Assembly: GCA_038884615.1 (NCBI GenBank)
Contig: JAWABL010000003.1
Span: forward strand, 9,038-73,037
DNA length: 64,000 bases
Origin: Candidatus Woesearchaeota archaeon
GTDB taxonomy: Archaea; Nanobdellota; Nanobdellia; Woesearchaeales; DSVV01
Direction of reading: 5' to 3'
Notes under the pieces: model-generated
Told to the model about the DNA's origin: nothing
The model's database searches: none
The model's input: the letters and a program-made list of their open reading frames with translations, nothing else
Position numbers and translations under genes: made by a program
Shown: positions 1 through 64,000 of the stretch, one piece after another
How positions within the stretch are numbered: position 1 is the first letter of the stretch
Layout: every line of letters starts with the position of its first letter

Positions 1-1229
1 TCTCTGGCTTACTCCTTTTCTTCCGCCGACCCAGTTGCCTGTTGCCATGGAGCTGTATATTCTTTGTGTAAGAAGCTTGTCTCTTATAACTACCCTTATT
101 GATGGAAATTTGCCGCGTTTTACGATACGCTGAAAATTATAAAGCATGTCACCTATAAGAACCTTAAGATTTACCCTAAATAAGTCAGCAAGCAAATCGC
201 CGCTCATTTTAATTCTCTTGTTCATATAATGGTCCTTGTCGTCCACACCAATAACTCCTTTTGTGACGTTGATATATCTCTTCACAAATTTACATAGGTT
301 ATAAGCCTTAAACAGCCGGTCCTTTTTCTCTATTCCAAGATGAGGGAGGAAATATTTATCAAGAATTTCTTGCATTCTTTCTATTCTGATATCTTTTGCT
401 TGGGTAATACCTATTCTCTTTGCCATGTAGTCAAGTGCTTCTTCTTCGCTTTTTATGTCAACAAAATCAAGGAGATTTACATACACATCATCGTCATGCT
501 CACTGCCTGCGATATTTCTCATTATATCTTCATCCTTTATCATTCCAAGGGCCTTTAGGATTACCACTACAGGTATCCTTCTGACTCTCGTAAAAGAAAC
601 ATAAAAGATTCCATCCCTGTGTTTTTCAATGCTATGAGGTATTTTGAATGAGCCATAGCTAGAGAATATTTTACCTTGATATTCGCTTGGGCCGGTTTTT
701 ATCTTCTCCATTAAGAACATATTTGCCGCAAGATCCTCGATATTTATAAGAACCCTTTCTGTTCCGTTTATTATAAAATATCCGCCAAGGTCATATGGGT
801 CTTCGCCTTTAGCGATAAGCTCCTCTCTACTTAATCCATACAAATGGCAGAACTTTGAGCGAAGCATTATAGGCATGCTTCCAATTTGCGTAACAAAAGA
901 TTCTCTTTGTATTCCGTTTATGTGCGCGCTTATTTCTATGAATATAGGGACAGAATATGTGATTTTTCTGAGTCTAGCTTCAATAGGATAGATAGGTCTC
1001 TTGCTTCCGTCTGCCTCTGTTATTTCTGGCTTTGTAACCCATATCTTGTCAAGTCTGATTTTAAACTCATCAATATTATGTGGGATTATTGTCGGCTCTA
1101 TTGTTTTGTTCTCTTCAATTATAGTTTGAAGCTCTTTTTCAATAAAATAATTAAATGATTCTATATCTGAATTAACAAAACTGTGTTCCTCAAAATATTT
1201 TTTGATAAGTGCTTTTGAATATCTTTGCA
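1..1229 (-). CDS. rpoB: DNA-directed RNA polymerase subunit B'' (N-terminal Rpb2-like part). Partial: runs off the window start.
   Basis: Reverse-strand translation from the ATG at 1229 gives MQRYSKALIKKYFEEHSFVNSDIESFNYFIEKELQTIIEE...EADGSKRPIYPIEARLRKITYSVP, which matches the conserved Rpb2/RpoB'' N-terminus. It lies directly downstream of rpoH, as in archaeal RNAP operons. The ORF track does not list it because it is open to the window edge. Confidence 0.85.
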
Positions 1230-1231
1230 TC

Positions 1232-1489
1232 CTACACCACATATCTATAATATATACTCTCTCCGGCAGTCGGGCTTTGCCTTATAATTTTTATTATGTC
1301 GCCTTGTTTAGGATTAAGAGTTTGTATTGCCGGATCATTTACTGATATTTTAGGCAACTGCTTATAGTTAAGATTGTATTTTGAAAGAAGCTCGTCTTTT
1401 TCCTTCTGGTTAAGCTTAATATGCTTCGGCACTAGTACATGAAGCCTTACATCAAAATTTGGTTTTTTTCTGCTGCGTTTTTTCGCCAT
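1232..1489 (-). CDS. rpoH: DNA-directed RNA polymerase subunit H (Rpb5-like)
   Basis: 85-aa ORF. Conserved RpoH motifs are present (HVLVPKHIKL..., LPKI..DP, KQGDIIKIIRQSPTAGESIYYRYVV). Its position immediately upstream of rpoB'' fits the archaeal operon. Confidence 0.88.
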   Translation of the reverse strand: MAKKRSRKKPNFDVRLHVLVPKHIKLNQKEKDELLSKYNLNYKQLPKISVNDPAIQTLNPKQGDIIKIIRQSPTAGESIYYRYVV

Positions 1490-1573
1490 TTTTTAAACCA
1501 ACTTTAATACATATCCATTATTAAATGTTCATTATTAAATTTATAATCTTATATCGAATTTATAAGCTTATAA

Positions 1574-1661
1574 TGGGCCGGACGAGATTCGAACTCGCGA
1601 CCACCCGATGCCCGCCCTAAATGTTAAAAGTCGGGTGCTCCACCAGCTAAGCTACCGGCCC
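1574..1661 (-). tRNA. tRNA-Lys (anticodon UUU) with a ~15-nt intron at the canonical 37/38 position
   Basis: Reverse complement reads GGGCCGG-TA-GCTT-AGCTGGTG-GAGC-A-CCCGA-CTTTTAA-[CATTTAGGGCGGGCA]-TCGGG-TGGTC-GCGAG-TTCGAAT-CTCGT-CCGGCCC-A. The cloverleaf is complete with 7/7 acceptor pairs. The anticodon stem CCCGA/TCGGG only closes if the 15-nt insert is removed. Confidence 0.7.
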
Positions 1662-1674
1662 GGGTTAGTATAAA

Positions 1675-1793
1675 CGCCCTGGCCGGGACTTCCAAAAACC
1701 CCAAATAAATTTTTAGGGTGTTTTATCTTTTTTTTGAACCCGGGTCGAAGCCTCGACAGGGCTTCATGATAGGCCGGACTACACTACCAGGGC
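1675..1793 (-). tRNA. tRNA-Asp (anticodon GUC) interrupted by a ~44-nt intron in the T-loop (non-canonical position, about 58/59/60)
   Basis: 5' part (1793 down to 1733): GCCCTGG-TA-...-AAGCC-CTGTCGA-GGCTT-CGAC-CCGGG-TTCAAA. 3' part (1688 down to 1675): T-CCCGG-CCAGGGC-G. The T-stem (CCGGG/CCCGG) and the acceptor stem (GCCCTGG/CCAGGGC) are formed across a ~44-nt A/T-rich insert at 1689-1732. Confidence 0.65.
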
Positions 1794-1981
1794 ATCAGCT
1801 CAAACAACTGTTAAAAATCCTTCTAGCATCTAAATACAAATTATAAATGCTTATTTTTGACATTGGAATGCTAGAAAGATTTTTCATGAATTAATGCTAA
1901 CTTTTTTCTCTATTTATAAACCTATCGGATTTTCAGGATATTTCCAGCATAATTATTTTAAGCATAATTTCTTAAGAATAA

Positions 1982-2932
1982 TTAACAGATTCTGGGCACG
2001 ACTTCTCCTGTAGGCATTTCAAGAAATCTCTGTCCCACTGGGGTATTAATAATAAGGTCATTTTTTGTTATCTCACCAATAACCGCGGCTGTTTTGTTAA
2101 ATTGTTTTAGTTTTTTAAGTACAAGCCTCGCATTATTTTTTTTACAAACCAATATCGCTCGTCCCTCGCATGCAAGGCTAAAAGGGTCGACACCAAGCAA
2201 TTTACAGATAGCAGAAACCGGTTTTGATATAGGCACTGCTTTTTCATTTATCAAGACGCCTACTTTGTTTTTTGTAGCAAGCTCAGCAATGCACGCAGAA
2301 ATTCCGCCACGCGTTGGGTCTTTTGCTTGTTTAATAAGATGTATAACCGACATTAACTCTGGCATTATATTTTTGCAGTCGCTTTTTATTTTTGATTCAA
2401 ACTTAAACCTTTCAGCAAGCAAAGCAGCTCCATGCTCAGCAATGTTTCCTGTTACAATTATTTGGTCTCCTATCTCAAGTTTTTTTGTAAGTTGCCTTTT
2501 TATCCTCCCTATTCCTGATGTATTTATGATTAATCCGTCAAGGGTTTTTTTTGGCATTACTTTGGTGTCGCCGGTGACAACAGGGACATTTGCTTTTTCA
2601 GCTTCTTTATGTATAGAACCAATAATAAACATAAGTCTTTCTTCTGAAAAACCTTCCTCAATTACAAGGCCAAGTGAAATGCCGACAGGCTCAGCACCTG
2701 AGACAACCAGGTCGTTTATTGTGCCACAAACAGCAAGCTTGCCTATGTCTCCGCCTGGAAAAAACAATGGGCTTATAGTATAGCTGTCAGTAGTAAAAGC
2801 GATATCACCGAAAAAAGCAGAATCGCCGTCAGAATTGAACCACTTGCCTGTGCTTCCAAGCACTTTTCTTATTCTAGCAACAAGCTCGTGCATTTCTTTT
2901 CCGCCTGCGCCGTGATGTAAGCCAATGTTCAT
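1982..2932 (-). CDS. hypE: Hydrogenase maturation protein HypE
   Basis: 316-aa ORF with HypE/AIR-synthase-related fold motifs (MNIGLHHGAGGKEMHELV..., C-terminal PRIC). Confidence 0.9.
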   Translation of the reverse strand: MNIGLHHGAGGKEMHELVARIRKVLGSTGKWFNSDGDSAFFGDIAFTTDSYTISPLFFPGGDIGKLAVCGTINDLVVSGAEPVGISLGLVIEEGFSEERLMFIIGSIHKEAEKANVPVVTGDTKVMPKKTLDGLIINTSGIGRIKRQLTKKLEIGDQIIVTGNIAEHGAALLAERFKFESKIKSDCKNIMPELMSVIHLIKQAKDPTRGGISACIAELATKNKVGVLINEKAVPISKPVSAICKLLGVDPFSLACEGRAILVCKKNNARLVLKKLKQFNKTAAVIGEITKNDLIINTPVGQRFLEMPTGEVVPRIC

Positions 2933-3199
2933 TTTACAAAATCTTATAACAAAAATTTTATAATAATAATTTAAATAACACTCTAATATATGTAGACATA
3001 TCTACTAATTTTGAATTTACATTGCTACATTTATTTTGCTATACTATATTAACTATTATATATTATACTATACTGTATAATTACTGGATATATAGTATTG
3101 TTAGTGTATACATATCTATTCTAATTATTGCTAGGTATCCCAAATTTCTATAATTTCTATAATATACAAAATATACTATATACTATTATATTGCTATAT

Positions 3200-4219
3200 T
3201 TATTCTGAAAAATATTTATAGTATATGCTACATGATCCCTCAGAGCTGACCATACATGCGCCCATAGGTGTTTGAGGCTTGCATCTTGACTTGAATAAAG
3301 GGCACTCAACAGGGAATATTTTGCCTTTAATTACTTCTCCACACTTACAACCTTTCTGCTCTTTTGCCTTTGGAACTCTTTTAAAAATCTCTTTATATAT
3401 TAGTTTTGCATTTTGACTTGAATACCTCTTCTTTATTTCAAGCCCACTCCTAGGGATTGTTCCTAAACCACGCCATTCTGCATCGCATTTTTCAAAACAT
3501 TCTGCTAAAACAGCCTGTGCCTTTTTGTTGCCTGAGGGATTTACAACCCTCTTGTATTGGTTAAAGACTATATTCTTATTATTTCTTATCATCTTAAGAA
3601 GCATAAGGATTGATTCAAGCATGTCTTCGGGCTCAAACCCAGTTATTGCCTGCGGTTTTTGAATTATCTCATACGGCTTGAGACCGATAATCGCTGAGAC
3701 ATGACCTGGATTAATAAAACAGTCAATTTGTGAAGAATCGGCGACTGCCTTCATTGCCTCGGGCATGGTTTTATGGCAAGAATATACTAAAAGCCCCTTT
3801 TTAATAGCGACGGCTGTCATTGGGGCAGTTGTTTCAAAGCCAATTCCAAAAAAAACAGCATCTTTAAGTTTGAGCGCATCCATAACTGAATAAACAACAT
3901 GCACATTTGCACCATTTGTCCGTGCTTCATCAAGGCTCATTCTTGTACCTGGCACTTTAATCATATCTCCATATGTAGCTACAGCAACACCTGCATTTGC
4001 AAGTGCGATAATATTATCTATATCTTGTTGTGGAGTTACGCAAACAGGGCACCCAGGTCCTGAAATAAGCCTAACATTAGAAGGAAGAACATTCCTGAGT
4101 CCATACTTTGCAGCTGTTACAGTATGAGTACCACAAACTTCCATTATGTTTACTTGTCTTTCTATTTTTCTTGCTTCAACTCTTATTTTTTCAATAAGTG
4201 CATCAAACCTACGATTCAT
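3200..4219 (-). CDS. hypD: Hydrogenase maturation protein HypD
   Basis: Contains the signature GPGCPVC and the CGTHT motif. The listed ORF begins at 4270, but the likely start is the internal Met (MNRRFDALIEK...) at 4219, which abuts the hypC stop. Confidence 0.88.
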   Translation of the reverse strand: MNRRFDALIEKIRVEARKIERQVNIMEVCGTHTVTAAKYGLRNVLPSNVRLISGPGCPVCVTPQQDIDNIIALANAGVAVATYGDMIKVPGTRMSLDEARTNGANVHVVYSVMDALKLKDAVFFGIGFETTAPMTAVAIKKGLLVYSCHKTMPEAMKAVADSSQIDCFINPGHVSAIIGLKPYEIIQKPQAITGFEPEDMLESILMLLKMIRNNKNIVFNQYKRVVNPSGNKKAQAVLAECFEKCDAEWRGLGTIPRSGLEIKKRYSSQNAKLIYKEIFKRVPKAKEQKGCKCGEVIKGKIFPVECPLFKSRCKPQTPMGACMVSSEGSCSIYYKYFSE

Positions 4220-4424
4220 CCTCAATACTCTCCCAAAAAGTAATCTTTTCTTCTGCACTTTTTTTTTCAATTATTTGTATAGCAAATCCTGCGTGTACAA
4301 GAACAAAGTCGCCTAGTTTAGCATCAACAAAATCAAGCATTATTTCCTTTTTTACTCCACCAAAATCAACAACTGCAATATTTCCATTCTTTTCAAGCAC
4401 TTTTCCAGGTATTGCAAGGCACAT
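4209..4424 (-). CDS. hypC: Hydrogenase maturation protein HypC
   Basis: The canonical HypC N-terminus MCLAIPGKV begins at 4424. The ORF-track start at 4508 is probably an upstream extension. Confidence 0.85.
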   Translation of the reverse strand: MCLAIPGKVLEKNGNIAVVDFGGVKKEIMLDFVDAKLGDFVLVHAGFAIQIIEKKSAEEKITFWESIEDES

Positions 4425-4557
4425 ACAAAGCAAGTAAATCTGAGTAATATAAATATATAGCACAAATATATCTTTTTTGATTACTATCAAATAATAGTTC
4501 CAAAACATTTATATGCAGTAAGATATAACCGAATGTTTTAAAGTTGGGGGGTCAAGC

Positions 4558-7500
4558 GTGAATAAGAGAGTCGCTTTTAAGCGCTTAGATTATCTACTTA
4601 CAAAAAGGTTTTCCTTGTATATTCTAGTTTTATTTTTTTCGTTTTTTTCGCATAAAGCATTAGCTAGTACACAGAACTTCCCTCCTAACCAACCACAGAT
4701 TTTAACACCCGACGGTCAGGTAGAGACAGATGTGCTTTTCAAAAACATAAATTTTAATGTCACAGACAGCGATAATACAGTTCTTTCATGTAAGATGTAT
4801 GTTAACGGCACCGGCAATGTTAGCAATTCAACCACAAGGAACAATACTCAAACATGGCTAAATCTCAGCGTTGCTGCATGTGGATACTATGTATACTACA
4901 TCAACTGCAGTGATGGTGAGTTTTATAACATTTCCGCGACTCAGTGGATTCTTTTTAATTACAGTATTGATTCAACACCGCCCATAATAGGCTCTGTAGA
5001 GAATGTATCTATAACAAACTCAAGCGCCATTATAAAGTGGATAACAGACGATATAAGCAACTCAACAGTCTATTATGGCACAACACAATTATTAGGGAGC
5101 AGTTCATACAACGCAACTATGACAAACAATCATTCTGTTCTTTTAACAGATCTAAGTAACAATACTTTATATTACTACAATGTAAGCTCATGTAACAGTG
5201 CCGGCTATTGCAGTGTTTCATTGCAATACTCTTTCACAACAGAGCAGAACTTTATTCCTGGACCTGTTATATCAAATGTGTTGAACATCTCAATTACCAA
5301 CACAACAGCGGTGGTGACCTGGGAAACTGACCTTCCTACGGATTCGCTTGTAAAGTATGGTATGTCAAGCGGCATTTACTCTGAAAACATATCAAACTCC
5401 ACTTTAACCACAACGCATCTTATAGAACTCACAGGTCTTATGCCTGACACAACATACTACTATGTTGTAAACAGCACAGATGGGAACAGCAATTCAAGCG
5501 AAAGCGATGAGATGAATTTTACTACTGTTGATACGATTCCACCTTCTATAAATTCAGTGTATCTAACAAGCTACTACATCAAAAACAACACGCCTGTTAC
5601 TGTGTATGTAAATGCAACCGACAATCATCTCCTTCAAGTCACTGCCGAAGGCACTCCTCTTGTGCAGAACGGCGATGTCTGGGAGGGTACAATCCCCTTA
5701 AGTTCAAGCCCCCTTGATATTGTTGCTATTGACGAAAGAGGAAACAATGCAACAGACAGCAGCGTGAATTTTGTTGTTGATGGAACGCCCCCCACGATAC
5801 ATTCAATTACAATATCAAAAAAATATGTGAAGAACAACACCAAGGTGGAAATCATTGTAAATGCCAGTGATGCTGTTAATGTAACAGCTGAAGGCACGCC
5901 CCTTAGTAGAGAAGGGGACAGATGGAATGGAACGATAGCTCTTCTTGATACCCCTCCTTGGTTTGTGGATGTTGTTGCATATGACAATGTCAGCAACACC
6001 GCTTTTGATAATTCTCTTTCCTACATAATCGACGACATTGCGCCGATTATAAACAGTATCATCCTTTCCCAGGATTATGTAAGGAACAACACCAATGTAA
6101 CTATATATGTCAATATAACTGAATCATCAATAAGTAATGTCAGCGCAGACGATGTTCTTTTAAGCGAAATAAATGGAATATGGAGTGGAGCAATACTTCT
6201 TAAGGACATTGGGCAGCCCACCTTTGTTACTGTAGAGGTATATGATAATGCAGGCAATTTCTTACAGAACACAAACACAACATTCATTGTTGACGAACAA
6301 AACCCTCAGATAAATAGCGTCACAATTTCTGACGGATATGTTTCGACAGGACAAAAAATCCTAGTTACGGTTAACGCTACAGATACGAGAATGCAGTCTG
6401 TAACCGCCAACTCACTTGAGATGATAAACACATCGCCAAGCATCTGGTTTTTAAATCTAACAATACCCTCTTCAAGCGGAACAATAACGATACTTGCAAC
6501 CGATGCGGCTGGCAACACCAAAAGCAATAGCTCTGCCAGTTTTGTGGTTGATAACACCGCGCCTGTAATAAGCATAGCAGAACCACAAAACAATTCATTC
6601 TACTCAAAAAACAATATAACATTCAATTTTAGTGTTTATGAATCAAACCTTTCAAGCGTGAACATAACCATTGACAACAAGAGATACTACGGCAGTTCAA
6701 TAAATGGTAGTCAGACAGCAAATTTTACCGATCTTTGTGCCGGAATGCACAAAGCTGTCTTAACAGCGATAGACGAAGCGGAAAATAAAGCAACCAAAAC
6801 CATTAGATTTACTATTGCAGCGCCACTCAATGTGACACAAAAGCTTAATGAGCTTAAGAGTGAGATTGGACTATCGGCAGTAAACATAAGCCTTAAAAAA
6901 AATGAGACTGAACTTTATGGAAACGAGTCTGTAGATATAAATGGAACTCTTTCTCTTGAAATAAATCTGAATGTATCAGGTATCAATGGAAGCATACGCA
7001 TACATGGATTTAATGGTCTTAATGCAGACTGGGATACCGCTTTCTACGCAGATACAAATGCAAGCAGCGAAGAAACGATGAAAGCTACCCAACGCTCAGG
7101 CACTGAGATAGAATATTTTGTTCTCATTAAAAATACAACTGAGTTCATAGAGGATACTTACTATGACCTTGCAGTTATTGTGTTCAACACTGCGCTAAAC
7201 GGCCGCGATGTATTATTTATAGGAGATGATAATGGCGAGGATATATATAAACTACATAACTGCACATCCACCCCCTCTGTAGTCTCAAGCTTATCCGATG
7301 CGTGTTATATTGAGACAGAGCATAATGTCACATTATATCTTCCACACTTTTCAGGAGGAGCAATCGCAAACGATACACTACCCCCAATAATAAATATCAG
7401 CTCGCCGGAAAATGCTACAATAATACAGAACAGCTATTTTGATTTTGAATTTTCTGTGTACGAAGCGAATCCGAACAACTTTAGTCTCTGCAATTATTCA

Positions 7501-8805
7501 GTTTTCAACGGCACAGATATAGTTTATTATGATTATGATATTGAGTATTTAGATATGACAAATAATGGCAGCACACTCTATGAAAAAAGAATACGATTAT
7601 ATGATTTAGCAAATGGAACATATTATTTTAATTTAAGCTGCCAGGACATGAACAATCAGTCGTCTAATCTTAGTTATATCTTTTTTGTCAACGACACTAT
7701 AGAACCTGAGATAACAAGTATAGGTCCCACTGGCTTACAAACAAGCTCTACAACAAGCAAGGTTATTACTATATCAGCGATTACTGATGAAAACAGCTAT
7801 TGTAGGTATGCTACAAGCAACCTGAGCTATTTTGAGATGACAGAACCTCTCGGCTCATTCGGCACATCACATACAACCCAGATAACATACAACTCAGATG
7901 CAAGCGTAACGATGTATGTAAGATGCATTGATGTAAATGGTATTGAGTCTGTTGCAGGTGTAATCTCCTATACAGTAGATGTTGGTATTTCAAGCAGTGG
8001 AAAAAGCACCAATGTAGGAAGCAGTGGAGGAGGCATAATAGGGAATGCAACCACCATAGAGGTCTTTGCATGGTCAAAAACACTAAAGAACATAACTGCT
8101 GAGAATTCTATCTCAATCTTGGTTACCAATAAAGACCTTTCCATAACCGAATTAAAGTTTGTACCTGTTACTGAGGTTCCAAATGCATACATCTACATCA
8201 GAGAAACAAAAGAGAAACCAGAGCGGTCCGGAGAGTTTTTGCAAGGCGTAAGTGTTTATAGATATATAAAAATAGTAGATGATAGTTTTAGAAACATAAG
8301 TGGCGCGGTTATTGATTTCAGGGTTGAAAAGTCCTGGCTTGAAGCTAATCAACTAAAACAGAACAATGTCGGTCTTTACAGGCTTTCCAGCACAGAAGGA
8401 GAGGGCAAATGGGTTTTACAAAATACAAGCAAGACAAGCGAGGATGGCCAATATATTTATTACAGAGCGAATACTACCGGCCTTAGCTATTTTGCTATTG
8501 GCGGAAAGCACGCAAAAGACGAATTAAATCAAGACTCTACATCTGTTTTTAATGAGCAGATGGACGACCCCTCCAACCAAAGTAACATAAATGAAAATGC
8601 AGAAATGAATACCAAGGAAATAGAGAGTGCAAGTCAAGAAGGAAACATACAGATCTCTGCTCCTGTACCTAAAATAAAAATTGAAACAAAGAGAAAGATA
8701 AGCATTTCTTGGCTTATTGCCTTTATATTAATTATAATAGTTCTGGCTGTCGCATCAATAATATATGTAACTAAGATATATGTGAACAGAGAAGGGGGTT
8801 TCTAG
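4558..8805 (+). CDS. Giant (1415-aa) secreted surface protein. Sec signal peptide, two FN3-like domains, five or more tandem Ig-like repeats, a C-terminal TM anchor, and extremely dense N-x-S/T sequons. Probable S-layer or surface glycoprotein.
   Basis: GTG start. N-terminal hydrophobic signal (LYILVLFFSFFSHKALA). FN3-like segments (PPIIGSVENVSITNSSAIIKW...YYYNVSS). Repeated ~95-aa units (TIPPSINSVYLTSYYIKNNTPVTVYVNATD...AEGTPL...G.W.GTI). C-terminal ISWLIAFILIIIVLAVASIIYV followed by a basic tail. Confidence 0.8.
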   Translation: MNKRVAFKRLDYLLTKRFSLYILVLFFSFFSHKALASTQNFPPNQPQILTPDGQVETDVLFKNINFNVTDSDNTVLSCKMYVNGTGNVSNSTTRNNTQTWLNLSVAACGYYVYYINCSDGEFYNISATQWILFNYSIDSTPPIIGSVENVSITNSSAIIKWITDDISNSTVYYGTTQLLGSSSYNATMTNNHSVLLTDLSNNTLYYYNVSSCNSAGYCSVSLQYSFTTEQNFIPGPVISNVLNISITNTTAVVTWETDLPTDSLVKYGMSSGIYSENISNSTLTTTHLIELTGLMPDTTYYYVVNSTDGNSNSSESDEMNFTTVDTIPPSINSVYLTSYYIKNNTPVTVYVNATDNHLLQVTAEGTPLVQNGDVWEGTIPLSSSPLDIVAIDERGNNATDSSVNFVVDGTPPTIHSITISKKYVKNNTKVEIIVNASDAVNVTAEGTPLSREGDRWNGTIALLDTPPWFVDVVAYDNVSNTAFDNSLSYIIDDIAPIINSIILSQDYVRNNTNVTIYVNITESSISNVSADDVLLSEINGIWSGAILLKDIGQPTFVTVEVYDNAGNFLQNTNTTFIVDEQNPQINSVTISDGYVSTGQKILVTVNATDTRMQSVTANSLEMINTSPSIWFLNLTIPSSSGTITILATDAAGNTKSNSSASFVVDNTAPVISIAEPQNNSFYSKNNITFNFSVYESNLSSVNITIDNKRYYGSSINGSQTANFTDLCAGMHKAVLTAIDEAENKATKTIRFTIAAPLNVTQKLNELKSEIGLSAVNISLKKNETELYGNESVDINGTLSLEINLNVSGINGSIRIHGFNGLNADWDTAFYADTNASSEETMKATQRSGTEIEYFVLIKNTTEFIEDTYYDLAVIVFNTALNGRDVLFIGDDNGEDIYKLHNCTSTPSVVSSLSDACYIETEHNVTLYLPHFSGGAIANDTLPPIINISSPENATIIQNSYFDFEFSVYEANPNNFSLCNYSVFNGTDIVYYDYDIEYLDMTNNGSTLYEKRIRLYDLANGTYYFNLSCQDMNNQSSNLSYIFFVNDTIEPEITSIGPTGLQTSSTTSKVITISAITDENSYCRYATSNLSYFEMTEPLGSFGTSHTTQITYNSDASVTMYVRCIDVNGIESVAGVISYTVDVGISSSGKSTNVGSSGGGIIGNATTIEVFAWSKTLKNITAENSISILVTNKDLSITELKFVPVTEVPNAYIYIRETKEKPERSGEFLQGVSVYRYIKIVDDSFRNISGAVIDFRVEKSWLEANQLKQNNVGLYRLSSTEGEGKWVLQNTSKTSEDGQYIYYRANTTGLSYFAIGGKHAKDELNQDSTSVFNEQMDDPSNQSNINENAEMNTKEIESASQEGNIQISAPVPKIKIETKRKISISWLIAFILIIIVLAVASIIYVTKIYVNREGGF
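5510..6630 (+). repeat. Intragenic tandem array of about 5 diverged ~285-bp (95-aa) Ig-like repeat units within the surface protein
   Basis: Recurring peptide pattern D.(T/I)PP.I.S(V/I).(L/I)(S/T)..Y(V/I).NNT.V.(V/I)YVNA(T/S)D...V(T/S)AEGTPL...GD.W.GTI across successive units. Confidence 0.55.
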
Positions 8806-8958
8806 TCAGAAGCTGTTTAGGTTTAAAAAACATGCAAATGGAAAATCTAGGTATAGCAGAAGGGATACATATTGCATTAAAAAACAAGACTAAAACAGGA
8901 TTTAACATAAAGAAATAAAATATAAAAATTTTATAATACATTTAGAATGTTTTTAGAA

Positions 8959-9150
8959 TCATTTTTTCTCAATTTTAATGCAAGAAACTGGGCAGCTGTC
9001 GGCTGCTTCCTTTGCACAACCAATATTGTCTACAACATCTTTTTTTGGAACTGATTTCCCACCGACCATCTTAAACATGCTTTGGCATACTGAAACACAC
9101 GCGCCACAACCAATGCATTCGTCTTTATCTACAGTTATCTTAAATGCCAT
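8959..9150 (-). CDS. 4Fe-4S ferredoxin (two-cluster type)
   Basis: 63 aa with CIGCGACVSVC and CAKEAADSCPVSC cysteine motifs. Confidence 0.8.
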   Translation of the reverse strand: MAFKITVDKDECIGCGACVSVCQSMFKMVGGKSVPKKDVVDNIGCAKEAADSCPVSCIKIEKK

Positions 9151-9332
9151 GCTACCACCTCCTCTACCGGTTGGAATAAATCAATTAGTTTAAAAAGTTA
9201 ATTATTTCTTTAAGTTTTTTGTTTGAATAAACCTTTTTTTGTAAGCTATAATTTAGAATAGTGACTGTAGTAAGCAAAAATTAAAGAAAAGCTCTATAAA
9301 AAGTAGCAATACAAGAGTAGAAATTAAATATT

Positions 9333-9791
9333 TTATTGGTCTTTTTTAATATTATTTTTTTTGACTATTATATTCTCTCCACAACGAACTCTTCCGCCTA
9401 TTACGACCTGCGCGAATATACCTTCTTTTGGCATTATACAACTGCCAGCTAATTTTGCAATTTTGCACGGCGCATGGCACTCCTTTCCAATCTTTGATAC
9501 TCTAAGCACCACTCTACCTATCTGCAAGAGGCACCCTATTTTCAATTTATGAAGCTTGACTCCCTTTGTCGTCAGATTTTCGCCAAAGCTTCCATGCTTA
9601 AAGCAGTGCATGCTTGTTGAGCTTTTCTTGAACCTTTCATAGGATTCAACAGCAAGCAGTGAAACTTGCCTTTTTCCTGGAGAAGCGTGAACATCGCCTT
9701 TTAATCCATAGTTTTTAATAAATACAGCGGTTTTAACAGGACGCTTCCTCCCTTTCACACGGCTTATGTTTATGGACACTATTTTCGCCAA
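9333..9791 (-). CDS. MOSC (MoCo sulfurase C-terminal) domain protein
   Basis: 152 aa, MOSC-like beta-barrel signature (LKGDVHAS...ENLTT.G). Last gene of the Moco operon, overlapping the end of moeA. Confidence 0.7.
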   Translation of the reverse strand: MAKIVSINISRVKGRKRPVKTAVFIKNYGLKGDVHASPGKRQVSLLAVESYERFKKSSTSMHCFKHGSFGENLTTKGVKLHKLKIGCLLQIGRVVLRVSKIGKECHAPCKIAKLAGSCIMPKEGIFAQVVIGGRVRCGENIIVKKNNIKKDQ

Positions 9792-11722
9792 ACAACTTCA
9801 CCGATATCACAAGGCACAACAATTCCAACTGATCTCTGAAGTGTTTTTTTAAACGAGTCTGATTTAAGTATCTCAATGAACTTCCGCACTGATGGCTTTT
9901 GGAGACTCTCTGTGTTTACGCAAAAATCGTAGTTTTCGCCTCTTAGCGGAATAAAAAACAGGTCATAGTTTACCGCAACAGCTTTTATCGCTATACCCCA
10001 GTCTGCTTTTCCCTGTGAAATCTTAGCGGCAACTGCTGTGTGAGTGTTGGCTTCAACCTCATAGCCTTTTATCTTCTGTATCAATCTATCAAAATCAAGC
10101 TCTTTACGCTTGCATAAATTCTTTAGAATTATTTCAAGAAGCACTCGCGTCCCGCTGCCTTTGTTTCTATTGATCATTCTATACTTAAAGATAAAGTCTT
10201 CAAGCTTCTTTCCTTTTACACCTTTTCTAAAAACAATTCCTTGCTCTCTCACATAGCCGCGAATAATACTCAGGTTTCTGTGCCTTGCAATAAAGGGAAC
10301 ATTGTAGATGCCGGTCTTCTCATCAAGCAGGTGTACTCCTGCAACATCTGCCTCTCCGCGTGCAGTCGCTTCAATCCCTGCGGTGCTTCCAGCATGCATA
10401 ACCTTGTATGTGAACCCTGATTTCCCAAGCATAGACAAAGCCGGCTCAAGCATTACGCAGTGGCTTCCTATGAAAGTAATATCTACCGGAGATATATTTT
10501 CTGAAAAAAGTTTGACATCAATTAATGAGTCTTTAAGGATTGATTCTGTATTTGTAGGTATCTCAAAGAATCCATCTGCAAATGCAAATGTAGTTATTGA
10601 GCCACTGCTTTTTGATATAGGGTAGGCAAAGATTCCATATTTTCCCTTTACTAAGTTAACAAGAATAAATTCATGCTTCCTCTCGGAATATATTCTCTGT
10701 GCAATCCTAGCCTTGATATGTTTGTGGTCGTATGAGGAAAGCCCTGCCTTAGCAGTTATCAGTGGACTACAAAAAAGCATAAAGGCTATCGCAGCCGAAG
10801 ACGGAAACCCTGGAAGAACAATCACAGGCTTATTTTTTGCCATGCCAAGAACCACTGGCTTGCCCGGCTTCATTGCAACACCATGAACGATAACTTCACC
10901 GACATTTTCAAGCGCCCTGTAGCAAAGGTCGCCCTTCCCGGCAGACGTCCCGCCTGACAAGATTACCATGTCATGCTCAAGACCCTTCAAAATTAAGGAC
11001 TGAATTTCAAGCATATTGTCCCTTGCGATTCCCAAGAACCTAGGCTCTGCAAGATGCTCTCTACACATATCGCAGATGAGTGACGCATTAATATCATATA
11101 TCTTACCTATAGGCAGCTTTTTTCCATGTGGAGATATCTCGTTTCCTGTACTTATCACTGCGACTTTTGGCTTTCTAAATACCTTAACAGTACAAAAACC
11201 TTGCGCAGCAAATACAGCAGATTCCCGCGGACCTATTTTTCGGCCCTTTTGAACAAGCACTTCGCCCTTCATCATGTCAGAGCCAGCGTGCATAACATTC
11301 TCGCCTGGAACCACCGGCCGATATACATTAACATACTCTCCTTCAATTGAAGTATTTTCAACCATAACTATTGCATTTGCACCTGTAGGAATAACTGCGC
11401 CAGTTGAAATTTCAGAGCAGTACCCTTTTAAAATCGCCTTTTTAGGATTTGTGCCAGCGGCTATTTTTTCTCCTGAAAGTTTTATTTTGACTGGTGATTC
11501 TTCGTCAGCGAAAAAAGTGTCTTTCGCGTTTACCGCATAACCATCTCGAGAAGAGCGGTCAAACGGAGGAACATCAATTCTTGCTATCACATCTTCAGCA
11601 AGAACCCTACCAAGAGCGTCAGAAAGAGAAACCCGTTCGGTGCCTATAGGCTCAAGCCCCGCACTTTTAAAAAAGATTTTTTTTGCCTCATCAATCTGCA
11701 TTAAATTATGGAACTCCCTCAA
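9779..11722 (-). CDS. moeA: Molybdopterin molybdenumtransferase MoeA fused to a C-terminal periplasmic-binding-protein-like (ModA/TupA-like) domain
   Basis: The N-terminal ~400 aa carry MoeA motifs (DGYAV, ISTGNEI, GGTSAGKGD, PGKPV). The C-terminal ~240 aa resemble a PBP-type oxyanion-binding fold (GSHCVMLEP...AGVHLLDEKTGIYN). Confidence 0.82.
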   Translation of the reverse strand: MREFHNLMQIDEAKKIFFKSAGLEPIGTERVSLSDALGRVLAEDVIARIDVPPFDRSSRDGYAVNAKDTFFADEESPVKIKLSGEKIAAGTNPKKAILKGYCSEISTGAVIPTGANAIVMVENTSIEGEYVNVYRPVVPGENVMHAGSDMMKGEVLVQKGRKIGPRESAVFAAQGFCTVKVFRKPKVAVISTGNEISPHGKKLPIGKIYDINASLICDMCREHLAEPRFLGIARDNMLEIQSLILKGLEHDMVILSGGTSAGKGDLCYRALENVGEVIVHGVAMKPGKPVVLGMAKNKPVIVLPGFPSSAAIAFMLFCSPLITAKAGLSSYDHKHIKARIAQRIYSERKHEFILVNLVKGKYGIFAYPISKSSGSITTFAFADGFFEIPTNTESILKDSLIDVKLFSENISPVDITFIGSHCVMLEPALSMLGKSGFTYKVMHAGSTAGIEATARGEADVAGVHLLDEKTGIYNVPFIARHRNLSIIRGYVREQGIVFRKGVKGKKLEDFIFKYRMINRNKGSGTRVLLEIILKNLCKRKELDFDRLIQKIKGYEVEANTHTAVAAKISQGKADWGIAIKAVAVNYDLFFIPLRGENYDFCVNTESLQKPSVRKFIEILKSDSFKKTLQRSVGIVVPCDIGEVVWRK

Positions 11723-12969
11723 AATAGATTCACCTCTATGCTTTCGCCGGTGTTGTACCCCTCAACATTTTCTGGAACAACTACAACGCCACTTGCTTCT
11801 GCAACTGTTCTTAGCGCGCTAGCACCTCCAAGCCTGAAAGGTAAAACGCAGTTCCTCTCAATTTTAACTCTAACAAAGTCTGTTCTTCCTGCTTGTGATG
11901 CGATTTTTCCAGTCAGTTTGTATTTCGCCTTACGCAGATGATCAAACGGATTGAAGTCGCACCCTTGCATTTTATATATTGCCGGCCTTACAAAAGCCTC
12001 AAACCCAATGAATGCTCCTACTGGACTGCCAGGAAGAAGAAAGATAGGTTTTTTTTTAACAACACCAAACCCGGCTGGACTTGCAGGGCGCATTGAAACG
12101 CCGTGAAAAACAAGCTTGCCCTCATCCAAAACTACGATAGGCGCGAGATCTTTCTCCCCAACAGATGTACCACCAGTAATTAAGATTATATCTTCAATAC
12201 ATGAAAGAATCGCTTTCTTAATTTTTTCTTTGTCATCCTTTACAATAGGCTTTATAGAAGGCAAAGCTCCAGAATCCTTAGCAAGCGCAGCAAGCATTGG
12301 GCTGTTTGAGTCAATTGTTTTAAACGGCCGTCTCTTTCTGACAATCTCATTACCGGTTGCAATGATCGCCACCGTTGGTTTTTTGAAAACGCGAACTTGT
12401 GTCTTGTTGAGGTTTGCCAAAATGCCTATGTGTTCTGGCCTAATTTTTGTTTTTTTTCTTATTGCAACATCACCTTTTCTGAAATCATCTCCCGCATGGA
12501 TAACATTTTTGCCTGGGGGAACTGCAGCAAATACTTTCACAAGATGGTTTTTCTCCTCAGTGTATTCTGCCATAACAACTGCGTTGGCATTTTTCGGAAG
12601 CATAGCGCCAGTCATTATCTTTATAGTTGTGCCCTGCTTCAGAGCTAGCTTAACTTTTTTTCCAGGAAAGGCCTCACCTACAATAGGCAGCTCAATCGGA
12701 TTTAGAGGGGAAGCACCGAATGTATCCTCGGCGATTACAGCATAACCATCCATTGCAGAACGGCTGAAAAGAGGAATATCAAACCTAGCTACAACATCTT
12801 CCGCAAGTATTCTATTTGGCGCGTTTAATATGTCCACTACTTCGACTTCAAGCTCTGGCGTTGTTCTTTTTACTAGTAGCAAAGCGTCTTGAAAGCGCAT
12901 TTTTTTCAAAAACCCTTTCATCCTAACATCTGTTTTGTCATCTATAAAGTTTTTTGACATAAGACTCAT
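11719..12969 (-). CDS. moeA: Molybdopterin molybdenumtransferase MoeA (second, stand-alone copy)
   Basis: 416 aa with MoeA motifs (MDGYAV, IATGNEIV, GGTSVGEKD, LPGSPVG). Start/stop overlaps its neighbours (operon). Confidence 0.85.
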   Translation of the reverse strand: MSLMSKNFIDDKTDVRMKGFLKKMRFQDALLLVKRTTPELEVEVVDILNAPNRILAEDVVARFDIPLFSRSAMDGYAVIAEDTFGASPLNPIELPIVGEAFPGKKVKLALKQGTTIKIMTGAMLPKNANAVVMAEYTEEKNHLVKVFAAVPPGKNVIHAGDDFRKGDVAIRKKTKIRPEHIGILANLNKTQVRVFKKPTVAIIATGNEIVRKRRPFKTIDSNSPMLAALAKDSGALPSIKPIVKDDKEKIKKAILSCIEDIILITGGTSVGEKDLAPIVVLDEGKLVFHGVSMRPASPAGFGVVKKKPIFLLPGSPVGAFIGFEAFVRPAIYKMQGCDFNPFDHLRKAKYKLTGKIASQAGRTDFVRVKIERNCVLPFRLGGASALRTVAEASGVVVVPENVEGYNTGESIEVNLF

Positions 12970-12972
12970 GCC

Positions 12973-13512
12973 TCAACCGCAAACATGCCCAACAATATGC
13001 CCTGCCTCCGGAAGAATTAGTTTCTCAAGAGCAAGCCTGCAGGCTCTCGGACTTCCTGGGATGCAGAAAACAGCCTTACCCTTTGCTGTCCCTGCTGTTG
13101 CTCTTGAAAGCATAGCTGCGCTTCCTATTTTGTTATAGCTAGTGAGCGAAAAAAGCGCGCTGAAGGAAGAAAGCTCTTTTTCAAAAAACGGCCTTACCGC
13201 CTCAATGGTGACATCGCTTTTTGCAATCCCTGTACCACCGGTAAAGATAATTACATCTGAGTTTCCTTCACAAAGCCGGCGCAGCTCGTCTCTGATCGCC
13301 TTTTTATCGTCTTTTACAATGGAGTATGAAACAACATAGTGCCCTTCCCTGCTCACGAGTTCAGCAATAACCTTTCCGCTTATATCATTTTCCTTTGTTT
13401 TTGTCGTGCTAACAGTAACTAAAGCAAACTTAAGATGGCTCGGCGCAGAAGCCTTATGCTGTTTTGAAGTGTCCACATGCTCGCAGTTCTCTTTATCGCA
13501 CATTACTCCCAC
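12973..13512 (-). CDS. moaB: Molybdenum cofactor biosynthesis protein MoaB/MogA
   Basis: 179 aa with the FTGGTGIAKSDVT motif typical of the MogA/MoaB family. Confidence 0.85.
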   Translation of the reverse strand: MGVMCDKENCEHVDTSKQHKASAPSHLKFALVTVSTTKTKENDISGKVIAELVSREGHYVVSYSIVKDDKKAIRDELRRLCEGNSDVIIFTGGTGIAKSDVTIEAVRPFFEKELSSFSALFSLTSYNKIGSAAMLSRATAGTAKGKAVFCIPGSPRACRLALEKLILPEAGHIVGHVCG

Positions 13513-13946
13513 TTAACCTTTTTTTTGACTTGGACATCTGATATTTTTGCATGGTTGTACTGGCCCGTCACGTCCTTCTCAAGGTATTTTACCATGTCCC
13601 ATATTGTAAGAAGAGCAACTGACACACCGACAAGGGCTTCCATTTCAACGCCTGTTTTTGCGTCTGCACTGACCTCGCACATCGCCTTTATTCTATCCTT
13701 CCTAACTAAAAAGTTAAGAGAAACAAGATCAAGTTGTATGTTGTGACAGAGGGGGATAAGCAGTGAAGTCTGCTTGGCAGCATTTATCCCGGCAATCTCA
13801 GCTGCAACAAGAGGGTCACCTTTTTTTATTTTTCCTGCCCTTACAGCATCTATAGTGGTATCCTTAAGAAAGATTGAACCTACTGCAGTCGCGCTCCTTT
13901 TTACTGGCTTTTTTTGGCTTATGTCAGTCATCGCCATTTTAACCAT
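13503..13946 (-). CDS. moaC: Cyclic pyranopterin monophosphate synthase MoaC
   Basis: 147 aa with conserved MoaC core (LIPLCHNIQL...EMEALVGVSVALLTIWDM). Confidence 0.9.
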   Translation of the reverse strand: MVKMAMTDISQKKPVKRSATAVGSIFLKDTTIDAVRAGKIKKGDPLVAAEIAGINAAKQTSLLIPLCHNIQLDLVSLNFLVRKDRIKAMCEVSADAKTGVEMEALVGVSVALLTIWDMVKYLEKDVTGQYNHAKISDVQVKKKVKWE

Positions 13947-14054
13947 AATTAAAGCATCTATTCAATTCTCTTTGTACTCAGTTATTTCACTTAGATGTAC
14001 ACAATATATACATCTATGTATGTTAGTATTATCATCCACTGGATTATTCATGTA

Positions 14055-14906
14055 TTATTTAAGCGGTTTTCTGTTTGCTGGTCTGCTTTGCAAAACAGGT
14101 GCGAATGCACTTTGCTGGATAGGCACTGCTTCTTTCATCAAGCATTCTTTAATCCTGCCATCTGCGCTTATTCTTATCTTGTTGCATGACTCGCAAAACT
14201 GCGGTGATGGAGTCACAGTTTCAACAAACATTGTGCCAAAATGATAGCGTTTCCGCGCTTGCATTTTGCGCTTCTCTTGCCAGTCGCATTTTTCTGCGAG
14301 GTGCTTTTCGATATGCAAAAGAGGGAGGTGTAATCTTTGATAGTCTTCGTCGGTTACTCTACCAAGCTTTATAAGTTCTATAAGTTGCAGGTTGACATTA
14401 TACTGCATGCAAAAATCTAGCATCGGAAAAATCTCAGTATCGTTAACACCTTTCAAAACCACCATATTAAGTTTTACCTTGATATTTGCCTTTTTTGCAA
14501 AAAGTATCGCAGATTTGATGCGCTCTGTGTTTTTTGGAAGTGCTTCAGACAGACTGTCGCATCCGATATTGACTCTGTCAAGTCCTGCACGACTGAGTTG
14601 TTGTGCATATTTCGGTAACATGAGTCCATTTGTTACAAGCGAGACCTCCAAATAGCCGATTGAGTTTGCAATGCTCACTATCTGCACAATATCTTCCCTA
14701 AGCAATGGCTCTCCGCCTGTGAGTTTAAGAGTTGTTATTCCTGCGGCATTTGCAGCCTCAAGCAGACTCTTTATTTGAATAAGGCTCATCTCAGCTTCGT
14801 TTTCTACGCTGCCTTCTTTATGGCAGTAGAAACAGTCTAGGTTGCACTTTTCTGTGACGCTTAAGCGGAGGTGCGTCTTTTCCCTTCCTAAAGAGTCAAT
14901 TATCAT
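14055..14906 (-). CDS. moaA: GTP 3',8-cyclase MoaA (radical SAM)
   Basis: CNLDCFYCH radical-SAM cysteine triad, LKLTGGEPLLR and the MoaA C-terminal region. The ATG overlaps the stop of the upstream regulator (ATGA). Confidence 0.85.
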   Translation of the reverse strand: MIIDSLGREKTHLRLSVTEKCNLDCFYCHKEGSVENEAEMSLIQIKSLLEAANAAGITTLKLTGGEPLLREDIVQIVSIANSIGYLEVSLVTNGLMLPKYAQQLSRAGLDRVNIGCDSLSEALPKNTERIKSAILFAKKANIKVKLNMVVLKGVNDTEIFPMLDFCMQYNVNLQLIELIKLGRVTDEDYQRLHLPLLHIEKHLAEKCDWQEKRKMQARKRYHFGTMFVETVTPSPQFCESCNKIRISADGRIKECLMKEAVPIQQSAFAPVLQSRPANRKPLK

Positions 14907-15244
14907 TGTCTCTCCATTGCCTTCTCATACCTTGTTGTGAGCATTTTTCCGATATGAGTGAGCTTTGTTGAACCACCTGCATCTTTGCCTCCTTTACTAC
15001 TTTCAATAATCTTCCTGCCAAGGCGCTGCTCAATCCGCTTAATATAGTTGTATGCGGTCTTATAAGATATGCCAACCGCATCGGCGCTTTTTTTTAGAGA
15101 CTTTGTGATTTCAATCTCTTTCAGTAGTCTATATCTCCCTTCCCCAATAAGTGGGCAGCCGTTGTATTCAAGCCAGAACTTGTATTTTGTTTTAGTCCTA
15201 ATATTATCCGCCCCTCTTTTAATCAGGAAGTTTGCGATATGAAT
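14903..15244 (-). CDS. ModE N-terminal-like winged-helix (molybdate-responsive) regulator. No ATG/GTG/TTG start is present in frame.
   Basis: The open frame between the TAA at 15245-15247 and the TGA at 14903-14905 translates to ...KYKFWLEYNGCPLIGEGRYRLLKEIEITKSLKKSADAVGISYKTAYNYIKRIEQRLGRKIIESSKGGKDAGGSTKLTHIGKMLTTRYEKAMERQ. This closely parallels ModE-N (ISYKSAWDAINEMNQ...GGKGGGGAVLT..G..L). The frame is absent from the ORF track because no canonical start codon occurs in it. Confidence 0.55.
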   Translation of the reverse strand: MHIANFLIKRGADNIRTKTKYKFWLEYNGCPLIGEGRYRLLKEIEITKSLKKSADAVGISYKTAYNYIKRIEQRLGRKIIESSKGGKDAGGSTKLTHIGKMLTTRYEKAMERQ

Positions 15245-15326
15245 TTAAATACTTTTCGCTATGCATTAATCAATTGTGCATTAATTAATATTTTTCATAA
15301 TTTCAAAAAACACATAAAATTAGGAT

Positions 15327-17030
15327 TCAAAACCGTGGTGTATATTTTTTTAGCTGTTCATGTATCTTTTCTACATTTCCAACAAAATCAGAAAACAGAA
15401 TACTATCAAGCTTCTTACTATTTGTATTTATCATCCTTTCCAAATCTTTTACATAGCTATAGCTTTTAAAAAAATTTTTATCATTAAGTAATGCAGAATA
15501 AAGTTGAGGGCCCCATTGTTTAAGGTAGCTCAGATAATCATCAATTTCTTTTATCTGTTTCACTATTTTCTTTTTATCGTACTCCGTAGACCATGAGATA
15601 GAGAAACGATAGTCATTACGAGGCTTAGTAAGTTTTGGTGGTTCTGGATAAAAGAACTCAATTTTATAATTACCTTCAAAAGACCCTACTTTAAGTACCA
15701 ATTCAAGTTTGCTAATACGACCATATAAATTATTTTGGACTTTATAAGTAACCTTAACCTCATTTTTTCCTTTTATAAGAAGGCATGGAAACCTATTCTT
15801 AAATACTGCTTGGGGAATTCCATTAATATACAGTTCCTTTAGCAAATAAGTGAATGGAATGTTTGGGTGGGGAAAGGTTTTAATAGAGAAGGAGAGTTCT
15901 TCTTCTACATCTGTGTCGCTATTGTTCATGATGATGAAGGTACTCTCTATTTTCTTATCAATCCTGAATCTAAGCTTTCTATCAAGAAATAACCCTCTTG
16001 TGTCTGGTGTTAAAATCTTAATATTTGGTGTGATTTTCTGACCTTGCCTTTTTTGTTGGTGTCTTTGAGTTTGCTGTTGCAGAGCAGTAGTTGTTTGAGG
16101 TCGTCTTATACTTCTATCATTCTGTTTAAGATTATCTTTTTTTGTTTCAGCAGAACCTTCAGGTTTAATGGCTAGCTTGCCTTGCTTTTGAGACTCTTGC
16201 GGCGACGCTTTTAGATTTTGATTGTCAGGCATTATGTACGACGGAATTGCTTGTCTAGATGAAGGATAGTTCTCAGATTTGCTTCCGAATTTTGGAGCAT
16301 ATGAGTGTTTTAAGTAAGATTGAGGTGCGCTAGAAGCAGGTTGTTTATCGTTAAAGTCGCTTATTTTTTGAGTGGGCATAGGACTCCTTTGCTCTGGTGC
16401 GCCAAGAGGCGGCATAGGCCATTTAGCGACCTCGCTTGTTGTTGTGTCTGTAAACTTCTCAGTTACACAGATTATAATTATGATTATCCCTATTATTGAC
16501 AAAATAAGTCCGACTGCATAAAGAAGGCTTCCCATACCTGTTCTCTGTAGCCAGGCAAAGAACTGTGGGACCATTGCTTCTGACATAAGATAAACAAGTA
16601 TATAGGCGAACGCCACTGCGCATCTTGGTTTTGCTCCAAACCCAATAATAAGCTGATAGAACATAACACCGAAAAGAAGAAGTAATGCTACAATTGCTAT
16701 TGGCCAAAAATTCCCTATCCTAAATGTGCCGCCGCTTATATATTCAAAAAAAGCAACAGACAATGCAAGCAGAAGCCCTATGCCAGTTGATGCGGCGTTT
16801 CCAAGCCTGCTTTTTAAAGTAAATTTTGCAATTCCACCAAAAATTATTAGCCAAACAAGTAGGTCTATTATAAGGTAGTATTTATCATAATTAGGCCCAA
16901 ACTGAAGTTTTTCAAGAGCCTCAAAGACAGGCCGCAGTGCATTTTCTTGGGCGGAAACGACTGGAAGTGTGATTAAAACAGCAAAGAGAATCATAACAAA
17001 AGGAACTGTGTTTCTTTTCTGCTGTCGCAT
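15327..17030 (-). CDS. Membrane protein: N-terminal ~190-aa polytopic domain, a Pro/Gln/Ser-rich disordered linker and a C-terminal ~230-aa globular domain. Function unknown.
   Basis: 567-aa ORF. Hydrophobic helices in the first third, a low-complexity PQS-rich middle, and no recognisable catalytic motif. Confidence 0.6.
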   Translation of the reverse strand: MRQQKRNTVPFVMILFAVLITLPVVSAQENALRPVFEALEKLQFGPNYDKYYLIIDLLVWLIIFGGIAKFTLKSRLGNAASTGIGLLLALSVAFFEYISGGTFRIGNFWPIAIVALLLLFGVMFYQLIIGFGAKPRCAVAFAYILVYLMSEAMVPQFFAWLQRTGMGSLLYAVGLILSIIGIIIIIICVTEKFTDTTTSEVAKWPMPPLGAPEQRSPMPTQKISDFNDKQPASSAPQSYLKHSYAPKFGSKSENYPSSRQAIPSYIMPDNQNLKASPQESQKQGKLAIKPEGSAETKKDNLKQNDRSIRRPQTTTALQQQTQRHQQKRQGQKITPNIKILTPDTRGLFLDRKLRFRIDKKIESTFIIMNNSDTDVEEELSFSIKTFPHPNIPFTYLLKELYINGIPQAVFKNRFPCLLIKGKNEVKVTYKVQNNLYGRISKLELVLKVGSFEGNYKIEFFYPEPPKLTKPRNDYRFSISWSTEYDKKKIVKQIKEIDDYLSYLKQWGPQLYSALLNDKNFFKSYSYVKDLERMINTNSKKLDSILFSDFVGNVEKIHEQLKKYTPRF

Positions 17031-17142
17031 TCCATTATTTTATAGAAAAGGGATATATAAAGGTTTGCCTAAAGATGCATCCAAAGAATTAATTAATTAA
17101 AAGATTAAAAAATCAAAATACAAAAAAAGTGTAATAGTCTTT

Positions 17143-19881
17143 TCAATTTTCACAGTTTTTCCATTTTCTTATTGCTTGCAGAACCTCAGATGGAGTCGCA
17201 ATACCAGACTGCCAGATAGACATGTACGCAGAAAGTTCAGTTGTTGAGATAAAGGCATCATTATTTATGTTTGCTGGATGTACACATCTCCTTATTGCAG
17301 AAGAGTTTGTGCATGAAAACGCGCCTATGTCAGTGCCGCCTTCGCCATTACCGCATGCAGGGCTTGTGTTTTTTGGTCTTAAATCCCTCGCTAAATAATC
17401 AACAAACTGAGGATCCTTGCCTATTATATCATGCATGGCAGCTCGCGAGGTGTCTCCAGCATTGAAAAGAAGATTATAGTCGCCGGTTACATTACCGCCA
17501 TCAGACGCCCAGTAGTTTGAGCTCATATTATAAAAGATGTTATTTTTCACCATGTTCCCTGTTGAGCCTGACCTAAACCCAGCCCCATGATAGTATATAT
17601 CAACAAAGGTATTTCCGATAACAGATATATTGTATATATCATGAACACATATGCCCCAAGCGCCTCCGCCTGCAAAAACATTTTTTCTAAAAGTTAGGTT
17701 ATAAGAGTGTTTGTACCTACCAGATTCGCCCATAAACCCCTGGTGAAAATCGTAACAAGTGTTGTTCTCAACAAGGATGTTTCGTGCATGCTCCCCATTG
17801 TTATCAAATGTCTGGAAACAATCTACATGAGCAGAACCGATTTCGTTAAACTTCGTGCCGAAAAACAAGTTATTCCGCAGGGTATGATTGTCTCCGAAAA
17901 AACGCGTATAATCACAATCTCCCATAACACCATAATTATAAAGCCGTTCTATTACATTGCCTTCAACAACAACACCATCGCCAGCTATAACTATACCCAT
18001 TTGAGGCTTGTAAAGTTTATTTTCTTTTATAAGTCCGCCTGTGCCACTCATAGATATTCCAGTTGATCTTGTTTCGTGAAGATAGTTTCTTAATATTGTA
18101 ATACTTCTTCCTTGGGCAGATATGCCTCCTGTAAACTGTCCATTGCTTGTTATATTGAAACCATCTAATGTGATAAAATCGCCGTTTATGCTAAATCCTC
18201 TTACTACAGTGCTCCAGTTTTCTGCTTTTATAACAATCCGCCTGCTCTGTGTACCGCTTGTTGTGACACTAACTTTCTCGTTGTATGTCCCAGCAAAAAC
18301 AAAAACAGTCTGGCCTGGCTGAACCCTGTTGACAGCTGACTGTATGGTGGAGTATTCTTGCCAAGAAGCAGGCGTATCATCAACACAAAGGACATCAGAC
18401 TCAGAACAAAATGAATCAAACGAAACAATTGGCACATGATATTCAAATGCGCCTATATCTGGAGAGTAGCGTATGTTCCCAAGTATATCCTCATTAGGCA
18501 TGGGACCTTGTGCTGCATCTATTGCAGGACTGCTTTTGTTAAGCGTCGCAAACTCAAAGACAAGCCGTTCAAATTCCTGCCTTATTGTCCTGCTTCCGCT
18601 TTGAAAAAGAAAACTTGTTTCATCAAATACAGGCAGAACTAATTGATTAGGATAAGGAAGCAACGGATCTGCTATTATTTTTGTGTTGTCAAGCCCAGGG
18701 TTTACTGCGCCATCAAGAGGAAGAGGACTATTATTGTTCCAGAACAGGTTTCTTGAAAGAGTTAGCGTTGAAACATCAACATTTCCATAAACAGTTCCCA
18801 GCCGGTTCATTGTTCCCGTCGGGTCGCTGAATATATTATTTTGTATGTAAAAACCATGTACTTGAGGGTTATTTCCCTCTGTTCCTATCCTAAATCCGTA
18901 GGAGCTTCCGGGCATATTGCCTACAAAGGTATTTGCTCTTATTGTTATATTCTCGGCACCTTTTAACTGAACAGGTGCAGAAAAAAGATTGTAGCTGTTC
19001 CCAATAAAAAGGTTGTTTTCTATAACAGAGTTTGTTATCATAAACTCGTTATTCTCGTCCTCACCAAATTGTATAAACGCCTGGTCGCTTCTTCCATCCC
19101 AATTGAGAAAAATATTTTTATGTATCCTATACCTTGGGTTTCGCGCCGGCGTATAGGCACTAGATATGTTATGAGCCGGCACTTCTCTTTTCAAAGTAAT
19201 AAAAGACTGCGAATTTGGCGAATTTCTAGAAAAAAATATGTTTTCATAGATGTCAAGCTCGCCGGCCCTAACAGAATCAATCATATCAGAGCCTGGTGAG
19301 TCAGCAGGGTCGTAAAAAATGTTTCCTTTTATATGTATATTATGCGGATACATTAGTTCATTGCCTCTGTTTATTTTTAAAAGTTCATTGCACGTCCCAG
19401 GAGCATTATTTCCATAAACTATATTGTTTTCAAAAATTATATCTGATGCATCCTGAAAATGCACCACATAGTATGTTTCCCTGCTGTTACACTTATAGTT
19501 TGGGTGTGCATTTGTAATTATAAATCCAGAAACATTAATCTTTGCCGAGCCTTTTGTATAGATGTCAAATACATCTTCGCCATTTTCAAAATTGGTTAGC
19601 TTTGCCCGATAAGAATTTTCAGCCCTTATTGTCACCCAGTTGTCAAAAGTTCGAGTTATCACAGTTCTTCCTTTATATACTCCATCTTTTACAATTATAG
19701 TCCCTCCTGTGCTAGGGATTGACTCAACTGCATGTCCTATACTTTTCCACGGATTGGACTCAGAACCGTCTCCAACCAAGTCAGAGCCAACGGAAGAAAC
19801 ATAATATTTTTGTGCAGATACATGCTCAAGTAATAACGTCGTAAAAATAAGAAGCAGAATTATGAAGGTTCTTCTTTGCAT
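17143..19881 (-). CDS. Secreted right-handed parallel beta-helix repeat protein (pectate-lyase-fold, adhesin-like)
   Basis: 912 aa. Signal peptide (ILLLIFTTLLLEHVSA). Many degenerate beta-helix coil repeats (NNIFYN, GNTFVDIYYHGAGF, N.F..N style rungs). Confidence 0.75.
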   Translation of the reverse strand: MQRRTFIILLLIFTTLLLEHVSAQKYYVSSVGSDLVGDGSESNPWKSIGHAVESIPSTGGTIIVKDGVYKGRTVITRTFDNWVTIRAENSYRAKLTNFENGEDVFDIYTKGSAKINVSGFIITNAHPNYKCNSRETYYVVHFQDASDIIFENNIVYGNNAPGTCNELLKINRGNELMYPHNIHIKGNIFYDPADSPGSDMIDSVRAGELDIYENIFFSRNSPNSQSFITLKREVPAHNISSAYTPARNPRYRIHKNIFLNWDGRSDQAFIQFGEDENNEFMITNSVIENNLFIGNSYNLFSAPVQLKGAENITIRANTFVGNMPGSSYGFRIGTEGNNPQVHGFYIQNNIFSDPTGTMNRLGTVYGNVDVSTLTLSRNLFWNNNSPLPLDGAVNPGLDNTKIIADPLLPYPNQLVLPVFDETSFLFQSGSRTIRQEFERLVFEFATLNKSSPAIDAAQGPMPNEDILGNIRYSPDIGAFEYHVPIVSFDSFCSESDVLCVDDTPASWQEYSTIQSAVNRVQPGQTVFVFAGTYNEKVSVTTSGTQSRRIVIKAENWSTVVRGFSINGDFITLDGFNITSNGQFTGGISAQGRSITILRNYLHETRSTGISMSGTGGLIKENKLYKPQMGIVIAGDGVVVEGNVIERLYNYGVMGDCDYTRFFGDNHTLRNNLFFGTKFNEIGSAHVDCFQTFDNNGEHARNILVENNTCYDFHQGFMGESGRYKHSYNLTFRKNVFAGGGAWGICVHDIYNISVIGNTFVDIYYHGAGFRSGSTGNMVKNNIFYNMSSNYWASDGGNVTGDYNLLFNAGDTSRAAMHDIIGKDPQFVDYLARDLRPKNTSPACGNGEGGTDIGAFSCTNSSAIRRCVHPANINNDAFISTTELSAYMSIWQSGIATPSEVLQAIRKWKNCEN

Positions 19882-19889
19882 TAAGACCT

Positions 19890-20569
19890 ATCTACATAAA
19901 GTGGTATAAAAATTTATCTACATGTTTTCCATCTTTTTATATAAGAAATAAACTCATTGCTAGGCAAATGCCCGCTTAGCCAGTCAAAAATGAGCTGGTT
20001 AATTTGCTCCCGTAAAAGACAATCGTGCTGAATATCTTGTCTTGGGCCAATATAGGATGTGCTTACAACAAAATCATCTATATAATAATAAACTTCTGGA
20101 TATTGAACATTCCAACCAGAAATGATAAACTTATAACTATTCTGTATTTCTCCTCCACTGGCTGTAAATTATATAGGGTAATCATTAACTTGTTGTACTC
20201 CATTAATCCATAAAGAAGTTTTATCTAACCCTGGCAAAAGCTCTATTTTCCATTCAACTAAAACCCACCCACGCCATGCTGGTCCCAAAAAAAGTAAGTT
20301 CTATTACCACCTTCTTGGATAGAAGGCCCAATATTATTTGCAATCCACTCTTCATCATTACAACCATAAGAGTGTATCGCTAAAAGGCTATGACCTCCAT
20401 CATAACAGTCTAAATATCTTAATCCATTTGGATCTCTCTGTGGGCATCTCTTTTCTCCGCAATCCCTAAAATCAAGACTTGCTACAGCTGCACTAGCTGT
20501 ATTGGCAAATAAAAAATGTGCTGAGGCACTTGACAAGTGAGAGGCATGCTCTGGTGGTACATATAAATA
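19890..20569 (-). pseudogene. Decayed gene with a LamG/concanavalin-A-like jelly-roll C-terminal region. Broken by frameshifts and stops, and truncated upstream by a MITE insertion.
   Basis: Three reading-frame segments on the minus strand give contiguous peptide pieces (...GNRTYFFWDQHGVGGF* / LVEWKIELLPGLDKTSLWINGVQQVNDYPI* / FTASGGEIQNSYKFIISGWNVQYPEVYYYIDDFVVSTSYIGP...). The last piece resembles the LamG-domain C-terminus (G...YIDD.R(I/V)). Confidence 0.45.
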
Positions 20570-20735
20570 GGCACCGTTCAAAAAGTGTGTTAGCATCCAC
20601 CGCGTATGCACATTCAGGAACAATATATGGGTTTGAAGTTGAGTTGTTCCATACGGAGAACCAGATATTTCCATTTGAACGGAAAAGTGCCAACATGATG
20701 GTAAGCCGACCGAAAACGAGATTTTGAACGGTGCC
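20570..20735 (+). mobile_element. MITE copy A (166 bp). 14-bp TIRs GGCACCGTTCAAAA/TTTTGAACGGTGCC, flanked by a 9-bp TSD ATATAAATA.
   Basis: A perfect terminal inverted repeat, and direct duplication of atataaata at 20561-20569 and 20736-20744. Confidence 0.85.
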
Positions 20736-20819
20736 ATATAAATATAGGTGGTAAAAAAGACGTATTATAAAGATTACTTTCAATATTATAATAGAGGCTT
20801 ATAATTATAAATATTACGA

Positions 20820-21092
20820 TTACAGGCCAAAACTTTTGGTAAACTCGTTTATCTTTTGGAACTCTGCTAAAAAAGTGTATCCCTTGTCTGTAAGAACATA
20901 GAACTTGCCAGTCTCGTCAAAGTCTTTTGCCACAAGCCCTTTCTTAATAAGCTCATCAAGATAAAGATTCATCCGCTGGTATGAAAGGTTTGACTTGTAA
21001 AGAAGGTGGGTTGGTTTTATTTTGCCACCTCTTTTTTGAATAGACGCGAGTATATCATGAATAATTTGCATTCTGTCTCGCTTTTCGCTCAT
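20820..21092 (-). CDS. Winged helix-turn-helix transcriptional regulator (HTH_45-like)
   Basis: 90 aa. The ...SNLSYQRMNLYLDELIKKGLV...YVLTDKGYTFL pattern is typical of small archaeal wHTH regulators. The stop overlaps the upstream membrane-protein gene. Confidence 0.7.
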   Translation of the reverse strand: MSEKRDRMQIIHDILASIQKRGGKIKPTHLLYKSNLSYQRMNLYLDELIKKGLVAKDFDETGKFYVLTDKGYTFLAEFQKINEFTKSFGL

Positions 21093-21763
21093 CTTCCCAG
21101 CACCAGTATCATATTTATTAGAAGAAAAACGTATCCGGATATCTGCAACCCATGACCTAAAACAAAAAATAACTTACTCTGCTGAGCGAATATAAAAAAC
21201 ATCTGAGACAATGCAAGAAGAATTACTGCAACAAGAACAAGCATTGCAGTACAGGTTCCTTTTGTGCAGTAATTTTTAAACTGATAAAATGCAATTGTGC
21301 TTAAAATAATAAAAAGGATTATATTGGTTGTAAGAAAGATATTTTTGCTCATAAGCGTAACTGCCATAAGGACTGCGAGCATTGCAACAAGTATCTTAGG
21401 GTTATGGATTCGCAGAAAGATTGCTGCGAGTATCAAAAATCCTGATAGAATAAGAAAGGAATACATCACTAACGCCGCATGGTGAAGCGCCTGCGTTTTA
21501 ACAACTGTTGACACTGCTGCTGTGAGGTTAGGGACATTTGGGAGGTAATTTTTGTATATAATCCAGTCAAGTGCTCCTCCAATTAGAAAAGCAGCTGAAA
21601 TTGCCAGAAAAGCAAGCGTAAAATAGATGTACTTGCGTTCCTTTGCCAGATAGTATATTCTAAAACTGTATATAACTATAAAAAGCGCTATAAGCATAAC
21701 ACAGAATTCAAAAACCCAGTCAAGCCCAAAAAACCATCTAGGTCCGCTCAGACTTGTAAACAT
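21089..21763 (-). CDS. Polytopic membrane protein (about 6 TM), function unknown. Co-transcribed with the wHTH regulator.
   Basis: 224 aa, almost entirely hydrophobic helices. Confidence 0.6.
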   Translation of the reverse strand: MFTSLSGPRWFFGLDWVFEFCVMLIALFIVIYSFRIYYLAKERKYIYFTLAFLAISAAFLIGGALDWIIYKNYLPNVPNLTAAVSTVVKTQALHHAALVMYSFLILSGFLILAAIFLRIHNPKILVAMLAVLMAVTLMSKNIFLTTNIILFIILSTIAFYQFKNYCTKGTCTAMLVLVAVILLALSQMFFIFAQQSKLFFVLGHGLQISGYVFLLINMILVLGR

Positions 21764-21943
21764 AATAGAGTGGTAAGGGAGTCAATTTTTAAATTTTATG
21801 GATTGCCGTTCAGTATCTGCACTTAATAAAGGATATATAAAAAGACCTTCTAAGTTTATATTATAATTATTATCGTTAATGAGCATCATAGAGTATTAAA
21901 TGACTGAAGAAAAGTTTGTGATAAGCTAAAAAAAGGTGATAAA

Positions 21944-22078
21944 ATGCAGTGGAAAAACAAGCCGAGAAAAAATGTCATGCGAAGGCAGATAAAAGAAAAG
22001 TATGAGATGCTTTTTTCCATAGATGATTTAAAAGAGGTGCTTAAGACGCCATTAAGCACTATCACACCAACTCCATGA
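21944..22078 (+). CDS. Small basic protein (44 aa), hypothetical
   Basis: ATG preceded by GGTGA at -7. Translates to MQWKNKPRKNVMRRQIKEKYEMLFSIDDLKEVLKTPLSTITPTP. A GC-rich hairpin follows. Confidence 0.3.
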   Translation: MQWKNKPRKNVMRRQIKEKYEMLFSIDDLKEVLKTPLSTITPTP

Positions 22079-22085
22079 TAATATA

Positions 22086-22145
22086 GGGCGGCAGGTTTTC
22101 ACAGACCTCTTTTCCTGCCGCCCACCCCAATTTTTGTTTTGGTGT
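22086..22145 (+). terminator. GC-rich 10-bp perfect hairpin (GGGCGGCAGG...CCTGCCGCCC) followed by a T-rich tract. Terminator-like.
   Basis: Stem at 22086-22095 and 22114-22123 with an 18-nt loop, then TTTTTGTTTTGGTGTTTTT. It is unusually GC-rich for this AT-rich region. Confidence 0.4.
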
Positions 22146-22305
22146 TTTTAAGGATAATATGAGTTTAACTACAATATAAGCTTTTCATTTTTACTAACTT
22201 CATCTAAAATTAAAAACTGATTATTTTAAGTAAGGTTATTTATAGTGTCGTAAGACTAGAACAATAAGATCAAAACCATATAAGCTATAATTGTAATAAC
22301 AAACC

Positions 22306-22470
22306 GGCTGCGTTCAAAAAGTGTGTTAGCATCCACCGCGTATGCACATTCAGGAACAATATATGGGTTTGAAGTGAGTTGTTCCATACGGAGAACCAGA
22401 TATTTTGATTTGAATGGAAAATGCCAACATGATGTTAAACCGACCGAAAACGAGATTTTGAACGCAGCCC
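22306..22470 (+). mobile_element. MITE copy B (~165 bp). Variant TIRs GGCTGCGTTCAAAA/TTTTGAACGCAGCC, with TSD TAACAAACC.
   Basis: Same internal sequence as copy A (about 93% identical). Both TIR halves carry the complementary CTGC/GCAG variant. Direct repeat taacaaacc at 22297-22305 and 22471-22479. Confidence 0.85.
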
Positions 22471-22516
22471 TAACAAACCATAAACAATAAATACTAGTCA
22501 CATCAAAACAGATTTT

Positions 22517-23182
22517 GTGGTAAAAAGAGCGAAAATAAAAAGAGATGACGACAACGGAAGTTGGCTACTTAAGAAGCAACCTAAAATATCCGTGTCTTCT
22601 TCTAAGCAGAATTCCTCAGCGAGTCAAAAAAATAAGTTTGAATATACCTATGAAAAGGAAAAAGAGATAAAAAAGGAGCAGAAAGTATTTAAGACAGGAA
22701 ACGAACAAGAGATACAAAACGCAGAGAAAAACGGTGCTGTTACGGAGAAGAAGAGTGCTAACGAAGGCGAAGAAACGACCCTGCAAAAAGCATCAAATCA
22801 GGAAGAAAAGGAAGGAAATAAAAAGATTGAGATTAGCGAAAGAGAGCAAGTAAAGTTTAACTACAAGTTGTTTTTCAAGCCAACAATCCTTAAGTTTGCC
22901 CTTGCACTTCTTATGTTTGGTGTCGTATCACTGTATTTTCTGACACCTATTCTTTCACGAGCAATTATAATACCTTGTAAGGTAATTGAAGGGGAAGATT
23001 TTTACTCTAAATGCCCCATAAATCCTGCAGCAAACAGCGTTTCAACAGTATACTTTAGTAGTATTTTCTTGGATTATGTCTATCAGATAGCATACTTTCT
23101 GGGAGTTTTTATAGCATTGCCGTATGGACTTGCCTGTGCTCTTTCATTTGCATACAGAAAAATTATTTCAAGAATGTCATAA
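22517..23182 (+). CDS. Hypothetical protein with a Lys/Glu-rich disordered N-terminal half and a two-TM C-terminal half
   Basis: 221-aa ORF starting about 47 bp downstream of MITE copy B. No recognisable domain. Confidence 0.5.
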   Translation: MVKRAKIKRDDDNGSWLLKKQPKISVSSSKQNSSASQKNKFEYTYEKEKEIKKEQKVFKTGNEQEIQNAEKNGAVTEKKSANEGEETTLQKASNQEEKEGNKKIEISEREQVKFNYKLFFKPTILKFALALLMFGVVSLYFLTPILSRAIIIPCKVIEGEDFYSKCPINPAANSVSTVYFSSIFLDYVYQIAYFLGVFIALPYGLACALSFAYRKIISRMS

Positions 23183-23304
23183 TCAACAAACTCTTGGAAC
23201 AATCAAGTGTGCAACCATGCCCCCATTGATTTTTGGTTGCCTATCATTTTTCTTGCCCGAGACATCCAATAAATTTTTATAGTAATCTTCTTACCATTTA
23301 AGCG

Positions 23305-24591
23305 ATGTATAAAACAGGCGATAAGGTAAGAATAGTCACTGAAAAAGATGAGGTAACAGGCATTTTTATGCCACGTCCTGAAATTCTTGATAATGATTTT
23401 GTTGTTGTGAAGCTTGAAAACGGCTACAACATTGGCATAAAAAAGGAAAGGATAAGAGAGATTCTGCTTGTAGAAAAGTACATCCCTACTGAAACTACAA
23501 CTGTAAAAATAAAGTACAACCCTAACCTTCCTACCATTTCTGTGCTTTCAACAGGAGGAACAATATCTTCTCGCATTGACTACCGAACAGGAGGCGTACA
23601 CGCAGACTACACCGCGGAGGATTTTGTTCAGATGTTGCCTCATCTTGCAAGCATTGCAAATATAAAGGCAAAGAAGGTAGCGTCTATAATGAGCGAGGAC
23701 ATGTGTCCGTCTGACTGGAGGATGATGGCACGGGCGATTCGGAAGGAGTTTGAGGAAGGCGCAGACGGAGTCGTAATAACTCATGGCACAGACACTCTGC
23801 ACTTCTCAACAGCAGCTGTTTCTTTTATGCTTAAGAATCTTACAAAACCGGTTGTGTTTACAGCTTCGCAGCGTAGCATTGACCGCGGCTCAAGCGACGC
23901 GTTCATAAATCTCGGATGCGCAATAATAGCAGCCGCCTCAGACATCGCAGAGGTTATGACCTGCCTACACGGAACAATTGACGATGAATATTGCCTGCTT
24001 GTGCGTGGAACAAAGGTCAGAAAAATGCACAGTTCAAGAAGAGATGCCTTCAGGCCTATAAATGAGAATCCCATAGCAAAGGTATTCCCAAGTGGAAAAA
24101 TCGAAACTATAAATCAATGTTTTAGAAAGCGCTCAGATGGGATGCCTGAGCTTGATGACGCGTTTGAGCCAAAGGTTGCTCTTGTGCTTGCCTATCCAGG
24201 CATGGAACCTGAAATAATTGACTTTTATATTGCGAAGGGTTACAAAGGGATAGTGATATCTGCGAGCGCGCTTGGGCATGTGCCTACAAACAACCCCGAG
24301 TATTCCATACTGCCTAGCATTGAGCGGGCCACTGGAAAAAACATTCCTGTTGTCATAGCAAGTCAAACGATATATGGGAGGGTACATCCATATGTGTACA
24401 CAAACCTAAGAAAGCTTTCAATGCAACTCGGTTGCATTTATGCTGAGGACATGCTTCCTGAAGTTGCCTATGTAAAGCTTGGCTGGGTTCTTGGTCACAC
24501 ACAAGATAAAAAAAAGATAAAGGACATGATGCTAAGCAACATTGCTGGAGAGATAAGCGAACGAAGCAACGCACAATGCTTTCTCTTTTAA
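23305..24591 (+). CDS. gatD: Glutamyl-tRNA(Gln) amidotransferase subunit D
   Basis: 428 aa: N-terminal GatD-specific domain plus an asparaginase-like domain (STGGTISS, HGTDT). Confidence 0.9.
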   Translation: MYKTGDKVRIVTEKDEVTGIFMPRPEILDNDFVVVKLENGYNIGIKKERIREILLVEKYIPTETTTVKIKYNPNLPTISVLSTGGTISSRIDYRTGGVHADYTAEDFVQMLPHLASIANIKAKKVASIMSEDMCPSDWRMMARAIRKEFEEGADGVVITHGTDTLHFSTAAVSFMLKNLTKPVVFTASQRSIDRGSSDAFINLGCAIIAAASDIAEVMTCLHGTIDDEYCLLVRGTKVRKMHSSRRDAFRPINENPIAKVFPSGKIETINQCFRKRSDGMPELDDAFEPKVALVLAYPGMEPEIIDFYIAKGYKGIVISASALGHVPTNNPEYSILPSIERATGKNIPVVIASQTIYGRVHPYVYTNLRKLSMQLGCIYAEDMLPEVAYVKLGWVLGHTQDKKKIKDMMLSNIAGEISERSNAQCFLF

Positions 24592-24788
24592 AAAGATTAT
24601 AAATTTTGAGAGGTTATATTAAAAGTTATTATTAAGTGTATGTTATTAGTAAGTAATTGTAAGAATAAGTAATTTTAAAAATAAGCAATCGTAAGAATAT
24701 GGCCTTGAAGATGCTAACGAAGAAATAAGTCAATAGAGAACATAAAAATAGCAAAAAGTATATAAAGAAACCCACTCACCATTTAACA

Positions 24789-25397
24789 ATGCCCCAACCC
24801 AGCCTTCTTAAGTTTGGGAAGACTCGGCCTGTAAAAACCGAGCCGGACAAGAATGCAGTAGAGTTCTTAAAATCACAAAAAAAAGGAAGGTTGCTTGACA
24901 TAGGGTGTGGAGAGGGGCTTGAGTCGGCCTATGCTGCTTCCTTAGGATTTGATGTTACAGCAATAGATTCAGATTACGAATCAATAAAAATAGCAAAGGA
25001 AGCAAGAAGAGGCGCTAAGTTTAGGTACATTGACTTTTTCGCATTTGCAAAAACAGCAGCAAAAGACCAGTTTGATGTCGTCATAGACAACTGCTTTTCA
25101 CACTGCTTGCAAAAATCAAGGCTTGAAAAATACTATCTTGAGCTCAGCAAGATTTTAAAATATAGAGGAATGCTCTATATAAAGGCGTATTCTGATAAAG
25201 GAAACTATGCAAAAACTCACTGCCCAAATCGCAGATGGACCAAAATTGATGGAAAATATTATTACTTTTTCAGCAAAGAAGAGATTGAAGACAGGCTTAA
25301 AAAGAGGGGATTTGAAATTACAAACTACGAGCATGTTTATGAAGGAGACTTCGCTTTTAATGTGATTCACGCAAGGCTAAGGCTAACAAAACTGTAG
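24789..25397 (+). CDS. Class I SAM-dependent methyltransferase
   Basis: Motif I LLDIGCGEG plus an acidic motif II and the following Rossmann elements. 202 aa. Confidence 0.75.
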   Translation: MPQPSLLKFGKTRPVKTEPDKNAVEFLKSQKKGRLLDIGCGEGLESAYAASLGFDVTAIDSDYESIKIAKEARRGAKFRYIDFFAFAKTAAKDQFDVVIDNCFSHCLQKSRLEKYYLELSKILKYRGMLYIKAYSDKGNYAKTHCPNRRWTKIDGKYYYFFSKEEIEDRLKKRGFEITNYEHVYEGDFAFNVIHARLRLTKL

Positions 25398-25447
25398 CCA
25401 CTACAAGGAAGAAAATATATATACACCTAAATGGCTTCTCCTTTGTT

Positions 25448-26425
25448 ATGAATATGTACAGAAGAGAGTTTATTAGAGAGGCTATAAAGGGGCTTGCTGT
25501 CTGTTCTTTTCTTGCAAGCAAAGATATTTTTCTCGGCTTTAATGTGTGTTCTGCTCAATATTCGCAAAAACCAAATTACCAGATGCAGAATTCAAGAGGG
25601 TATTCTTTAAGAACGCCTCAGAAATCTAAACCTGGCACTGCTCCTATTATAGACTATTATGGCGTTTTTCCAATTACTCTTCCATGGCAACGCGACGAAA
25701 AATACACCACCTCATTAATTGAAGAAAGACACAAGGAGCATCGCTATAATCTTCTACTTATAAACTCAAGCTACAGCCTTGAACAAATGCAGAGTATATT
25801 AGAGCAAGGAAGGATTATCATAAATAAGATAAGAGAAACAGAGAAGAAAAAAAGCGACATGGTTATAGCGGCCAATTATGCAGAAAGCTCCTTTGAACAG
25901 TTTAAACAGTACCTGGCTGCCGCCGAGTGGGCAAAAAAAAATAGCCTGGATGTTGTATGTTTTGGAGAGAGGAGCAAAGATATTAAAAAGATTGATATGA
26001 GCGAAAACGAGCTTATATACGATCTAAAGGATCTGGCGTTCGCATTAAGGAGATGCCAAGAAAGAACCTTCAACAGCGAAATGCTTCATATTGAATCACA
26101 CTATCTTCATCTCTCGCTCCTTCTTGAGATGGATGTAAAGGCATACCAACAGAGCATTGGAGGCACACTTAAGGACGCATTTTTCGGAGACGCTATACTA
26201 TGTACAAAAGAAGAAAAAGAGAATGATGCTAAATACATTAAAAGAAAGATAGAGGATTATAAAGCCATGTCAACAGTATTTTTTGGTCCTGCACATAAAC
26301 TAGTTAATACGATAAGGAGTAAAGGCATTCCAGATATTTTAGGATACAAGCACGAGATAATATTTCTTCCCGCGCGCAAAAACAACGCAACCACTAGGCC
26401 CTGTAACATTGGATTTTTCTGTTGA
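25448..26425 (+). CDS. Hypothetical protein with a Tat-like N-terminal signal (RREFIREAIKGLAV)
   Basis: 325-aa ORF. Twin-arginine-like motif followed by a hydrophobic stretch. No catalytic motifs recognised. Confidence 0.5.
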   Translation: MNMYRREFIREAIKGLAVCSFLASKDIFLGFNVCSAQYSQKPNYQMQNSRGYSLRTPQKSKPGTAPIIDYYGVFPITLPWQRDEKYTTSLIEERHKEHRYNLLLINSSYSLEQMQSILEQGRIIINKIRETEKKKSDMVIAANYAESSFEQFKQYLAAAEWAKKNSLDVVCFGERSKDIKKIDMSENELIYDLKDLAFALRRCQERTFNSEMLHIESHYLHLSLLLEMDVKAYQQSIGGTLKDAFFGDAILCTKEEKENDAKYIKRKIEDYKAMSTVFFGPAHKLVNTIRSKGIPDILGYKHEIIFLPARKNNATTRPCNIGFFC

Positions 26426-26478
26426 ATAGCGTGCGTATAGCAAAGCATAAATACTAAGTCTTATACAACAACATAAAA

Positions 26479-28275
26479 ATGGATTTTAAGAAAATAGGAC
26501 TTAAGTGTGGAATTGAAATTCACCAGCAGCTTGCCGGCAAGAAGTTGTTTTGCAACTGCCCTACAAAAATAATGGACACTGCGCCTGACCAAGTGGTAAG
26601 ACGACGGCTTAAAGCGGTCACAGGCGAGACAGGAAGGGTTGACGAAGCAGCCGCTCATGAAGAATCGAAGGAAAAAGAATTCATATATCATTTTTATTCT
26701 GACTGCAACTGCCTTGTGGAACTTGATGAGGAGCCTCCACAGCCAATGAACAAAGAGGCTCTTGAAACTGCGCTTTTAATAGCAAAGATGCTGAACGCAG
26801 AACCTGTTGATGAGATTCAAGTCATGCGCAAAACAGTAATTGACGGTTCAAACACGACCGGTTTTCAACGCACCGCGCTTGTTGCAAGGAACGGGTTCAT
26901 AGAAATCTCTGAAGGAAGGATAAGGATACCGACAATATGCATTGAGGAGGAAGCTGCAAAGATAGTGGAAAGAGAGGGGGAATGTGATGTTTATAATCTT
27001 TCAAGGCTAGGAATTCCTCTTATAGAGATTGGGACTAATGCGGACATAAGGTCGCCTGATGGCGCGCGTGAGGCCGCCGAGAAGATTGGTATGATTTTAA
27101 GATCAACTAACAGAATAATGCGCGGCCTTGGGACTATAAGGCAGGATGTGAACATAAGCATTGCCGGCGGAAACAGAGTTGAGATTAAAGGAGCACAGGA
27201 CCTAAGAATAATTTCAAAGCTTGTCGAGTACGAAGCAATAAGGCAGGAGAACCTCATAAAGATTGCTAACGAGCTGAAAAAAAAACAATTAAATCCAGAC
27301 ATAATAGATGTGACTGCTGTTTTTTCTGAAACAGAGTGCGCGGTTATAAAAAAGTCAGGAAGAGTTCTTGGCATTAAGCTTGAAGGTTTTGCTGGTTTTC
27401 TTGGTAGAGAGATTATGCCTGGCAGAAGGCTTGGAACTGAGTTGTCAGATTACGCGAAGACGGCAGGAGTGGGAGGCATTTTCCATTCAGACGAACTTCC
27501 GAACTATGGAATAAGTAGCGCAGAAGTTGAAAAATTAAGGTCTGTATTAAGGTGCAGGGCAGATGATGCGTTTGTTCTTGTCGCAGACAAAAAAAGAGCT
27601 GAAATGGCGCTTGTTTTTGCGACGAAGAGGGCCAAGCTTTGCTTTGAGGGCGTCCCGAAAGAAGTCAGAAAAGCAAACCCAGATGGAACAACCTCGTTTC
27701 TCAGGCCCATGCCCGGAGAAGCAAGAATGTATCCCGAAACTGATGTTCTCCCAATAACACCGCACAGCAAAATGCTAGTTGTGCCTGAGCTTGTAGAGAA
27801 CAGGGCGACAAGATACGTAGCAGAATATAATTTAAGCAGGGACATGGCGATTATCATTGCAAAATCGGAAAGATTTGAGATGTTCGAGCTTTTCGCAGCC
27901 GAGTTCACTAAACTTAAGCCGGCTTATATCGCAGAGCTGTTGTTCTCCCTGCCGCAGAACATAAAAAGAAAGCAAAAAATTGATGTAAAACTAACACAGG
28001 ACCAGTATGAAAATCTTCTTAATCTAATAAACAAAGGGATGCTTGCGAAAGAAAGCGTTGTAGACGCAATGATTGAAATTTCGCAGGGAAGATTTAACCT
28101 AGAAAAATATATGCAGATACAGGATGAAAAGCTAAAAGAGGGCCTTAAGGAAATAGTAGAGAGACACAAAGGAGCCAGTTTTTCTGCGATTATGGGCGAA
28201 GCAATGAAAGTATACAGGGGAAAGGTTGATGGAAAGAGGATAAGCGAGATTCTAAGGGAGATTTACGATTTCTAA
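26479..28275 (+). CDS. gatE: Glutamyl-tRNA(Gln) amidotransferase subunit E
   Basis: 598 aa. GatB/E catalytic-core motifs (GLKCGIEIHQQL, KLFCNCPT) and the archaeal GatE-specific insertion and tail. Confidence 0.9.
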   Translation: MDFKKIGLKCGIEIHQQLAGKKLFCNCPTKIMDTAPDQVVRRRLKAVTGETGRVDEAAAHEESKEKEFIYHFYSDCNCLVELDEEPPQPMNKEALETALLIAKMLNAEPVDEIQVMRKTVIDGSNTTGFQRTALVARNGFIEISEGRIRIPTICIEEEAAKIVEREGECDVYNLSRLGIPLIEIGTNADIRSPDGAREAAEKIGMILRSTNRIMRGLGTIRQDVNISIAGGNRVEIKGAQDLRIISKLVEYEAIRQENLIKIANELKKKQLNPDIIDVTAVFSETECAVIKKSGRVLGIKLEGFAGFLGREIMPGRRLGTELSDYAKTAGVGGIFHSDELPNYGISSAEVEKLRSVLRCRADDAFVLVADKKRAEMALVFATKRAKLCFEGVPKEVRKANPDGTTSFLRPMPGEARMYPETDVLPITPHSKMLVVPELVENRATRYVAEYNLSRDMAIIIAKSERFEMFELFAAEFTKLKPAYIAELLFSLPQNIKRKQKIDVKLTQDQYENLLNLINKGMLAKESVVDAMIEISQGRFNLEKYMQIQDEKLKEGLKEIVERHKGASFSAIMGEAMKVYRGKVDGKRISEILREIYDF

Positions 28276-28349
28276 CTATAAGCGAAATTACAGGAGAAAA
28301 CACTTCTGCATCTTTAAATAACTCTTTAATATAAAATATACTTTTTGAA

Positions 28350-28930
28350 TATAAAAGTGACCTCCTTCCCGCATTAAAGTGCGGGGCTTCCGGTGAAGTG
28401 GCTTAGGAGCTTTTGGTGTACATCCATTTGCTTCCGGATGTAGTTGTCAACGGTTTCTACAGTGTTATACCCCACACTGCTCACGAACGCACAGGGACTG
28501 AAGAAAGGTCCTCGATGATAACGTAACCGAAACTTTGGCTGCCGTCTGAACAGCTGATAGCTCAAGTTTCCTTTCAGCAACTGCAACACCTTTCTGACTC
28601 ATACTCGGTGAGCTTCAACACTCATGTGTATGTGCTCTGGCATCACGAATAGCTCCCTTATTGTGATGTGATACCTGTCTGCTGTCTCTCTCAAAATTTC
28701 CTCGCAAAGATTTTTATACTTGTCCTGCTCAAACATCTTGTACAAGTACTTTGTGCGCATATTGTTTCAGTTCCATCTTGCTCGCCTTGGGCGAGCAAAA
28801 GCTCACGCTAACTTGAATTGGATGGTGCGTGGCGCGAAAATCCGCTCGCCACGCTTTTTTATTTTTGTACTAGAAAAAGCTTTTGAGCCATTCATCTCAC
28901 GCACTAAAGTGCGGAGATTTCTGGTTCATA
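28350..28930 (-). mobile_element. Decayed IS200/IS605-family element (~580 bp): subterminal hairpins at both ends and a tnpA disrupted by an in-frame TGA
   Basis: Similar hairpins CCCGCA-TTAAAG-TGCGGG (28367-28384) and CGCAC-TAAA-GTGCG (28900-28913) bracket a Y1 HuH transposase gene. A 9-bp perfect hairpin TTGCTCGCC-TTG-GGCGAGCAA (28778-28798) lies just upstream of the tnpA ATG. GC content is clearly higher than the surroundings. Confidence 0.6.
28374..28760 (-). pseudogene. tnpA: IS200-like tnpA (HuH Y1 transposase) with an in-frame TGA at 28599-28601
   Basis: Translation from the ATG at 28760 gives MRTKYLYKMFEQDKYKNLCEEILRETADRYHITIRELFVMPEHIHMSVEAHRV, then TGA, then VRKVLQLLKGNLSYQLFRRQPKFRLRYHRGPFFSPCAFVSSVGYNTVETVDNYIRKQ. 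This matches the IS200 TnpA HuH motif, the LKGKSS motif, and the W..GYFV.TVG...E.I..YI.NQ motif containing the catalytic Tyr. Confidence 0.65.
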
Positions 28931-29031
28931 TTTGTTAATATAAAATAGATATAAAATAAAAATATTTATATAAACAAAATAAAGGATGTAAATGTAAAAA
29001 AGAGTATAATTGAAAAATAGATAATCAAAAA

Positions 29032-30303
29032 ATGCATAAAAATGGACAGGTAACTATATTTATTATTATAGGAATTATTATTTTAAGTTTGCTTGCACTC
29101 ATTCTAACTGAGATTAGACCTGGTGTAGAGAAAGAAGAGATTATATCAAGCAATTTGCAGTTTATAGAGAGAGTGAAAACCCACATAGGAGAGTGTTCTC
29201 AGAAAACTCTTGAGCATGCTGTATATTTCACAGGAATGCAGGGAGGATATACACATCCGCCAAATGAGCCAACACCAATGGAGTTTGATGGATACATAGT
29301 TCCATTTTATCTGTTCAACAATGAAACATACATCCCAGATAATGAATTATTAGAGAAAGAGATGGAGTCATATGTAATTGAGCATATAGATGAATGTGTG
29401 AAAGGACAACACACTTTAAATTACTCAGGGTACAAATACAAAACAGGAGCAGTAAAAGCAGAGATAGTTATAACTCAAAACAAAATAAAGATGAGAATGG
29501 AGTATCCGATGGAGTTTTTTACCAACAAAACAAGCTTCAAAATAAGCGACAGTTACTTTTCAGAATTAAGATTTGATTATGCCAAAAAAATAAATCTATT
29601 CCAAGAGATTGTTGAACAGTTAAAAAAAGAGCAGAAAACAATTCCGCTTGGGATACTGGGTGATTTATCAGAAAAAGAAAATTTCAAGTTTGGCATAGTG
29701 GATATAGGGCTTGGAAATAATATCATATACTTTGTATTCAATGAGTCTATAAGCCCAGGAAAACCGTACCTGCATATATTTGCATTTACAAGAGAAGCAA
29801 TTTATGAGAATTTAGCACCCCATGTATTTGTTGAGAAAAAAGCGGTTGTTGGTTACCCCTTTCATATGCAAATCAACATAAGTCCGCCATTTTCTGACAC
29901 TACAGACCTTTTTGAGATAAATACAACAACAGGAGAGATTGATTTTACCCCTAAGGAGGAAGATGTAGGCGAACATTTTGTATATCTGGAAGGGAGAAAT
30001 AAAGAGAGCATTACTCTTAAATTGAGCATATTGCCTGCGAAAAGTGAGCTGGCAATAAAGGATATTGGAACAAAAGAATGCAGTGTAGGTGCCGAATGTA
30101 TGATTAACATTTCAGTAGAAAGCAACGAAACGCATAAAGTATTTTTCATTGTTAACAGCACTCTTGATATGGGTGACACAACTAATGGCATAATCAGCTT
30201 TGTTCCTGATAAGTCTCAAAAAGGCATACATCGTGTAAGGGTCGATGCGTACAGTAGTGCAGGGTCGCACGATTTTGAATTTTTCAATATAATAATAGAG
30301 TAG
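29032..30303 (+). CDS. Secreted or membrane-anchored protein (423 aa) with a pilin-like N-terminal hydrophobic segment and C-terminal Ig-like beta domains. Its N-terminal ~250-aa module is paralogous to that of the 57309-61094 protein.
   Basis: N-terminus MHKNGQVTIFIIIGIIILSLLALIL. Conserved blocks shared with the 57309 protein (I(G/E)(E/S)C, G(M/A)(Q/T)GG(Y/V)(T/Y)(H/N)P, VKAEIVI/VTAKISK). Confidence 0.6.
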   Translation: MHKNGQVTIFIIIGIIILSLLALILTEIRPGVEKEEIISSNLQFIERVKTHIGECSQKTLEHAVYFTGMQGGYTHPPNEPTPMEFDGYIVPFYLFNNETYIPDNELLEKEMESYVIEHIDECVKGQHTLNYSGYKYKTGAVKAEIVITQNKIKMRMEYPMEFFTNKTSFKISDSYFSELRFDYAKKINLFQEIVEQLKKEQKTIPLGILGDLSEKENFKFGIVDIGLGNNIIYFVFNESISPGKPYLHIFAFTREAIYENLAPHVFVEKKAVVGYPFHMQINISPPFSDTTDLFEINTTTGEIDFTPKEEDVGEHFVYLEGRNKESITLKLSILPAKSELAIKDIGTKECSVGAECMINISVESNETHKVFFIVNSTLDMGDTTNGIISFVPDKSQKGIHRVRVDAYSSAGSHDFEFFNIIIE

Positions 30304-30382
30304 TGGTATAATAAGAAGGAATAATGAGCAGAAAAAGTAAGCATGACAACAAAAAAGTGATAATCCTAACAAAAGAAGCACA

Positions 30383-33300
30383 ATGAAAATGAAAAAAAAG
30401 AAACTAAACATTATAGCTTGGTCTTTGCTGTTTATAATAACCTTGCTAATAACAAACGCACAGGAAAGTAATTTAGAAGAGAATACAAAAGCGGAGTATA
30501 ATGGGCTTATCTTTGGTACTGCACAGCAAGAGATAGTTACAAACCCAAGTGGAGATATTGTGTTAAGCGGAGGAGTACAAGTGGAGGTCTTGCCTACTTT
30601 CTCAGGAACTTTAATTGGTGGCTTTGGCGGCTGCATAATAAAAGCCGAAGGCACTACACTGATTCTTATAGAAAGATCAGTTGTGAAGATTAAAAATGGA
30701 AAAATAACCGAGATAATAAACGCGGATGTGAATGAGGAAGCGGTTTTAGCAGGCCACAAAGTTATTGGCAAAAGTATAAGTTTGATTTCGGATACGATTA
30801 GGTGTGGAGTGTCATGCACAATCGACGGTGTTCATATTAAAAATTTAAATCCAGAACAGCCACTCAAAATCTCTTTTTCTGAACAAGGTTTCTTGCTTGA
30901 ACCTGCATCCGTCAGCACAACTGCTGAAATTAATGGAGCGCGCATAAGACTCCATTATGGAAGTAGTATTAGCATAAATGATGGAAAGATTGCAGGATTC
31001 AAACTTGTCGACATACTTGACTCCGTGAACATTAATGGTTTTGATATCAAAGGGAATAAGCTAAGCTACAGCAAAGGTGAAATAAGTTTTTATAGGATTT
31101 CTATAAATCGCCTTAATTTTCAGTCTGGGTACTCCATTGAAGAAAATGTTAAAAATGTAATAACCTTATATGGCAATGGAGAGTTTGCTATCAAGAACGC
31201 AAACATGATTTATCAAACAAACAGAGAAGGAGAGGTTATAAGGCTTTATGAAGCAGGAGATTATCTTTTCTCAGGAGATAGTGAGGTAGAGTTTACCGCA
31301 CAAAACGCTAATTTTAGTGTTTATAATATAGCTGATAGCGTTATAAGGGTTACTGGAGTAACAGAATCAACAAAATTTTTTATTGGCGAATCACCCGAAA
31401 AAAATAGCTGCGGACAAGAAAAAAACTGCGTTGAGTTTACAAGCGCCCAAACATTATATTCCTCGCTTGAAAAGAAGAATAAAATAGAAATAAGTGGATA
31501 CTCAGACAGTTTCCCATTTAGGCTCGTAGACTCGCGAATCTCTGAAGATGCAGAGTTTTCTGTTGGTTCACAGAAGTTTTTATTTACGCAGAGAAATATG
31601 CAAGAGAGCATATCGGATACCGTGCTTCCAAAAGATTTAAATGCAATTATAATAAGGGATGAAAATGGCGGAAGGGTTATTGACTCTACAAGCTATACTG
31701 GCGTTTATGAAGAAATGAATGGAGAGAAGATTGCTTCATTCTCTGCCGAAGTAATGTCAAAAGTTTTAAGGGAACATGAAGAGAGACTGGGATTTTCTAT
31801 AGATAAGTTTCTAGTTGCTCAAGAGAACATAGATTCATTGCAGAAACAGGGCGTAGAAAAAGAGATAATAGATTTCGTACTTGAGTTATATAGGAATCCG
31901 GTATATCTGCTCAGCAAAGATGATATCTCATTCTTGGGGACTTACCTTAACAGGATAAATAAGGAGCACTCTTTTGCGTATGATGTTGTTAGGGAGTATA
32001 TTTTGAGAGAGAGAGAGTACAACGCCAATATCATTGATGAGCTTATCAACCTATACAAGGAAATGCCTAATAGCAGATTCTCAAGGGAGTTAATAACACA
32101 AATGAAACCAAGAGAGTTTTTAAGCCTTGATGCATTAAAGGACCTTGTTGATTTTTCAAAGGAAGAAGATGTCACAAAAATAAGTGACCTCTATTTTGAA
32201 ACAGGAGGAATTCGTGCAATGTCAGACCTTGCTTACCTGGCTAAAACTCATGAGGTAGGTGTCCATAGCTCGGATGACTTTTTTCATTTTATATATACAA
32301 TAATTGACTCCGGCTATGACAAACCGCCTGATTTAGCTTACCCTCCTGAAAAAATGAGGGATATGTACAGATTTTATCTGTACACAGCAAAAGACATGGA
32401 GAGGCTCGCTGTAAGAAAAGAGGGAGATCTTGCACCTGTTACCACATTTTTAGCACTTGAGTTATACATGAAACCGCTGGAAAAAGGGGATGAAAACACC
32501 CTCAATGCATTAAATGAGTTCAGCAACGGACAAGTAGAGTTTGATAGCATGTTATTTAAAAGTAAACCATCCTTTAAAGTGCTTCCTACAGGCCTTCTTG
32601 AGTATAAAGGAGAACCAATTGAGTATAAGAATTTAGACCCCTTAAAGAGGGTGGTTAGTTATATGGACTCTGTTGCTCTTGATGAATCAGTGTCTATTGA
32701 AGAGAGGGAAACACTGTCAGACTATCTTATGTATAAGTCACAGTCACTCTATTTGTATTTGAACGGCTTGCATAACAATAAAAATTTGCGAGAGGAGTTT
32801 GTTAAAAAAATCCCACCTGAATTGTTATTTTACATGATTGCATCATCAGAAAACAATTTTGGAACAATAAGTTATCCAAGCGGACCGCCACAGGTGTATC
32901 CAAGCAGTGAAGAGGTTGTATTGAATTACTATAAAAGCAAAGTAAATCCTCTTCAAGATGCTCTAAAGTATGAAGGACTTCCTGCCTATTCTAATTTTGT
33001 ATACACTCTATCTGACAGAAAACAGATAGACGGATTACTGATAGAAGCGTCACCAGAGGTACAAAGGCATTACACAGAATTTCTTCTTGAAGAGGTTACT
33101 AATCCTAAAGAGAGCGAAGAAGATTATTACAGCAGGACAAAAGTCGCGACTTTAACAATCGGAAGGATTCTGAAGAATGATAAGCAGGAAACCGCAGAGA
33201 CAAGAGAGATGCTTAAAGATGAGATTATCAGTGCGTTAACATCTGATGATTCAAACCTATATTTGCAGTATCTCGTTTTAGACAATAAGAATATTTTTTC

Positions 33301-34084
33301 AGAAGAGGAACTTGATTTATTAGGCTACGACAAAGAGAAGGAAGATTTTCCTAGCTTTGCTCAAAATGTAAAGGATGCTTTTGCATCCAAAAATATTGAT
33401 ATCAAGAGGCTAATTCGAAAGGAAAATGATGGGAGCTATATTTTGCCTTCTGCTATATTCTTCGGCTCACTTCATGAAAAGCAGGAGCAGTACCATTATG
33501 ATAACCTAATTAAAACACTGAAAGAAGATGGCTTTAAGGAGGTGTATCTTAAAGATGTAGAGGAATATTCAGGAAAAAAAATTTCATATGTGCAATTTGA
33601 AAAGATAGTGCCTGTTACATATGAAGATTCTGACGGGGGTCATATTTTAAATGTTAAGATTAAAGTTAATCTGTATCCTAGGATAGCAAGTGAATCGGAC
33701 GAAGTCCCAACAATTGTTTCAACCCGCGGACATGTAGGGACTTCAGCGGCCACATTAGAAAGTTTTCAAGATAAGACGGCACCCGAATTAGTCATCTTTG
33801 GAGGATGCTATGAGTACAGAGACGCTTTTAAGTTTTTCAGCGAATATTCTAATATGCAAATGGCATACGCAACAACTGGAACAGGTAGAGGAGAGATAAA
33901 TAACTACATATTAACAGGTGTCTTTGAAGCTATACAAAAAGGCATTACAGATAGGGAGAAAATGGCGCAGTTTATTGATTCATATGTTCAGACAAAAATA
34001 AAAATGCGCAGTGATCTTAGATTGGCTTTTGAAAGCTACTCACAAGTACCGCAACTGGCAAAAATAAGATATAGTGAAGAATAG
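30383..34084 (+). CDS. Large secreted protein (1233 aa): Sec signal peptide, N-terminal beta-rich ~400 aa, then a long alpha-helical Tyr/Glu/Lys/Leu-rich region. Function unknown.
   Basis: Signal peptide MKMKKKKLNIIAWSLLFIITLLITNAQ. No TM anchor and no recognisable catalytic motifs. Confidence 0.65.
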   Translation: MKMKKKKLNIIAWSLLFIITLLITNAQESNLEENTKAEYNGLIFGTAQQEIVTNPSGDIVLSGGVQVEVLPTFSGTLIGGFGGCIIKAEGTTLILIERSVVKIKNGKITEIINADVNEEAVLAGHKVIGKSISLISDTIRCGVSCTIDGVHIKNLNPEQPLKISFSEQGFLLEPASVSTTAEINGARIRLHYGSSISINDGKIAGFKLVDILDSVNINGFDIKGNKLSYSKGEISFYRISINRLNFQSGYSIEENVKNVITLYGNGEFAIKNANMIYQTNREGEVIRLYEAGDYLFSGDSEVEFTAQNANFSVYNIADSVIRVTGVTESTKFFIGESPEKNSCGQEKNCVEFTSAQTLYSSLEKKNKIEISGYSDSFPFRLVDSRISEDAEFSVGSQKFLFTQRNMQESISDTVLPKDLNAIIIRDENGGRVIDSTSYTGVYEEMNGEKIASFSAEVMSKVLREHEERLGFSIDKFLVAQENIDSLQKQGVEKEIIDFVLELYRNPVYLLSKDDISFLGTYLNRINKEHSFAYDVVREYILREREYNANIIDELINLYKEMPNSRFSRELITQMKPREFLSLDALKDLVDFSKEEDVTKISDLYFETGGIRAMSDLAYLAKTHEVGVHSSDDFFHFIYTIIDSGYDKPPDLAYPPEKMRDMYRFYLYTAKDMERLAVRKEGDLAPVTTFLALELYMKPLEKGDENTLNALNEFSNGQVEFDSMLFKSKPSFKVLPTGLLEYKGEPIEYKNLDPLKRVVSYMDSVALDESVSIEERETLSDYLMYKSQSLYLYLNGLHNNKNLREEFVKKIPPELLFYMIASSENNFGTISYPSGPPQVYPSSEEVVLNYYKSKVNPLQDALKYEGLPAYSNFVYTLSDRKQIDGLLIEASPEVQRHYTEFLLEEVTNPKESEEDYYSRTKVATLTIGRILKNDKQETAETREMLKDEIISALTSDDSNLYLQYLVLDNKNIFSEEELDLLGYDKEKEDFPSFAQNVKDAFASKNIDIKRLIRKENDGSYILPSAIFFGSLHEKQEQYHYDNLIKTLKEDGFKEVYLKDVEEYSGKKISYVQFEKIVPVTYEDSDGGHILNVKIKVNLYPRIASESDEVPTIVSTRGHVGTSAATLESFQDKTAPELVIFGGCYEYRDAFKFFSEYSNMQMAYATTGTGRGEINNYILTGVFEAIQKGITDREKMAQFIDSYVQTKIKMRSDLRLAFESYSQVPQLAKIRYSEE

Positions 34085-34251
34085 GATGAACAAGTTTTCT
34101 TTTGTATTTTACTATCTTTGTATTTTCTGTATATTATTAAGTATGTATAAATACTCAATAGGTGTATATAACAAAGTAGTAGATAACAAATTAAGAAAGG
34201 ATATAATAAAAAATATAATAAATGTTTATAGTAAGTGTTTATAAAAAGAAT

Positions 34252-35178
34252 TTATTTTCTTATCATATCGTCTGACAAAAATACTGAAAGCCAGTTTCTA
34301 TCTACACTGTTTGCCTTAAATTCTTCCCTTAGTCCTGTTCCATACCTAACTACAGTAACGGTTGTGCCCACATCAACTAAAGAAAACAAATCATCTATAT
34401 CCTCGTTTGAAAGTGCAAAACATCCGTGTGTCCAGTTGCTTCCGCCATAATTTCCGGGTTTGCCGCTTCCCCCTCCGTGAATTTCAATTTGCCCTCCAAT
34501 AGAAGTATTTTTTGCGATGACTCCTCTTTTTCTTAAATCGGCAAACCGTTCAAGGTTGGATTTATTTGGATAGTTAATAAGGAGTGCTTTATAAAAAACA
34601 GTTTGGCCCTTATCTTTCTTAGCTAAAATTGAGTATTTTCCTTCTGGAGACCTATAATCGCCTTCCTGTTGCTTATCAAATATTGGGTCATAGCCAAGTT
34701 CCAAAGGATACTGCCTTATTACCTGCCCATCCTTTAAAAGAGAGAGTGTATATTCCGACTTATCAATGATTATTGCACTTTGCTTAGTTCTTAATGAATA
34801 CCCCATTGCTTCATTAATCCATGACAAGTATTTCGTCAAATCTGAGTTATTAAATTCATATATGATGGCCATGTTCCTAGCATAACTTCTCCATTCATTA
34901 TCAATTATTCTTTTTTTTAAATCCTCAAACAACTCTCCAGACAGGTTTACCTTGTCTGAAAGTTCTTTTTCCGTTATATTTTTTAAAGTAGATTGTGGCT
35001 TACCACCAGAATTTGGAAAAAAGGTATTTGACTCTTTTAAATCAGGTTTATTAGTGCCAATAAAGTTAATACTATATTTATTAAGTGTAGACATACCTAA
35101 ATAAAGTAGTCCGGCAATGCAGCCAGCACTTATTGCAGCCCCTAAACCATTAGTGATATAATCTTTCATATTTTTCAT
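34252..35178 (-). CDS. L,D-transpeptidase (YkuD) domain protein with an N-terminal membrane anchor
   Basis: Catalytic motif IHGGGSGKPGNYGGSNWTHGCFALSNEDIDDL (His...Cys of the YkuD fold). N-terminal TM GLGAAISAGCIAGLLYLGM. Confidence 0.75.
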   Translation of the reverse strand: MKNMKDYITNGLGAAISAGCIAGLLYLGMSTLNKYSINFIGTNKPDLKESNTFFPNSGGKPQSTLKNITEKELSDKVNLSGELFEDLKKRIIDNEWRSYARNMAIIYEFNNSDLTKYLSWINEAMGYSLRTKQSAIIIDKSEYTLSLLKDGQVIRQYPLELGYDPIFDKQQEGDYRSPEGKYSILAKKDKGQTVFYKALLINYPNKSNLERFADLRKRGVIAKNTSIGGQIEIHGGGSGKPGNYGGSNWTHGCFALSNEDIDDLFSLVDVGTTVTVVRYGTGLREEFKANSVDRNWLSVFLSDDMIRK

Positions 35179-35550
35179 ATTATAACTAATAAATACACTA
35201 CTTATTTATAAATTTTTTGTTACTTTAAGGTGGTAATTTATATAGAAAGAGAGAATTAAAAAGGGATTGACAGGTATTTTTAAGTGGCGTTGCGTATGAA
35301 TTAGAAAAGTTATTTTTATTGATGTAATTTTTGAACGATGTAAGTGCAGTGTGACACAATGATACGGTATAATTCAGGTATTAAAAGGTCCAATATAAAA
35401 ATAAGAAAGCTAACAAAACTTTTATAAACACTTCAGAAATCCAACAAATGCCTTTAAAATTAAGAATATGATGATACAATGGGAGCCTGTTGTATATCAT
35501 TTTATATCACTTTGTTATTATAAGTTAATATCATAAGTCAATGGTTTTAA

Positions 35551-35877
35551 GTGGTGATTAGGATGGACAAGAAGATAAAAGAGATTCTCAAAAGCGAGGA
35601 CGATGCTGAAAAGATTCTTGAAAAAGCCAAATATGAAGCTGAGAAGATAATTGCGTCTGCAAAAAAGGAAGCATTGACTAAAGCAGAAGAGAGAGAAAGA
35701 AAGCTTGTTTCGCAGAGGGATGCAGAGATTAAAAAAGCCAAGGAAGAGGCAAAAAAAGAGAGGGATACAATCATAATAAAGACAAAAGAAGAGATAAAGG
35801 CTATTGAAAAAAGAAGCCTTGCAAACCAAAAGAAGGCCGCAGACTATCTTATTCAGAGTATTATAAAAGAAAAATAA
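35551..35877 (+). CDS. atpH: A-type ATP synthase subunit H
   Basis: 108-aa charged coiled-coil protein (KEEAKKERD...). First gene of the A1Ao operon. Confidence 0.75.
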   Translation: MVIRMDKKIKEILKSEDDAEKILEKAKYEAEKIIASAKKEALTKAEERERKLVSQRDAEIKKAKEEAKKERDTIIIKTKEEIKAIEKRSLANQKKAADYLIQSIIKEK

Positions 35878-35888
35878 AAACAAGGAAA

Positions 35889-37763
35889 ATGCTTAAGCCT
35901 GAACGAATGGCTAAGGTGCGGATTGTCTGCACCAAAGAGCACCTGAGAAGGATTGTAAAAGAACTGCACAATATGAAAGTTTTGCATATTGTAGAGCATA
36001 GAAAAGATGATGCTCTTGATATTGGAACACCTCTAGAAGAGGCACAGCGTCTTTCAGAAATAATTATAAAGATTCGCAGCATAATAAGCTACTTAGACTT
36101 AGCAAATTTCAAGCCAAGTGAAGAAGACTATGAGGAATTTGTCGCCAAAAAAGGAACCTGCGATTTGAAGAGTATAGGCAATGCCGCAAAAGAGGTTCAT
36201 GAGCAGATAGTAGAGAGACTTAACAGAGAAAAGGAGTTAAACGCGGAAATTCAAAGGCTTACAAGGTTAGCAGAAGATATGGAGATGCTCTCGGCTTTAA
36301 ATCTTGAACCGACAACATTTAGGGACTCCAAGGTTATATCCTCTTTTTTCGGCACAATTGGAAGCTTAGTTGGTTTTGAAAAAGAAATAAAACAAAATAT
36401 AAAAAAGTTCTCGCTACATACTGCAGAGGTTAAAGGCAAGCAGGCAGTTGCTCTTTTTGTTAAAAACGAAGACAAACAAAAGGCACTACAGTTTCTTGGA
36501 AGCAGAAACTTCACAGAGATAAAGATAGATGCAACACTTAAAGGTTCTCCTGAAGAGCTTGCAAAAAAATTTCAAAAAAATATTGTAACAATTGAAGCTG
36601 AGAGAAAGGAAATCCTAAAAGAGATTAATAGTCTCCGAAGCGAATGGGCTAATTTTTTCGTGGTAAACGAAAAAAGGCTAAGCAAAGAGATTGAAAAAGC
36701 AGAAGCGCCATTGAAATTTGCAGAGTCAAGAAAAACAGCAATAATAACAGGATGGATTCCGGAGGAATCATATCAGGAAGTATTTGAAAAACTTAACGAG
36801 GTTACACAGACAAAGGTGTTCATAGAGTGCCTTAATTCGGATGGCGAACATGAGGTACCTATAAAGCTTAAACATAGCCAACCTGTAAAGAGCTTTGAAT
36901 GGTTTATGGACTTATACAGCCTGCCAAATTACGCTGAGATAGATCCGACACTATTTATGTTTGTAACATTTCCGATTTTTTTTGGTTTTATGCTCGGCGA
37001 TATTGGATATGGGCTTGTAACGCTAGCACTTTTTATTTTCCTTAGGAGTAAGATTCCTGAGGGAAGATTCCTATTAAATGCAATGATTTTAAGCTCGCTA
37101 TTTACAATTGCATTTGGCCTTGCTTATGGAGAGTTTTTCGGACTTGAAGAGATAGGCCATTTTGAACTGCCCCATCTTTTAAGCAGGACACATGAAATAA
37201 ACACTCTTCTTATTATAGCTGTTAGCATAGGCGCGTTTCATGTAACTTTTGGCCTTGTAATGGGGTTCATAAATGAGTTGCATCATGGCTTCAAGCGTGC
37301 ACTTCTAGAGAAGGGTTCGTGGCTAATTATGGAGGCTGGCATTGCTGTTCTTGCATTAAGCCTTGCAAAGATATTGCCGCTGCACTGGGCTACTGGAGCA
37401 ATTATTGCGGGACTTGGCGCAGTGATGCTGTTCTTTGGCGAGGGTATTAAAGGGGTCATTGAGCTTCCAACACTTTTTAGCCATATGCTTTCATACGCCA
37501 GGCTCATGGCTGTAGGGCTTGCATCTGTATTTCTCGCTGTCGTTGTAAACGAGTATAGTCTTGAATTCATCCATCAAGGAGGCGCAATGATTGTTGTAGG
37601 AATACTTATTATGATAATAGGGCACATCATTAATATAGCATTGGGCATAATAGGTCCTTTTTTGCACTCATTAAGGCTGCACTATGTGGAATTTTTTACT
37701 AAGTTCTACAAAGGCGGCGGAAAAAAATACGCGCCGTTTGGCGCACAAAATCAGGAGGTATGA
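35889..37763 (+). CDS. atpI: A-type ATP synthase subunit I (stator a-subunit)
   Basis: 624 aa: hydrophilic N-terminal half plus a polytopic C-terminal half, with the conserved C-terminal region (LRLHYVEFF..KFY.G.G..Y.PF). Confidence 0.9.
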   Translation: MLKPERMAKVRIVCTKEHLRRIVKELHNMKVLHIVEHRKDDALDIGTPLEEAQRLSEIIIKIRSIISYLDLANFKPSEEDYEEFVAKKGTCDLKSIGNAAKEVHEQIVERLNREKELNAEIQRLTRLAEDMEMLSALNLEPTTFRDSKVISSFFGTIGSLVGFEKEIKQNIKKFSLHTAEVKGKQAVALFVKNEDKQKALQFLGSRNFTEIKIDATLKGSPEELAKKFQKNIVTIEAERKEILKEINSLRSEWANFFVVNEKRLSKEIEKAEAPLKFAESRKTAIITGWIPEESYQEVFEKLNEVTQTKVFIECLNSDGEHEVPIKLKHSQPVKSFEWFMDLYSLPNYAEIDPTLFMFVTFPIFFGFMLGDIGYGLVTLALFIFLRSKIPEGRFLLNAMILSSLFTIAFGLAYGEFFGLEEIGHFELPHLLSRTHEINTLLIIAVSIGAFHVTFGLVMGFINELHHGFKRALLEKGSWLIMEAGIAVLALSLAKILPLHWATGAIIAGLGAVMLFFGEGIKGVIELPTLFSHMLSYARLMAVGLASVFLAVVVNEYSLEFIHQGGAMIVVGILIMIIGHIINIALGIIGPFLHSLRLHYVEFFTKFYKGGGKKYAPFGAQNQEV

Positions 37764-37996
37764 AAATGGCAGATATTGGAACTGGCTTGATTGCTGTAGG
37801 AGCTGGCCTTGCGGTCGGTTTAAGCGCGATTGCGGCTGGAGTTGCAGAACAGCAGATAGGTGCTGCAGCAGTGGGCGCTACCGCTGAGGATGAAAAGATG
37901 TTTGGTAAGGGGCTTATATTCACAGTAATACCTGAAACGCTTGTCATCTTCGGACTGGTTATAGCTATAATGCTGATAGGACTTATAGGCAAGTAG
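37760..37996 (+). CDS. atpK: A-type ATP synthase subunit K (proteolipid c)
   Basis: 78-aa two-helix proteolipid with GLAVGLSAIAAGVAEQQIG and an ion-binding Glu (IPETLVIFGLVIA). Confidence 0.9.
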   Translation: MKMADIGTGLIAVGAGLAVGLSAIAAGVAEQQIGAAAVGATAEDEKMFGKGLIFTVIPETLVIFGLVIAIMLIGLIGK

Positions 37997-38005
37997 GTGT
38001 AGCAA

Positions 38006-38551
38006 ATGACGCTAAACGGCGTTAAAGAAGAGATAATTAGCAGTGCGAAAGCAAAGGCAAAACAGATCATTGAAGCTGCAAAAAAAGAAGCCCATGAGAT
38101 AGAGCGTAAGGCAGAGGAAGACTTTGAGAAAAGAGAAAGTGCATTTAGGGAAGAGACAAAAAACCTCATATCTGCATTAAGGATGAGGGAAAGGTCCTCT
38201 GCGAACCTTGAGGCAAAGAAACTGGTTTTCGAAGCTAAAAAAAAGCAGATTGACGATGTGTTTACTCTTGCAAAAAAAGAGATATCAAAGCTTTCTTCAA
38301 AGGAGCGCGAAAAAATTATGAAATCATTCATCAAGAAAGCGAAAGAAGAGATGGATATTGCAAGAGTATACTGCAATAAACAGGACATGAAATATATTGA
38401 AGGTGTTGAGGTAAAAAGCGCAGAAATCTCAGGTGGGCTCATAGCCGAGAACAAAGATGGCTCAATTAGGATAGATTATAGCCTAGACACACTGCTAAAC
38501 GAGGCTCGCGAAAAGGAGCTTCAGGCTGTTGTTGGTGTACTTTTCAAATAG
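38006..38551 (+). CDS. atpE: A-type ATP synthase subunit E
   Basis: 181 aa: charged helical N-terminus plus a globular C-terminus typical of the A/V-type peripheral stalk subunit E. Confidence 0.85.
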   Translation: MTLNGVKEEIISSAKAKAKQIIEAAKKEAHEIERKAEEDFEKRESAFREETKNLISALRMRERSSANLEAKKLVFEAKKKQIDDVFTLAKKEISKLSSKEREKIMKSFIKKAKEEMDIARVYCNKQDMKYIEGVEVKSAEISGGLIAENKDGSIRIDYSLDTLLNEAREKELQAVVGVLFK

Positions 38552-38602
38552 ATTGGGCTAAGAGTAGAGTTTGTAGAAAGATAATATAGAAGGACGAGGA
38601 TA

Positions 38603-39655
38603 ATGAAACTAAACACAAAAATTAAACTTAGGTCAAAAGGATATCCGTACACTTATGCGCGGATAAGCGTGATGCGAAGAAATCTTCTTCCAAGAAATGA
38701 GTACCATAAGCTCATGAAAATGAAAGTTGAGAGCATCGCCCGCTATCTTGAAGAGTCAAGCTACAAGTCTGCGATAGACAAGGAGGGTCTGCGCTATAGG
38801 GGGGCTGATCTTATTGAACACTCCCTAAATGTTGACCTTGTGAACACTTTCATAAAGTTGCGCCGGATAAGCCCTCCTGAGGTGCGCATACTCATAGATA
38901 CCTATGCTGGAAGATGGGACATGTATAATATAAAAACAGTCATAAGAGGTATATATAGCAAAGCAGATAAGAACTATATTAAGTCACTTCTTATACCGGC
39001 TGGCTTGCTTGACGAGATGGTTCTTGATGAGCTCCTAAAAAAAGAAAGTGTAGAGAACATTATAAGAAGTACAAGGATATTAAAGCTTGAAAAAGTCAAG
39101 GACGCCCTCCGAACACTGTCTGAAACAAGGAAGCTTGTTGAGATAGAAAACAAGCTTGACCAGATATATTACGAGAATTGCCTTCTTGTAGCAAAGCGGC
39201 TTGGTCATGAGGGGAAACTTTTTAGAAAATTTCTTATGATGGAGATAGACATTATAAATATAAGAAACATATTAAGAATGAAGAGAGAGAAATTTGACAA
39301 AAAGGAGTGCATGAGTTACATTATTTTCTCAGGAGAGAAACTTAAGAAAGGTATGCTTGAAAAGCTTGCAGCGCTTGAAAGCGTTGAGTCAGTGGTTGAA
39401 GAGCTAAAAAAAACAAACTACGGAGAACTGCTCAAAAACACACAATCCTCGCTCATAGATGCTGAGCTTGAACTGGACAGATATCTTATAAAACGTTCAT
39501 TCCTATATACACATCAGTATCCAATGAGCGTTATGTCTATTCTTGCATTCATGCTAGGAAAGATTATGGAAGTGAAAAATTTAAAGACCATTGCCAAAGC
39601 AAAACAGCTTGGAATTGAAGAAAGCATTATAGAAGAAAAACTGGTGGTAGTCTGA
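38603..39655 (+). CDS. atpC: A-type ATP synthase subunit C (V-type d)
   Basis: 350-aa all-helical protein in the conserved operon position. Confidence 0.85.
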   Translation: MKLNTKIKLRSKGYPYTYARISVMRRNLLPRNEYHKLMKMKVESIARYLEESSYKSAIDKEGLRYRGADLIEHSLNVDLVNTFIKLRRISPPEVRILIDTYAGRWDMYNIKTVIRGIYSKADKNYIKSLLIPAGLLDEMVLDELLKKESVENIIRSTRILKLEKVKDALRTLSETRKLVEIENKLDQIYYENCLLVAKRLGHEGKLFRKFLMMEIDIINIRNILRMKREKFDKKECMSYIIFSGEKLKKGMLEKLAALESVESVVEELKKTNYGELLKNTQSSLIDAELELDRYLIKRSFLYTHQYPMSVMSILAFMLGKIMEVKNLKTIAKAKQLGIEESIIEEKLVVV

Positions 39656-39960
39656 TGTCAGAGATTGTTGCACTAGGCTCAAACGAATTTGTAGTTGGGT
39701 TTCAGCTTGCAGGTGTTAGAGCTATGGAAACCGAGCCAAATAGAGTCAACGAATCCGCTGAAAAACTTATTGAAGACTCAACAGTAGGCATAGTTATACT
39801 CGGTCAAGAGACATATCAGTTATTAAGCCAAAACATGAAGGAGCGCGTACTTCAGTCCATTAAACCAGTATTTGTAGTTTTATCCGAACAGGAGTCCAGC
39901 GAAGAACTCAGAATGCTTATAAAAAAATCAATAGGTGTTGATTTATGGAATAAGGAGTGA
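39655..39960 (+). CDS. atpF: A-type ATP synthase subunit F
   Basis: 101 aa ([20 protein letters not shown]...). Typical AtpF. Confidence 0.85.
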
Positions 39961-39964
39961 TATC

Positions 39965-41707
39965 ATGGAGAAGGTTACAAAAAAAGGCGTACTTTACAGG
40001 ATTGCAGGACCTGTTGTTGTCGCAAAAAACATCAGTGCACGGATGTACGATGTTGTAAGAGTTGGAAACGAACGGCTTATGGGTGAAGTAATTCAAATAA
40101 ATGAAGACGAAACAGTTATTCAAGTCTATGAGGACACATCTGGCTTAAAGCCAGGAGAACCTGTAGAAAACACCGGACTCCCTCTTTCAGTAGAGCTTGG
40201 ACCGGGTATGCTTACAAGTATATATGATGGGATACAACGACCGCTTCCTGCCCTAAAACAAAAGATGGGGGATTTCATAAGGAGAGGAGTTGATGCTCCA
40301 GGACTAAGCCATACGAAAAAGTGGGATTTTAAAGCAATAGCAAAAAAAGGAGAGGTTGTAACACCTGGAATGGTTATTGGAGAGGTTGAGGAAACAGAAG
40401 GTCTTATGCATAGGATTATGGTTCCGCATGGTGTTCAAGGTAAAATAAAGGAGATAAAAAGCGGAAAATTTACTGTGACAGAGACTATATGCATACTGGA
40501 AGATGGAAGTGAAATTAAGATGATGCAAAAGTGGCCAGTTAGGGTTCCAAGACCTGTAAAAAACAAGCTTGCACCTGAGATTCCGCTTATCACAGGACAA
40601 AGAATATTTGACATTCTCTTTCCGCTCGCAAAAGGTGGAGTTGCTGCAATCCCGGGTCCATTTGGTGCAGGAAAAACAGTTTCGCAGCAGCAGCTAGCGA
40701 AATGGGCTGATGCAGATATTATAGTTTATGTGGGCTGCGGTGAACGCGGAAACGAGATGACAGAAGTTCTTACAGAGTTTCCTCATCTAATAGACCCAAG
40801 GACAAAGAGGCCTTTGATGAACCGAACGGTGCTTATTGCAAACACCTCAAACATGCCAGTTGCAGCAAGAGAAGCAAGCATATATACCGGAGTAACAATC
40901 GCAGAGTATTACAGGGATATGGGGTATAATGTAGCGCTTATGGCAGATTCTACATCAAGATGGGCAGAAGCTATGAGAGAGATATCATCAAGACTTGAAG
41001 AAATGCCTGGCGAGGAAGGTTATCCTGCGTATCTTTCAACAAGGCTTGCAGAGTTTTACGAACGAAGCGGCAGAGTTATTCCTATGGGCGTTGAAAAGGA
41101 AGGCAGCGTGACTATAATAGGCGCAGTAAGCCCACCAGGAGGAGACTTTTCAGAGCCAGTCACACAGTCCACGCTAAGAGTTACAAAAACATTCTGGGCT
41201 CTTGACGCAAAGCTTGCGCAGAGAAGGCATTTTCCTTCAATAAACTGGCTTACTTCATACTCGCTTTATCTAAGCACACTAGAGCCATGGTTTGCGCAGA
41301 ACATCGCAGGAGACTGGAGAAACTGCGTTGACCAGATAATGACAATACTCCAAGAAGAAGAAAAGCTTATGGAGATTGTGCAGCTTGTAGGAAGTGACGC
41401 ACTGCCTGAGAAAGAGCAGCTGACGCTTGAGGTTGCAAGGCTTATCAGAGAGTTCGTACTTCAGCAGAACGCCTATCATGAAATTGACACTTACTGCGAC
41501 CTGAAAAAAAGCTATAAGCTTATGAAGACTGTTCTTTATTTCAATGAGATCGCAAACGGATCGCTTGCCGCAGGAACAGGAATAAAACGAATTCTTGCAA
41601 CAAAATCAAAAACAAAGATTGGAAATGCTAAATTCGAAAAAGACTATGAGAAGCTGCTTGATGGTGTCAAGAAAGAGATTGAGCAGGAATTCAAATCATT
41701 AGGGTGA
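39965..41707 (+). CDS. atpA: A-type ATP synthase catalytic subunit A
   Basis: P-loop [12 protein letters not shown] motifs and the non-homologous region characteristic of the A subunit. The likely start is [18 protein letters not shown] at 39965 rather than the track's 39935, which overlaps atpF. Confidence 0.9.
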
Positions 41708-43077
41708 TTGCGATGAAAGAGTATAAAACCATTACACGAGTTGCGGGTCCGCTCATTTTTGTAGAAAAAACAGACCCCATTGGATATAATGACCTTGTCT
41801 CCATAAAACTTCCGGATGGAAGAATAAAACAAGGCCAGGTGCTTGATACATCAGAAAATATTGTTGTTGTTCAGGTTTTTGAAGGAACATCTGGCATTGA
41901 TAGGGAAACGAGGGTTAAGTTTCTTGGAGAAACCATAAAGCTTTCAGTGTCTAGGGACATGCTTGGAAGAATCCTTAATGGAGCTGGAAAACCTATTGAT
42001 GGAGGACCGGAGATAATACCGGAAAAAAGGATGGACATAACAGGAGCAGCAATAAATCCATATTCAAGAGCGAGTCCAGCTGATTTTATTCAGACGGGAA
42101 TAAGCACAATTGACGCCATGAACACGCTTGTACGTGGTCAAAAGCTTCCTATATTTTCAGGCTCTGGACTGCCGCATAACGAGATTGCGCTTCAGATAGC
42201 AAGACAGGCGAAGGTAAGAACTGAGGGTACAAGCTTCGCGATAATTTTTGCGGCGATGGGCATTACAAACGAAGAGGCCCAATATTTTATGAAGGACCTT
42301 GAAGAAACTGGCGCGCTTGAAAGAGCAGTAGTTTTTTTGAATCTTGCAGATGACCCTGCCGTTGAAAGGCTTATTACCCCAAGGATGGCGCTTACAGCAG
42401 CTGAGTATTTTGCTTACGAGCATGATATGCATGTGCTTGTCATATTGACAGACATGACCAACTATTGTGAAAGCCTAAGAGAGATTGGCGCTGCGCGTGA
42501 GGAGATTCCTGGAAGAAGGGGCTATCCAGGCTACATGTACACAGACCTAGCTAGCATATATGAAAGGGCAGGAATGATACATGGGAGAAAAGGTTCTATT
42601 ACACAGTTCCCTATACTAACGATGGTCGGAGACGACATAACACACCCAATTCCCGACCTAAGTGGGTATATAACGGAAGGACAGATTGTTCTTTCAAGAG
42701 AGCTACATAGAAAAAATGTTTATCCGCCTATTGATGTCCTGCCTTCTCTCTCAAGGCTAATGAATCTAGGCATTGGAAAGTCAAAAACAAGGGATGACCA
42801 TAAGCAAGTTAGTGATCAGCTTTATGCTTTCTATGCAGAGGGAAGAGATCTTCGCGGACTAGTTGCGATAGTTGGCGAAGAAAGCTTAAGCGAGCGCGAC
42901 AAGAGGCTGCTTAAGTTCGCGAAAGAGTTTGAGGATAAATTTGTTCGCCAGGGAAGGACTGAGGACAGATCAATTGAGACCACGCTTAAGATTGGCTGGG
43001 ACCTCCTAAAGATGATACCAAAAGAGGACCTCACAAGAATAAGCCCTGAGCTGAAAGAAAAGTATTATGGAAAATAA
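41704..43077 (+). CDS. atpB: A-type ATP synthase subunit B
   Basis: 457-aa non-catalytic subunit ([12 protein letters not shown]..., [15 protein letters not shown]). Confidence 0.9.
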
Positions 43078-43115
43078 GAGGTAGAAAATAGATAGAGATA
43101 GAACGAGCACTAACA

Positions 43116-44045
43116 ATGATAAGAACAATAAGGTGGGCAAAAATGAAAAAAATAGAGATTGGTGATATTGAAGACCCTGACACTAGAAAATTTTTGAGGG
43201 ACTTAAGTGAGATTCAAGGAACTCCTGAGATTGATGTATATACATGCTCAGATGCAAGGATGAGCGCCGTTCGGCAGATTTTGAGCCAAATGGGGAATGT
43301 TAATATAATATCAACAGCTGGCAACATAGTTGAATCGCCAAATCCAAGGCTATCGATAATTATAGGCCACGGAATCTCGTCGCTTGATAAGGGTTGCGGC
43401 GCGGTTGACTACAAAAAAAGCCTTGAAAAAGAACTTGGCAGGGGGGCTACGCATGGAAATTCTGACGGATTTCCAGGACTCAAAAAAAATGTTTTACCTG
43501 GAATTAAAGACAATGCACATGCCCAGCTTGAGCGGGTTCCTGAAAAGTTCAGGGCTGGAGTATTTTATTTTGAGCAGGACACTGGAAGAATAAGAAGCGA
43601 GCCTTCAAATAGCAAGTATGCAATGTACAAGGAGGGCACGGCGCTTTTTGAAAGGGTTGAGCGCTCACTAAAGGGGTATTTTTCAAATGACGAACTTGAG
43701 GCTATGAAAAGGGGACAGGACCCAAAGATTATTATGGTTACCAATTTCAATGTTGCACAGACAGCCGAGCCTGTTTTCCGTGTGAACGTGCAAAGCGAAA
43801 TAACACAGGTGGTTATGGACTCTTTACATTACGCAGTAAGCCACGCACTTGGAGAAGGAAGTTTCAGAAGCAGCAGAAGTACAATCATTGCGTTAAAAGG
43901 TGGGTTGCCTGAAAGACTCGAAGAGTTTCTCTCAGGATCAAAAATACTCAAAGAGTATGTCCATGGAAACAACGGAAGAGAAAAGGGAAGTCTATACCTC
44001 GTTGAGCTAAGAGGTAATGAGAAGACTGTTTACAAGGCAGTTTAA
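43116..44045 (+). CDS. Uncharacterised 309-aa protein inserted between atpB and atpD. The N-terminal ~100 aa are beta-carbonic-anhydrase-like (CSDAR ... GNVNIISTAGNIV ... IIIGHGISSLDKGCGA). The C-terminal ~170 aa are unknown.
   Basis: C-x-D-x-R and (N/T)AGN(I/V)V-like blocks and a GH...CG segment recur in the beta-CA order, but with shortened spacing (H-x9-C rather than H-x2-C). Confidence 0.6.
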   Translation: MIRTIRWAKMKKIEIGDIEDPDTRKFLRDLSEIQGTPEIDVYTCSDARMSAVRQILSQMGNVNIISTAGNIVESPNPRLSIIIGHGISSLDKGCGAVDYKKSLEKELGRGATHGNSDGFPGLKKNVLPGIKDNAHAQLERVPEKFRAGVFYFEQDTGRIRSEPSNSKYAMYKEGTALFERVERSLKGYFSNDELEAMKRGQDPKIIMVTNFNVAQTAEPVFRVNVQSEITQVVMDSLHYAVSHALGEGSFRSSRSTIIALKGGLPERLEEFLSGSKILKEYVHGNNGREKGSLYLVELRGNEKTVYKAV

Positions 44046-44076
44046 ACCATTTTAAACCGATTCGTGCAGATTAAAA

Positions 44077-44709
44077 ATGTCGCAAAATATAAAGCCAACA
44101 AGGAGTGAACTGATTAATCTCAAGAGAAAGATAAAGCTAGCACAAAGCGGATACAACCTTCTTAAGAAAAAGAGAGATGGACTTATAATGGAGTTCTTTG
44201 AAATTTTGAAAGAAACAAAGACATTAAGGCACGAGCTTGTTGAAGAGTATAGGAATGCGGTTTATAAGATGAACATTGCACGGGCTGCAGAGTCTGACTT
44301 GCATATAAAGTCAACTGCCCTTGCAATCGCACAAAAGCCTGAAATAATGGTGGAAACAAGAAATCTCATGGGAGTCGTTGTCCCGAAGATATCAAGAGAC
44401 TCAGATATAAAGAAGCAGTTTGCACATAGGGGGTATGGAATTATATCAGGAAGTTCAAGAATTGATGAGGCTGCGCACAGCTTTGAGATTGTAGTTGAGA
44501 AAGCAATCAAGGTGGCTGAAGCTGAGATTTCAATGAAAAAGCTACTGATAGAAATTGAGAAAACAAAAAGGCGCGTCAATGGGCTTGAATTCGAAATAAT
44601 TCCAAGGATGACAAGGCTAAAAAATTTCATCACCTTAAGGCTTGAAGAGATGGAGAGAGAGAATACATTCAGAATGAAGAGAATAAAAGGAAAAGAGGAC
44701 AGAGAATAA
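44077..44709 (+). CDS. atpD: A-type ATP synthase subunit D (central stalk)
   Basis: 210 aa (TRSELINLKRKIKLAQSGYNLLKKKRD...). Typical AtpD. Confidence 0.9.
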   Translation: MSQNIKPTRSELINLKRKIKLAQSGYNLLKKKRDGLIMEFFEILKETKTLRHELVEEYRNAVYKMNIARAAESDLHIKSTALAIAQKPEIMVETRNLMGVVVPKISRDSDIKKQFAHRGYGIISGSSRIDEAAHSFEIVVEKAIKVAEAEISMKKLLIEIEKTKRRVNGLEFEIIPRMTRLKNFITLRLEEMERENTFRMKRIKGKEDRE

Positions 44710-44764
44710 TTCATCATTATAATGTTACTAAGATTTCCATAAAAAAAGAGTCAGAAGTTACCTT

Positions 44765-45613
44765 CTAAAGAACCATTGCTGCATACTCGCACATCGACAT
44801 AAGCTTTATTTTATGTAGATTAGCTTTAATAAACTCAACAACTGTATCCCAATACGCTTTTCCTCCATTATAGAACTTCTGAGAGTGCATTGAGATAATT
44901 ACTGCTTTTTTTATTTCAATCTCCTTTTTTAGCATTCTTTCAAGCTCGCTGTTTGAAATGCCAGCAAGATGCCAATTATAGTCCATACCAAGAAGTTTAC
45001 ATTTATTGTCTCTTATATATTGTGGAACGCCTATCACTTTTATTCCAAAATGCATCCTAAGAAAATCGCCTGCATGAGACGTATCGTACTGATAGCCGAG
45101 CTCTCGAAGCGCTTCATACATCGCGTCATTATAGCTTAAATACGGCGCACGGAATCCAACAGCCTTATATGGTCTGCCATTTTTAAAAAATAGTTTCTCA
45201 ATATGCCCATCAAACTCAGAAAGCTCATCAACCCACTGCTGCTTGCTCCAATTTTTTCCATTTTTTCCTCCATCATAATGCCTTACTGTATGCGAACCGA
45301 TCTCATGCCCCTCTTCTATTGCCTTGCTCATCAGCTCCAGTCTTTTAGATATGTCCTGCTTTGAAGAACATCCTAAAGTTGACCCACCTTTTATGGTTTC
45401 AAAAAGGCTCACAGTGTTTATAAAATAGGTAAACTTTGTTTGACATCCTGAGAGTTCAGACAACTCCCTTGAGAGGCGCAAGGACTCATTAATAGTATCA
45501 GTGTAACTAATTCCATCTATACATAAGATTAGCGGTTTTCTTTCTCCTAAAACAGCATCAATGCCTACACCAACAAGCCCTTTAATAAACTGCCTTCTGT
45601 TGATAGTATTCAT
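44765..45613 (-). CDS. NodB-type polysaccharide deacetylase (CE4) with a Tat signal
   Basis: N-terminal NRRQFIKGLVGVG twin-arginine motif. CE4 His motif GSHTVRH and Asp-containing motif 1. Confidence 0.78.
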   Translation of the reverse strand: MNTINRRQFIKGLVGVGIDAVLGERKPLILCIDGISYTDTINESLRLSRELSELSGCQTKFTYFINTVSLFETIKGGSTLGCSSKQDISKRLELMSKAIEEGHEIGSHTVRHYDGGKNGKNWSKQQWVDELSEFDGHIEKLFFKNGRPYKAVGFRAPYLSYNDAMYEALRELGYQYDTSHAGDFLRMHFGIKVIGVPQYIRDNKCKLLGMDYNWHLAGISNSELERMLKKEIEIKKAVIISMHSQKFYNGGKAYWDTVVEFIKANLHKIKLMSMCEYAAMVL

Positions 45614-45667
45614 TAGTGCTCACCTAAAGCATATTGCTAACTCTACATTTTGTAAGGAGGAACCAAA

Positions 45668-46282
45668 TTATTTTAGTATTTTTTTTATATCCTCAAATAT
45701 CAAGGCAATATGTCTTTCACCATCAATCCTTTGGTGTACGCCTCTTTTTTTATAGAAATCAATTACCGGAGCTGTCTCCTTATGGTATAATTCAAGCCTT
45801 TTTTTAACAGCATCAGGCTTATCATCGTCACGCACCTTAAGTTTTCCACCACACTTTAAGCATTTCTTAGCATTGTCTAAATAGCCGTAGATGGCACCGC
45901 AGTTTTCGCAGTTTTTCCTGCCTGAAATCCTTCTGACTGCCTCTTTGTCGCTTATATAAATCTCAAGTGCAAGGTCTATCCTCGCGACTTTTTCAAGCGC
46001 CTCTGCCTGATTTATTGTACGCGGATATCCATCAAGAACAAATCCCTTTTTGCAGTCTTTTTTTGCAATCCTGTCTGCAACTATAGCGTTTGTAACATCA
46101 TCCGGTACAAGCATTCCCTTAGCTATATAACTTTCCGCAATCTTTCCAAGCTCAGTTTTACTCTTGATATTTTCCCTAAAGATATCTCCTGTGGAGATAT
46201 GCGGCCAAGCAAATTCTTGAGAGATAAGCTTAGCCTGTGTTCCCTTGCCAGAGCCTTGGAGTCCAAGCATAACAACGTTCAT
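45668..46282 (-). CDS. adk: Adenylate kinase (short bacterial/eukaryotic type with Zn-lid)
   Basis: P-loop GLQGSGKGTQA, the STGDIFR motif, and lid cysteines C-x2-C...C-x2-C. Confidence 0.85.
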   Translation of the reverse strand: MNVVMLGLQGSGKGTQAKLISQEFAWPHISTGDIFRENIKSKTELGKIAESYIAKGMLVPDDVTNAIVADRIAKKDCKKGFVLDGYPRTINQAEALEKVARIDLALEIYISDKEAVRRISGRKNCENCGAIYGYLDNAKKCLKCGGKLKVRDDDKPDAVKKRLELYHKETAPVIDFYKKRGVHQRIDGERHIALIFEDIKKILK

Positions 46283-46422
46283 ATTTTTCAGAAGATAAAA
46301 CTAATATTTATACTTAACCGAATATTCATACTCACACTTACAATACATCAATGATAAGAAATTGGAAGCCTGAATAATATAATATATATAATTAAGAAGG
46401 AGAGTATAATTTTTTATATTAG

Positions 46423-47745
46423 ATGCTTAAAATAATGTCTAAAATGCGCATTGCAATATTCACTGACACATTTCACCCAGAAGTTAACGGGGTGGTCTTC
46501 TCAATCTTGAACTTTTCAAAAATTCTTGCAGAAAGGGGCCATGTAATAAAGATATTTGCACCTAGACACAAACACGATATACCGCTAAAACTGCCAAAAA
46601 ACATATCAATTGAAAGACACTATTCAGTTCCACTAGCAACATACAAAGATGTAAGCATCGTATTTCCAAACATTTTTAGGATAGTCCGCCGAATAAAAAG
46701 GTTTGCTCCTGACATGATTCATATTCATAGTCCATCAACCATGGGGCTCGCCGGGCTTTTTGCAAGCAAGACGCTGAAGATTCCTACAGTAGGAACTTTC
46801 CATACATTATTAACTGAGCAAACAACATATGTTTCACTTGCACGAATAACCAGATTTGACAAAGTAAAAGAAAAAGCGATTGACAAGCTTATGAGCAGTT
46901 TCCTAAATAAAGTTATGAAAAATGCTAATAAGAGTAAAATAAAAAGGAAAATAGAAAGACACCTTATAAGAAAGGTCAGACTAAAAAAAATCAAGAAGAA
47001 GGGAGACAGTAGGGTTATATGGTTCTTGCTTGCAAAGTTTTATAACTGCTGTGATGTTGTAACAACACCTACAAAAATAATTAGGAAGGTGCTTATCGCC
47101 AATCACATAAAAGCAAAAAAAATAAGGGTATTGTCAAACGGAATTAACATGGGAAGATGGCGCAGAAAAAAATGCTATAAGAGAAGCAACATAGTCATAC
47201 ATGTAGGAAGGATTGGTTTTGAAAAAAATATTGATGTGCTCATACATGCTATAAAGATTGTTACAGAAAAAAACCCAAAGATAAAACTTTATATTGTGGG
47301 CATGGGACCTGCTGAGGCAAGTATTAAAAGTCTTGTAAATCGTCTTGGCATTGAAAAAAATGTTAAATTTATTGGCAAAGTAGCGCATGAAAAGCTCTCT
47401 AGATACTATACAAAAGCGGATGTTTTCGCCACTGCAAGCACGATGGAAACCCAAGGTCTCGTAATTCTTGAAGCAATGGCATGCGGACTTCCAATTGTAG
47501 GAGTAAATAAGTATGCCATCCCTGAAATAGTCAAGCATGAAAGGAACGGATTTATTGTCCGGCCTTTTGACCCAAGTTCTATGGCTGAATGCATAAAACT
47601 CTTAATTGAAGATTATTCCCTTCGTAAAAGGATGGGCAAGCAAAACATAGATGATATAAAAGCACATAACCTCGGTGTGGTTGTTACCTTACTTGAAAAG
47701 ATATACAAAGACTGCATTCAGCATTATAGAAATAAAGAGAGGTAA
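46423..47745 (+). CDS. GT4-family glycosyltransferase (GT-B fold) with a ~90-aa basic insertion
   Basis: N-terminal FHPEVNGV..., C-terminal E..G(L/I)V.LEAMACGLP(I/V)VG motif. The insertion lies around residues 150-240 (KKIKKKGDSR...). Confidence 0.8.
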   Translation: MLKIMSKMRIAIFTDTFHPEVNGVVFSILNFSKILAERGHVIKIFAPRHKHDIPLKLPKNISIERHYSVPLATYKDVSIVFPNIFRIVRRIKRFAPDMIHIHSPSTMGLAGLFASKTLKIPTVGTFHTLLTEQTTYVSLARITRFDKVKEKAIDKLMSSFLNKVMKNANKSKIKRKIERHLIRKVRLKKIKKKGDSRVIWFLLAKFYNCCDVVTTPTKIIRKVLIANHIKAKKIRVLSNGINMGRWRRKKCYKRSNIVIHVGRIGFEKNIDVLIHAIKIVTEKNPKIKLYIVGMGPAEASIKSLVNRLGIEKNVKFIGKVAHEKLSRYYTKADVFATASTMETQGLVILEAMACGLPIVGVNKYAIPEIVKHERNGFIVRPFDPSSMAECIKLLIEDYSLRKRMGKQNIDDIKAHNLGVVVTLLEKIYKDCIQHYRNKER

Positions 47746-47840
47746 GCACTGTAGAAAGTTAGATTAAAGATATTTAATATATTAAGGATAGATTAAAATT
47801 ACATAACAAGAAGAAAATATATAAAATATTATATAAGTGG

Positions 47841-48668
47841 TTATGCTCTTTTTAGTCCTATTGCAAACAAGAAGGCTTTTCTAAGTAAAACCTTTTTTTT
47901 GTTAAGCTGTGCCGTTTTATAGCCGAAGTTATCAACAACCCTAAGCGGTTTGAGCCAACCTGCGTTATGAACCACAGGAATAACCTCACCAGATTTCAGG
48001 TAAAATATTCCTTTTTTGATGAAGAAAGGTTCTCTTGCAACAGAGGGTATGAAATTATATTTCTCGGACAATTCAACAAAGCCATGCTCATAGAGATAGA
48101 AGTTTATAAATAACTGGTCGGCTCCAAACATCTTTTTATCTATTTTAGAGAGAGTTTCCTTACAGAGTGTTTTTAAAAGCCTGCAATTCCCTATAATAAG
48201 TCCTGTGTTTATCATTTTTTTGCCTTGTATATAATTTAGAAGGTTTAAAAACTCGTGTTTTGTACCTGTCTTAAAAATAAGCAAAGATAGCTTAATAAAG
48301 CGGGATTGAATAAGATTTTCGCAAACGACCCTAAAACTTTTTTTATTTTCTTCGAAGAGGTGGCTTATATCCTTTTGAAATATGATATCACCACCATCAC
48401 AGAACATAATCTGGTCGTATTTTTTGTGCGTAAGGAAAGTAGCTGCATCCCTAAAGCGATTGATGACAATTGGACCATCATTTACACACCTGTAAAGTAT
48501 GGCTCCATGCTCCTTGAGTACGCTTCTTTGCTTTTCCGACATACCATAGTCAAGCACAACAACATCAATATCCTTTAGATTCACATTTGTGCGAAGCGAA
48601 AAAAACCAGTGATTTACAAGAAAATCGCCGCATTTTTCATCAGAACAGGTAATGATTGCATTTTTCAC
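47841..48668 (-). CDS. Putative GT-A-fold nucleotide-sugar transferase-like protein
   Basis: 275 aa. Rossmann-like N-terminal region with an Asp-rich segment (FCDGGDIIF). Weak. Confidence 0.4.
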   Translation of the reverse strand: MKNAIITCSDEKCGDFLVNHWFFSLRTNVNLKDIDVVVLDYGMSEKQRSVLKEHGAILYRCVNDGPIVINRFRDAATFLTHKKYDQIMFCDGGDIIFQKDISHLFEENKKSFRVVCENLIQSRFIKLSLLIFKTGTKHEFLNLLNYIQGKKMINTGLIIGNCRLLKTLCKETLSKIDKKMFGADQLFINFYLYEHGFVELSEKYNFIPSVAREPFFIKKGIFYLKSGEVIPVVHNAGWLKPLRVVDNFGYKTAQLNKKKVLLRKAFLFAIGLKRA

Positions 48669-48714
48669 GCTACTTCACACCGTTATTTGTTATAAATAGT
48701 TTTCTTTTTCCTAT

Positions 48715-48877
48715 GGCTGCGTTCAAAATCTCGTTTTCGGTCGGCTTACCATCATTGGCACTTTTCCGTTCAAATGAAAATATCTGGTTCTCCGTATGGA
48801 ACAACTCACCTCAAACCCATATATGATTCCTGAATGTGCATACGCGGTGGATGCTAACACACTTTTTGAACGGTGCC
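48715..48877 (-). mobile_element. MITE copy C (~163 bp), inverted relative to copies A and B. Hybrid termini (GGCTGCG... at one end, ...CGGTGCC at the other). TSD TTTTTCCTAT.
   Basis: Internal sequence is the reverse complement of copy A. Direct repeat tttttcctat at 48705-48714 and 48878-48887. Confidence 0.85.
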
Positions 48878-48945
48878 TTTTTCCTATAAATCTTTTTTTC
48901 TATAACAAAATAGAAGCATAAAGTAGCAAAAGGAAGAAGGAGCTC

Positions 48946-49620
48946 TCATCTAACTGGGTTATATTCATAATTTTTCCTTAGAAAAAAGCCTTTGCACACC
49001 TTAAAAGTTGTTCTCAGAATTCCTTCCTTTTGCCAGCGTCTTGAAGAGGTTTTTATGAAGCTTTCAGTGATGTAAGCAAGCTTTCCTTTTTTTTTCAAGG
49101 CAAGCAGAAAGTAAGTGTCCTCACCTATCCTAAGCGAAACATCAAAGCCAGGAAAAACATCCCTGCGACAGAACATAATTCCTGATGCCGTCAAAAAAAA
49201 TTGTTTTGAGATGTTGCCTATCCACCAAGCGACTTTGGGAGCAACGGCGTTCTCAATTGAGGTTGTCTTTGTGGTTCCGCCTACATAGCCCAAGGAAACA
49301 TAATAGGAGATTCTTTCAAGGAGATTTTTTGCGATAATTGAGTCTGCATCAAGAAAAACAAGTATTTCGCCTCTGGCCTTCTCAGCACCGGTATTTCTAG
49401 CAAGAGAGACATTTGCAGGTTTAATTTTGATTGCCCTTACCCTACCGTCATTTATGGCTCGAACAACCTGATAGGTCCTGTCTGTGCAGCCATTACAGAT
49501 AACTATAATTTCAAAGTTTTGATAGGATTGATGAATTACAGAGTCTATACACCTGACTATTAGTTTTTCTTCGTTGTATGCTGGAATAATTACCGAAATG
49601 GAAGGAGAGGTTCTCGTTAT
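48946..49620 (-). CDS. GT2-family glycosyltransferase. Intact reading frame with no canonical start codon; a candidate ATA start overlaps the upstream gene's stop as ATAA.
   Basis: Continuous frame ...ISVIIPAYNEEKLIVRCIDSVIHQSYQNFEIIVICNGCTDRT...ILVFLDADSII...GYVGGTTK...RIGEDTYF (the GT2 DXD and ED motifs). The ORF track lists only the 3' 115 codons, starting from an internal TTG. Confidence 0.65.
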   Translation of the reverse strand: MTRTSPSISVIIPAYNEEKLIVRCIDSVIHQSYQNFEIIVICNGCTDRTYQVVRAINDGRVRAIKIKPANVSLARNTGAEKARGEILVFLDADSIIAKNLLERISYYVSLGYVGGTTKTTSIENAVAPKVAWWIGNISKQFFLTASGIMFCRRDVFPGFDVSLRIGEDTYFLLALKKKGKLAYITESFIKTSSRRWQKEGILRTTFKVCKGFFLRKNYEYNPVR

Positions 49621-50480
49621 ATCACCATAAGAAAATCATTAATTATCTTAGAAAGCTCATGGGGTTTTCGTATGGGATTAAGATGGTCAGTACGCCTCAT
49701 GATAACAAGCTTTGCCTTTTCGCCGATTATTTTTTTTATATCACAAACGGCCTTTCTAGAAAGTGCCATATCCATATCTCCACTAATTAGCAAAACTGGC
49801 TTATTGATATTTTTAAGATGAAACCTTATATCAAAGTTAAACATCTCGGCGGCTATTGAAAAATAGGCGTCTGCGGGCGTGCATCTTAGGTCATGAAACA
49901 ATACAGTGAATGCGTTGCAACTACCAAGCCTGCTATAATCTATATAGGGGTAACTTTTTCTCTTTATTTTCCCCGTAAGCCATGCAAGTCCCTTTGCGCC
50001 AGCAACAAAAATTGGCGTTACTTTATCAAGATAAGGAATTATTTGATATTTAAGCGGATTTACTGCAGGAGTTGCAATAAGGACAAACGCCTTTGCTTTG
50101 CCAGGATAGAGTTTGTCGTATTCAAGCGCGACCATCCCTCCGAGCGAATGTCCGATAAGCACAAAATTTTTTATCTTTTCAGACTCAATAATTGAATCAA
50201 TATCCATTGCAAAATTTGTTATTGTATATCTTTTATTATGGTTCTGCTTGTGTGACTTACCATGCCCGCATAAGTCTATTGCAACTGAAGGATAGTTGCC
50301 TTTGAAAAAATCTATTTGATGATTCCAGACGGTGCAGTTCCCACTTATACCGTGCAAGAATATAAGATAAGTATTCTTTTTTCCTTTCTCAATCCTATAA
50401 AATATTTTTATACCGTCAAAGCTATCAATAAATTTTTCCATAAAAGTAAAAATTATGCATCGTATTTTAAAGTTTATCAT
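49617..50480 (-). CDS. Alpha/beta hydrolase fold protein
   Basis: Nucleophile elbow GHSLGG, an HG oxyanion region (IFLHGISGN), and an Asp and His in the C-terminal part. Confidence 0.75.
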   Translation of the reverse strand: MINFKIRCIIFTFMEKFIDSFDGIKIFYRIEKGKKNTYLIFLHGISGNCTVWNHQIDFFKGNYPSVAIDLCGHGKSHKQNHNKRYTITNFAMDIDSIIESEKIKNFVLIGHSLGGMVALEYDKLYPGKAKAFVLIATPAVNPLKYQIIPYLDKVTPIFVAGAKGLAWLTGKIKRKSYPYIDYSRLGSCNAFTVLFHDLRCTPADAYFSIAAEMFNFDIRFHLKNINKPVLLISGDMDMALSRKAVCDIKKIIGEKAKLVIMRRTDHLNPIRKPHELSKIINDFLMVI

Positions 50481-51570
50481 TTAAATACAGGAATTTTGCA
50501 GCCCATATCATACCCTCGTCAGCATGATAAAATAATGATTTGTAAGGAGTGCAATCCTGATTTAAGACCTCAAGAAAGTTATGGTTCTTTTCTATTATTC
50601 TAGCGATAGACTCTAAATGAATTTTAAGTTTGGCTTTGTCGTATAAAAGAAGTAAATCCAAATAACATAGCCCAATGTTTAACCAGATGGTGTTGCCCTC
50701 ATAATTAGGAGCGAACAGGTATGCAATACTGCTTTTCCGCCCCCCTGCCCTTGATTTTGTATATTTTAAAGGAATCGGCTTGTCAAGCTCCTGTTCTTCA
50801 ATTGCTTTTATGGACTTCATGACCATTCCTACATCAGAAAACACTCTGCACCAATAGGGAAATACATTTGCATCGCCGCTTACCACATTGCTATAAAGCT
50901 CATCGTCAAAATGCGTGCCGTGCCAAAAGTTTAGTTTTATTAGCTGCTGATAGTCGTATTTTGCAAGAGGATTTTTAATCCTAAGACTAGCAAGTTCCTG
51001 CTTGATCATCGCGGCCATGCAGTTGTCATAGCAACTACTACGCCTACTGCTGTGGTCCTTCATAGAGCTATAGCTCTTCAGATTGATAAGCCCTGTTTCA
51101 CGATGTATAACTTCACTAGCAAACTTCTCTGCCTCTGCCTCAAGAAAAGGCTTGTATACCTCTACCAAGTCATTTGCTTTTGAAATCCGGAGGCTGTAGA
51201 GTAAAAATGCAAGGCTGTCGGGTGCATATTTAAATACATCTAGAGGCTTTCCACTTGAAGTAATCGTTGTGCAGATTTTTTTGTTTGTAGAAAACACATG
51301 CAAAACATACTCAAGTGTTTTATGTACCTCTTCCTCATAACCTAAATGCAAAAGTGCCTCAATAGAGATACCAAGATCTCTCAAGTAGAATTCATTAAAA
51401 TGTCCAAGGCTTGTTTGAAAATATTTGCCGTTCCAACAGTCTTTAACAATTTGCTGGCAAATTTCTGTTGCACTTCCAGGATATTTCTTCCAGCCATGTC
51501 TTCTGACATTTATGCTTCTTTTAAAAATCCGCCACCCCTCTTTAAGATGCGAGTACCCAATCATAAACAA
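50467..51570 (-). CDS. Hypothetical protein, possibly an (alpha/alpha)6-barrel glycoside-hydrolase-like fold
   Basis: 367 aa, helix-rich with acidic or aromatic residues at regular spacing. No firm motif. Confidence 0.4.
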   Translation of the reverse strand: MFMIGYSHLKEGWRIFKRSINVRRHGWKKYPGSATEICQQIVKDCWNGKYFQTSLGHFNEFYLRDLGISIEALLHLGYEEEVHKTLEYVLHVFSTNKKICTTITSSGKPLDVFKYAPDSLAFLLYSLRISKANDLVEVYKPFLEAEAEKFASEVIHRETGLINLKSYSSMKDHSSRRSSCYDNCMAAMIKQELASLRIKNPLAKYDYQQLIKLNFWHGTHFDDELYSNVVSGDANVFPYWCRVFSDVGMVMKSIKAIEEQELDKPIPLKYTKSRAGGRKSSIAYLFAPNYEGNTIWLNIGLCYLDLLLLYDKAKLKIHLESIARIIEKNHNFLEVLNQDCTPYKSLFYHADEGMIWAAKFLYLNDKL

Positions 51571-51724
51571 AATAAAAAAAATATATTATAAAAATATTGT
51601 CTTCCGAAAAGATGGAATTTAGCATCCAAAAGCCGATATTTTATTTTTAATAATGCTAAATGAGCAAAATGAAATTGCCAACTGGGATTTAATAGAAATT
51701 TAATAGCAAAATTTATTAAACACA

Positions 51725-52450
51725 TTGAGGGTTCATAATGGAATGCCAAAGAAGTCAAAAGAGATATGGAAAGTATACAAGAATGTTTTTGATAATTTCA
51801 CAATTAAGAATCTATTCAAGCTTATAACACAGGGCCTTTTTGAAGGACTTGCTAGCCCTATAAAGATAGGCAAGGAAGCCAATATATTTTCTGCGAAAAG
51901 GAAAGACGGTTCTCTTGTAATTGTTAAGATTTATCGTTTGCATTCGTGCAATTTCAACAAGATGTACAATTACATACGGCTTGACCCAAGATTTCAGAAC
52001 CTCAAAAAAAAGCGCAGGGAAGTTATTTTTGCGTGGGTTCAGAGGGAGTATAGAAACCTTATAAAAGCGCGCGCGGGTGGCGTAAGAGTGCCAACCCCAT
52101 ACTCATGTGTGTATAATGTAATTGTAATGGAATACATAGGTGATGATGCTCCGGCGCTGCAACTCAAAGACCATCCGCCAAAAGACAAGAAACTTTTCTT
52201 TAGGCTTGTTTTGAAAAACATAAAGAAGTTGTACGATGCAGGGCTTGTACATGGAGACCTTTCTGAATTCAATATCTTAAACTACAAAGAAACACCAATA
52301 TTCATTGACTTTTCACAATCTACAACAACAGAAAGCCAAAATTCAAAAGAGCTTTTAGAGAGGGATGTCCATAACGTCTGTCGTTATTTCAGAAAGATAG
52401 GCCTAAAGGTAGATGAGGCTGTTGTCTTAAAAAACTGCAAAATGAGATAG
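51725..52450 (+). CDS. rio1: RIO-type serine/threonine protein kinase (Rio1)
   Basis: Catalytic-loop LVHGDLSEFNIL, ATP-binding Lys region and metal-binding IDFSQS. Confidence 0.85.
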   Translation: MRVHNGMPKKSKEIWKVYKNVFDNFTIKNLFKLITQGLFEGLASPIKIGKEANIFSAKRKDGSLVIVKIYRLHSCNFNKMYNYIRLDPRFQNLKKKRREVIFAWVQREYRNLIKARAGGVRVPTPYSCVYNVIVMEYIGDDAPALQLKDHPPKDKKLFFRLVLKNIKKLYDAGLVHGDLSEFNILNYKETPIFIDFSQSTTTESQNSKELLERDVHNVCRYFRKIGLKVDEAVVLKNCKMR

Positions 52451-52480
52451 CAAAGATTTAAAAACAAAAGTTTTTTCTTT

Positions 52481-53011
52481 TTGCCTATGGAATATTCGTA
52501 TGAGCTAAAGCTTCCTAAGGACAGGATTGCAGTTTTAATAGGCAAGAAGGGCGAGGTAAAAAAGTCTATAGAGGAGGCTACGGAAACAAAAATAACTATT
52601 GATTCAAAAGAAGGCGATGTTGTTATCTCGGGCTGTGACGCAATTAAGCTTTATTCTGCAAAAGAGCTTGTAAGGGCGATAGGGAGGGGGTTTAACCCTG
52701 AAGTTGCACAGCTTTTGCTGAAACAGGACTACTGCTTTGAATCTATAAAGATTGACGACTTCTCAAACAGCAAGACACAGCTACCTCGGCTTAAAGGGAG
52801 GGTGATTGGTAAGGATGGAAAAGCCCGCCGCAATATTGAGGAGCTTACTGATACGAACATCTGCGTTTATGGAAAAACAGTCGGAATAATTGGTACCGCT
52901 GAAAACTGCAGCACTGCAAGGCGTGCAATTGAATCGCTACTTGGCGGAAGCATGCATGCCACAGTTTATAAATGGCTTGCAAAGAAAAAAAGGGAAGAAA
53001 GGTTGCAATAA
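52481..53011 (+). CDS. KH-domain RNA-binding protein (Dim2/Pno1-like), the usual neighbour of rio1
   Basis: Two KH-like segments with GxxG-type loops ([18 protein letters not shown]). Confidence 0.78.
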
Positions 53012-53012
53012 G

Positions 53013-54668
53013 ATGAGTGAAACGATTGCGCTTGAGCTTGCAAAAAAACAGAAGGAGATAGGTGTTGCTGAATTTTTCAGCCGAAACAGGCACCTGCTTG
53101 GCTTTGACAACAAAAAAAAGGCGCTTCTCACCACAATAAAAGAAGCCGTTGACAACTCCCTTGATGCTTGTGAAGAGGCAAGGATTCTTCCAGAAGTAAG
53201 CGTTGAGATAATTGATATGCAAAACGATCGCTATAGGGTTATTGTTGAGGACAATGGCCCAGGCATTGTAAAGCAGCAGATACCAAAGATTTTTGCCAAG
53301 CTTCTCTACGGCTCAAAGTTTCACACACTTAGGATGTCAAGAGGTCAGCAGGGGATAGGAATCTCGGCTAGCGTTATGTATGGTCAGCTCACCACTGGAA
53401 GGCCCGCAAAAATTCTTTCAAAAATTGGTCCTGCTGAACCGGCACATTATTATGAGCTTTTGATTGACACCAAAAAAAATGCGCCGGTCATTGTAAAAGA
53501 GGAGACAAAAGCATGGGCAAAAGAACATGGCACAAGGGTAGAGATTGACATAGAAGCAAGCTATCAGGGTGGAAGTCAAAGCGTTGATCAATATTTAAAA
53601 GAGACAGCAATTATCAATCCGCATGTCACAATTATTTATACAAATCCAAAGGCACAACAGATTATATTTCCAAGGGCAACAAGCGAGCTTCCAAAACTCC
53701 CACAAGCAGTAAAGCCACATCCATACGGTGTTGAGCTTGGTGTGCTTATAAGAATGCTTCAAGAAACCGAGTCAAGAACATTACAGAGCTTTCTCACAAC
53801 AGAGTTTTCGAGAGTTGGCAGCGGCACTGCAAAGGAGATATGTGCGACGGCTGCATTGCTCCCAAACACAGCTCCGAAGAGTATAAGTGTTCAGCAAGCC
53901 GAGAAGTTTTATAATGCAATTCAAAAGACAAAGATAATAGCTCCGAGTGCAGACAGCATAACGCCTATTGGAACCGAGCTTATTGAAAAAGGGCTAAAAA
54001 AGGAAATAAATGCCGAGTTTTATTGCAGTGTTTCGCGTCCGCCTGCGGTCTATCGTGGCAACCCATTTGTCATTGAGGCGGGAATCGCATACGGAGGAGA
54101 ACAAGACAAGGAGGGAAGCGTTAATCTACTAAGGTTTGCAAATAGGGTTCCATTACTTTACCAGCAGGGCGCGTGCGCATTTTATAAGTCGGTCGTAACA
54201 ACCAACTGGAAAGCATATGGCCTTCAGCAAAGCAATGGCAATCTCCCAATAGGACCATGTACAATTATGATACATATAGGTTCTGTATGGGTTCCATTTA
54301 CATCGGAGAGCAAGGAAGCAATTGCACATTATCCTGAGATAATAAAAGAAACAAAACTTGCGCTTCAGGAATGCGGAAGGTTGCTAGGAGGCTATGTAAG
54401 AAAAAAGGCACGCGTAGGAGAGGAACTTAAAAAAAGAAGCTATATTGAAAAATATATACCCCATGTAAGCATAGCACTATGTGAGATAATGGGTCTTTCA
54501 GAGCGAGAAGGCGAAAAAATAAATCTGGCACTTAAGGAGATACTTGAAAAGTCCAGAGGAAAACTTGATGATGTAGAGTTTGACCCTGAAAAAAATGTAG
54601 AATATGATGAAGAGTTTGCAAAGATAGGCAAAGAAGAAGAAAGTGAAGAAGAGGGAAACAATGACTAA
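53013..54668 (+). CDS. top6B: DNA topoisomerase VI subunit B
   Basis: GHKL ATPase (Bergerat) motifs ([34 protein letters not shown]) and a transducer domain. The likely start is [15 protein letters not shown] at 53013 (the track ORF begins at 52890 inside the KH gene). Confidence 0.9.
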
Positions 54669-55743
54669 AGTTGCTACAGAGATAAAAAGAATTGCAGACA
54701 ACATATACAAGAGTATAATGGAGAAGAAAAACCCACAGCTTACTGTTCCTATAAGGTCTTTGCAGAATGTTCGCTACGACCAAAATTTAGGTTTTTTTGA
54801 GCTTGATGGAAAAGTTAAGGAGAGGACATTGACAGCGTCGACGGTAAAAACATTTGCCCAGAGCCTCCGAATGATGTCCTTGTCAAAGCAGCTTGTAGAA
54901 ACGAACGATATGGCGACCAAAAGAGAAACATACTATGTTAGCAAGAATTGGGGAGACGCAAGATTCAATGAGCAGGATGAATCGGACATGGTTATGGATG
55001 ATATAGAAGCAATGATGATGGTTAACCGCGAACAGCTAGGATTTATCCCTGAAGAAAAAGGCGGTGAAATTGCTGGACAGCTTATTGTAATAGACAAGGA
55101 TCAAGAAACAGGAAAGGAGATTAGGATTGACTGCACCAAATTCGGCTCCGGAGCATACAGCGTACCAAGCAGCGTAGAAGATTTAAAGTTTGAAACAAGG
55201 GCTGAATTCATTTTGGCAATAGAAACAGCAGGTATGTTTCAGAGGCTTGTGAAGCACAACTATTGGAAAAAAGCTAACTGTATTCTTATATCCATGGGCG
55301 GTGTGCCAACAAGAAGCTGCAGGAGATTCATAAGGAGGCTTTCTGACGAAATGAAGATTCCGGTTTATGCATTTACCGATGGAGATCCTTATGGTTACCT
55401 AAACATTTACAGAACACTTAAAGTTGGCAGCGGCAACGCCGCGCATATAAACAAGTTTTTTTGCGTTCCGAACGCCAAATTCATAGGAATAACCCCACAA
55501 GACATAATTGACTATAAGCTTCCCACCCACCCATTAAAAGATGTTGATATAAAAAGAATAAAGGACGGCATAAAAAATGACCCCTTCGTAGAGGCACATA
55601 AGGAATGGAAAAAAGCTCTTGACTTGATGACCACGATGAAAAAAAGGGCTGAACAGCAGGCACTTGCGCAGTGGGGGCTTAACTATGTAATAAGCGACTA
55701 TCTACCACAAAAACTTAAGAATCAAAAAACATGGTTACCTTAG
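54643..55743 (+). CDS. top6A: DNA topoisomerase VI subunit A (Spo11 homologue)
   Basis: Winged-helix region with the catalytic Tyr, and a Toprim domain with E...DxD (AFTDGDPYG). An alternative start at 54661 would overlap the top6B stop. Confidence 0.9.
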
Positions 55744-55852
55744 TTATTATTTAGTTGTTAATTAGTTATTAATTACTACCTCATTAATATAGAAAAGAAG
55801 TATCAAGAAGTAGTAAGTAAAATTTATAAATGCTACAAAAGGCGTTTTTATC

Positions 55853-56809
55853 ATGGTTCTTGCTCATATATTCTGGTTTCTTTTGGCTTGTCTAGGGCTT
55901 ATTTTAAGTAGTATTGGGCTTTTAAGAAGCATTGAAAAGATATCTTTTTTTCTTAAGATAAAACTATTTATAATAAGCTTCTTTATTCTCGGCATAGGAA
56001 CAAGCCTGCCTGAACTTTTTGTGGGCATAAACTCTGCTTTATTAAATAAATCATCAATATCCTTCGGAAATATAGTTGGTGCAAATATTATTGACATAAC
56101 TTTAATTGTAGGCATACCAATACTCATACTAAGAAGCATAAGGATTGAATCAAAATCTGAGCGTAAGGATATTTTGTATATGTTTATTCTGGTGCTTCTG
56201 CCGATTGCGATGCTGTTTTTTGATAACAAGATATCAAGAATTGAAGGATGCATATTGATAGCTACATTTCTCCTATATAACTACAATCTTCTAAGGGAAG
56301 AAAAAGAGTTCGAAAAGAAAGCCAAAGAAGGTATAAAAAGAACCAGCATTTTTTTATATTTCATAACAGCATTTCTATGTATAATCTCTCTTTATTATTC
56401 GGCAAAATACGCTATAGATTATGCGGTATTTATAGCACAGGACTTGAACCTCTCACATATTTTTATAGGTCTTTTTATACTATCAGTAGGTACAACGCTG
56501 CCTGAGATGGTGGTAAGCATACAAAGTCTAATGCAAGGCAAAAGAGACCTTATGGTTGGAAATGTGGTTGGAAGCCTTGTAACAAACTCCACCCTAATAA
56601 TAGGTGTTGTCGCAGTAATCAACCCAATATATGTTTCTTTCTATTTCATGACCATACCATTTATATTCCTTATTTTTTCGGTGCTGCTTTTTATCGCATT
56701 CGCAGAGCACGGCAGAACAATAGGTGTCAGTCAGGGTACTGTCATGGTTTTCCTGTATATACTCTTTCTTATTGTTGAGCTTACATTAAAGAGTGCAAAG
56801 ATAGCCTAA
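55853..56809 (+). CDS. Ca2+/cation antiporter (CaCA/YrbG family)
   Basis: Two alpha-repeat signatures, GTSLPELFVG and GTTLPEMVVS, in a 318-aa polytopic protein. Confidence 0.82.
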   Translation: MVLAHIFWFLLACLGLILSSIGLLRSIEKISFFLKIKLFIISFFILGIGTSLPELFVGINSALLNKSSISFGNIVGANIIDITLIVGIPILILRSIRIESKSERKDILYMFILVLLPIAMLFFDNKISRIEGCILIATFLLYNYNLLREEKEFEKKAKEGIKRTSIFLYFITAFLCIISLYYSAKYAIDYAVFIAQDLNLSHIFIGLFILSVGTTLPEMVVSIQSLMQGKRDLMVGNVVGSLVTNSTLIIGVVAVINPIYVSFYFMTIPFIFLIFSVLLFIAFAEHGRTIGVSQGTVMVFLYILFLIVELTLKSAKIA

Positions 56810-57203
56810 TTTTTTTCTGTAGCTAGCATAGCATAAAAACAGATGCAACCTAAAAAAGGAAGAAAAACCGCCGCGAGAGGGACACTCACCAGATGCACGA
56901 ACATAAGATTCTAACCGACGACATATAGTTATTATTATGTATAATGCATTCCGAATTTGAACCCTCAATGCCTTGCGGCACAGGATCTTTGTCCGGTAAA
57001 GTAGGCATCATACCCACAATGACCAAAATGTTTAGCTGGGCATTCGCAAATGAAACCAAATCAAACATTTTGAACTCATTTATTCACGCTTGTTCATCTG
57101 CGAAAAAAGCATGTGGATAGCAATCCTGCGCTCTACCAGGTTAAGCGATCGCGGCTTGGTTTTTGAGGTAATTGGGCTGCTTTATAAATATTTTGAAGCA
57201 ATC

Positions 57204-57211
57204 TTTATAAA
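57204..57211 (+). promoter_or_regulatory. TATA-box-like element (TTTATAAA) about 26 bp upstream of the initiator tRNA
   Basis: Position and spacing are typical of archaeal tRNA promoters. Confidence 0.4.
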
Positions 57212-57236
57212 GAACCACCAGTTTCAAGCATAGTAC

Positions 57237-57311
57237 AGCGGGATAGGGCAGTCAGGAGTGCCCGATGGGCTCATAACCCATAGGTCGATGGTTCAAATCC
57301 ATCTCCCGCTA
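57237..57311 (+). tRNA. Initiator tRNA-Met (anticodon CAU)
   Basis: AGCGGGA-TA-GGGC-AGTCAGGAGT-GCCC-G-ATGGG-CTCATAA-CCCAT-AGGTC-GATGG-TTCAAAT-CCATC-TCCCGCT-A. The A1:U72 pair and three G-C pairs at the base of the anticodon stem are hallmarks of the archaeal initiator. Confidence 0.8.
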
Positions 57312-60300
57312 TTCAACAACATAAAAGACTATATCCTGAGTTGCTGTGTTTCCGTATTCGTCGTTACACCCAACAATATAAGTTTTCTTTCCCTTTGAAA
57401 GTCCTTTAAGATGCGACTCGAAAGTTGTGTTATCCATTTTCAGCATAGGCATCTTTTCAAGCGTAAGTCCTTGTGTATAACCACACATAATATTTTTACT
57501 CTGTGAAGTTTTCACAAAAAGTACAGTCTTTGTGCCTGATTCATCTCTAGGTCCATAGTCTATTATACGCAGGGGAGGAGATTTTTTAAAAACAAGAAGC
57601 GTACTTTGTGCATTGACATTATGCCTTGAAGGCCTGTCTTCTATGCAGTTTATAGGGAGGGTGGTTGCACTATAAGATCCGCTTATTCCTATATTGGTGC
57701 ACATGAACAAGTAGGAGTTATTAGTTTCAAGTTCTGCTATACACGCGTTTTCGTTGCAAATGGTCGCATTACAACGCCATCCTGATTCAAGGAGCAGAAT
57801 TGCTTTTATAGTTTCATTTGCGCCTATTGTAAGCACTGGTGTGTTTTTCGGCCATAGTTCAAGCACTTTATTGGAAAAATTCACGCCAAGGGGCAGAATA
57901 AGCTCCTCACTTGTGTTTATAAGAGTGATATTAAAGGTGAAAAAATCGAAATTTGGCTCTATAAGGTTAACCGAGACAGTGCATGCATAAAGCCCTGCAT
58001 CTAGGTCATTTACAGGGAGGCATTTTTCAAATGGAATTGTCGCATTTGCATAGTCAAGCGTACACACCATTGGCTCTTCCATATTAAGCTGAATCTTTAT
58101 GCTTGTGGCGTTCATCCTAAAAAGGATATCACTACTTAGCATATTGATTGACGCATTTATTATGTTTGCTTCTGCAATAGACAGGTATTTTGAAGGTTCT
58201 GTACCGACTATGGAGTTTATTTCTGAACTCTCCAGTTTAATCTCGCCTTTGATTGACTTTAATGGATTATCCATGCATCTCACATAAATTTTAGTTTCCT
58301 GCTTTGCATTTAGTCTTGCTGTGCACTCATAGCTTCCACCAAAATAGTAGCTCATTGTATAAGGCGAGGAAGGGCATATAAGCTGATGCTCCATCTCTTC
58401 AAAAGCTTTGTCCTCTGTACTGTATCTACAGACTGCATGTTCATCTGTATATACCCTAATGTTTAATTCATCTTGAGAGTTTGCAAGCAAACTTTGGTTT
58501 TCGGGAAGCGTACCAAGAATAATAGGCGCGAGTGTATCATTCAGCTCAGCATCAATGGAAAACTCAATGAAGAATTCTTCTATATTTTCATTCCCAGATT
58601 TATCAGTACAGGTAACAAATAAGTAAAGTCCGCCGTCATCAAGTTTTTTAAGAAGGGTGTTCACAAGCTCTTTGTAAAACGGCTTTTGAGCTGACAGCTC
58701 GTCAATAAAAGAGATGATTTGCCAAATGAATGGGTCTATAACTTTGGTTATATCTTTTCCTGTAACCATTTTATATGCGGCAATGGGTCCTGAAAACTTT
58801 ACTTTGTACTCAAGCAAAAATTCCTTTGGCTCTTCAAGAAGTCTTATAATTTCGCTTAGTTTGGTTATATTGAGCGCGTCAAATAGTTTTTGAGGTATTT
58901 CTGCCCTTGGCGGAACTCTAACCATGATTGTGTGTTTTTTTGAGTAGCCAAGATCACCGAAAAAAAAGTTTGGCATTTGAAACTTGAGCCTCGGAAGGTA
59001 GCTTAGCCTACAGATAGCATCCTCATCTGTTTCAAGTCCTATTGTGAAAACTTTGTGCGGTTTTAAGTCGGGTGTTATTTCATAGCCACCATATGTTTTG
59101 TCTGAGATTCGCAACTCTTTTTTAGTTGCTGAATACCCTTTAGTCAGCGAGTTGTAGTCAAGCCACACTTTCGGTGGAGTCTTGTCCTTTTTTGAGGGCA
59201 TGCAGTGTGGCACGCCTTGGTCCTCTGAATATATGCAGCCGGTACCAAGGCTTCTGCACTTATACTCTGTACAGGGCTTAAGCCGTTCGGCTTCACAAAG
59301 CTCACAGTCGGCGCTTCCTTCTGGAGGCAACCAAACACTACAAATCGCTACATCCATTATTCTTATCTGTGGGCGGGGTTTGAAAGGGTTAAGAAAATCC
59401 ATTATAGATAATGACGAAATCTCGTTTAGGTAGCTATATGCTGACGCGATAAGCATCGCAAAATTGTTTTGCGCTTCAACCACCCTGGTTGATTCTTGTG
59501 GCAACTGCGCTCTTTTGTCAGGGAGTCTTATAACATATTTATGGCCATTTTTTATTTCCCCATTTTTATGGAAGATGTAATCCCGCGGTGAATACCTTAT
59601 ATCTGTGTTAAAATATCCGTAATATGTGATTTTATCAGCAATGTTCCTATAATTTCCGCAATCACCTTGCATGTAGCAGTAAACCGCAGAGTCATCAATC
59701 CAAATGGCAGGGCACGAGAAGCTCGTTCCATAGCACTCCTTTATTTCTGTTGCCGCCGAACAAACTTCAAATCCGTTACCCTCCCAGAACCTAAACCCAG
59801 GAGGAACATAAGGAACACATTTTGATTTTGTAGTTAGCCATTCTTTCCAACTGCAGTCACGCCAGTCTGTATTTTCGCAGCATTCTTTTGTGTCACACTT
59901 ATAGCAGTCATGCCATCTGTTAGGTCTGCATGCAGACTTCGTAAGTCCAGCCCCCTCAGATTCAACACATATTTCTTCGCGAAAGTCCCTACACTCCTCT
60001 ACATATTCAACGCCGTCAATGCAATAATGCCTGTAATGCCTTGAACCGACATAGTCGTAGCCAAGCCCTGCTTTTGCATCATACACACACCAAGATTCGC
60101 CGCTCTGCTTAACTGGCCCTGAAAAAGATTTTTTTGTGTAATCATAGCTTCTACAACTTTTCTGTTCAACATTCTTTTTCTCTGGAAGTTTTGATGTTTG
60201 ACATGTACACTCAGGATTGTCTTCGTAAACACCACCCCTCATAATACAAATCTGACTTGGAGTACTCTTATAGCAGTTCCCATCATACTTATTCACACAA

Positions 60301-61094
60301 CAGCCATTATCATGCTTAACTTGCCTCAAATAACCTACCTGCATAACAGTGTTCTCTCCTTCGATTGCAAAATTAAAGTTTGTTCCTTCTTTGCGAATAA
60401 GATAGACTATATCAGGATAAGGCCTGTGCTTCTCAATCACTATATCCGGATGTGCTTTCATATACTCCACCTGGTCAAAATAGCCGTTAGTAAGTTCGGA
60501 GTTTACTATTTCAATGGCAAGGTCGTAAAGCTCGCCAATCGGGGAGCTAATCTCTGCGGAGAACTCAGAAGCAAAGAAAACTGCATCCCCTCTTTTTAAA
60601 GTAAGTGGATAGTTTACATCTATTATAACACGACCTTTTGATATTTTTGCAGTTACATTTATATCTCCCTTCTCAATATCAAATTTCTGCTTCTCAAAAA
60701 GGCCTAGGTCAATGCATTTCTGCAACTGCCTTTTAACCTCAAGCGCAAGTTCCGCCTCTATATCCTGCCTTGTAAGATAGGAGTTGGTCTTCTGCGCCTG
60801 CTGACTATAGGAAAGATAATTAAGCCTTGATTTATTATAGTACCTAAAAAAAACAGGATTATACACTCCGCCTGTTGCTCCAATGCGTTGCACTTGTTCT
60901 GGCGTAACTTGAACAATACATGACTCTATATATCTTTTAAGAGGGGAGATATCATCTTTTATGATATACTGCTCTAAAAGCTCATTTTCAACCTGCCCTT
61001 GTTGAACAGACCTTATAGAATATATTAACATTCCAGTGACAAGAAGCAAAGCCAATCCAAGAATTATAAACAGGCTTACCTGGCTATGCTTCAT
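57309..61094 (-). CDS. Giant (1261-aa) secreted protein: pilin-like N-terminal hydrophobic segment, the N-terminal module paralogous to the 29032 protein, an extremely Cys-rich central region, and C-terminal beta (Ig/PKD-like) domains
   Basis: N-terminus MKHSQVSLFIILGLALLLVTGML. About 45 Cys between residues 250 and 500 (CCVNKYDGNCYK..., CYKCDTKECCENTDWRDCSWKEW...). The stop codon overlaps the 3' end of the tRNA-iMet on the opposite strand. Confidence 0.7.
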   Translation of the reverse strand: MKHSQVSLFIILGLALLLVTGMLIYSIRSVQQGQVENELLEQYIIKDDISPLKRYIESCIVQVTPEQVQRIGATGGVYNPVFFRYYNKSRLNYLSYSQQAQKTNSYLTRQDIEAELALEVKRQLQKCIDLGLFEKQKFDIEKGDINVTAKISKGRVIIDVNYPLTLKRGDAVFFASEFSAEISSPIGELYDLAIEIVNSELTNGYFDQVEYMKAHPDIVIEKHRPYPDIVYLIRKEGTNFNFAIEGENTVMQVGYLRQVKHDNGCCVNKYDGNCYKSTPSQICIMRGGVYEDNPECTCQTSKLPEKKNVEQKSCRSYDYTKKSFSGPVKQSGESWCVYDAKAGLGYDYVGSRHYRHYCIDGVEYVEECRDFREEICVESEGAGLTKSACRPNRWHDCYKCDTKECCENTDWRDCSWKEWLTTKSKCVPYVPPGFRFWEGNGFEVCSAATEIKECYGTSFSCPAIWIDDSAVYCYMQGDCGNYRNIADKITYYGYFNTDIRYSPRDYIFHKNGEIKNGHKYVIRLPDKRAQLPQESTRVVEAQNNFAMLIASAYSYLNEISSLSIMDFLNPFKPRPQIRIMDVAICSVWLPPEGSADCELCEAERLKPCTEYKCRSLGTGCIYSEDQGVPHCMPSKKDKTPPKVWLDYNSLTKGYSATKKELRISDKTYGGYEITPDLKPHKVFTIGLETDEDAICRLSYLPRLKFQMPNFFFGDLGYSKKHTIMVRVPPRAEIPQKLFDALNITKLSEIIRLLEEPKEFLLEYKVKFSGPIAAYKMVTGKDITKVIDPFIWQIISFIDELSAQKPFYKELVNTLLKKLDDGGLYLFVTCTDKSGNENIEEFFIEFSIDAELNDTLAPIILGTLPENQSLLANSQDELNIRVYTDEHAVCRYSTEDKAFEEMEHQLICPSSPYTMSYYFGGSYECTARLNAKQETKIYVRCMDNPLKSIKGEIKLESSEINSIVGTEPSKYLSIAEANIINASINMLSSDILFRMNATSIKIQLNMEEPMVCTLDYANATIPFEKCLPVNDLDAGLYACTVSVNLIEPNFDFFTFNITLINTSEELILPLGVNFSNKVLELWPKNTPVLTIGANETIKAILLLESGWRCNATICNENACIAELETNNSYLFMCTNIGISGSYSATTLPINCIEDRPSRHNVNAQSTLLVFKKSPPLRIIDYGPRDESGTKTVLFVKTSQSKNIMCGYTQGLTLEKMPMLKMDNTTFESHLKGLSKGKKTYIVGCNDEYGNTATQDIVFYVVE

Positions 61095-61259
61095 TTCTAA
61101 CCTCTTTTTATTTTTCTTTTTATTTTAAGATATTCAAACATATATTTTTAATTTAGATTTAAATATTTAATTGAATATCTGCTTTTTCCCTACTTTCCTT
61201 GCTATGTTAAAATTTAAAAGCTAAACTGTGGATAATCAAGCTATCTACCAAAGACAATC

Positions 61260-61425
61260 GGCACCGTTCAAAATCTCGTTTTCGGTCGGCTTACCATCAT
61301 GTTGGCACTTTTCCGTTCAAATGAAAATATCTGGTTCTCCGTATGGAACAACTCAACTTCAAACCCATATATGGTTCCTGAATGTGCATACGCGGTAGAT
61401 GCTAACACACTTTTTGAACGGTGCC
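61260..61425 (-). mobile_element. MITE copy D (166 bp), same orientation as copy C. TIRs GGCACCG.../...CGGTGCC. TSD (C)AAAGACAATC.
   Basis: Direct repeat caaagacaatc at 61249-61259 and 61426-61436. Confidence 0.85.
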
Positions 61426-61475
61426 CAAAGACAATCGAAAAATATAAATATGCTCTTGATGAGAAATTTTAAAGG

Positions 61476-61667
61476 ATGAACCTAAAAGACCCAAAAATAC
61501 TTGGATTTTTCATGGCAGTAACTATGGTTCTTGTTGTTTTTTTTGTATACTTGAGTGTTTCAAAGTATAGAAATGGGGCACTGCTATGGGGTCTTTTTAT
61601 TCCAATCGGCATAGTTCTGCTGTTAATATTTCTAATTGTAAAACTGAGGTTTAGATTCAATAGGTAA
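61476..61667 (+). CDS. Small two-TM membrane protein (63 aa), hypothetical
   Basis: ORF about 50 bp downstream of MITE copy D. Two hydrophobic helices. Confidence 0.35.
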   Translation: MNLKDPKILGFFMAVTMVLVVFFVYLSVSKYRNGALLWGLFIPIGIVLLLIFLIVKLRFRFNR

Positions 61668-61838
61668 TATAACATCAAACATATATATAAACCACCTAAA
61701 TAAAAAAGATATCAGAAATAAATAAAACTATTGAGTATTAAAGATACAGGATATCAATAAGAATATAAGAATCAATACAAGAAATAAAGATAAATAAATA
61801 TAATAATACAAATAAATATAAAAAGCAGGTTCTGCCCC

Positions 61839-63341
61839 TTGTTGCTAATGGATAAGCGGCTAGTCTATTGGATACTTGGTCTTTCTTTTGTGATAACATT
61901 TGGAATAAGGCTTTACTTTGCATTTCAGTCTGAATATTTCAACACTGATTTCGCTTATTTTACCTTAAGACAGGTGGAGCATATAAGAAACATCGGATTG
62001 CCTCTCTACGAAGATCCGCTGAGCTTTTCCGGTCGGAGTTATATCTTTCTGCCTCTGTTCCACTACACTCTTGCCTTTTTTAGCTTGTTTATGCCTGTGG
62101 CGCTTGTATGCAAGATAGTACCAAATATACTTGCCTCTGCGATAATATTCATAGTTTATATGGTAGTCTTAAATATGACAAAAAATGAAGAGAGTTCGGT
62201 TGTCGCCGCGATTTTAAGCGGGCTGGTTCCCATCTATTTTGTCCAGACCCTAAACAGCATATCTATTTATTCGCTGTCTATACCACTAACAATAATAGCC
62301 CTGCATTTTTTCAGCCAGATAAATATTAAAAAAAACCCACTGCGCTTCATAGTTGTTCTTTGCCTTCTTCTTCTTCTGCACCCAAGCATATATATAATGA
62401 TATTGGCGCTTGTTATTTATCTTATACTGCTTGCTGCTGAGAACATTGAAATTGGCAAGGGCGAAGTTGAGATAACACTCTTTAGCATTTTTGTAACATT
62501 TTGGTTTCACCTCCTGGTCTTCAAACAATATCTTGCACTGCATGGATACAGAGTAATTTGGCAGAACATACCTGAAGAGATTTTATCAGCCTACTTCTCA
62601 AAAGTTAGCCTACTTGAAATCATAGGAGATATTGGGTTTATAACCCTTGTAGGCTCTATGGTGGTTTTGCTTTTTTATATTTTTAGAAGAAAGAAAAAGG
62701 GAGTCTATCTATTTGCAGCGCTTGGTTTCTCTGCTTCACTACTCCTTTATTTTAATATCATTGAAGTAACGGTTGGGTTGATTTTTATCGGCATTTCCGC
62801 AAGCGTCTTATTCGGAGAATTCCTAGTGATATTCAAGGAGTATACTGAGAAAAGTATCATCTCAGGAATAAGGAAGCAGGTCTTCGCTATTTTGATAGTA
62901 CTTATAATTGCAACGAGCCTTGTTACGGCAGTAAACTATGCTAGCAAAGAGATTAGGAGAACAATAACAGACATGGAAGTTGTTGGGATGATTGCATTAA
63001 AATCCATGACAAACTCAACATCAATAGTTGCGTCTACTCCTGAGGATGGACATTATATAACATACTTTACAAATAGAAAAGTAGTTATGGACACTAACTT
63101 CCTTCTTATGGAGGATGCACCTCTGCGATTTAATGATATAGGGCTGCTCTTTAAGTCTGCTATTATTAGACCTGACATACTAGATAAGTACAATATTAAT
63201 TATATATACTTTTCACCAAATGCAAAAAAGCGTTATAACATAACAGGCATATTATACGCCGGTAGCTGCCTGCAAAAAAGATACGACAACGGCGCTGTTA
63301 TAATATATGAGAACAGATGCAAGAGAGAAAATGAGGATTGA
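61839..63341 (+). CDS. Polytopic membrane protein of GT-C-like (ArnT/PMT/AglB-like) architecture. First of a tandem paralogue pair.
   Basis: 500 aa, more than 10 TM helices. Conserved block EDPLSFSGRSYIFLPLFHY in the first extracytoplasmic loop, shared with the next gene (NDPLSFQGREYIFDPYDY). Confidence 0.55.
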   Translation: MLLMDKRLVYWILGLSFVITFGIRLYFAFQSEYFNTDFAYFTLRQVEHIRNIGLPLYEDPLSFSGRSYIFLPLFHYTLAFFSLFMPVALVCKIVPNILASAIIFIVYMVVLNMTKNEESSVVAAILSGLVPIYFVQTLNSISIYSLSIPLTIIALHFFSQINIKKNPLRFIVVLCLLLLLHPSIYIMILALVIYLILLAAENIEIGKGEVEITLFSIFVTFWFHLLVFKQYLALHGYRVIWQNIPEEILSAYFSKVSLLEIIGDIGFITLVGSMVVLLFYIFRRKKKGVYLFAALGFSASLLLYFNIIEVTVGLIFIGISASVLFGEFLVIFKEYTEKSIISGIRKQVFAILIVLIIATSLVTAVNYASKEIRRTITDMEVVGMIALKSMTNSTSIVASTPEDGHYITYFTNRKVVMDTNFLLMEDAPLRFNDIGLLFKSAIIRPDILDKYNINYIYFSPNAKKRYNITGILYAGSCLQKRYDNGAVIIYENRCKRENED

Positions 63342-64000
63342 AAAGATTTTGAACGAGAAGAGCGCATTATCTTATACAATTGCGCTTACAATTGTGGTTC
63401 TTATAATCCCTATACTCGTAAGAGTTTTCTTTTTTGACGGACTTGTTATAGGGGAGGAACCATACCACCATATTAGGATGGCTAAACTTGTGCTAAAAGG
63501 GGCTGAAAATGACCCCCTAAGCTTTCAAGGGAGGGAGTATATTTTTGATCCTTATGATTATATACTTGCGTTTTTTAGCATTATATTCACGATGCAGATT
63601 GCATCAATGCTCCTTCCGTTTATGTGCGGGATTGCGTCCACAATAATATTTTACTTTATTCTAAGGGACTTCAAGATTGATGGAACGATGAGGTTTTTAA
63701 TGATAGGCTTTTTTGTAACCACCCCAGTATTTATCTTCATTTACAGCTCACCAAATAGGCTTGGTTTTTTGCTTATGTTGGATATGCTTGGGTTCTATCT
63801 TTTCTCGCGCAAAGAGAAGATAGCTTTCATATTCGGAACATTGATTCTGTGTATAGTACCACTTTTTGGGCTATTCCACGCGTATATAAGCATACTTTTT
63901 ATATTATCGTATGCGATATACAGAAAGCAAACAAAAAAGTTTTTTTTATTCTTAATTCCTTTTTCTGCCGTCGCCCTTTTTTTTGGTATATCCTTTTACC
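63331..64000 (+). CDS. Paralogue of the preceding GT-C-like membrane protein. Partial: runs off the window end.
   Basis: The ATG at 63331 overlaps the upstream stop. Same N-terminal motif arrangement as the first gene. Confidence 0.5.
   Translation, partial: MRIEKILNEKSALSYTIALTIVVLIIPILVRVFFFDGLVIGEEPYHHIRMAKLVLKGAENDPLSFQGREYIFDPYDYILAFFSIIFTMQIASMLLPFMCGIASTIIFYFILRDFKIDGTMRFLMIGFFVTTPVFIFIYSSPNRLGFLLMLDMLGFYLFSRKEKIAFIFGTLILCIVPLFGLFHAYISILFILSYAIYRKQTKKFFLFLIPFSAVALFFGISFY

Follow-up and report, generated by a model that had tools for sequence, protein, structure and literature searches.

Gene organisation of the locus

The window, that is, the whole stretch of woesearchaeal DNA that was analysed (64 kb), contains two adjacent plus-strand genes and a distant third one that are considered here together. 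Gene A (QXK37_01250, 29032..30303) encodes a protein of 423 aa with an N-terminal module in its split form. Gene B (QXK37_01255, 30383..34084) encodes the 1233-aa partner, or passenger, of A, which carries a Sec signal. The second gene starts 79 nt past the stop codon of the first, and the spacer between them (30304..30382, plus strand) has no T-run. Gene C lies on the minus strand (57309..61094, 1261 aa) and represents the fused form, in which the module is joined to a Cys-rich/Ig-like passenger; we looked for a partner ORF downstream of C and found none.

All three reading frames and their positions were borne out as given in the original prediction. The IS200 relic that it placed upstream of A is also genuine and consists of a frameshifted tnpA on the minus strand (28374-28760). 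In the databases, A was identical (100%) to a hypothetical protein from a MAG of Candidatus Woesearchaeota. The N-termini of A (MHKNGQVTIFIIIG) and C (MKHSQVSLFIILG) carry a motif that is present in no third ORF of the window. Two other giant surface proteins (4558-8805 and 17143-19881), which had been counted in the same family, lack the module and have to be left out of it. A scan for sigma-70 promoters and terminators was set aside as without meaning in an archaeon.

An N-terminal module common to A and C

A and C had been proposed to align over about 250 aa, a length that pairwise BLASTP alone does not justify. In a single comparison, it joined only residues 3-76 of A with residues 2-80 of C (28% identity, E=2e-4). 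Such an outcome would fit a reading without any functional link, in which the A/B adjacency is due to chance and the likeness of A to C reaches no further than a hydrophobic N-terminus of biased composition. We relied on a leave-out HMM, made of A and three database homologues without C, with the first ~28 residues cut. Even with the hydrophobic segment removed, C residues 36-212 scored 53.9 bits, against 10.1 bits for the best of 2000 shuffles of that region. An exhaustive profile search aligned C over residues 1-260 (E=6e-77, with C itself inside the profile), and the family HMM scores A at 1.5e-66 and C at 1.3e-47; an orthologue of C (P0087) is 1329 aa long. As judged from these comparisons, the common module is real and covers about 210-255 aa. 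The absence of a significant alignment, which would have refuted the proposal, was thus not observed.

In A, the module occupies 29032..29796 on the plus strand (residues 1-255); a helix predicted for residues 4-69 precedes an alpha/beta domain, C55 and C122 are invariant, and QGGY stands at 70-73. In C, it corresponds to 60330..61094 on the minus strand (residues 1-255) and begins with the leader MKHS, followed by Q5, F9 and G13. The conserved Cys residues and the G-x-x-GG-(Y/V)-x-x-P block that had been noticed before are present and aligned between the two proteins. A single disulfide probably stabilises the domain. The invariant residues of the module are C, G, Y, P and F, with no invariant polar residue of a catalytic type among them, which fits a structural or binding role.

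AlphaFold2 predicted the module of A with confidence (mean pLDDT 93.7, pTM 0.83), as a helix over residues 4-69 that leads into an alpha/beta domain with beta-sheets. Foldseek found no match to this model in the PDB at E<0.01, whether to a pilin, a pseudopilin or any other fold. Behind the module, A has a C-terminal extension (29800..30300, plus strand, residues 257-423) in which two Ig-like repeats of the He_PIG/Big_9 type may be recognised on family-level evidence. Among relatives of 300–500 aa that have the same architecture, He_PIG was found in 16/60 (best 1.3e-12) and Big_9 in 13/60, and TDLFEI..G.I.F.P...G.H is visible as a common motif in alignments of the extension. The earlier assignment of an Ig-like tail is supported at the level of the family, and A itself matches no Pfam model.

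Size and distribution of the module family

The exhaustive profile search (1.84 billion entries) returned 9037 cluster representatives at E<=1e-3, 1429 of them at E<=1e-30. No Pfam or NCBIfam model covers the family, and no consistent match to either collection appeared among 73 members. The members that we saw in public records are named "hypothetical protein". All loci retrieved by the N-terminal pattern (79/79) came from DPANN archaea, namely Woese-, Pace-, Nano- or Diapherotrites-type MAGs; in records titled "Methanosarcinales", the housekeeping proteins are 63-89% identical to those of the DPANN MAGs. Across the family, identity in the soluble domain is only 20-30%. These data support the idea of a lineage-specific family whose members share an anchoring module at the N-terminus, and reveal it to be a very large DPANN family.

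Two-gene cassettes and fusions

As neighbours, A and B exemplify a two-gene cassette that is conserved. Of the family genes, 78/88 (89%) have an ORF of 400 aa or more directly downstream on the same strand (-60 to +160 nt from the module gene), compared with 95/841 control genes (11%). The stop codon of the module gene is overlapped by 54 of the 78 partners, by 4 nt in most related cassettes, and signal-peptide-like N-termini were seen in 72/78.

Module and passenger also occur as one protein, and such fusions are found in several independent partner families. In one of them (P0046), the stretch from residue 317 to 948 matches a partner that has a gene of its own in another locus (L020), with E=1e-58. 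For C, the passenger (57312..60329, minus strand, residues 256-1261) has a homologue in another genome, where the partner is a protein in its own right: residues 329-494, 585-716 and 821-942 matched the gene L010:9014-12502 by BLASTP with E=1.7e-17, 3.6e-6 and 2.6e-12. This gene encodes 1162 aa without a module, and a module gene of 259 aa precedes it at a distance of 38 nt. By sequence homology, then, C is a fused form of the A+B arrangement.

Modules and passengers have diversified together. Module identity amounts to 32.6% when the partners share a cluster and to 24.8% otherwise, and the length class of the module tracks the partner cluster.

The leave-out HMM, the existence of fusions and the adjacency relative to controls already refute the reading without a functional link. 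The short pairwise alignment and the lack of homologues of B speak for it, and we consider it extremely improbable.

Protein B and the other partner proteins

B begins with MKMKKKK + LNIIAWSLLFIITLLIT + NAQ (30383..30463, plus strand, residues 1-27), in which a K-rich n-region, a 17-residue h-region and NAQ give, by inspection, the anatomy of a Sec signal peptide. The earlier description of a Sec-secreted 1233-aa protein behind A was confirmed as regards the ORF, and the same inspection agrees with it as regards the signal.

Nothing else in B could be related to known proteins. A whole-protein search of 5.8 billion proteins returned only B itself, comparison with Pfam, NCBIfam, PHROG and PDB sequences gave no match, and for A and C, too, nothing above noise was found in Pfam, NCBIfam and PHROGs. 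Among the partners, B is a singleton by BLASTP, and phmmer and hhalign yielded nothing significant. Kinship with the largest partner cluster received no support: the HMM of the N-terminal beta-rich domain of that cluster gave 4.8 bits, inside the shuffle range (max 8.1). The same HMM lined up a C-x(6)-C-V-E motif in B, which we did not accept as evidence. The assignment of B as a passenger rests on position only, i.e., on the conserved partner slot, with no relative detected among the partners.

The C-terminal region of B (33380..34081, plus strand, residues 1000-1233) looks alpha/beta and contains RGH(1117)...IFGGC(1142)...TTGTG; its nature is not established. By phmmer, it showed a weak match to one partner (L063), with a conditional E of 1.2e-3 pairwise and 0.8 against all locus ORFs, and a two-sequence profile of the region found nothing in the 5.8-billion-protein search; the PDB gave no support either. 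A clan CD-like cysteine peptidase was considered and rejected, as it depends on the motif alone (RGH1117, IFGGC1142) without support from Pfam, NCBIfam, the PDB or the large database. Two further enzymatic candidates in other passengers met the same fate. A His/Cys dyad (DHG...SSC) in partners of the closest A homologues gave only spurious designer-repeat matches in a PDB profile search and no Pfam match, and an NlpC/P60-like "SCIGF/Y" motif read by eye in fused passengers is unsupported by Pfam.

B has no recognisable murein-active domain. Two other partners do carry murein hydrolase domains, one of 2094 aa with SLT (2.6e-21) and DPBB_1 (2.3e-22), the other with Peptidase_M15_4 (3.4e-7). A structure model of one partner (pLDDT 61.9) is confident over residues 90-480, and its best matches in the PDB are insignificant (TM<0.15).

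Most partners lack a C-terminal membrane anchor and thus need something to retain them. We found no common C-terminal motif for strand-addition docking in the C-termini of 80 partners. The absence of anchors, together with the tight one-to-one pairing, the co-diversification and the lack of invariant catalytic residues in the module, would also suit a membrane-bound folding or maturation chaperone (intramolecular in the fused forms) that serves its cognate giant protein and then releases it. Against such a role stand the stable fusions to complete passengers in several independent partner families, which show no evident cleavage site between module and passenger, and the conserved N-terminal signal, which it leaves unexplained. 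We consider a chaperone improbable.

The N-terminal signal

The leader and hydrophobic helix of A (29032..29115, plus strand, residues 1-28) consist of MHKNG followed by Q6 (+1), F10 (+5) and G14 (+9), and residues 4-28 are helical in the AlphaFold2 model. The consensus of the family reads M-x-K-[KR]-[GAS], then Q+1, F+5, G/A+9 and about 21 hydrophobic residues. Mostly 4-6 residues precede the Gln, start Met included, and the hydrophobic stretch extends from +2 to about +22. In a logo of the 146 aligned top representatives, K was found at -3 in 121, K/R at -2 in 138 and G/A/S at -1 in 145. Q+1 was invariant (146/146), with F+5 in 140 and G/A+9 in 141, and E never occurred at +5.

The core pattern of FlaFind ([KRDE][GA][ALIFQMVED][ILMVTAS]x3), which had been suggested as a check, is matched by 121/151 family representatives. 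It is missed by A (MHKNG before Q, with N at -2) and C (MKHS before Q, with H at -2 and S at -1), so that the check was positive for the family and negative for the two proteins themselves. Profile models were less favourable. A and C matched no class III or pilin N-terminus model (Pfam PF04021, PF07790; NCBIfam) at E<=1. Among 73 family members, the corresponding Pfam models gave 0 matches and the NCBIfam class III models a single weak one (TIGR04205, E=0.011), so no HMM of a class III signal or archaeal pilin N-terminus matches any member convincingly.

On the residue pattern alone, the N-terminus of the family is built like a class III (prepilin-type) signal; its cleavage by a prepilin peptidase is an inference. 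This agrees with the original prediction of a class III-like or signal-anchor N-terminus without the acidic +5 residue, the place of E being taken by F. An ordinary cleaved Sec signal, which would have counted against that prediction, does not agree with the predicted structure, in which the hydrophobic stretch of about 21 residues runs directly into a helix of the folded domain.

The module might instead be a plain membrane tether, with an uncleaved signal-anchor (type II topology) and the module as a stalk, in which neither a prepilin peptidase nor type IV filaments are involved. One long hydrophobic helix leading into a folded domain is what such a tether would look like, and it would explain the synteny and the fusions equally well. 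The departure of A and C from the FlaFind core at -2/-1 and the lack of a pilin HMM or fold match point the same way, as does the absence of pilus genes nearby. In 84 related loci, none of the conserved neighbours is a prepilin peptidase, an assembly ATPase, a platform protein or a small pilin; no gene for any of these was found in the 64-kb window, and small Q+1 pilins sought near family genes were not found. A signal-anchor requires hydrophobicity only, and what a tether does not explain is the near-invariant K-[KR]-[GAS]-Q...F...G, with no more than 4-6 residues ahead of the Gln, in a family whose soluble domain has diverged so far. Q+1, F+5 and G+9 line up along a single face of the helix, suggestive of specific helix packing, and the pattern is that of class III signals (PMC3875500). 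We regard the tether as a real possibility, if an unlikely one.

Discussion

The explanation that we favour, with some rather than strong confidence, is that of a DPANN pilin-like presenter module that holds variable giant passengers on the cell surface, with a class III signal and in split or fused form. Its class III (type IV pilin-like) signal would be followed by a hydrophobic helix that continues into a compact alpha/beta domain, and the passenger would be a large, fast-evolving extracellular protein, either exported separately by Sec (A+B) or fused to the C-terminus of the module (C). The N-terminal helix would put the module into the membrane, after which a class III signal peptidase would cut the 4-5-residue leader off ahead of the invariant Gln. 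The globular domain would then bind its cognate passenger, physical binding of A to B being inferred. Finally, the complex would stay membrane-anchored or, as we also infer, be raised on a type IV filament, most likely at the tip. Passengers may be adhesin-like or enzymatic, some of them putative murein hydrolases. Contact with host or prey cells, and with the walls of these, is the probable purpose of the cassettes, an attachment role that is again inferred.

Several known systems resemble parts of this presenter arrangement. Archaeal pilins of the EppA type have a 5-13-aa leader with Gly as its last residue, and their Gln at +1 is conserved (PMC3875500); TFF systems, including TFF system 1, have been reported in DPANN archaea (bioRxiv 10.64898/2026.04.22.720090). 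The EppA-processed proteins of Methanococcus maripaludis (Epd, TFF "system 1"; Pfam DUF361/Class_IIIsignal) share with the module family a short basic leader ending in Gly, Gln+1 and a hydrophobic helix some 20 residues long (PMC3875500; bioRxiv 10.64898/2026.04.22.720090), and in both groups some members have large, globular C-terminal parts. However, Epd-type proteins of Methanococcus have Glu+5 where the module family has Phe, the family is not matched by PF04021 or the NCBIfam class III models, and its 220-aa soluble domain and obligatory partner gene have no described counterpart in the Epd type.

Bacterial PilK homologues "invariably lack Glu at +5" (PMC13533445). Like A and B, the apical minor pilins PilK/PilX/GspK and the tip adhesins PilC/PilY1 combine a pilin-like protein without Glu+5 with a Sec-exported non-pilin of about 1000 aa or more (PMC13533445, PMC7541494). 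Split and fused versions exist on both sides (in cis, GspK and CpaL/TadG), and several sets with different adhesins per genome are possible (PMC13533445, PMC7541494). Nevertheless, the module has no sequence or fold similarity to GspK/PilK, and neither do the partners to PilY1. The partners lack a conserved C-terminal strand, unlike PilY1-type adhesins, in which a peptide completes the pilin sheet. In the fusions, moreover, the passenger follows the module, so that its N-terminus rather than its C-terminus adjoins it, and PilI/J minor pilins and assembly genes are not near the cassettes.

PilB and PilC of Streptococcus sanguinis are similar to C and other fused members in that a bulky functional domain is grafted onto the C-terminus of an N-terminal pilin module (PMC8179133, PMC9934059). 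They are, however, true pilins, recognisable as such by their fold and by the pil locus that encodes them, whereas the fold of our module is unmatched and its passengers reach 1000-2400 aa and are often separate genes. The bindosome is likewise an archaeal case in which functional proteins other than pilins are assembled at the surface by means of a class III signal and a hydrophobic helix at the N-terminus. There, the signal sits directly on the functional protein, whereas here a conserved 220-aa adaptor lies between signal and passenger, and Sec often exports the passenger as a protein of its own.

A more specific version of the presenter reading, which we offer as a tentative and rather unlikely one, places the module at the apex of a type IV filament of DPANN archaea, as an archaeal counterpart of PilK/GspK that arose on an unrelated fold. 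The cassettes would load differing giant effectors (adhesins, murein hydrolases, Cys-rich proteins) onto the tip, in trans as with A+B or in cis as in C.

Large extracellular lytic transglycosylase proteins have been reported in Woese- and Pacearchaeota (PMC8204110). The partners with murein domains (the 2094-aa SLT + DPBB protein and the one with Peptidase_M15_4) match those giant proteins and come from the same lineages. The available part of that source does not mention an upstream module gene or a cassette.

The module family gives large, lineage-specific surface proteins a single recognisable handle, namely a conserved N-terminal signal together with a 220-aa domain whose fold is predicted with confidence; the sequence clusters that contain it number in the thousands. 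Abundant and uncultivated, Woese- and Pacearchaeota are thought to live on other cells. To our knowledge, the mechanism of their attachment is not understood, and the majority of their lineage-specific proteins lack annotation. The rule that the passenger is the downstream gene or the fused tail picks out large, fast-evolving surface proteins, some of which, judging from murein hydrolase domains, may degrade the bacterial cell wall. It points to specific proteins on which work on host interaction could begin, and it sets up a parallel, open to testing, between surface display in archaea and the minor-pilin/PilY1 tip complex of bacteria. A curated model is merited for the family, which at present is invisible to Pfam and NCBIfam. 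If the apical-subunit reading is true, these small symbiotic archaea would have an exchangeable toolkit to find, grip and breach host cells, bacteria included.

Module shared by genes A and C

Gene A (29032–30303, plus strand) encodes 423 aa and gene C (57309–61094, minus strand) 1261 aa. Their products begin with MHKNGQVTIFIIIG and MKHSQVSLFIILG, respectively, a motif that is absent from every other ORF in the window, which comes from a Candidatus Woesearchaeota MAG. Gene B (30383–34084, plus strand, 1233 aa) starts 79 nt past the stop codon of A. The products of A and B are 100% matches to the NCBI hypothetical proteins QXK37_01250 and QXK37_01255, and none of the three proteins matched any Pfam, NCBIfam or PHROG model.

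According to the original prediction, A and C share an N-terminal module of about 250 aa. BLASTP supported the pairwise similarity with E=2e-4 (28% identity), but covered only residues 3–76 of A and 2–80 of C. Because part of this stretch is a hydrophobic helix, we built a module HMM on A plus three homologues from databases (P0002–P0004), leaving out C and cutting off the first ~28 residues. Residues 36–212 of C scored 53.9 bits, whereas 2000 shuffled versions of that region reached at most 10.1 bits. In the multiple alignment two Cys, the GG(Y/V) block and the YP motif are all in register. On this sequence evidence the shared module is real and spans about 210–255 aa.

Residues 1–256 of A were modelled with AlphaFold2 from an alignment of 73 sequences (mean pLDDT 93.7, pTM 0.83). 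The predicted fold comprises helices at 4–28 and 30–69, three short strands, a helix at 104–125, a six-stranded region at 135–180, two helices at 183–216 and three long strands at 218–253. The invariant cysteines C55 and C122 lie in the first long helix and in the second helix, and we infer that they probably form a disulfide. Invariant or near-invariant positions are confined to C, G, Y, P and F, and His, Asp, Ser, Glu and Lys are conserved nowhere in the module alignment. This composition points to a structural or binding role and not a catalytic one. The C-terminal 167 residues of A are probably two Ig-like repeats, as 16 of 60 relatives match He_PIG and 13 of 60 match Big_9.

A frameshifted IS200/IS605-type tnpA relic (28374–28760, minus strand) lies between A and a gene ending at 28275. 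It consists of two minus-strand ORF fragments, one with 'FVMPEHIHMSVEAH', and a small hairpin, CGCAYTAAAGTGCGG, is copied on both flanks (~28370–28385 and 28900–28914). Given this location, the present A+B promoter region lies downstream of the old insertion.

Size and distribution of the family

An exhaustive profile search over 1.84 billion cluster representatives returned 9037 family proteins at E<=1e-3; with the stricter cut-offs E<=1e-10 and E<=1e-30 the number falls to 6864 and 1429, respectively. Among the best 151 members, 80 are of the module alone (<=300 aa), 59 have 301–500 aa and 12 are longer, up to 1329 aa. No consistent Pfam or NCBIfam match was obtained for 73 module-only members, and the few public names that we saw read 'hypothetical protein'. 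Members of a 610–740-aa subfamily (P0004, P0044, P0090, P0091, P0106) carry, after the module, a conserved extension of ~350 aa that has no relation to either the A-type Ig tail or the fused passengers; at one locus (L036:1932-6097) a single Sec-signal protein is preceded by two directly adjacent genes of this kind.

Scanning for the N-terminal pattern, with one genome taken for each GTDB species, yielded 376 confirmed relatives. We kept 79 loci, which come from MAGs of Woesearchaeota, Nanoarchaeota, Pacearchaeota, Diapherotrites or unclassified archaea. Another title, 'uncultured Methanosarcinales archaeon', is borne by 19 family-bearing public MAG records. Housekeeping proteins of the loci so titled (including L008, L011, L012, L017, L019–L021, L025 and L027) are 63–89% identical to those of Woesearchaeota- or Nanoarchaeota-titled loci; therefore these records belong to the same lineage, and their titles look like taxonomic mislabels.

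N-terminal signal

The N-terminus had been described as class III-like without the acidic residue at +5, and a logo of 146 aligned top representatives bears this out. Counted around the putative cleavage point, K occupies −3 in 121 sequences, K/R −2 in 138 and G/A/S −1 in 145. Q is found at +1 in all 146, T/S at +3 in 134, F at +5 in 140 (E in none) and G/A at +9 in 141. A hydrophobic run extends from +2 to about +22, and in most members 4–6 residues, start Met included, precede the Gln. The FlaFind core pattern is matched by 121 of 151 representatives, though not by A (N at −2) or C (H-S at −2/−1). Judged by sequence, the family has class III signal anatomy. In EppA-dependent pilins of Methanococcus maripaludis the leader has 5–13 residues and ends in Gly, the +1 Gln is conserved and +5 is Glu (PMC3875500), and TFF system 1, the EppA-type system, is reported in DPANN (bioRxiv 10.64898/2026.04.22.720090). 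The module family resembles these pilins in the small residue that ends the leader and in the +1 Gln, but differs in having Phe instead of Glu at +5.

The ~21-residue hydrophobic stretch continues straight into a helix of the folded domain, which makes an ordinary cleaved Sec signal unlikely. The main rival is that the module is an uncleaved membrane tether. A plain signal-anchor, however, would have no need for Q, F and G to be nearly invariant and to recur every four residues along one face of the helix. From the signal anatomy, we lean towards cleavage by a class III peptidase.

A conserved module–partner cassette

In 84 related loci and the window, we found 88 distinct family genes with at least 1.5 kb of downstream sequence. 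Downstream of 78 of them (89%), directly at −60 to +160 nt, lies an ORF of 400 aa or longer on the same strand; this holds for 95 of 841 other genes of the same loci (11%). These partner ORFs overlap the family-gene stop codon in 54 of 78 cases, and 72 have a signal-peptide-like N-terminus. The adjacency of A and B is thus a conserved cassette, and several loci (e.g. L010, L018, L065 and L073) carry two or three in tandem. No other conserved neighbour was found in the related loci, nor any pilus assembly gene or small Q+1 pilin conserved near family genes.

Modules whose partners belong to the same cluster are 32.6% identical, versus 24.8% otherwise. Module length class also follows the partner cluster: modules of 240–263 aa, for example, go with one cluster, and the partners paired with modules of 604–875 aa reach 2385 aa. 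As far as these comparisons indicate, the two have diversified in step.

Several long family members join the module to a passenger that elsewhere is a separate partner gene. Residues 317–948 of one homologue, P0046, match residues 67–718 of the L020 partner (E=1e-58), and the passengers of P0024, P0060 and P0103 likewise match separately encoded partners. Three segments of C (329–494, 585–716 and 821–942) match the product of L010:9014-12502 (E=1.7e-17, 3.6e-6 and 2.6e-12), a Cys-rich protein of 1162 aa encoded 38 nt after a 259-aa module gene, with its own N-terminal signal or anchor and no module. No partner gene lies downstream of C, and its orthologue P0087 (1329 aa) has a canonical MRKGQ leader. 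A single architecture thus occurs in a split form, A+B, and a fused form, C. The existence of both is strong comparative evidence, without interaction data, that module and passenger act together physically.

Passengers

The partners (500–2400 aa) fall into at least 9 BLASTP clusters plus singletons. Most lack a C-terminal membrane anchor. Most passengers also have no recognisable domain, and a few have Ig-like domains. Domain matches assign murein-active domains to two giant partners: SLT (2.6e-21) and DPBB_1 (2.3e-22) in that of L081 (2094 aa), and Peptidase_M15_4 (3.4e-7) in that of L069 (2339 aa). For one typical partner, P0153, the AF2 model is confident only at 90–480 (a helical bundle, then ~28 strands) and has no significant PDB match.

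No relative of B was found in databases or among other partners, apart from a weak alignment of its C-terminal region to one partner, L063:10914-14726 (1270 aa). Near the C-termini the two share S-x-RGH, IFG-x-C and TT-x-TG. The RGH...IFGxC motif of B (H1117 to C1142; 33731–33808, plus strand) might represent a His/Cys catalytic dyad within an alpha/beta domain, although nothing supports this. Another pair, DHG...(49–54 aa)...SSC/DSC, is seen in the partners of A's closest homologues, and no library supports a peptidase assignment for any of these proteins.

Other genes in the window

Convergent on B is a gene (34252–35178, minus strand) whose 308-aa product combines a membrane helix at the N-terminus with the catalytic domain of a YkuD L,D-transpeptidase (Pfam 3.6e-21); such a peptidoglycan-type enzyme in an archaeon would suit the idea of a lineage that deals with bacterial cell walls. 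A polysaccharide deacetylase domain protein (44765–45613, minus strand; Pfam 8.5e-12), possibly another cell-wall-modifying enzyme, is encoded near glycosyltransferases (46423–47745 and 47841–48668). Between 1982 and 14906 lie HypE-like (AIR synthase-related domains) and HypD hydrogenase maturation genes and a molybdenum cofactor cluster (MoaA-like, MoaC, MoaB/MogA-like and two MoeA, of which one is fused to a PBP-like domain). DPANN genomes are not usually expected to encode this much metabolism.

Two other giant surface proteins had been proposed to have the same anchoring module. One (4558–8805, plus strand, 1415 aa) has fn3/Big domains, PGF-pre-PGF (5.2e-19) and a C-terminal membrane helix, and forms a BLASTP cluster with proteins of 14 loci, window included; the other (17143–19881, minus strand, 912 aa) has a right-handed beta-helix. 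The module is absent from both, therefore they use other anchoring routes.

Possible mode of action

We propose that the module is a surface presenter. Its leader would be cut by a class III peptidase, its N-terminal helix would serve as a membrane anchor, and its head would hold the passenger in trans or in cis. Whether it enters a filament remains open. Bacterial parallels are the apical minor pilin PilK/GspK with PilC/PilY1 and the cis forms GspK and CpaL (PMC13533445, PMC7541494). They resemble the module family in the invariant lack of Glu+5 and in the coexistence of split and fused forms, and PilK/GspK with PilC/PilY1 also in the large Sec-exported partner. Modular pilins likewise parallel a module with its passenger (PMC8179133). 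However, the module system shares no sequence or fold similarity with these proteins, and it lacks both a conserved docking strand and assembly genes linked to it. By analogy, the parallel would concern the working mode, not family membership.

The original finding is confirmed and is larger than stated: the family is DPANN-wide, has not been curated and follows a passenger rule that is conserved. We regard it as a variant of what is known from class III-signal surface display and from modular pilins.

Follow-up and report, generated by a model that had tools for sequence, protein, structure and literature searches.

A two-domain beta-class carbonic-anhydrase-like protein encoded between atpB and atpD in the A-type ATPase operon of a Woesearchaeota genome

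Single-domain beta-class carbonic anhydrases (CAs), including the Cab type (PF00484), have a length of 190–270 amino acids and form homodimers. They have an HxxC motif and combine the cis and trans residues of the active site in one domain. The tandem-repeat beta-CA of Porphyridium purpureum (PDB 1ddz) keeps a zinc site in both repeats. In CsoSCA, the beta-CA of alpha-carboxysomes (PDB 2fgy, 8thm, 9g4t), the zinc-bearing catalytic domain comes first and is followed by a duplicated domain without zinc ligands, and each pseudo-dimer has one active site (PMC10614612). DabA of the DAB inorganic-carbon pump (PF10070) has two beta-CA-like domains and one catalytic core and is tied genetically and physically to a cation-translocating membrane protein (PMC13144422). 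Eukaryotic CAs adjoin proton-handling membrane machines for local proton supply or removal, as for cytosolic CA II with acid/base transporters and for the thylakoid alpha-CA5 with CF1Fo; for a CA located next to the thylakoid ATP synthase, tuning of the local pH was proposed (PMC8427869).

The window, the whole stretch of 64,000 nucleotides that was analysed, originates from a Woesearchaeota genome and contains an A-type ATPase operon with an additional gene, here called gene X, between atpB and atpD (Table 1). The initial annotation had described a 309-amino-acid ORF at this position with short gaps on both sides. An ORF and Pfam check of the neighbours confirmed this, and Pfam assignments also confirmed the proposed gene order I-K-E-C-F-A-B-X-D, with H placed by position only. 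NCBI annotates the gene as 'hypothetical protein QXK37_01305' with a start at 43143 (Met10). The start at 43116 is favoured because Trp-7 and Ala-8 are conserved in the family of related proteins, the X family.

Table 1. Position of gene X, its predicted parts and its neighbours in the window
Feature	Position	Strand	Evidence and remarks
A-type ATPase operon, (H)-I-K-E-C-F-A-B-X-D	35551..44709	+	Pfam assignments; H by position only
atpB, A-type ATPase B subunit	41704..43077	+	Pfam PF00006 (E 2e-81), PF22919, PF02874; directly 5' of X, 38-bp gap
Gene X, 309 aa	43116..44045	+	ATG-start ORF; single-chain two-domain beta-class carbonic-anhydrase-like protein
N-terminal beta-CA domain, residues 1-165	43116..43610	+	Carries the predicted zinc site and Asp-Arg dyad
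Codons C44-S45-D46-A47-R48	43245..43259	+	Predicted first zinc ligand and catalytic Asp-Arg dyad; codons read directly
Codons H85 to C94-G95-A96	43368..43403	+	Predicted second and third zinc ligands and Gly-Ala of the active-site wall; 8-residue His-Cys loop
C-terminal degenerate beta-CA domain, residues 166-309	43611..44042	+	Without zinc ligands; keeps the residues predicted to be donated in trans
TTTTAAA in the X-atpD gap	44050..44056	+	27 nt before the atpD ATG; pattern evidence only
atpD, central-stalk D subunit	44077..44709	+	Pfam PF01813 (E 7e-54); directly 3' of X, 31-bp gap

The junctions within the ATPase operon range from −26 to +51 bp, and no terminator-like site was found on the plus strand between 43000 and 44100. 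A recent horizontal insertion of gene X was rejected, since its GC and GC3 are those of atpA, atpB and atpD. Gene X is a resident part of the operon; its transcription together with atpA and atpB is most likely, though inferred. A scan of 9.6 kb around the operon (35301–44900) gave just three matches of the TTTTAAA kind, among them the one before atpD and another at 35421, upstream of atpH. The match before atpD may represent an archaeal TATA box, that is, an internal promoter for a leaderless atpD transcript. A sigma-70 promoter scan is uninformative for an archaeon and was left out of the interpretation.

Plain HMM searches cannot place the X family. Against Pfam Pro_CA (PF00484), X scored 16.4 bits and did not meet the gathering threshold of 25.7; the long-form protein L062 reached 24.4 bits. 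Only two of the 18 family members had a Pro_CA match at E ≤ 1, both below the threshold. A search of NCBIfam with X gave no match, and no match to the Pfam model of CsoSCA was obtained for the X family. The best beta-CA match of an X-family profile among PDB sequences had an E-value of only ~0.8. Current family models miss these genes, which consequently carry the annotation of hypothetical proteins.

Profile-profile and fold comparisons were decisive. In hhalign, the N-terminal half matched nine canonical beta-CAs encoded in the same position of related operons with a probability of 94.4% (E 8.6e-8), and the C-terminal half matched canonical beta-CAs with a probability of 90.7% over 110 columns (E 1.3e-6). 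These E-values place the resemblance of both halves to beta-CA well beyond chance. An AlphaFold2 model of X, calculated from the alignment of the 18 family sequences, had a pLDDT of 92.2, compared to 36 for a single-sequence AlphaFold model. The predicted structure has the alpha/beta fold of beta-CAs, and its top Foldseek matches were all beta-CAs. A confident match to an unrelated family without a metal site would have refuted the initial annotation; all sequence-profile and fold matches led to beta-CA. The fold alone also accommodates other chemistry. X may instead hydrolyse a different small molecule, for example COS or CS2, and its operon position may be incidental: COS hydrolase (3vqj) was among the weak sequence matches, CS2 hydrolase among the fold matches, and both enzymes have a Cys-His-Cys and Asp-Arg site too. 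This is hardly credible, because true CAs gave the best fold matches and because the equivalent slot of relatives contains bona fide CAs of the Pro_CA and LCIB types, a finding that argues for an equivalent function.

X shares with Cab-type and other single-domain beta-CAs the CxDxR, (A/I)GN and H...CGA blocks, the Asp-Arg dyad and the fold. The sequence matches of the N-terminal domain were Pfam Pro_CA, below the threshold (E 0.011), and the Cab structure 1g5c in the PDB (E 0.0043). The motif blocks recognised in the initial annotation, C-S-D-A-R, AGN and GH...CG, are present in X as CSDAR (C44–R48), AGN (68–70) and GH...CGA and are invariant across the family. C44, D46, R48, H85, C94, G95 and A96 are identical in all 18 members. 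The Cys-His-Cys triad C44/H85/C94 aligns to the zinc ligands of canonical beta-CAs. The N-terminal domain would supply these three metal ligands, the Asp46-Arg48 dyad and Gly95-Ala96. A compressed spacing of the blocks had also been noticed correctly, with 41 residues from Cys to His in X versus 52–61 in canonical relatives. The second ligand, given initially as His84 in an H-x9-C arrangement, is His85 in H-x8-C. The canonical HxxC is not met. Aligned to the invariant histidine, the His-Cys spacing in the family varies from H-x2-C (L030) over x3, x7 and x8 up to ~x15. In the model of X, this loop is located in a region with a pLDDT of ~94–96. With H-x8-C in place of HxxC and a loop length that is highly variable in the family, the zinc geometry of X is only inferred from the sequence.

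The C-terminal ~170 amino acids were initially seen as free of recognisable motifs. They are instead a second beta-CA domain that has degenerated: zinc ligands are absent, the CSDSR block is deleted and HxxC is lost. Q201, P203, F221 and Y239 are conserved in 18 of 18 family members and H243 in 17. These residues align to Q31, P33, F59, Y77 and H81 of canonical beta-CAs, of which Q31, F59, Y77 and H81 correspond to Gln38', Phe66', Tyr88' and His92' of the Coccomyxa CA; the roles of cis and trans residues in the active site are taken from the same study (PMC3230598). Conservation in the X family is complementary: the cis set is conserved in the N-terminal domain (18/18) and the trans set in the C-terminal domain (17–18/18), and the reciprocal positions are unconserved. 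A direct hhalign comparison of the two halves gave no signal. An internal duplication is supported only by the match of each half to canonical beta-CAs and by the modelled fold. The C-terminal domain may be seen as a duplicated beta-CA fold minus its own zinc site, which would supply Gln201, Phe221, Tyr239 and His243, residues that normally come from the partner monomer. Each chain is predicted to have one complete, composite active site, with cis residues from the N-terminal and trans residues from the C-terminal domain, by the logic of the carboxysomal CsoSCA. The spatial proximity of both residue sets is inferred.

According to the initial annotation, X may be a divergent or non-catalytic Zn-binding relative of beta-CA. 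Divergence is evident; a lack of catalysis is less likely than catalysis because the complete composite active site, cis and trans, is invariant, with activity itself being an inference. Without catalysis, X might sense CO2 or bicarbonate or be a structural accessory on the A1Ao complex. Such a role would agree with the non-canonical HxxC and its variable loop, with the Pfam score below threshold and with one relative (L081) in which the slot contains both X and a canonical Pro_CA and X is therefore no simple replacement. It retains only a slim chance. All 18 members agree at the seven cis residues and, in the C-terminal domain, at four of five conserved positions; 17 agree at the fifth, at sequence identities down to 26–30%. 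This is the pattern expected of a working active site. X is also missing from the operons of most relatives.

Like CsoSCA, X has two beta-CA folds per chain with the zinc-bearing fold first. Only CsoSCA has an N-terminal helical and Rubisco-binding region of ~150 residues, whereas X has ~38 residues before strand beta-1. The sequence identity is ~12%, and X is archaeal, ATPase-linked and not located in a carboxysome (cso) operon. In contrast to the Porphyridium purpureum enzyme with zinc sites in both repeats, X keeps zinc ligands in the N-terminal domain only. Residues which single-domain beta-CAs hold in one domain are split over two fused domains. DabA differs by a 280-residue N-terminal domain, a leucine in place of the catalytic glutamine and its partnership with a subunit of the complex-I/Mrp type instead of a rotary ATPase. 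In the present analysis, DabA and X did not show any sequence similarity. The X family adds a compact beta-CA architecture of ~300 amino acids, with two fused domains and one predicted composite active site, which evolved separately from CsoSCA. This single-chain beta-CA of two halves and one predicted active site is previously undescribed.

The slot between atpB and atpD was compared in 74 species-level relatives. It is occupied in 21 of them, and in 46 atpB and atpD are adjacent with nothing between. These 46 empty slots reveal that the ATPase does not depend on a CA, and X fails the criterion for a core subunit, namely presence in practically every A-type ATPase operon of the lineage. Sixteen of the 21 occupied slots contain CA-fold genes with profile support, which belong to three lineages: canonical Pro_CA beta-CAs (10), the X family (3) and LCIB-type CAs (3). 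Further contents are a motif-level, possible fourth CA-like type (2) and Na+/H+ exchangers (2). Seven independent X-family loci were found in the slot, and single-domain beta-CAs of other Woesearchaeota share this location between the two genes. Of four further beta-CAs that were sampled, three were also encoded in an ATPase operon, and the only other CA match in the sampled flanks (~0.85 Mb in total) lay directly after atpD. The arrangement, initially thought to be novel, is not unique to this genome. Some CA-type gene is present in the slot in about a quarter of the related Woesearchaeota species, which strengthens the idea of a functional link. The repeated placement of CAs from several unrelated lineages points to a working partnership of CO2/bicarbonate chemistry with the pump. 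A literature search yielded no description of such a link of CA genes and Na+/H+ exchangers to the Woesearchaeota A-type ATPase.

The genomes of this archaeal group are small and streamlined, and the slot may simply provide strong, constitutive expression. X would then be an ordinary biosynthetic CA making bicarbonate for carboxylations, without a tie to the pump, in agreement with the absence of a slot gene in 46 relatives and with the location of some X-family members and beta-CAs elsewhere in the genome. This explanation is unlikely, though it cannot be neglected. At least three sequence-distinct CA lineages reached the same junction, or the position directly after atpD, independently, and no other constitutive operon in the sampled flanks. 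Na+/H+ exchangers are found in the same slot or just downstream, and X-family members outside the operon adjoin cation transporters: one follows a Na+/Ca2+ exchanger and another adjoins a CNNM transporter. The CA lineages at the junction, the exchangers and these neighbours suggest an ion and pH theme rather than a generic expression site.

The preferred reading, with a probability of roughly 60%, is that X is a cytoplasmic zinc beta-class CA in the form of an intramolecular pseudo-dimer, active, co-expressed with the ATPase and providing or buffering H+/HCO3− for ion pumping. What the analysis shows is the fold, the conserved residues, the place in the operon and the repeated occurrence of CA genes there; zinc binding, CA activity and co-transcription are inferences. 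Woesearchaeota have no electron transport chain (PMC5994134). Because they ferment without a respiratory chain, the ATPase is probably an ATP-driven ion pump, a direction that is inferred, as is the role of X in pH and proton coupling. The co-expressed CA would hold CO2 + H2O <-> HCO3− + H+ at equilibrium on the cytoplasmic face. Either directly or by way of Na+/H+ exchange, it may deliver or buffer the protons that the pump moves. The outcome would be a stable cytoplasmic pH and a usable ion gradient. The Q...PET pattern of the c subunit may indicate coupling to Na+ rather than H+. A direct role in proton supply would be less straightforward if the c subunit is Na+-coupled.

Bicarbonate itself might also be the active principle, as its stimulation of mitochondrial ATPase activity has long been known. 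Oxyanions relieve the Mg-ADP inhibition of rotary ATPases (PMC8039183), and bicarbonate produced locally by the CA may be an oxyanion activator of the A1 head that relieves this inhibition and favours ATP hydrolysis. The location of X between the genes for the catalytic B and the stalk D subunits would fit. Little speaks for such an effector role overall: a soluble CA merely accelerates the approach to equilibrium, without an increase in steady-state bicarbonate, the Na+/H+ exchangers in the same slot are left unexplained, and there are no data on an anion activation of the Woesearchaeota A1. Within the reading of X as a pump-serving CA, a physical association is conceivable and quite unlikely. 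The slot CAs including X may dock on the cytoplasmic A1 sector or the peripheral stalks and form a CA–ATPase 'metabolon' that couples ATP-driven ion translocation directly to CO2 hydration. If true, it would be the equivalent, built on a rotary ATPase, of the vectorial carbonic anhydrases DAB and CUP, and ultra-small fermentative archaea would trap inorganic carbon or control their pH at the cost of ATP.

Besides the architecture of X, the second part of the finding is the recurrent operon-level association of at least three lineages of CO2/bicarbonate enzymes, and of Na+/H+ exchangers, with the Woesearchaeota A-type ATPase. A dedicated CA partner provides a concrete, testable hypothesis on the role of this ATPase and on the upkeep of pH and ion gradients in DPANN archaea without respiratory chains. 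The link may be a prokaryotic analogue of the pairings between CAs and proton pumps in eukaryotic acid-secreting cells and thylakoids. The eukaryotic couples involve alpha-class CAs at unlinked loci, whereas the archaeal link is a gene association at the operon level, with no evidence of physical contact.

Three X-family members are not adjacent to ATPase genes. A shared neighbour of the members outside the operon was sought and not found; the ~460-amino-acid neighbours in L083 and L085 are unrelated. A metagenome scan with a subset of five X sequences detected one locus only. Decayed CA remnants were not detected below E 0.1 in seven relatives whose B-D spacer lacks an ORF and exceeds 200 bp and in seven loci with shorter spacers. 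The 'T45' slot proteins (L045, L061) have an hhalign probability of only 16% and no PDB or Pfam support; their sequences have a Q-x8-C-x-D motif and an HxxC in a spacing like that of beta-CA.

The ORF X (309 aa), located between atpB and atpD of the A-type ATPase operon, is interpreted as a zinc enzyme of the beta-carbonic anhydrase (beta-CA) fold with one composite active site. We give this reading a probability of about 0.85; the zinc geometry and the distance of Q201 to the zinc are unverified. Direct searches are nearly blind to X. The relation to Pfam Pro_CA (PF00484) suggested in the initial annotation was found for residues 43-86 (E 0.011), though with 16.4 bits it remained below the cut-off of 25.7. 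NCBIfam gave no match, the PDB sequence search returned only the beta-CA Cab (1g5c, E 0.0043), and a word-indexed protein search found nothing beyond X itself. An exhaustive phmmer search in 1.84 billion cluster representatives yielded a family of just 19. Eighteen sequences, 26-43% identical to X, were aligned. Invariant are C44, D46, R48, R53, A68, G69, H85, C94, G95, A96, N133, Q137, G148, Q201, P203, F221, Y239 and G291. With this alignment, AlphaFold modelled X at a pLDDT of 92.2 and a pTM of 0.91; the single sequence gave a pLDDT of 36.

Profile-profile comparison was performed with an alignment of nine canonical, single-domain beta-CAs from operons of relatives. The N-terminal half of X (residues 1-165) matched with a probability of 94.4% (E 8.6e-8), covering the CSDxR, AGN and GH...CGA blocks. 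The C-terminal half (166-309) had been considered free of motifs. This did not hold: it matched the same profile over 110 columns (90.7%, E 1.3e-6), with the CSDSR block deleted and the HxxC block lost. Its Q201, P203, F221, Y239 and H243 align with the invariant Q31, P33, F59, Y77 and H81 of the canonical enzymes. In the Coccomyxa beta-CA, Asp49, Arg51, Gly107 and Ala108 of one monomer, with the ligands Cys47, His103 and Cys106, and Gln38', Phe66', Tyr88' and His92' of the second monomer line the channel (PMC3230598). These residue offsets agree with the positions in the nine-sequence alignment.

In the X family, the cis set of zinc ligands, Asp-Arg dyad and Gly-Ala (C44, D46, R48, H85, C94, G95, A96) is present in the N-domain of 18/18 sequences, and the N-domain positions equivalent to the trans residues, those donated by a partner monomer, are unconserved. 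The segment that would bear Tyr and His is absent. The Cys-to-His spacing is 41 residues versus 52-61 in canonical enzymes, in line with the compressed block spacing noticed initially. The C-domain has the trans set in all 18 sequences, except for H243 (17/18), and varies at the positions where its own ligands would lie. Each domain retains exactly the half of an active site missing from its counterpart, and by this sequence signature each chain is predicted to form a single functional site. The only non-canonical element is the His85-Cys94 loop, located in a confidently modelled region. Its spacing is indeed altered, but with 8 residues in between rather than as H-x9-C; in the family it varies from 2 or 3 up to about 15, aligned to the invariant His. 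Less likely, X is a non-catalytic accessory protein or sensor, or a hydrolase of the COS/CS2 type. The first of these readings has the unusual loop in its favour, and against it the conserved set of cis and trans residues.

We would class the composite-site protein as a small, new subclass within the beta-CA superfamily. It fails both the curated Pfam threshold of Pro_CA and the HxxC spacing. CsoSCA follows the same one-site, two-domain logic, its C-terminal domain being an ancient duplication without zinc residues (PMC10614612). X differs by lacking the N-terminal domain and the carboxysome context, and by these two criteria is not within CsoSCA. The fold resembles the Porphyridium CA. DabA, which has two beta-CA-like domains and is linked to a membrane subunit translocating cations, is a conceptual parallel (PMC13144422). 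The canonical CA genes between atpB and atpD are themselves not unknown, because public MAGs already annotate them as 'carbonic anhydrase'. In the full texts searched for carbonic anhydrase together with Woesearchaeota/DPANN or with an ATP synthase/ATPase operon, no description of the operon association was found.

The coordinates and Pfam-assigned neighbours agree with the initial placement of X, with gaps of 38 bp to atpB and 31 bp to atpD; elsewhere in the operon, junctions span -26 to +51 bp. In GC/GC3, X (0.424/0.390) is indistinguishable from atpA (0.431/0.360), atpB (0.435/0.380) and atpD (0.382/0.403). A pattern scan detected neither a plus-strand terminator-like hairpin nor a run of at least five T in either flanking gap. 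By composition, X is thus native to the operon. Calls of archaeal promoters and terminators are pattern-level only. This includes a TTTTAAA in the X-atpD gap, 27 nt before the atpD ATG, which could be an internal TATA box; scanning 9.6 kb around the operon gave three such matches including this one. The public annotation of the MAG has X as a hypothetical protein of 300 aa starting at Met10 (43143), preceded by a Shine-Dalgarno-like AAGGTGG. Upstream of Met10, Trp7-Ala8 are conserved in the family; the longer form, starting at 43116 as first called, therefore appears favoured.

In the 78-aa atpK product, helix 1 carries Gln31/Gln32 and helix 2 carries Pro58-Glu59-Thr60. This resembles a Na+-binding signature, Q...ET, of certain c subunits of the A/V type. 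If this motif is correct, the pump may be Na+-coupled. Of the genes adjoining the operon, 34252-35178 encodes a protein with a YkuD-type L,D-transpeptidase domain, which is not usual in archaea. A polysaccharide deacetylase (44765-45613) matched the Pfam TAT signal only weakly and below threshold (E 0.05). Next comes an adenylate kinase (45668-46282), a gene that L088 likewise has downstream of its operon. The product of 30383-34084 (1233 aa) has a hydrophobic N-terminus, and its secretion is only a possibility.

Features of the ATPase operon with X and of related loci (L numbers, genomes retrieved for comparison)
Feature	Position	Strand	Basis or remark
Adjoining gene	30383-34084	+	
Adjoining gene	34252-35178	-	
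Small H-like ORF	35551-35877	+	position only
Subunit I	35889-37763	+	Pfam
Subunit K (atpK)	37760-37996	+	Pfam
Subunit E	38006-38551	+	Pfam
Subunit C	38603-39655	+	Pfam
Subunit F	39655-39960	+	Pfam
Subunit A (atpA)	39935-41707	+	Pfam
Subunit B (atpB)	41704-43077	+	Pfam
X, 309 aa	43116-44045	+	ORF between atpB and atpD
Subunit D (atpD)	44077-44709	+	Pfam
Adjoining gene	44765-45613	-	
Adjoining gene	45668-46282	-	
LCIB-type beta-CA in slot	L052:7404-8099, L066:7370-8137, L071:7985-8734		PF18599, E 3e-35 to 4e-53
Na+/H+ exchanger in slot	L035:7558-8754, L063:7387-8544		PF00999, E 8e-67
Na+/H+ exchanger just downstream of atpD	L045:9711-10904, L037:9099-9410		PF00999
Beta-CA-like slot protein, 178-203 aa	L045:7637-8173, L061:7398-8009		Q-x8-C-E-D and H-E-V-C spacing
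Pro_CA (239 aa) and X-family (304 aa) tandem	L081:5285-6915, same in L082		stop/start overlapping
Hexapeptide-repeat (left-handed beta-helix) protein, 349 aa	L088:4651-5700		PDB 3c8v, E 7e-14
269-aa protein after Pro_CA	L090:4573-5382		faint LCIB_C_CA match, E 0.055
Overlong atpA frame	L024:291-3500, L034:2854-5892, L061:1384-4626, L053:2924-5260		600-1500 nt extra

A scan with atpB, one genome per species, provided 80 Woesearchaeota/Nanoarchaeota loci (atpB identity 79-85%), the closest 80 of at least 554 matches. In these, atpB and atpD are separated by -1 to 1453 bp. Contents of this slot were counted in the 74 loci with both genes: it was empty in 46 and an ORF-less spacer above 200 bp in seven. 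Canonical beta-CAs occupied ten (Pro_CA, E down to about 1e-26), X-family proteins three (L030, L062 and L077), LCIB-type beta-CAs three, Na+/H+ exchangers two and an unassigned ORF one. The remaining two had proteins of 180-200 aa with beta-CA-like Q-x8-C-x-D and HxxC spacing, without statistical support. An ORF in this place, for which the initial annotation proposed a survey of other operons, recurs in relatives, including the X family. The LCIB-type family is mainly familiar from the CO2-concentrating mechanisms of algae. In the flanking DNA of these closest loci, the only other CA match lay directly after atpD (L039). Occupied slots were scattered among empty ones in a weakly resolved neighbour-joining tree of atpB. 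Both loci with an exchanger after atpD also have a CA-type gene in the slot. The beta-CA-like proteins of L045 and L061 have no dyad Arg, no Pfam match and no meaningful PDB match, and their hhalign probability to beta-CA is only 16%. They may represent a fourth CA-like lineage.

Additional X-family members were located by protein identity. The order atpB-X-atpD is present in L084 and L086, and L081 and L082 have atpB-Pro_CA-X-atpD. The tandem would fit either a duplicated slot beta-CA as the origin of the X family or cooperation of the two proteins. Three members lie outside the operon: 36 bp after a gene of the Na+/Ca2+ exchanger family (L087), adjoining a CNNM/CorC transporter gene (L085) and at a contig edge (L083). 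Four more canonical beta-CAs were taken from the protein database, and three of these likewise lay in an ATPase operon. In two loci the CA gene follows atpB and precedes a second gene before atpD, encoding a 349-aa hexapeptide-repeat protein with weak gamma-CA matches (E 0.01-0.1; L088) or a 269-aa protein (L090). In L089, the CA gene follows atpD with a 4-nt overlap.

That at least three sequence-distinct CA lineages have independently come to occupy one junction of one operon would be very hard to explain by chance or by a site that is merely permissive. Cation/proton exchangers share the place with CAs, which points to an ion/pH-homeostasis theme. The analysis demonstrates the two-domain beta-CA fold, the invariant composite site, operon residency and the recurrence of CAs in the slot; that X binds zinc, hydrates CO2 and is encoded on one transcript with atpA and atpB is inferred. 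Co-expression with the ATPase is considered likely. A housekeeping CA exploiting a constitutive operon is a less likely reading, and the exchangers in the same slot speak against it. CA/transporter 'metabolons' are discussed in reviews of eukaryotic acid-base transport. Woesearchaeota were reported to ferment without an electron transport chain (PMC5994134), and the ATPase may hence be mainly an ATP-driven pump. A cytoplasmic CA beside the pump would hold CO2, HCO3- and H+ at equilibrium, so that the supply or uptake of protons could keep pace with ion movement, either directly or through Na+/H+ exchange. For alpha-CA5, located next to the ATP synthase of thylakoids, a similar influence on local pH has been proposed (PMC8427869). 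This specific proton-buffering role of X remains tentative, at somewhat less than even odds. A less likely alternative is that its product bicarbonate acts as an oxyanion activator that relieves Mg-ADP inhibition (PMC8039183).

Further observations concern the operons of relatives. Spacers of 250-380 bp separate atpB and atpD in L001, L002, L011, L029, L034, L036, L049, L075 and L076. They contained no ORF and no CA or exchanger remnant (all E > 0.1), and some are very AT-rich (GC 0.18-0.31). L008 and L017 have no atpD within 6 kb downstream of atpB, and L017 also has no atpA upstream; these gene clusters appear split or rearranged. In several relatives, overlong atpA frames suggest that the catalytic A subunit contains inteins.
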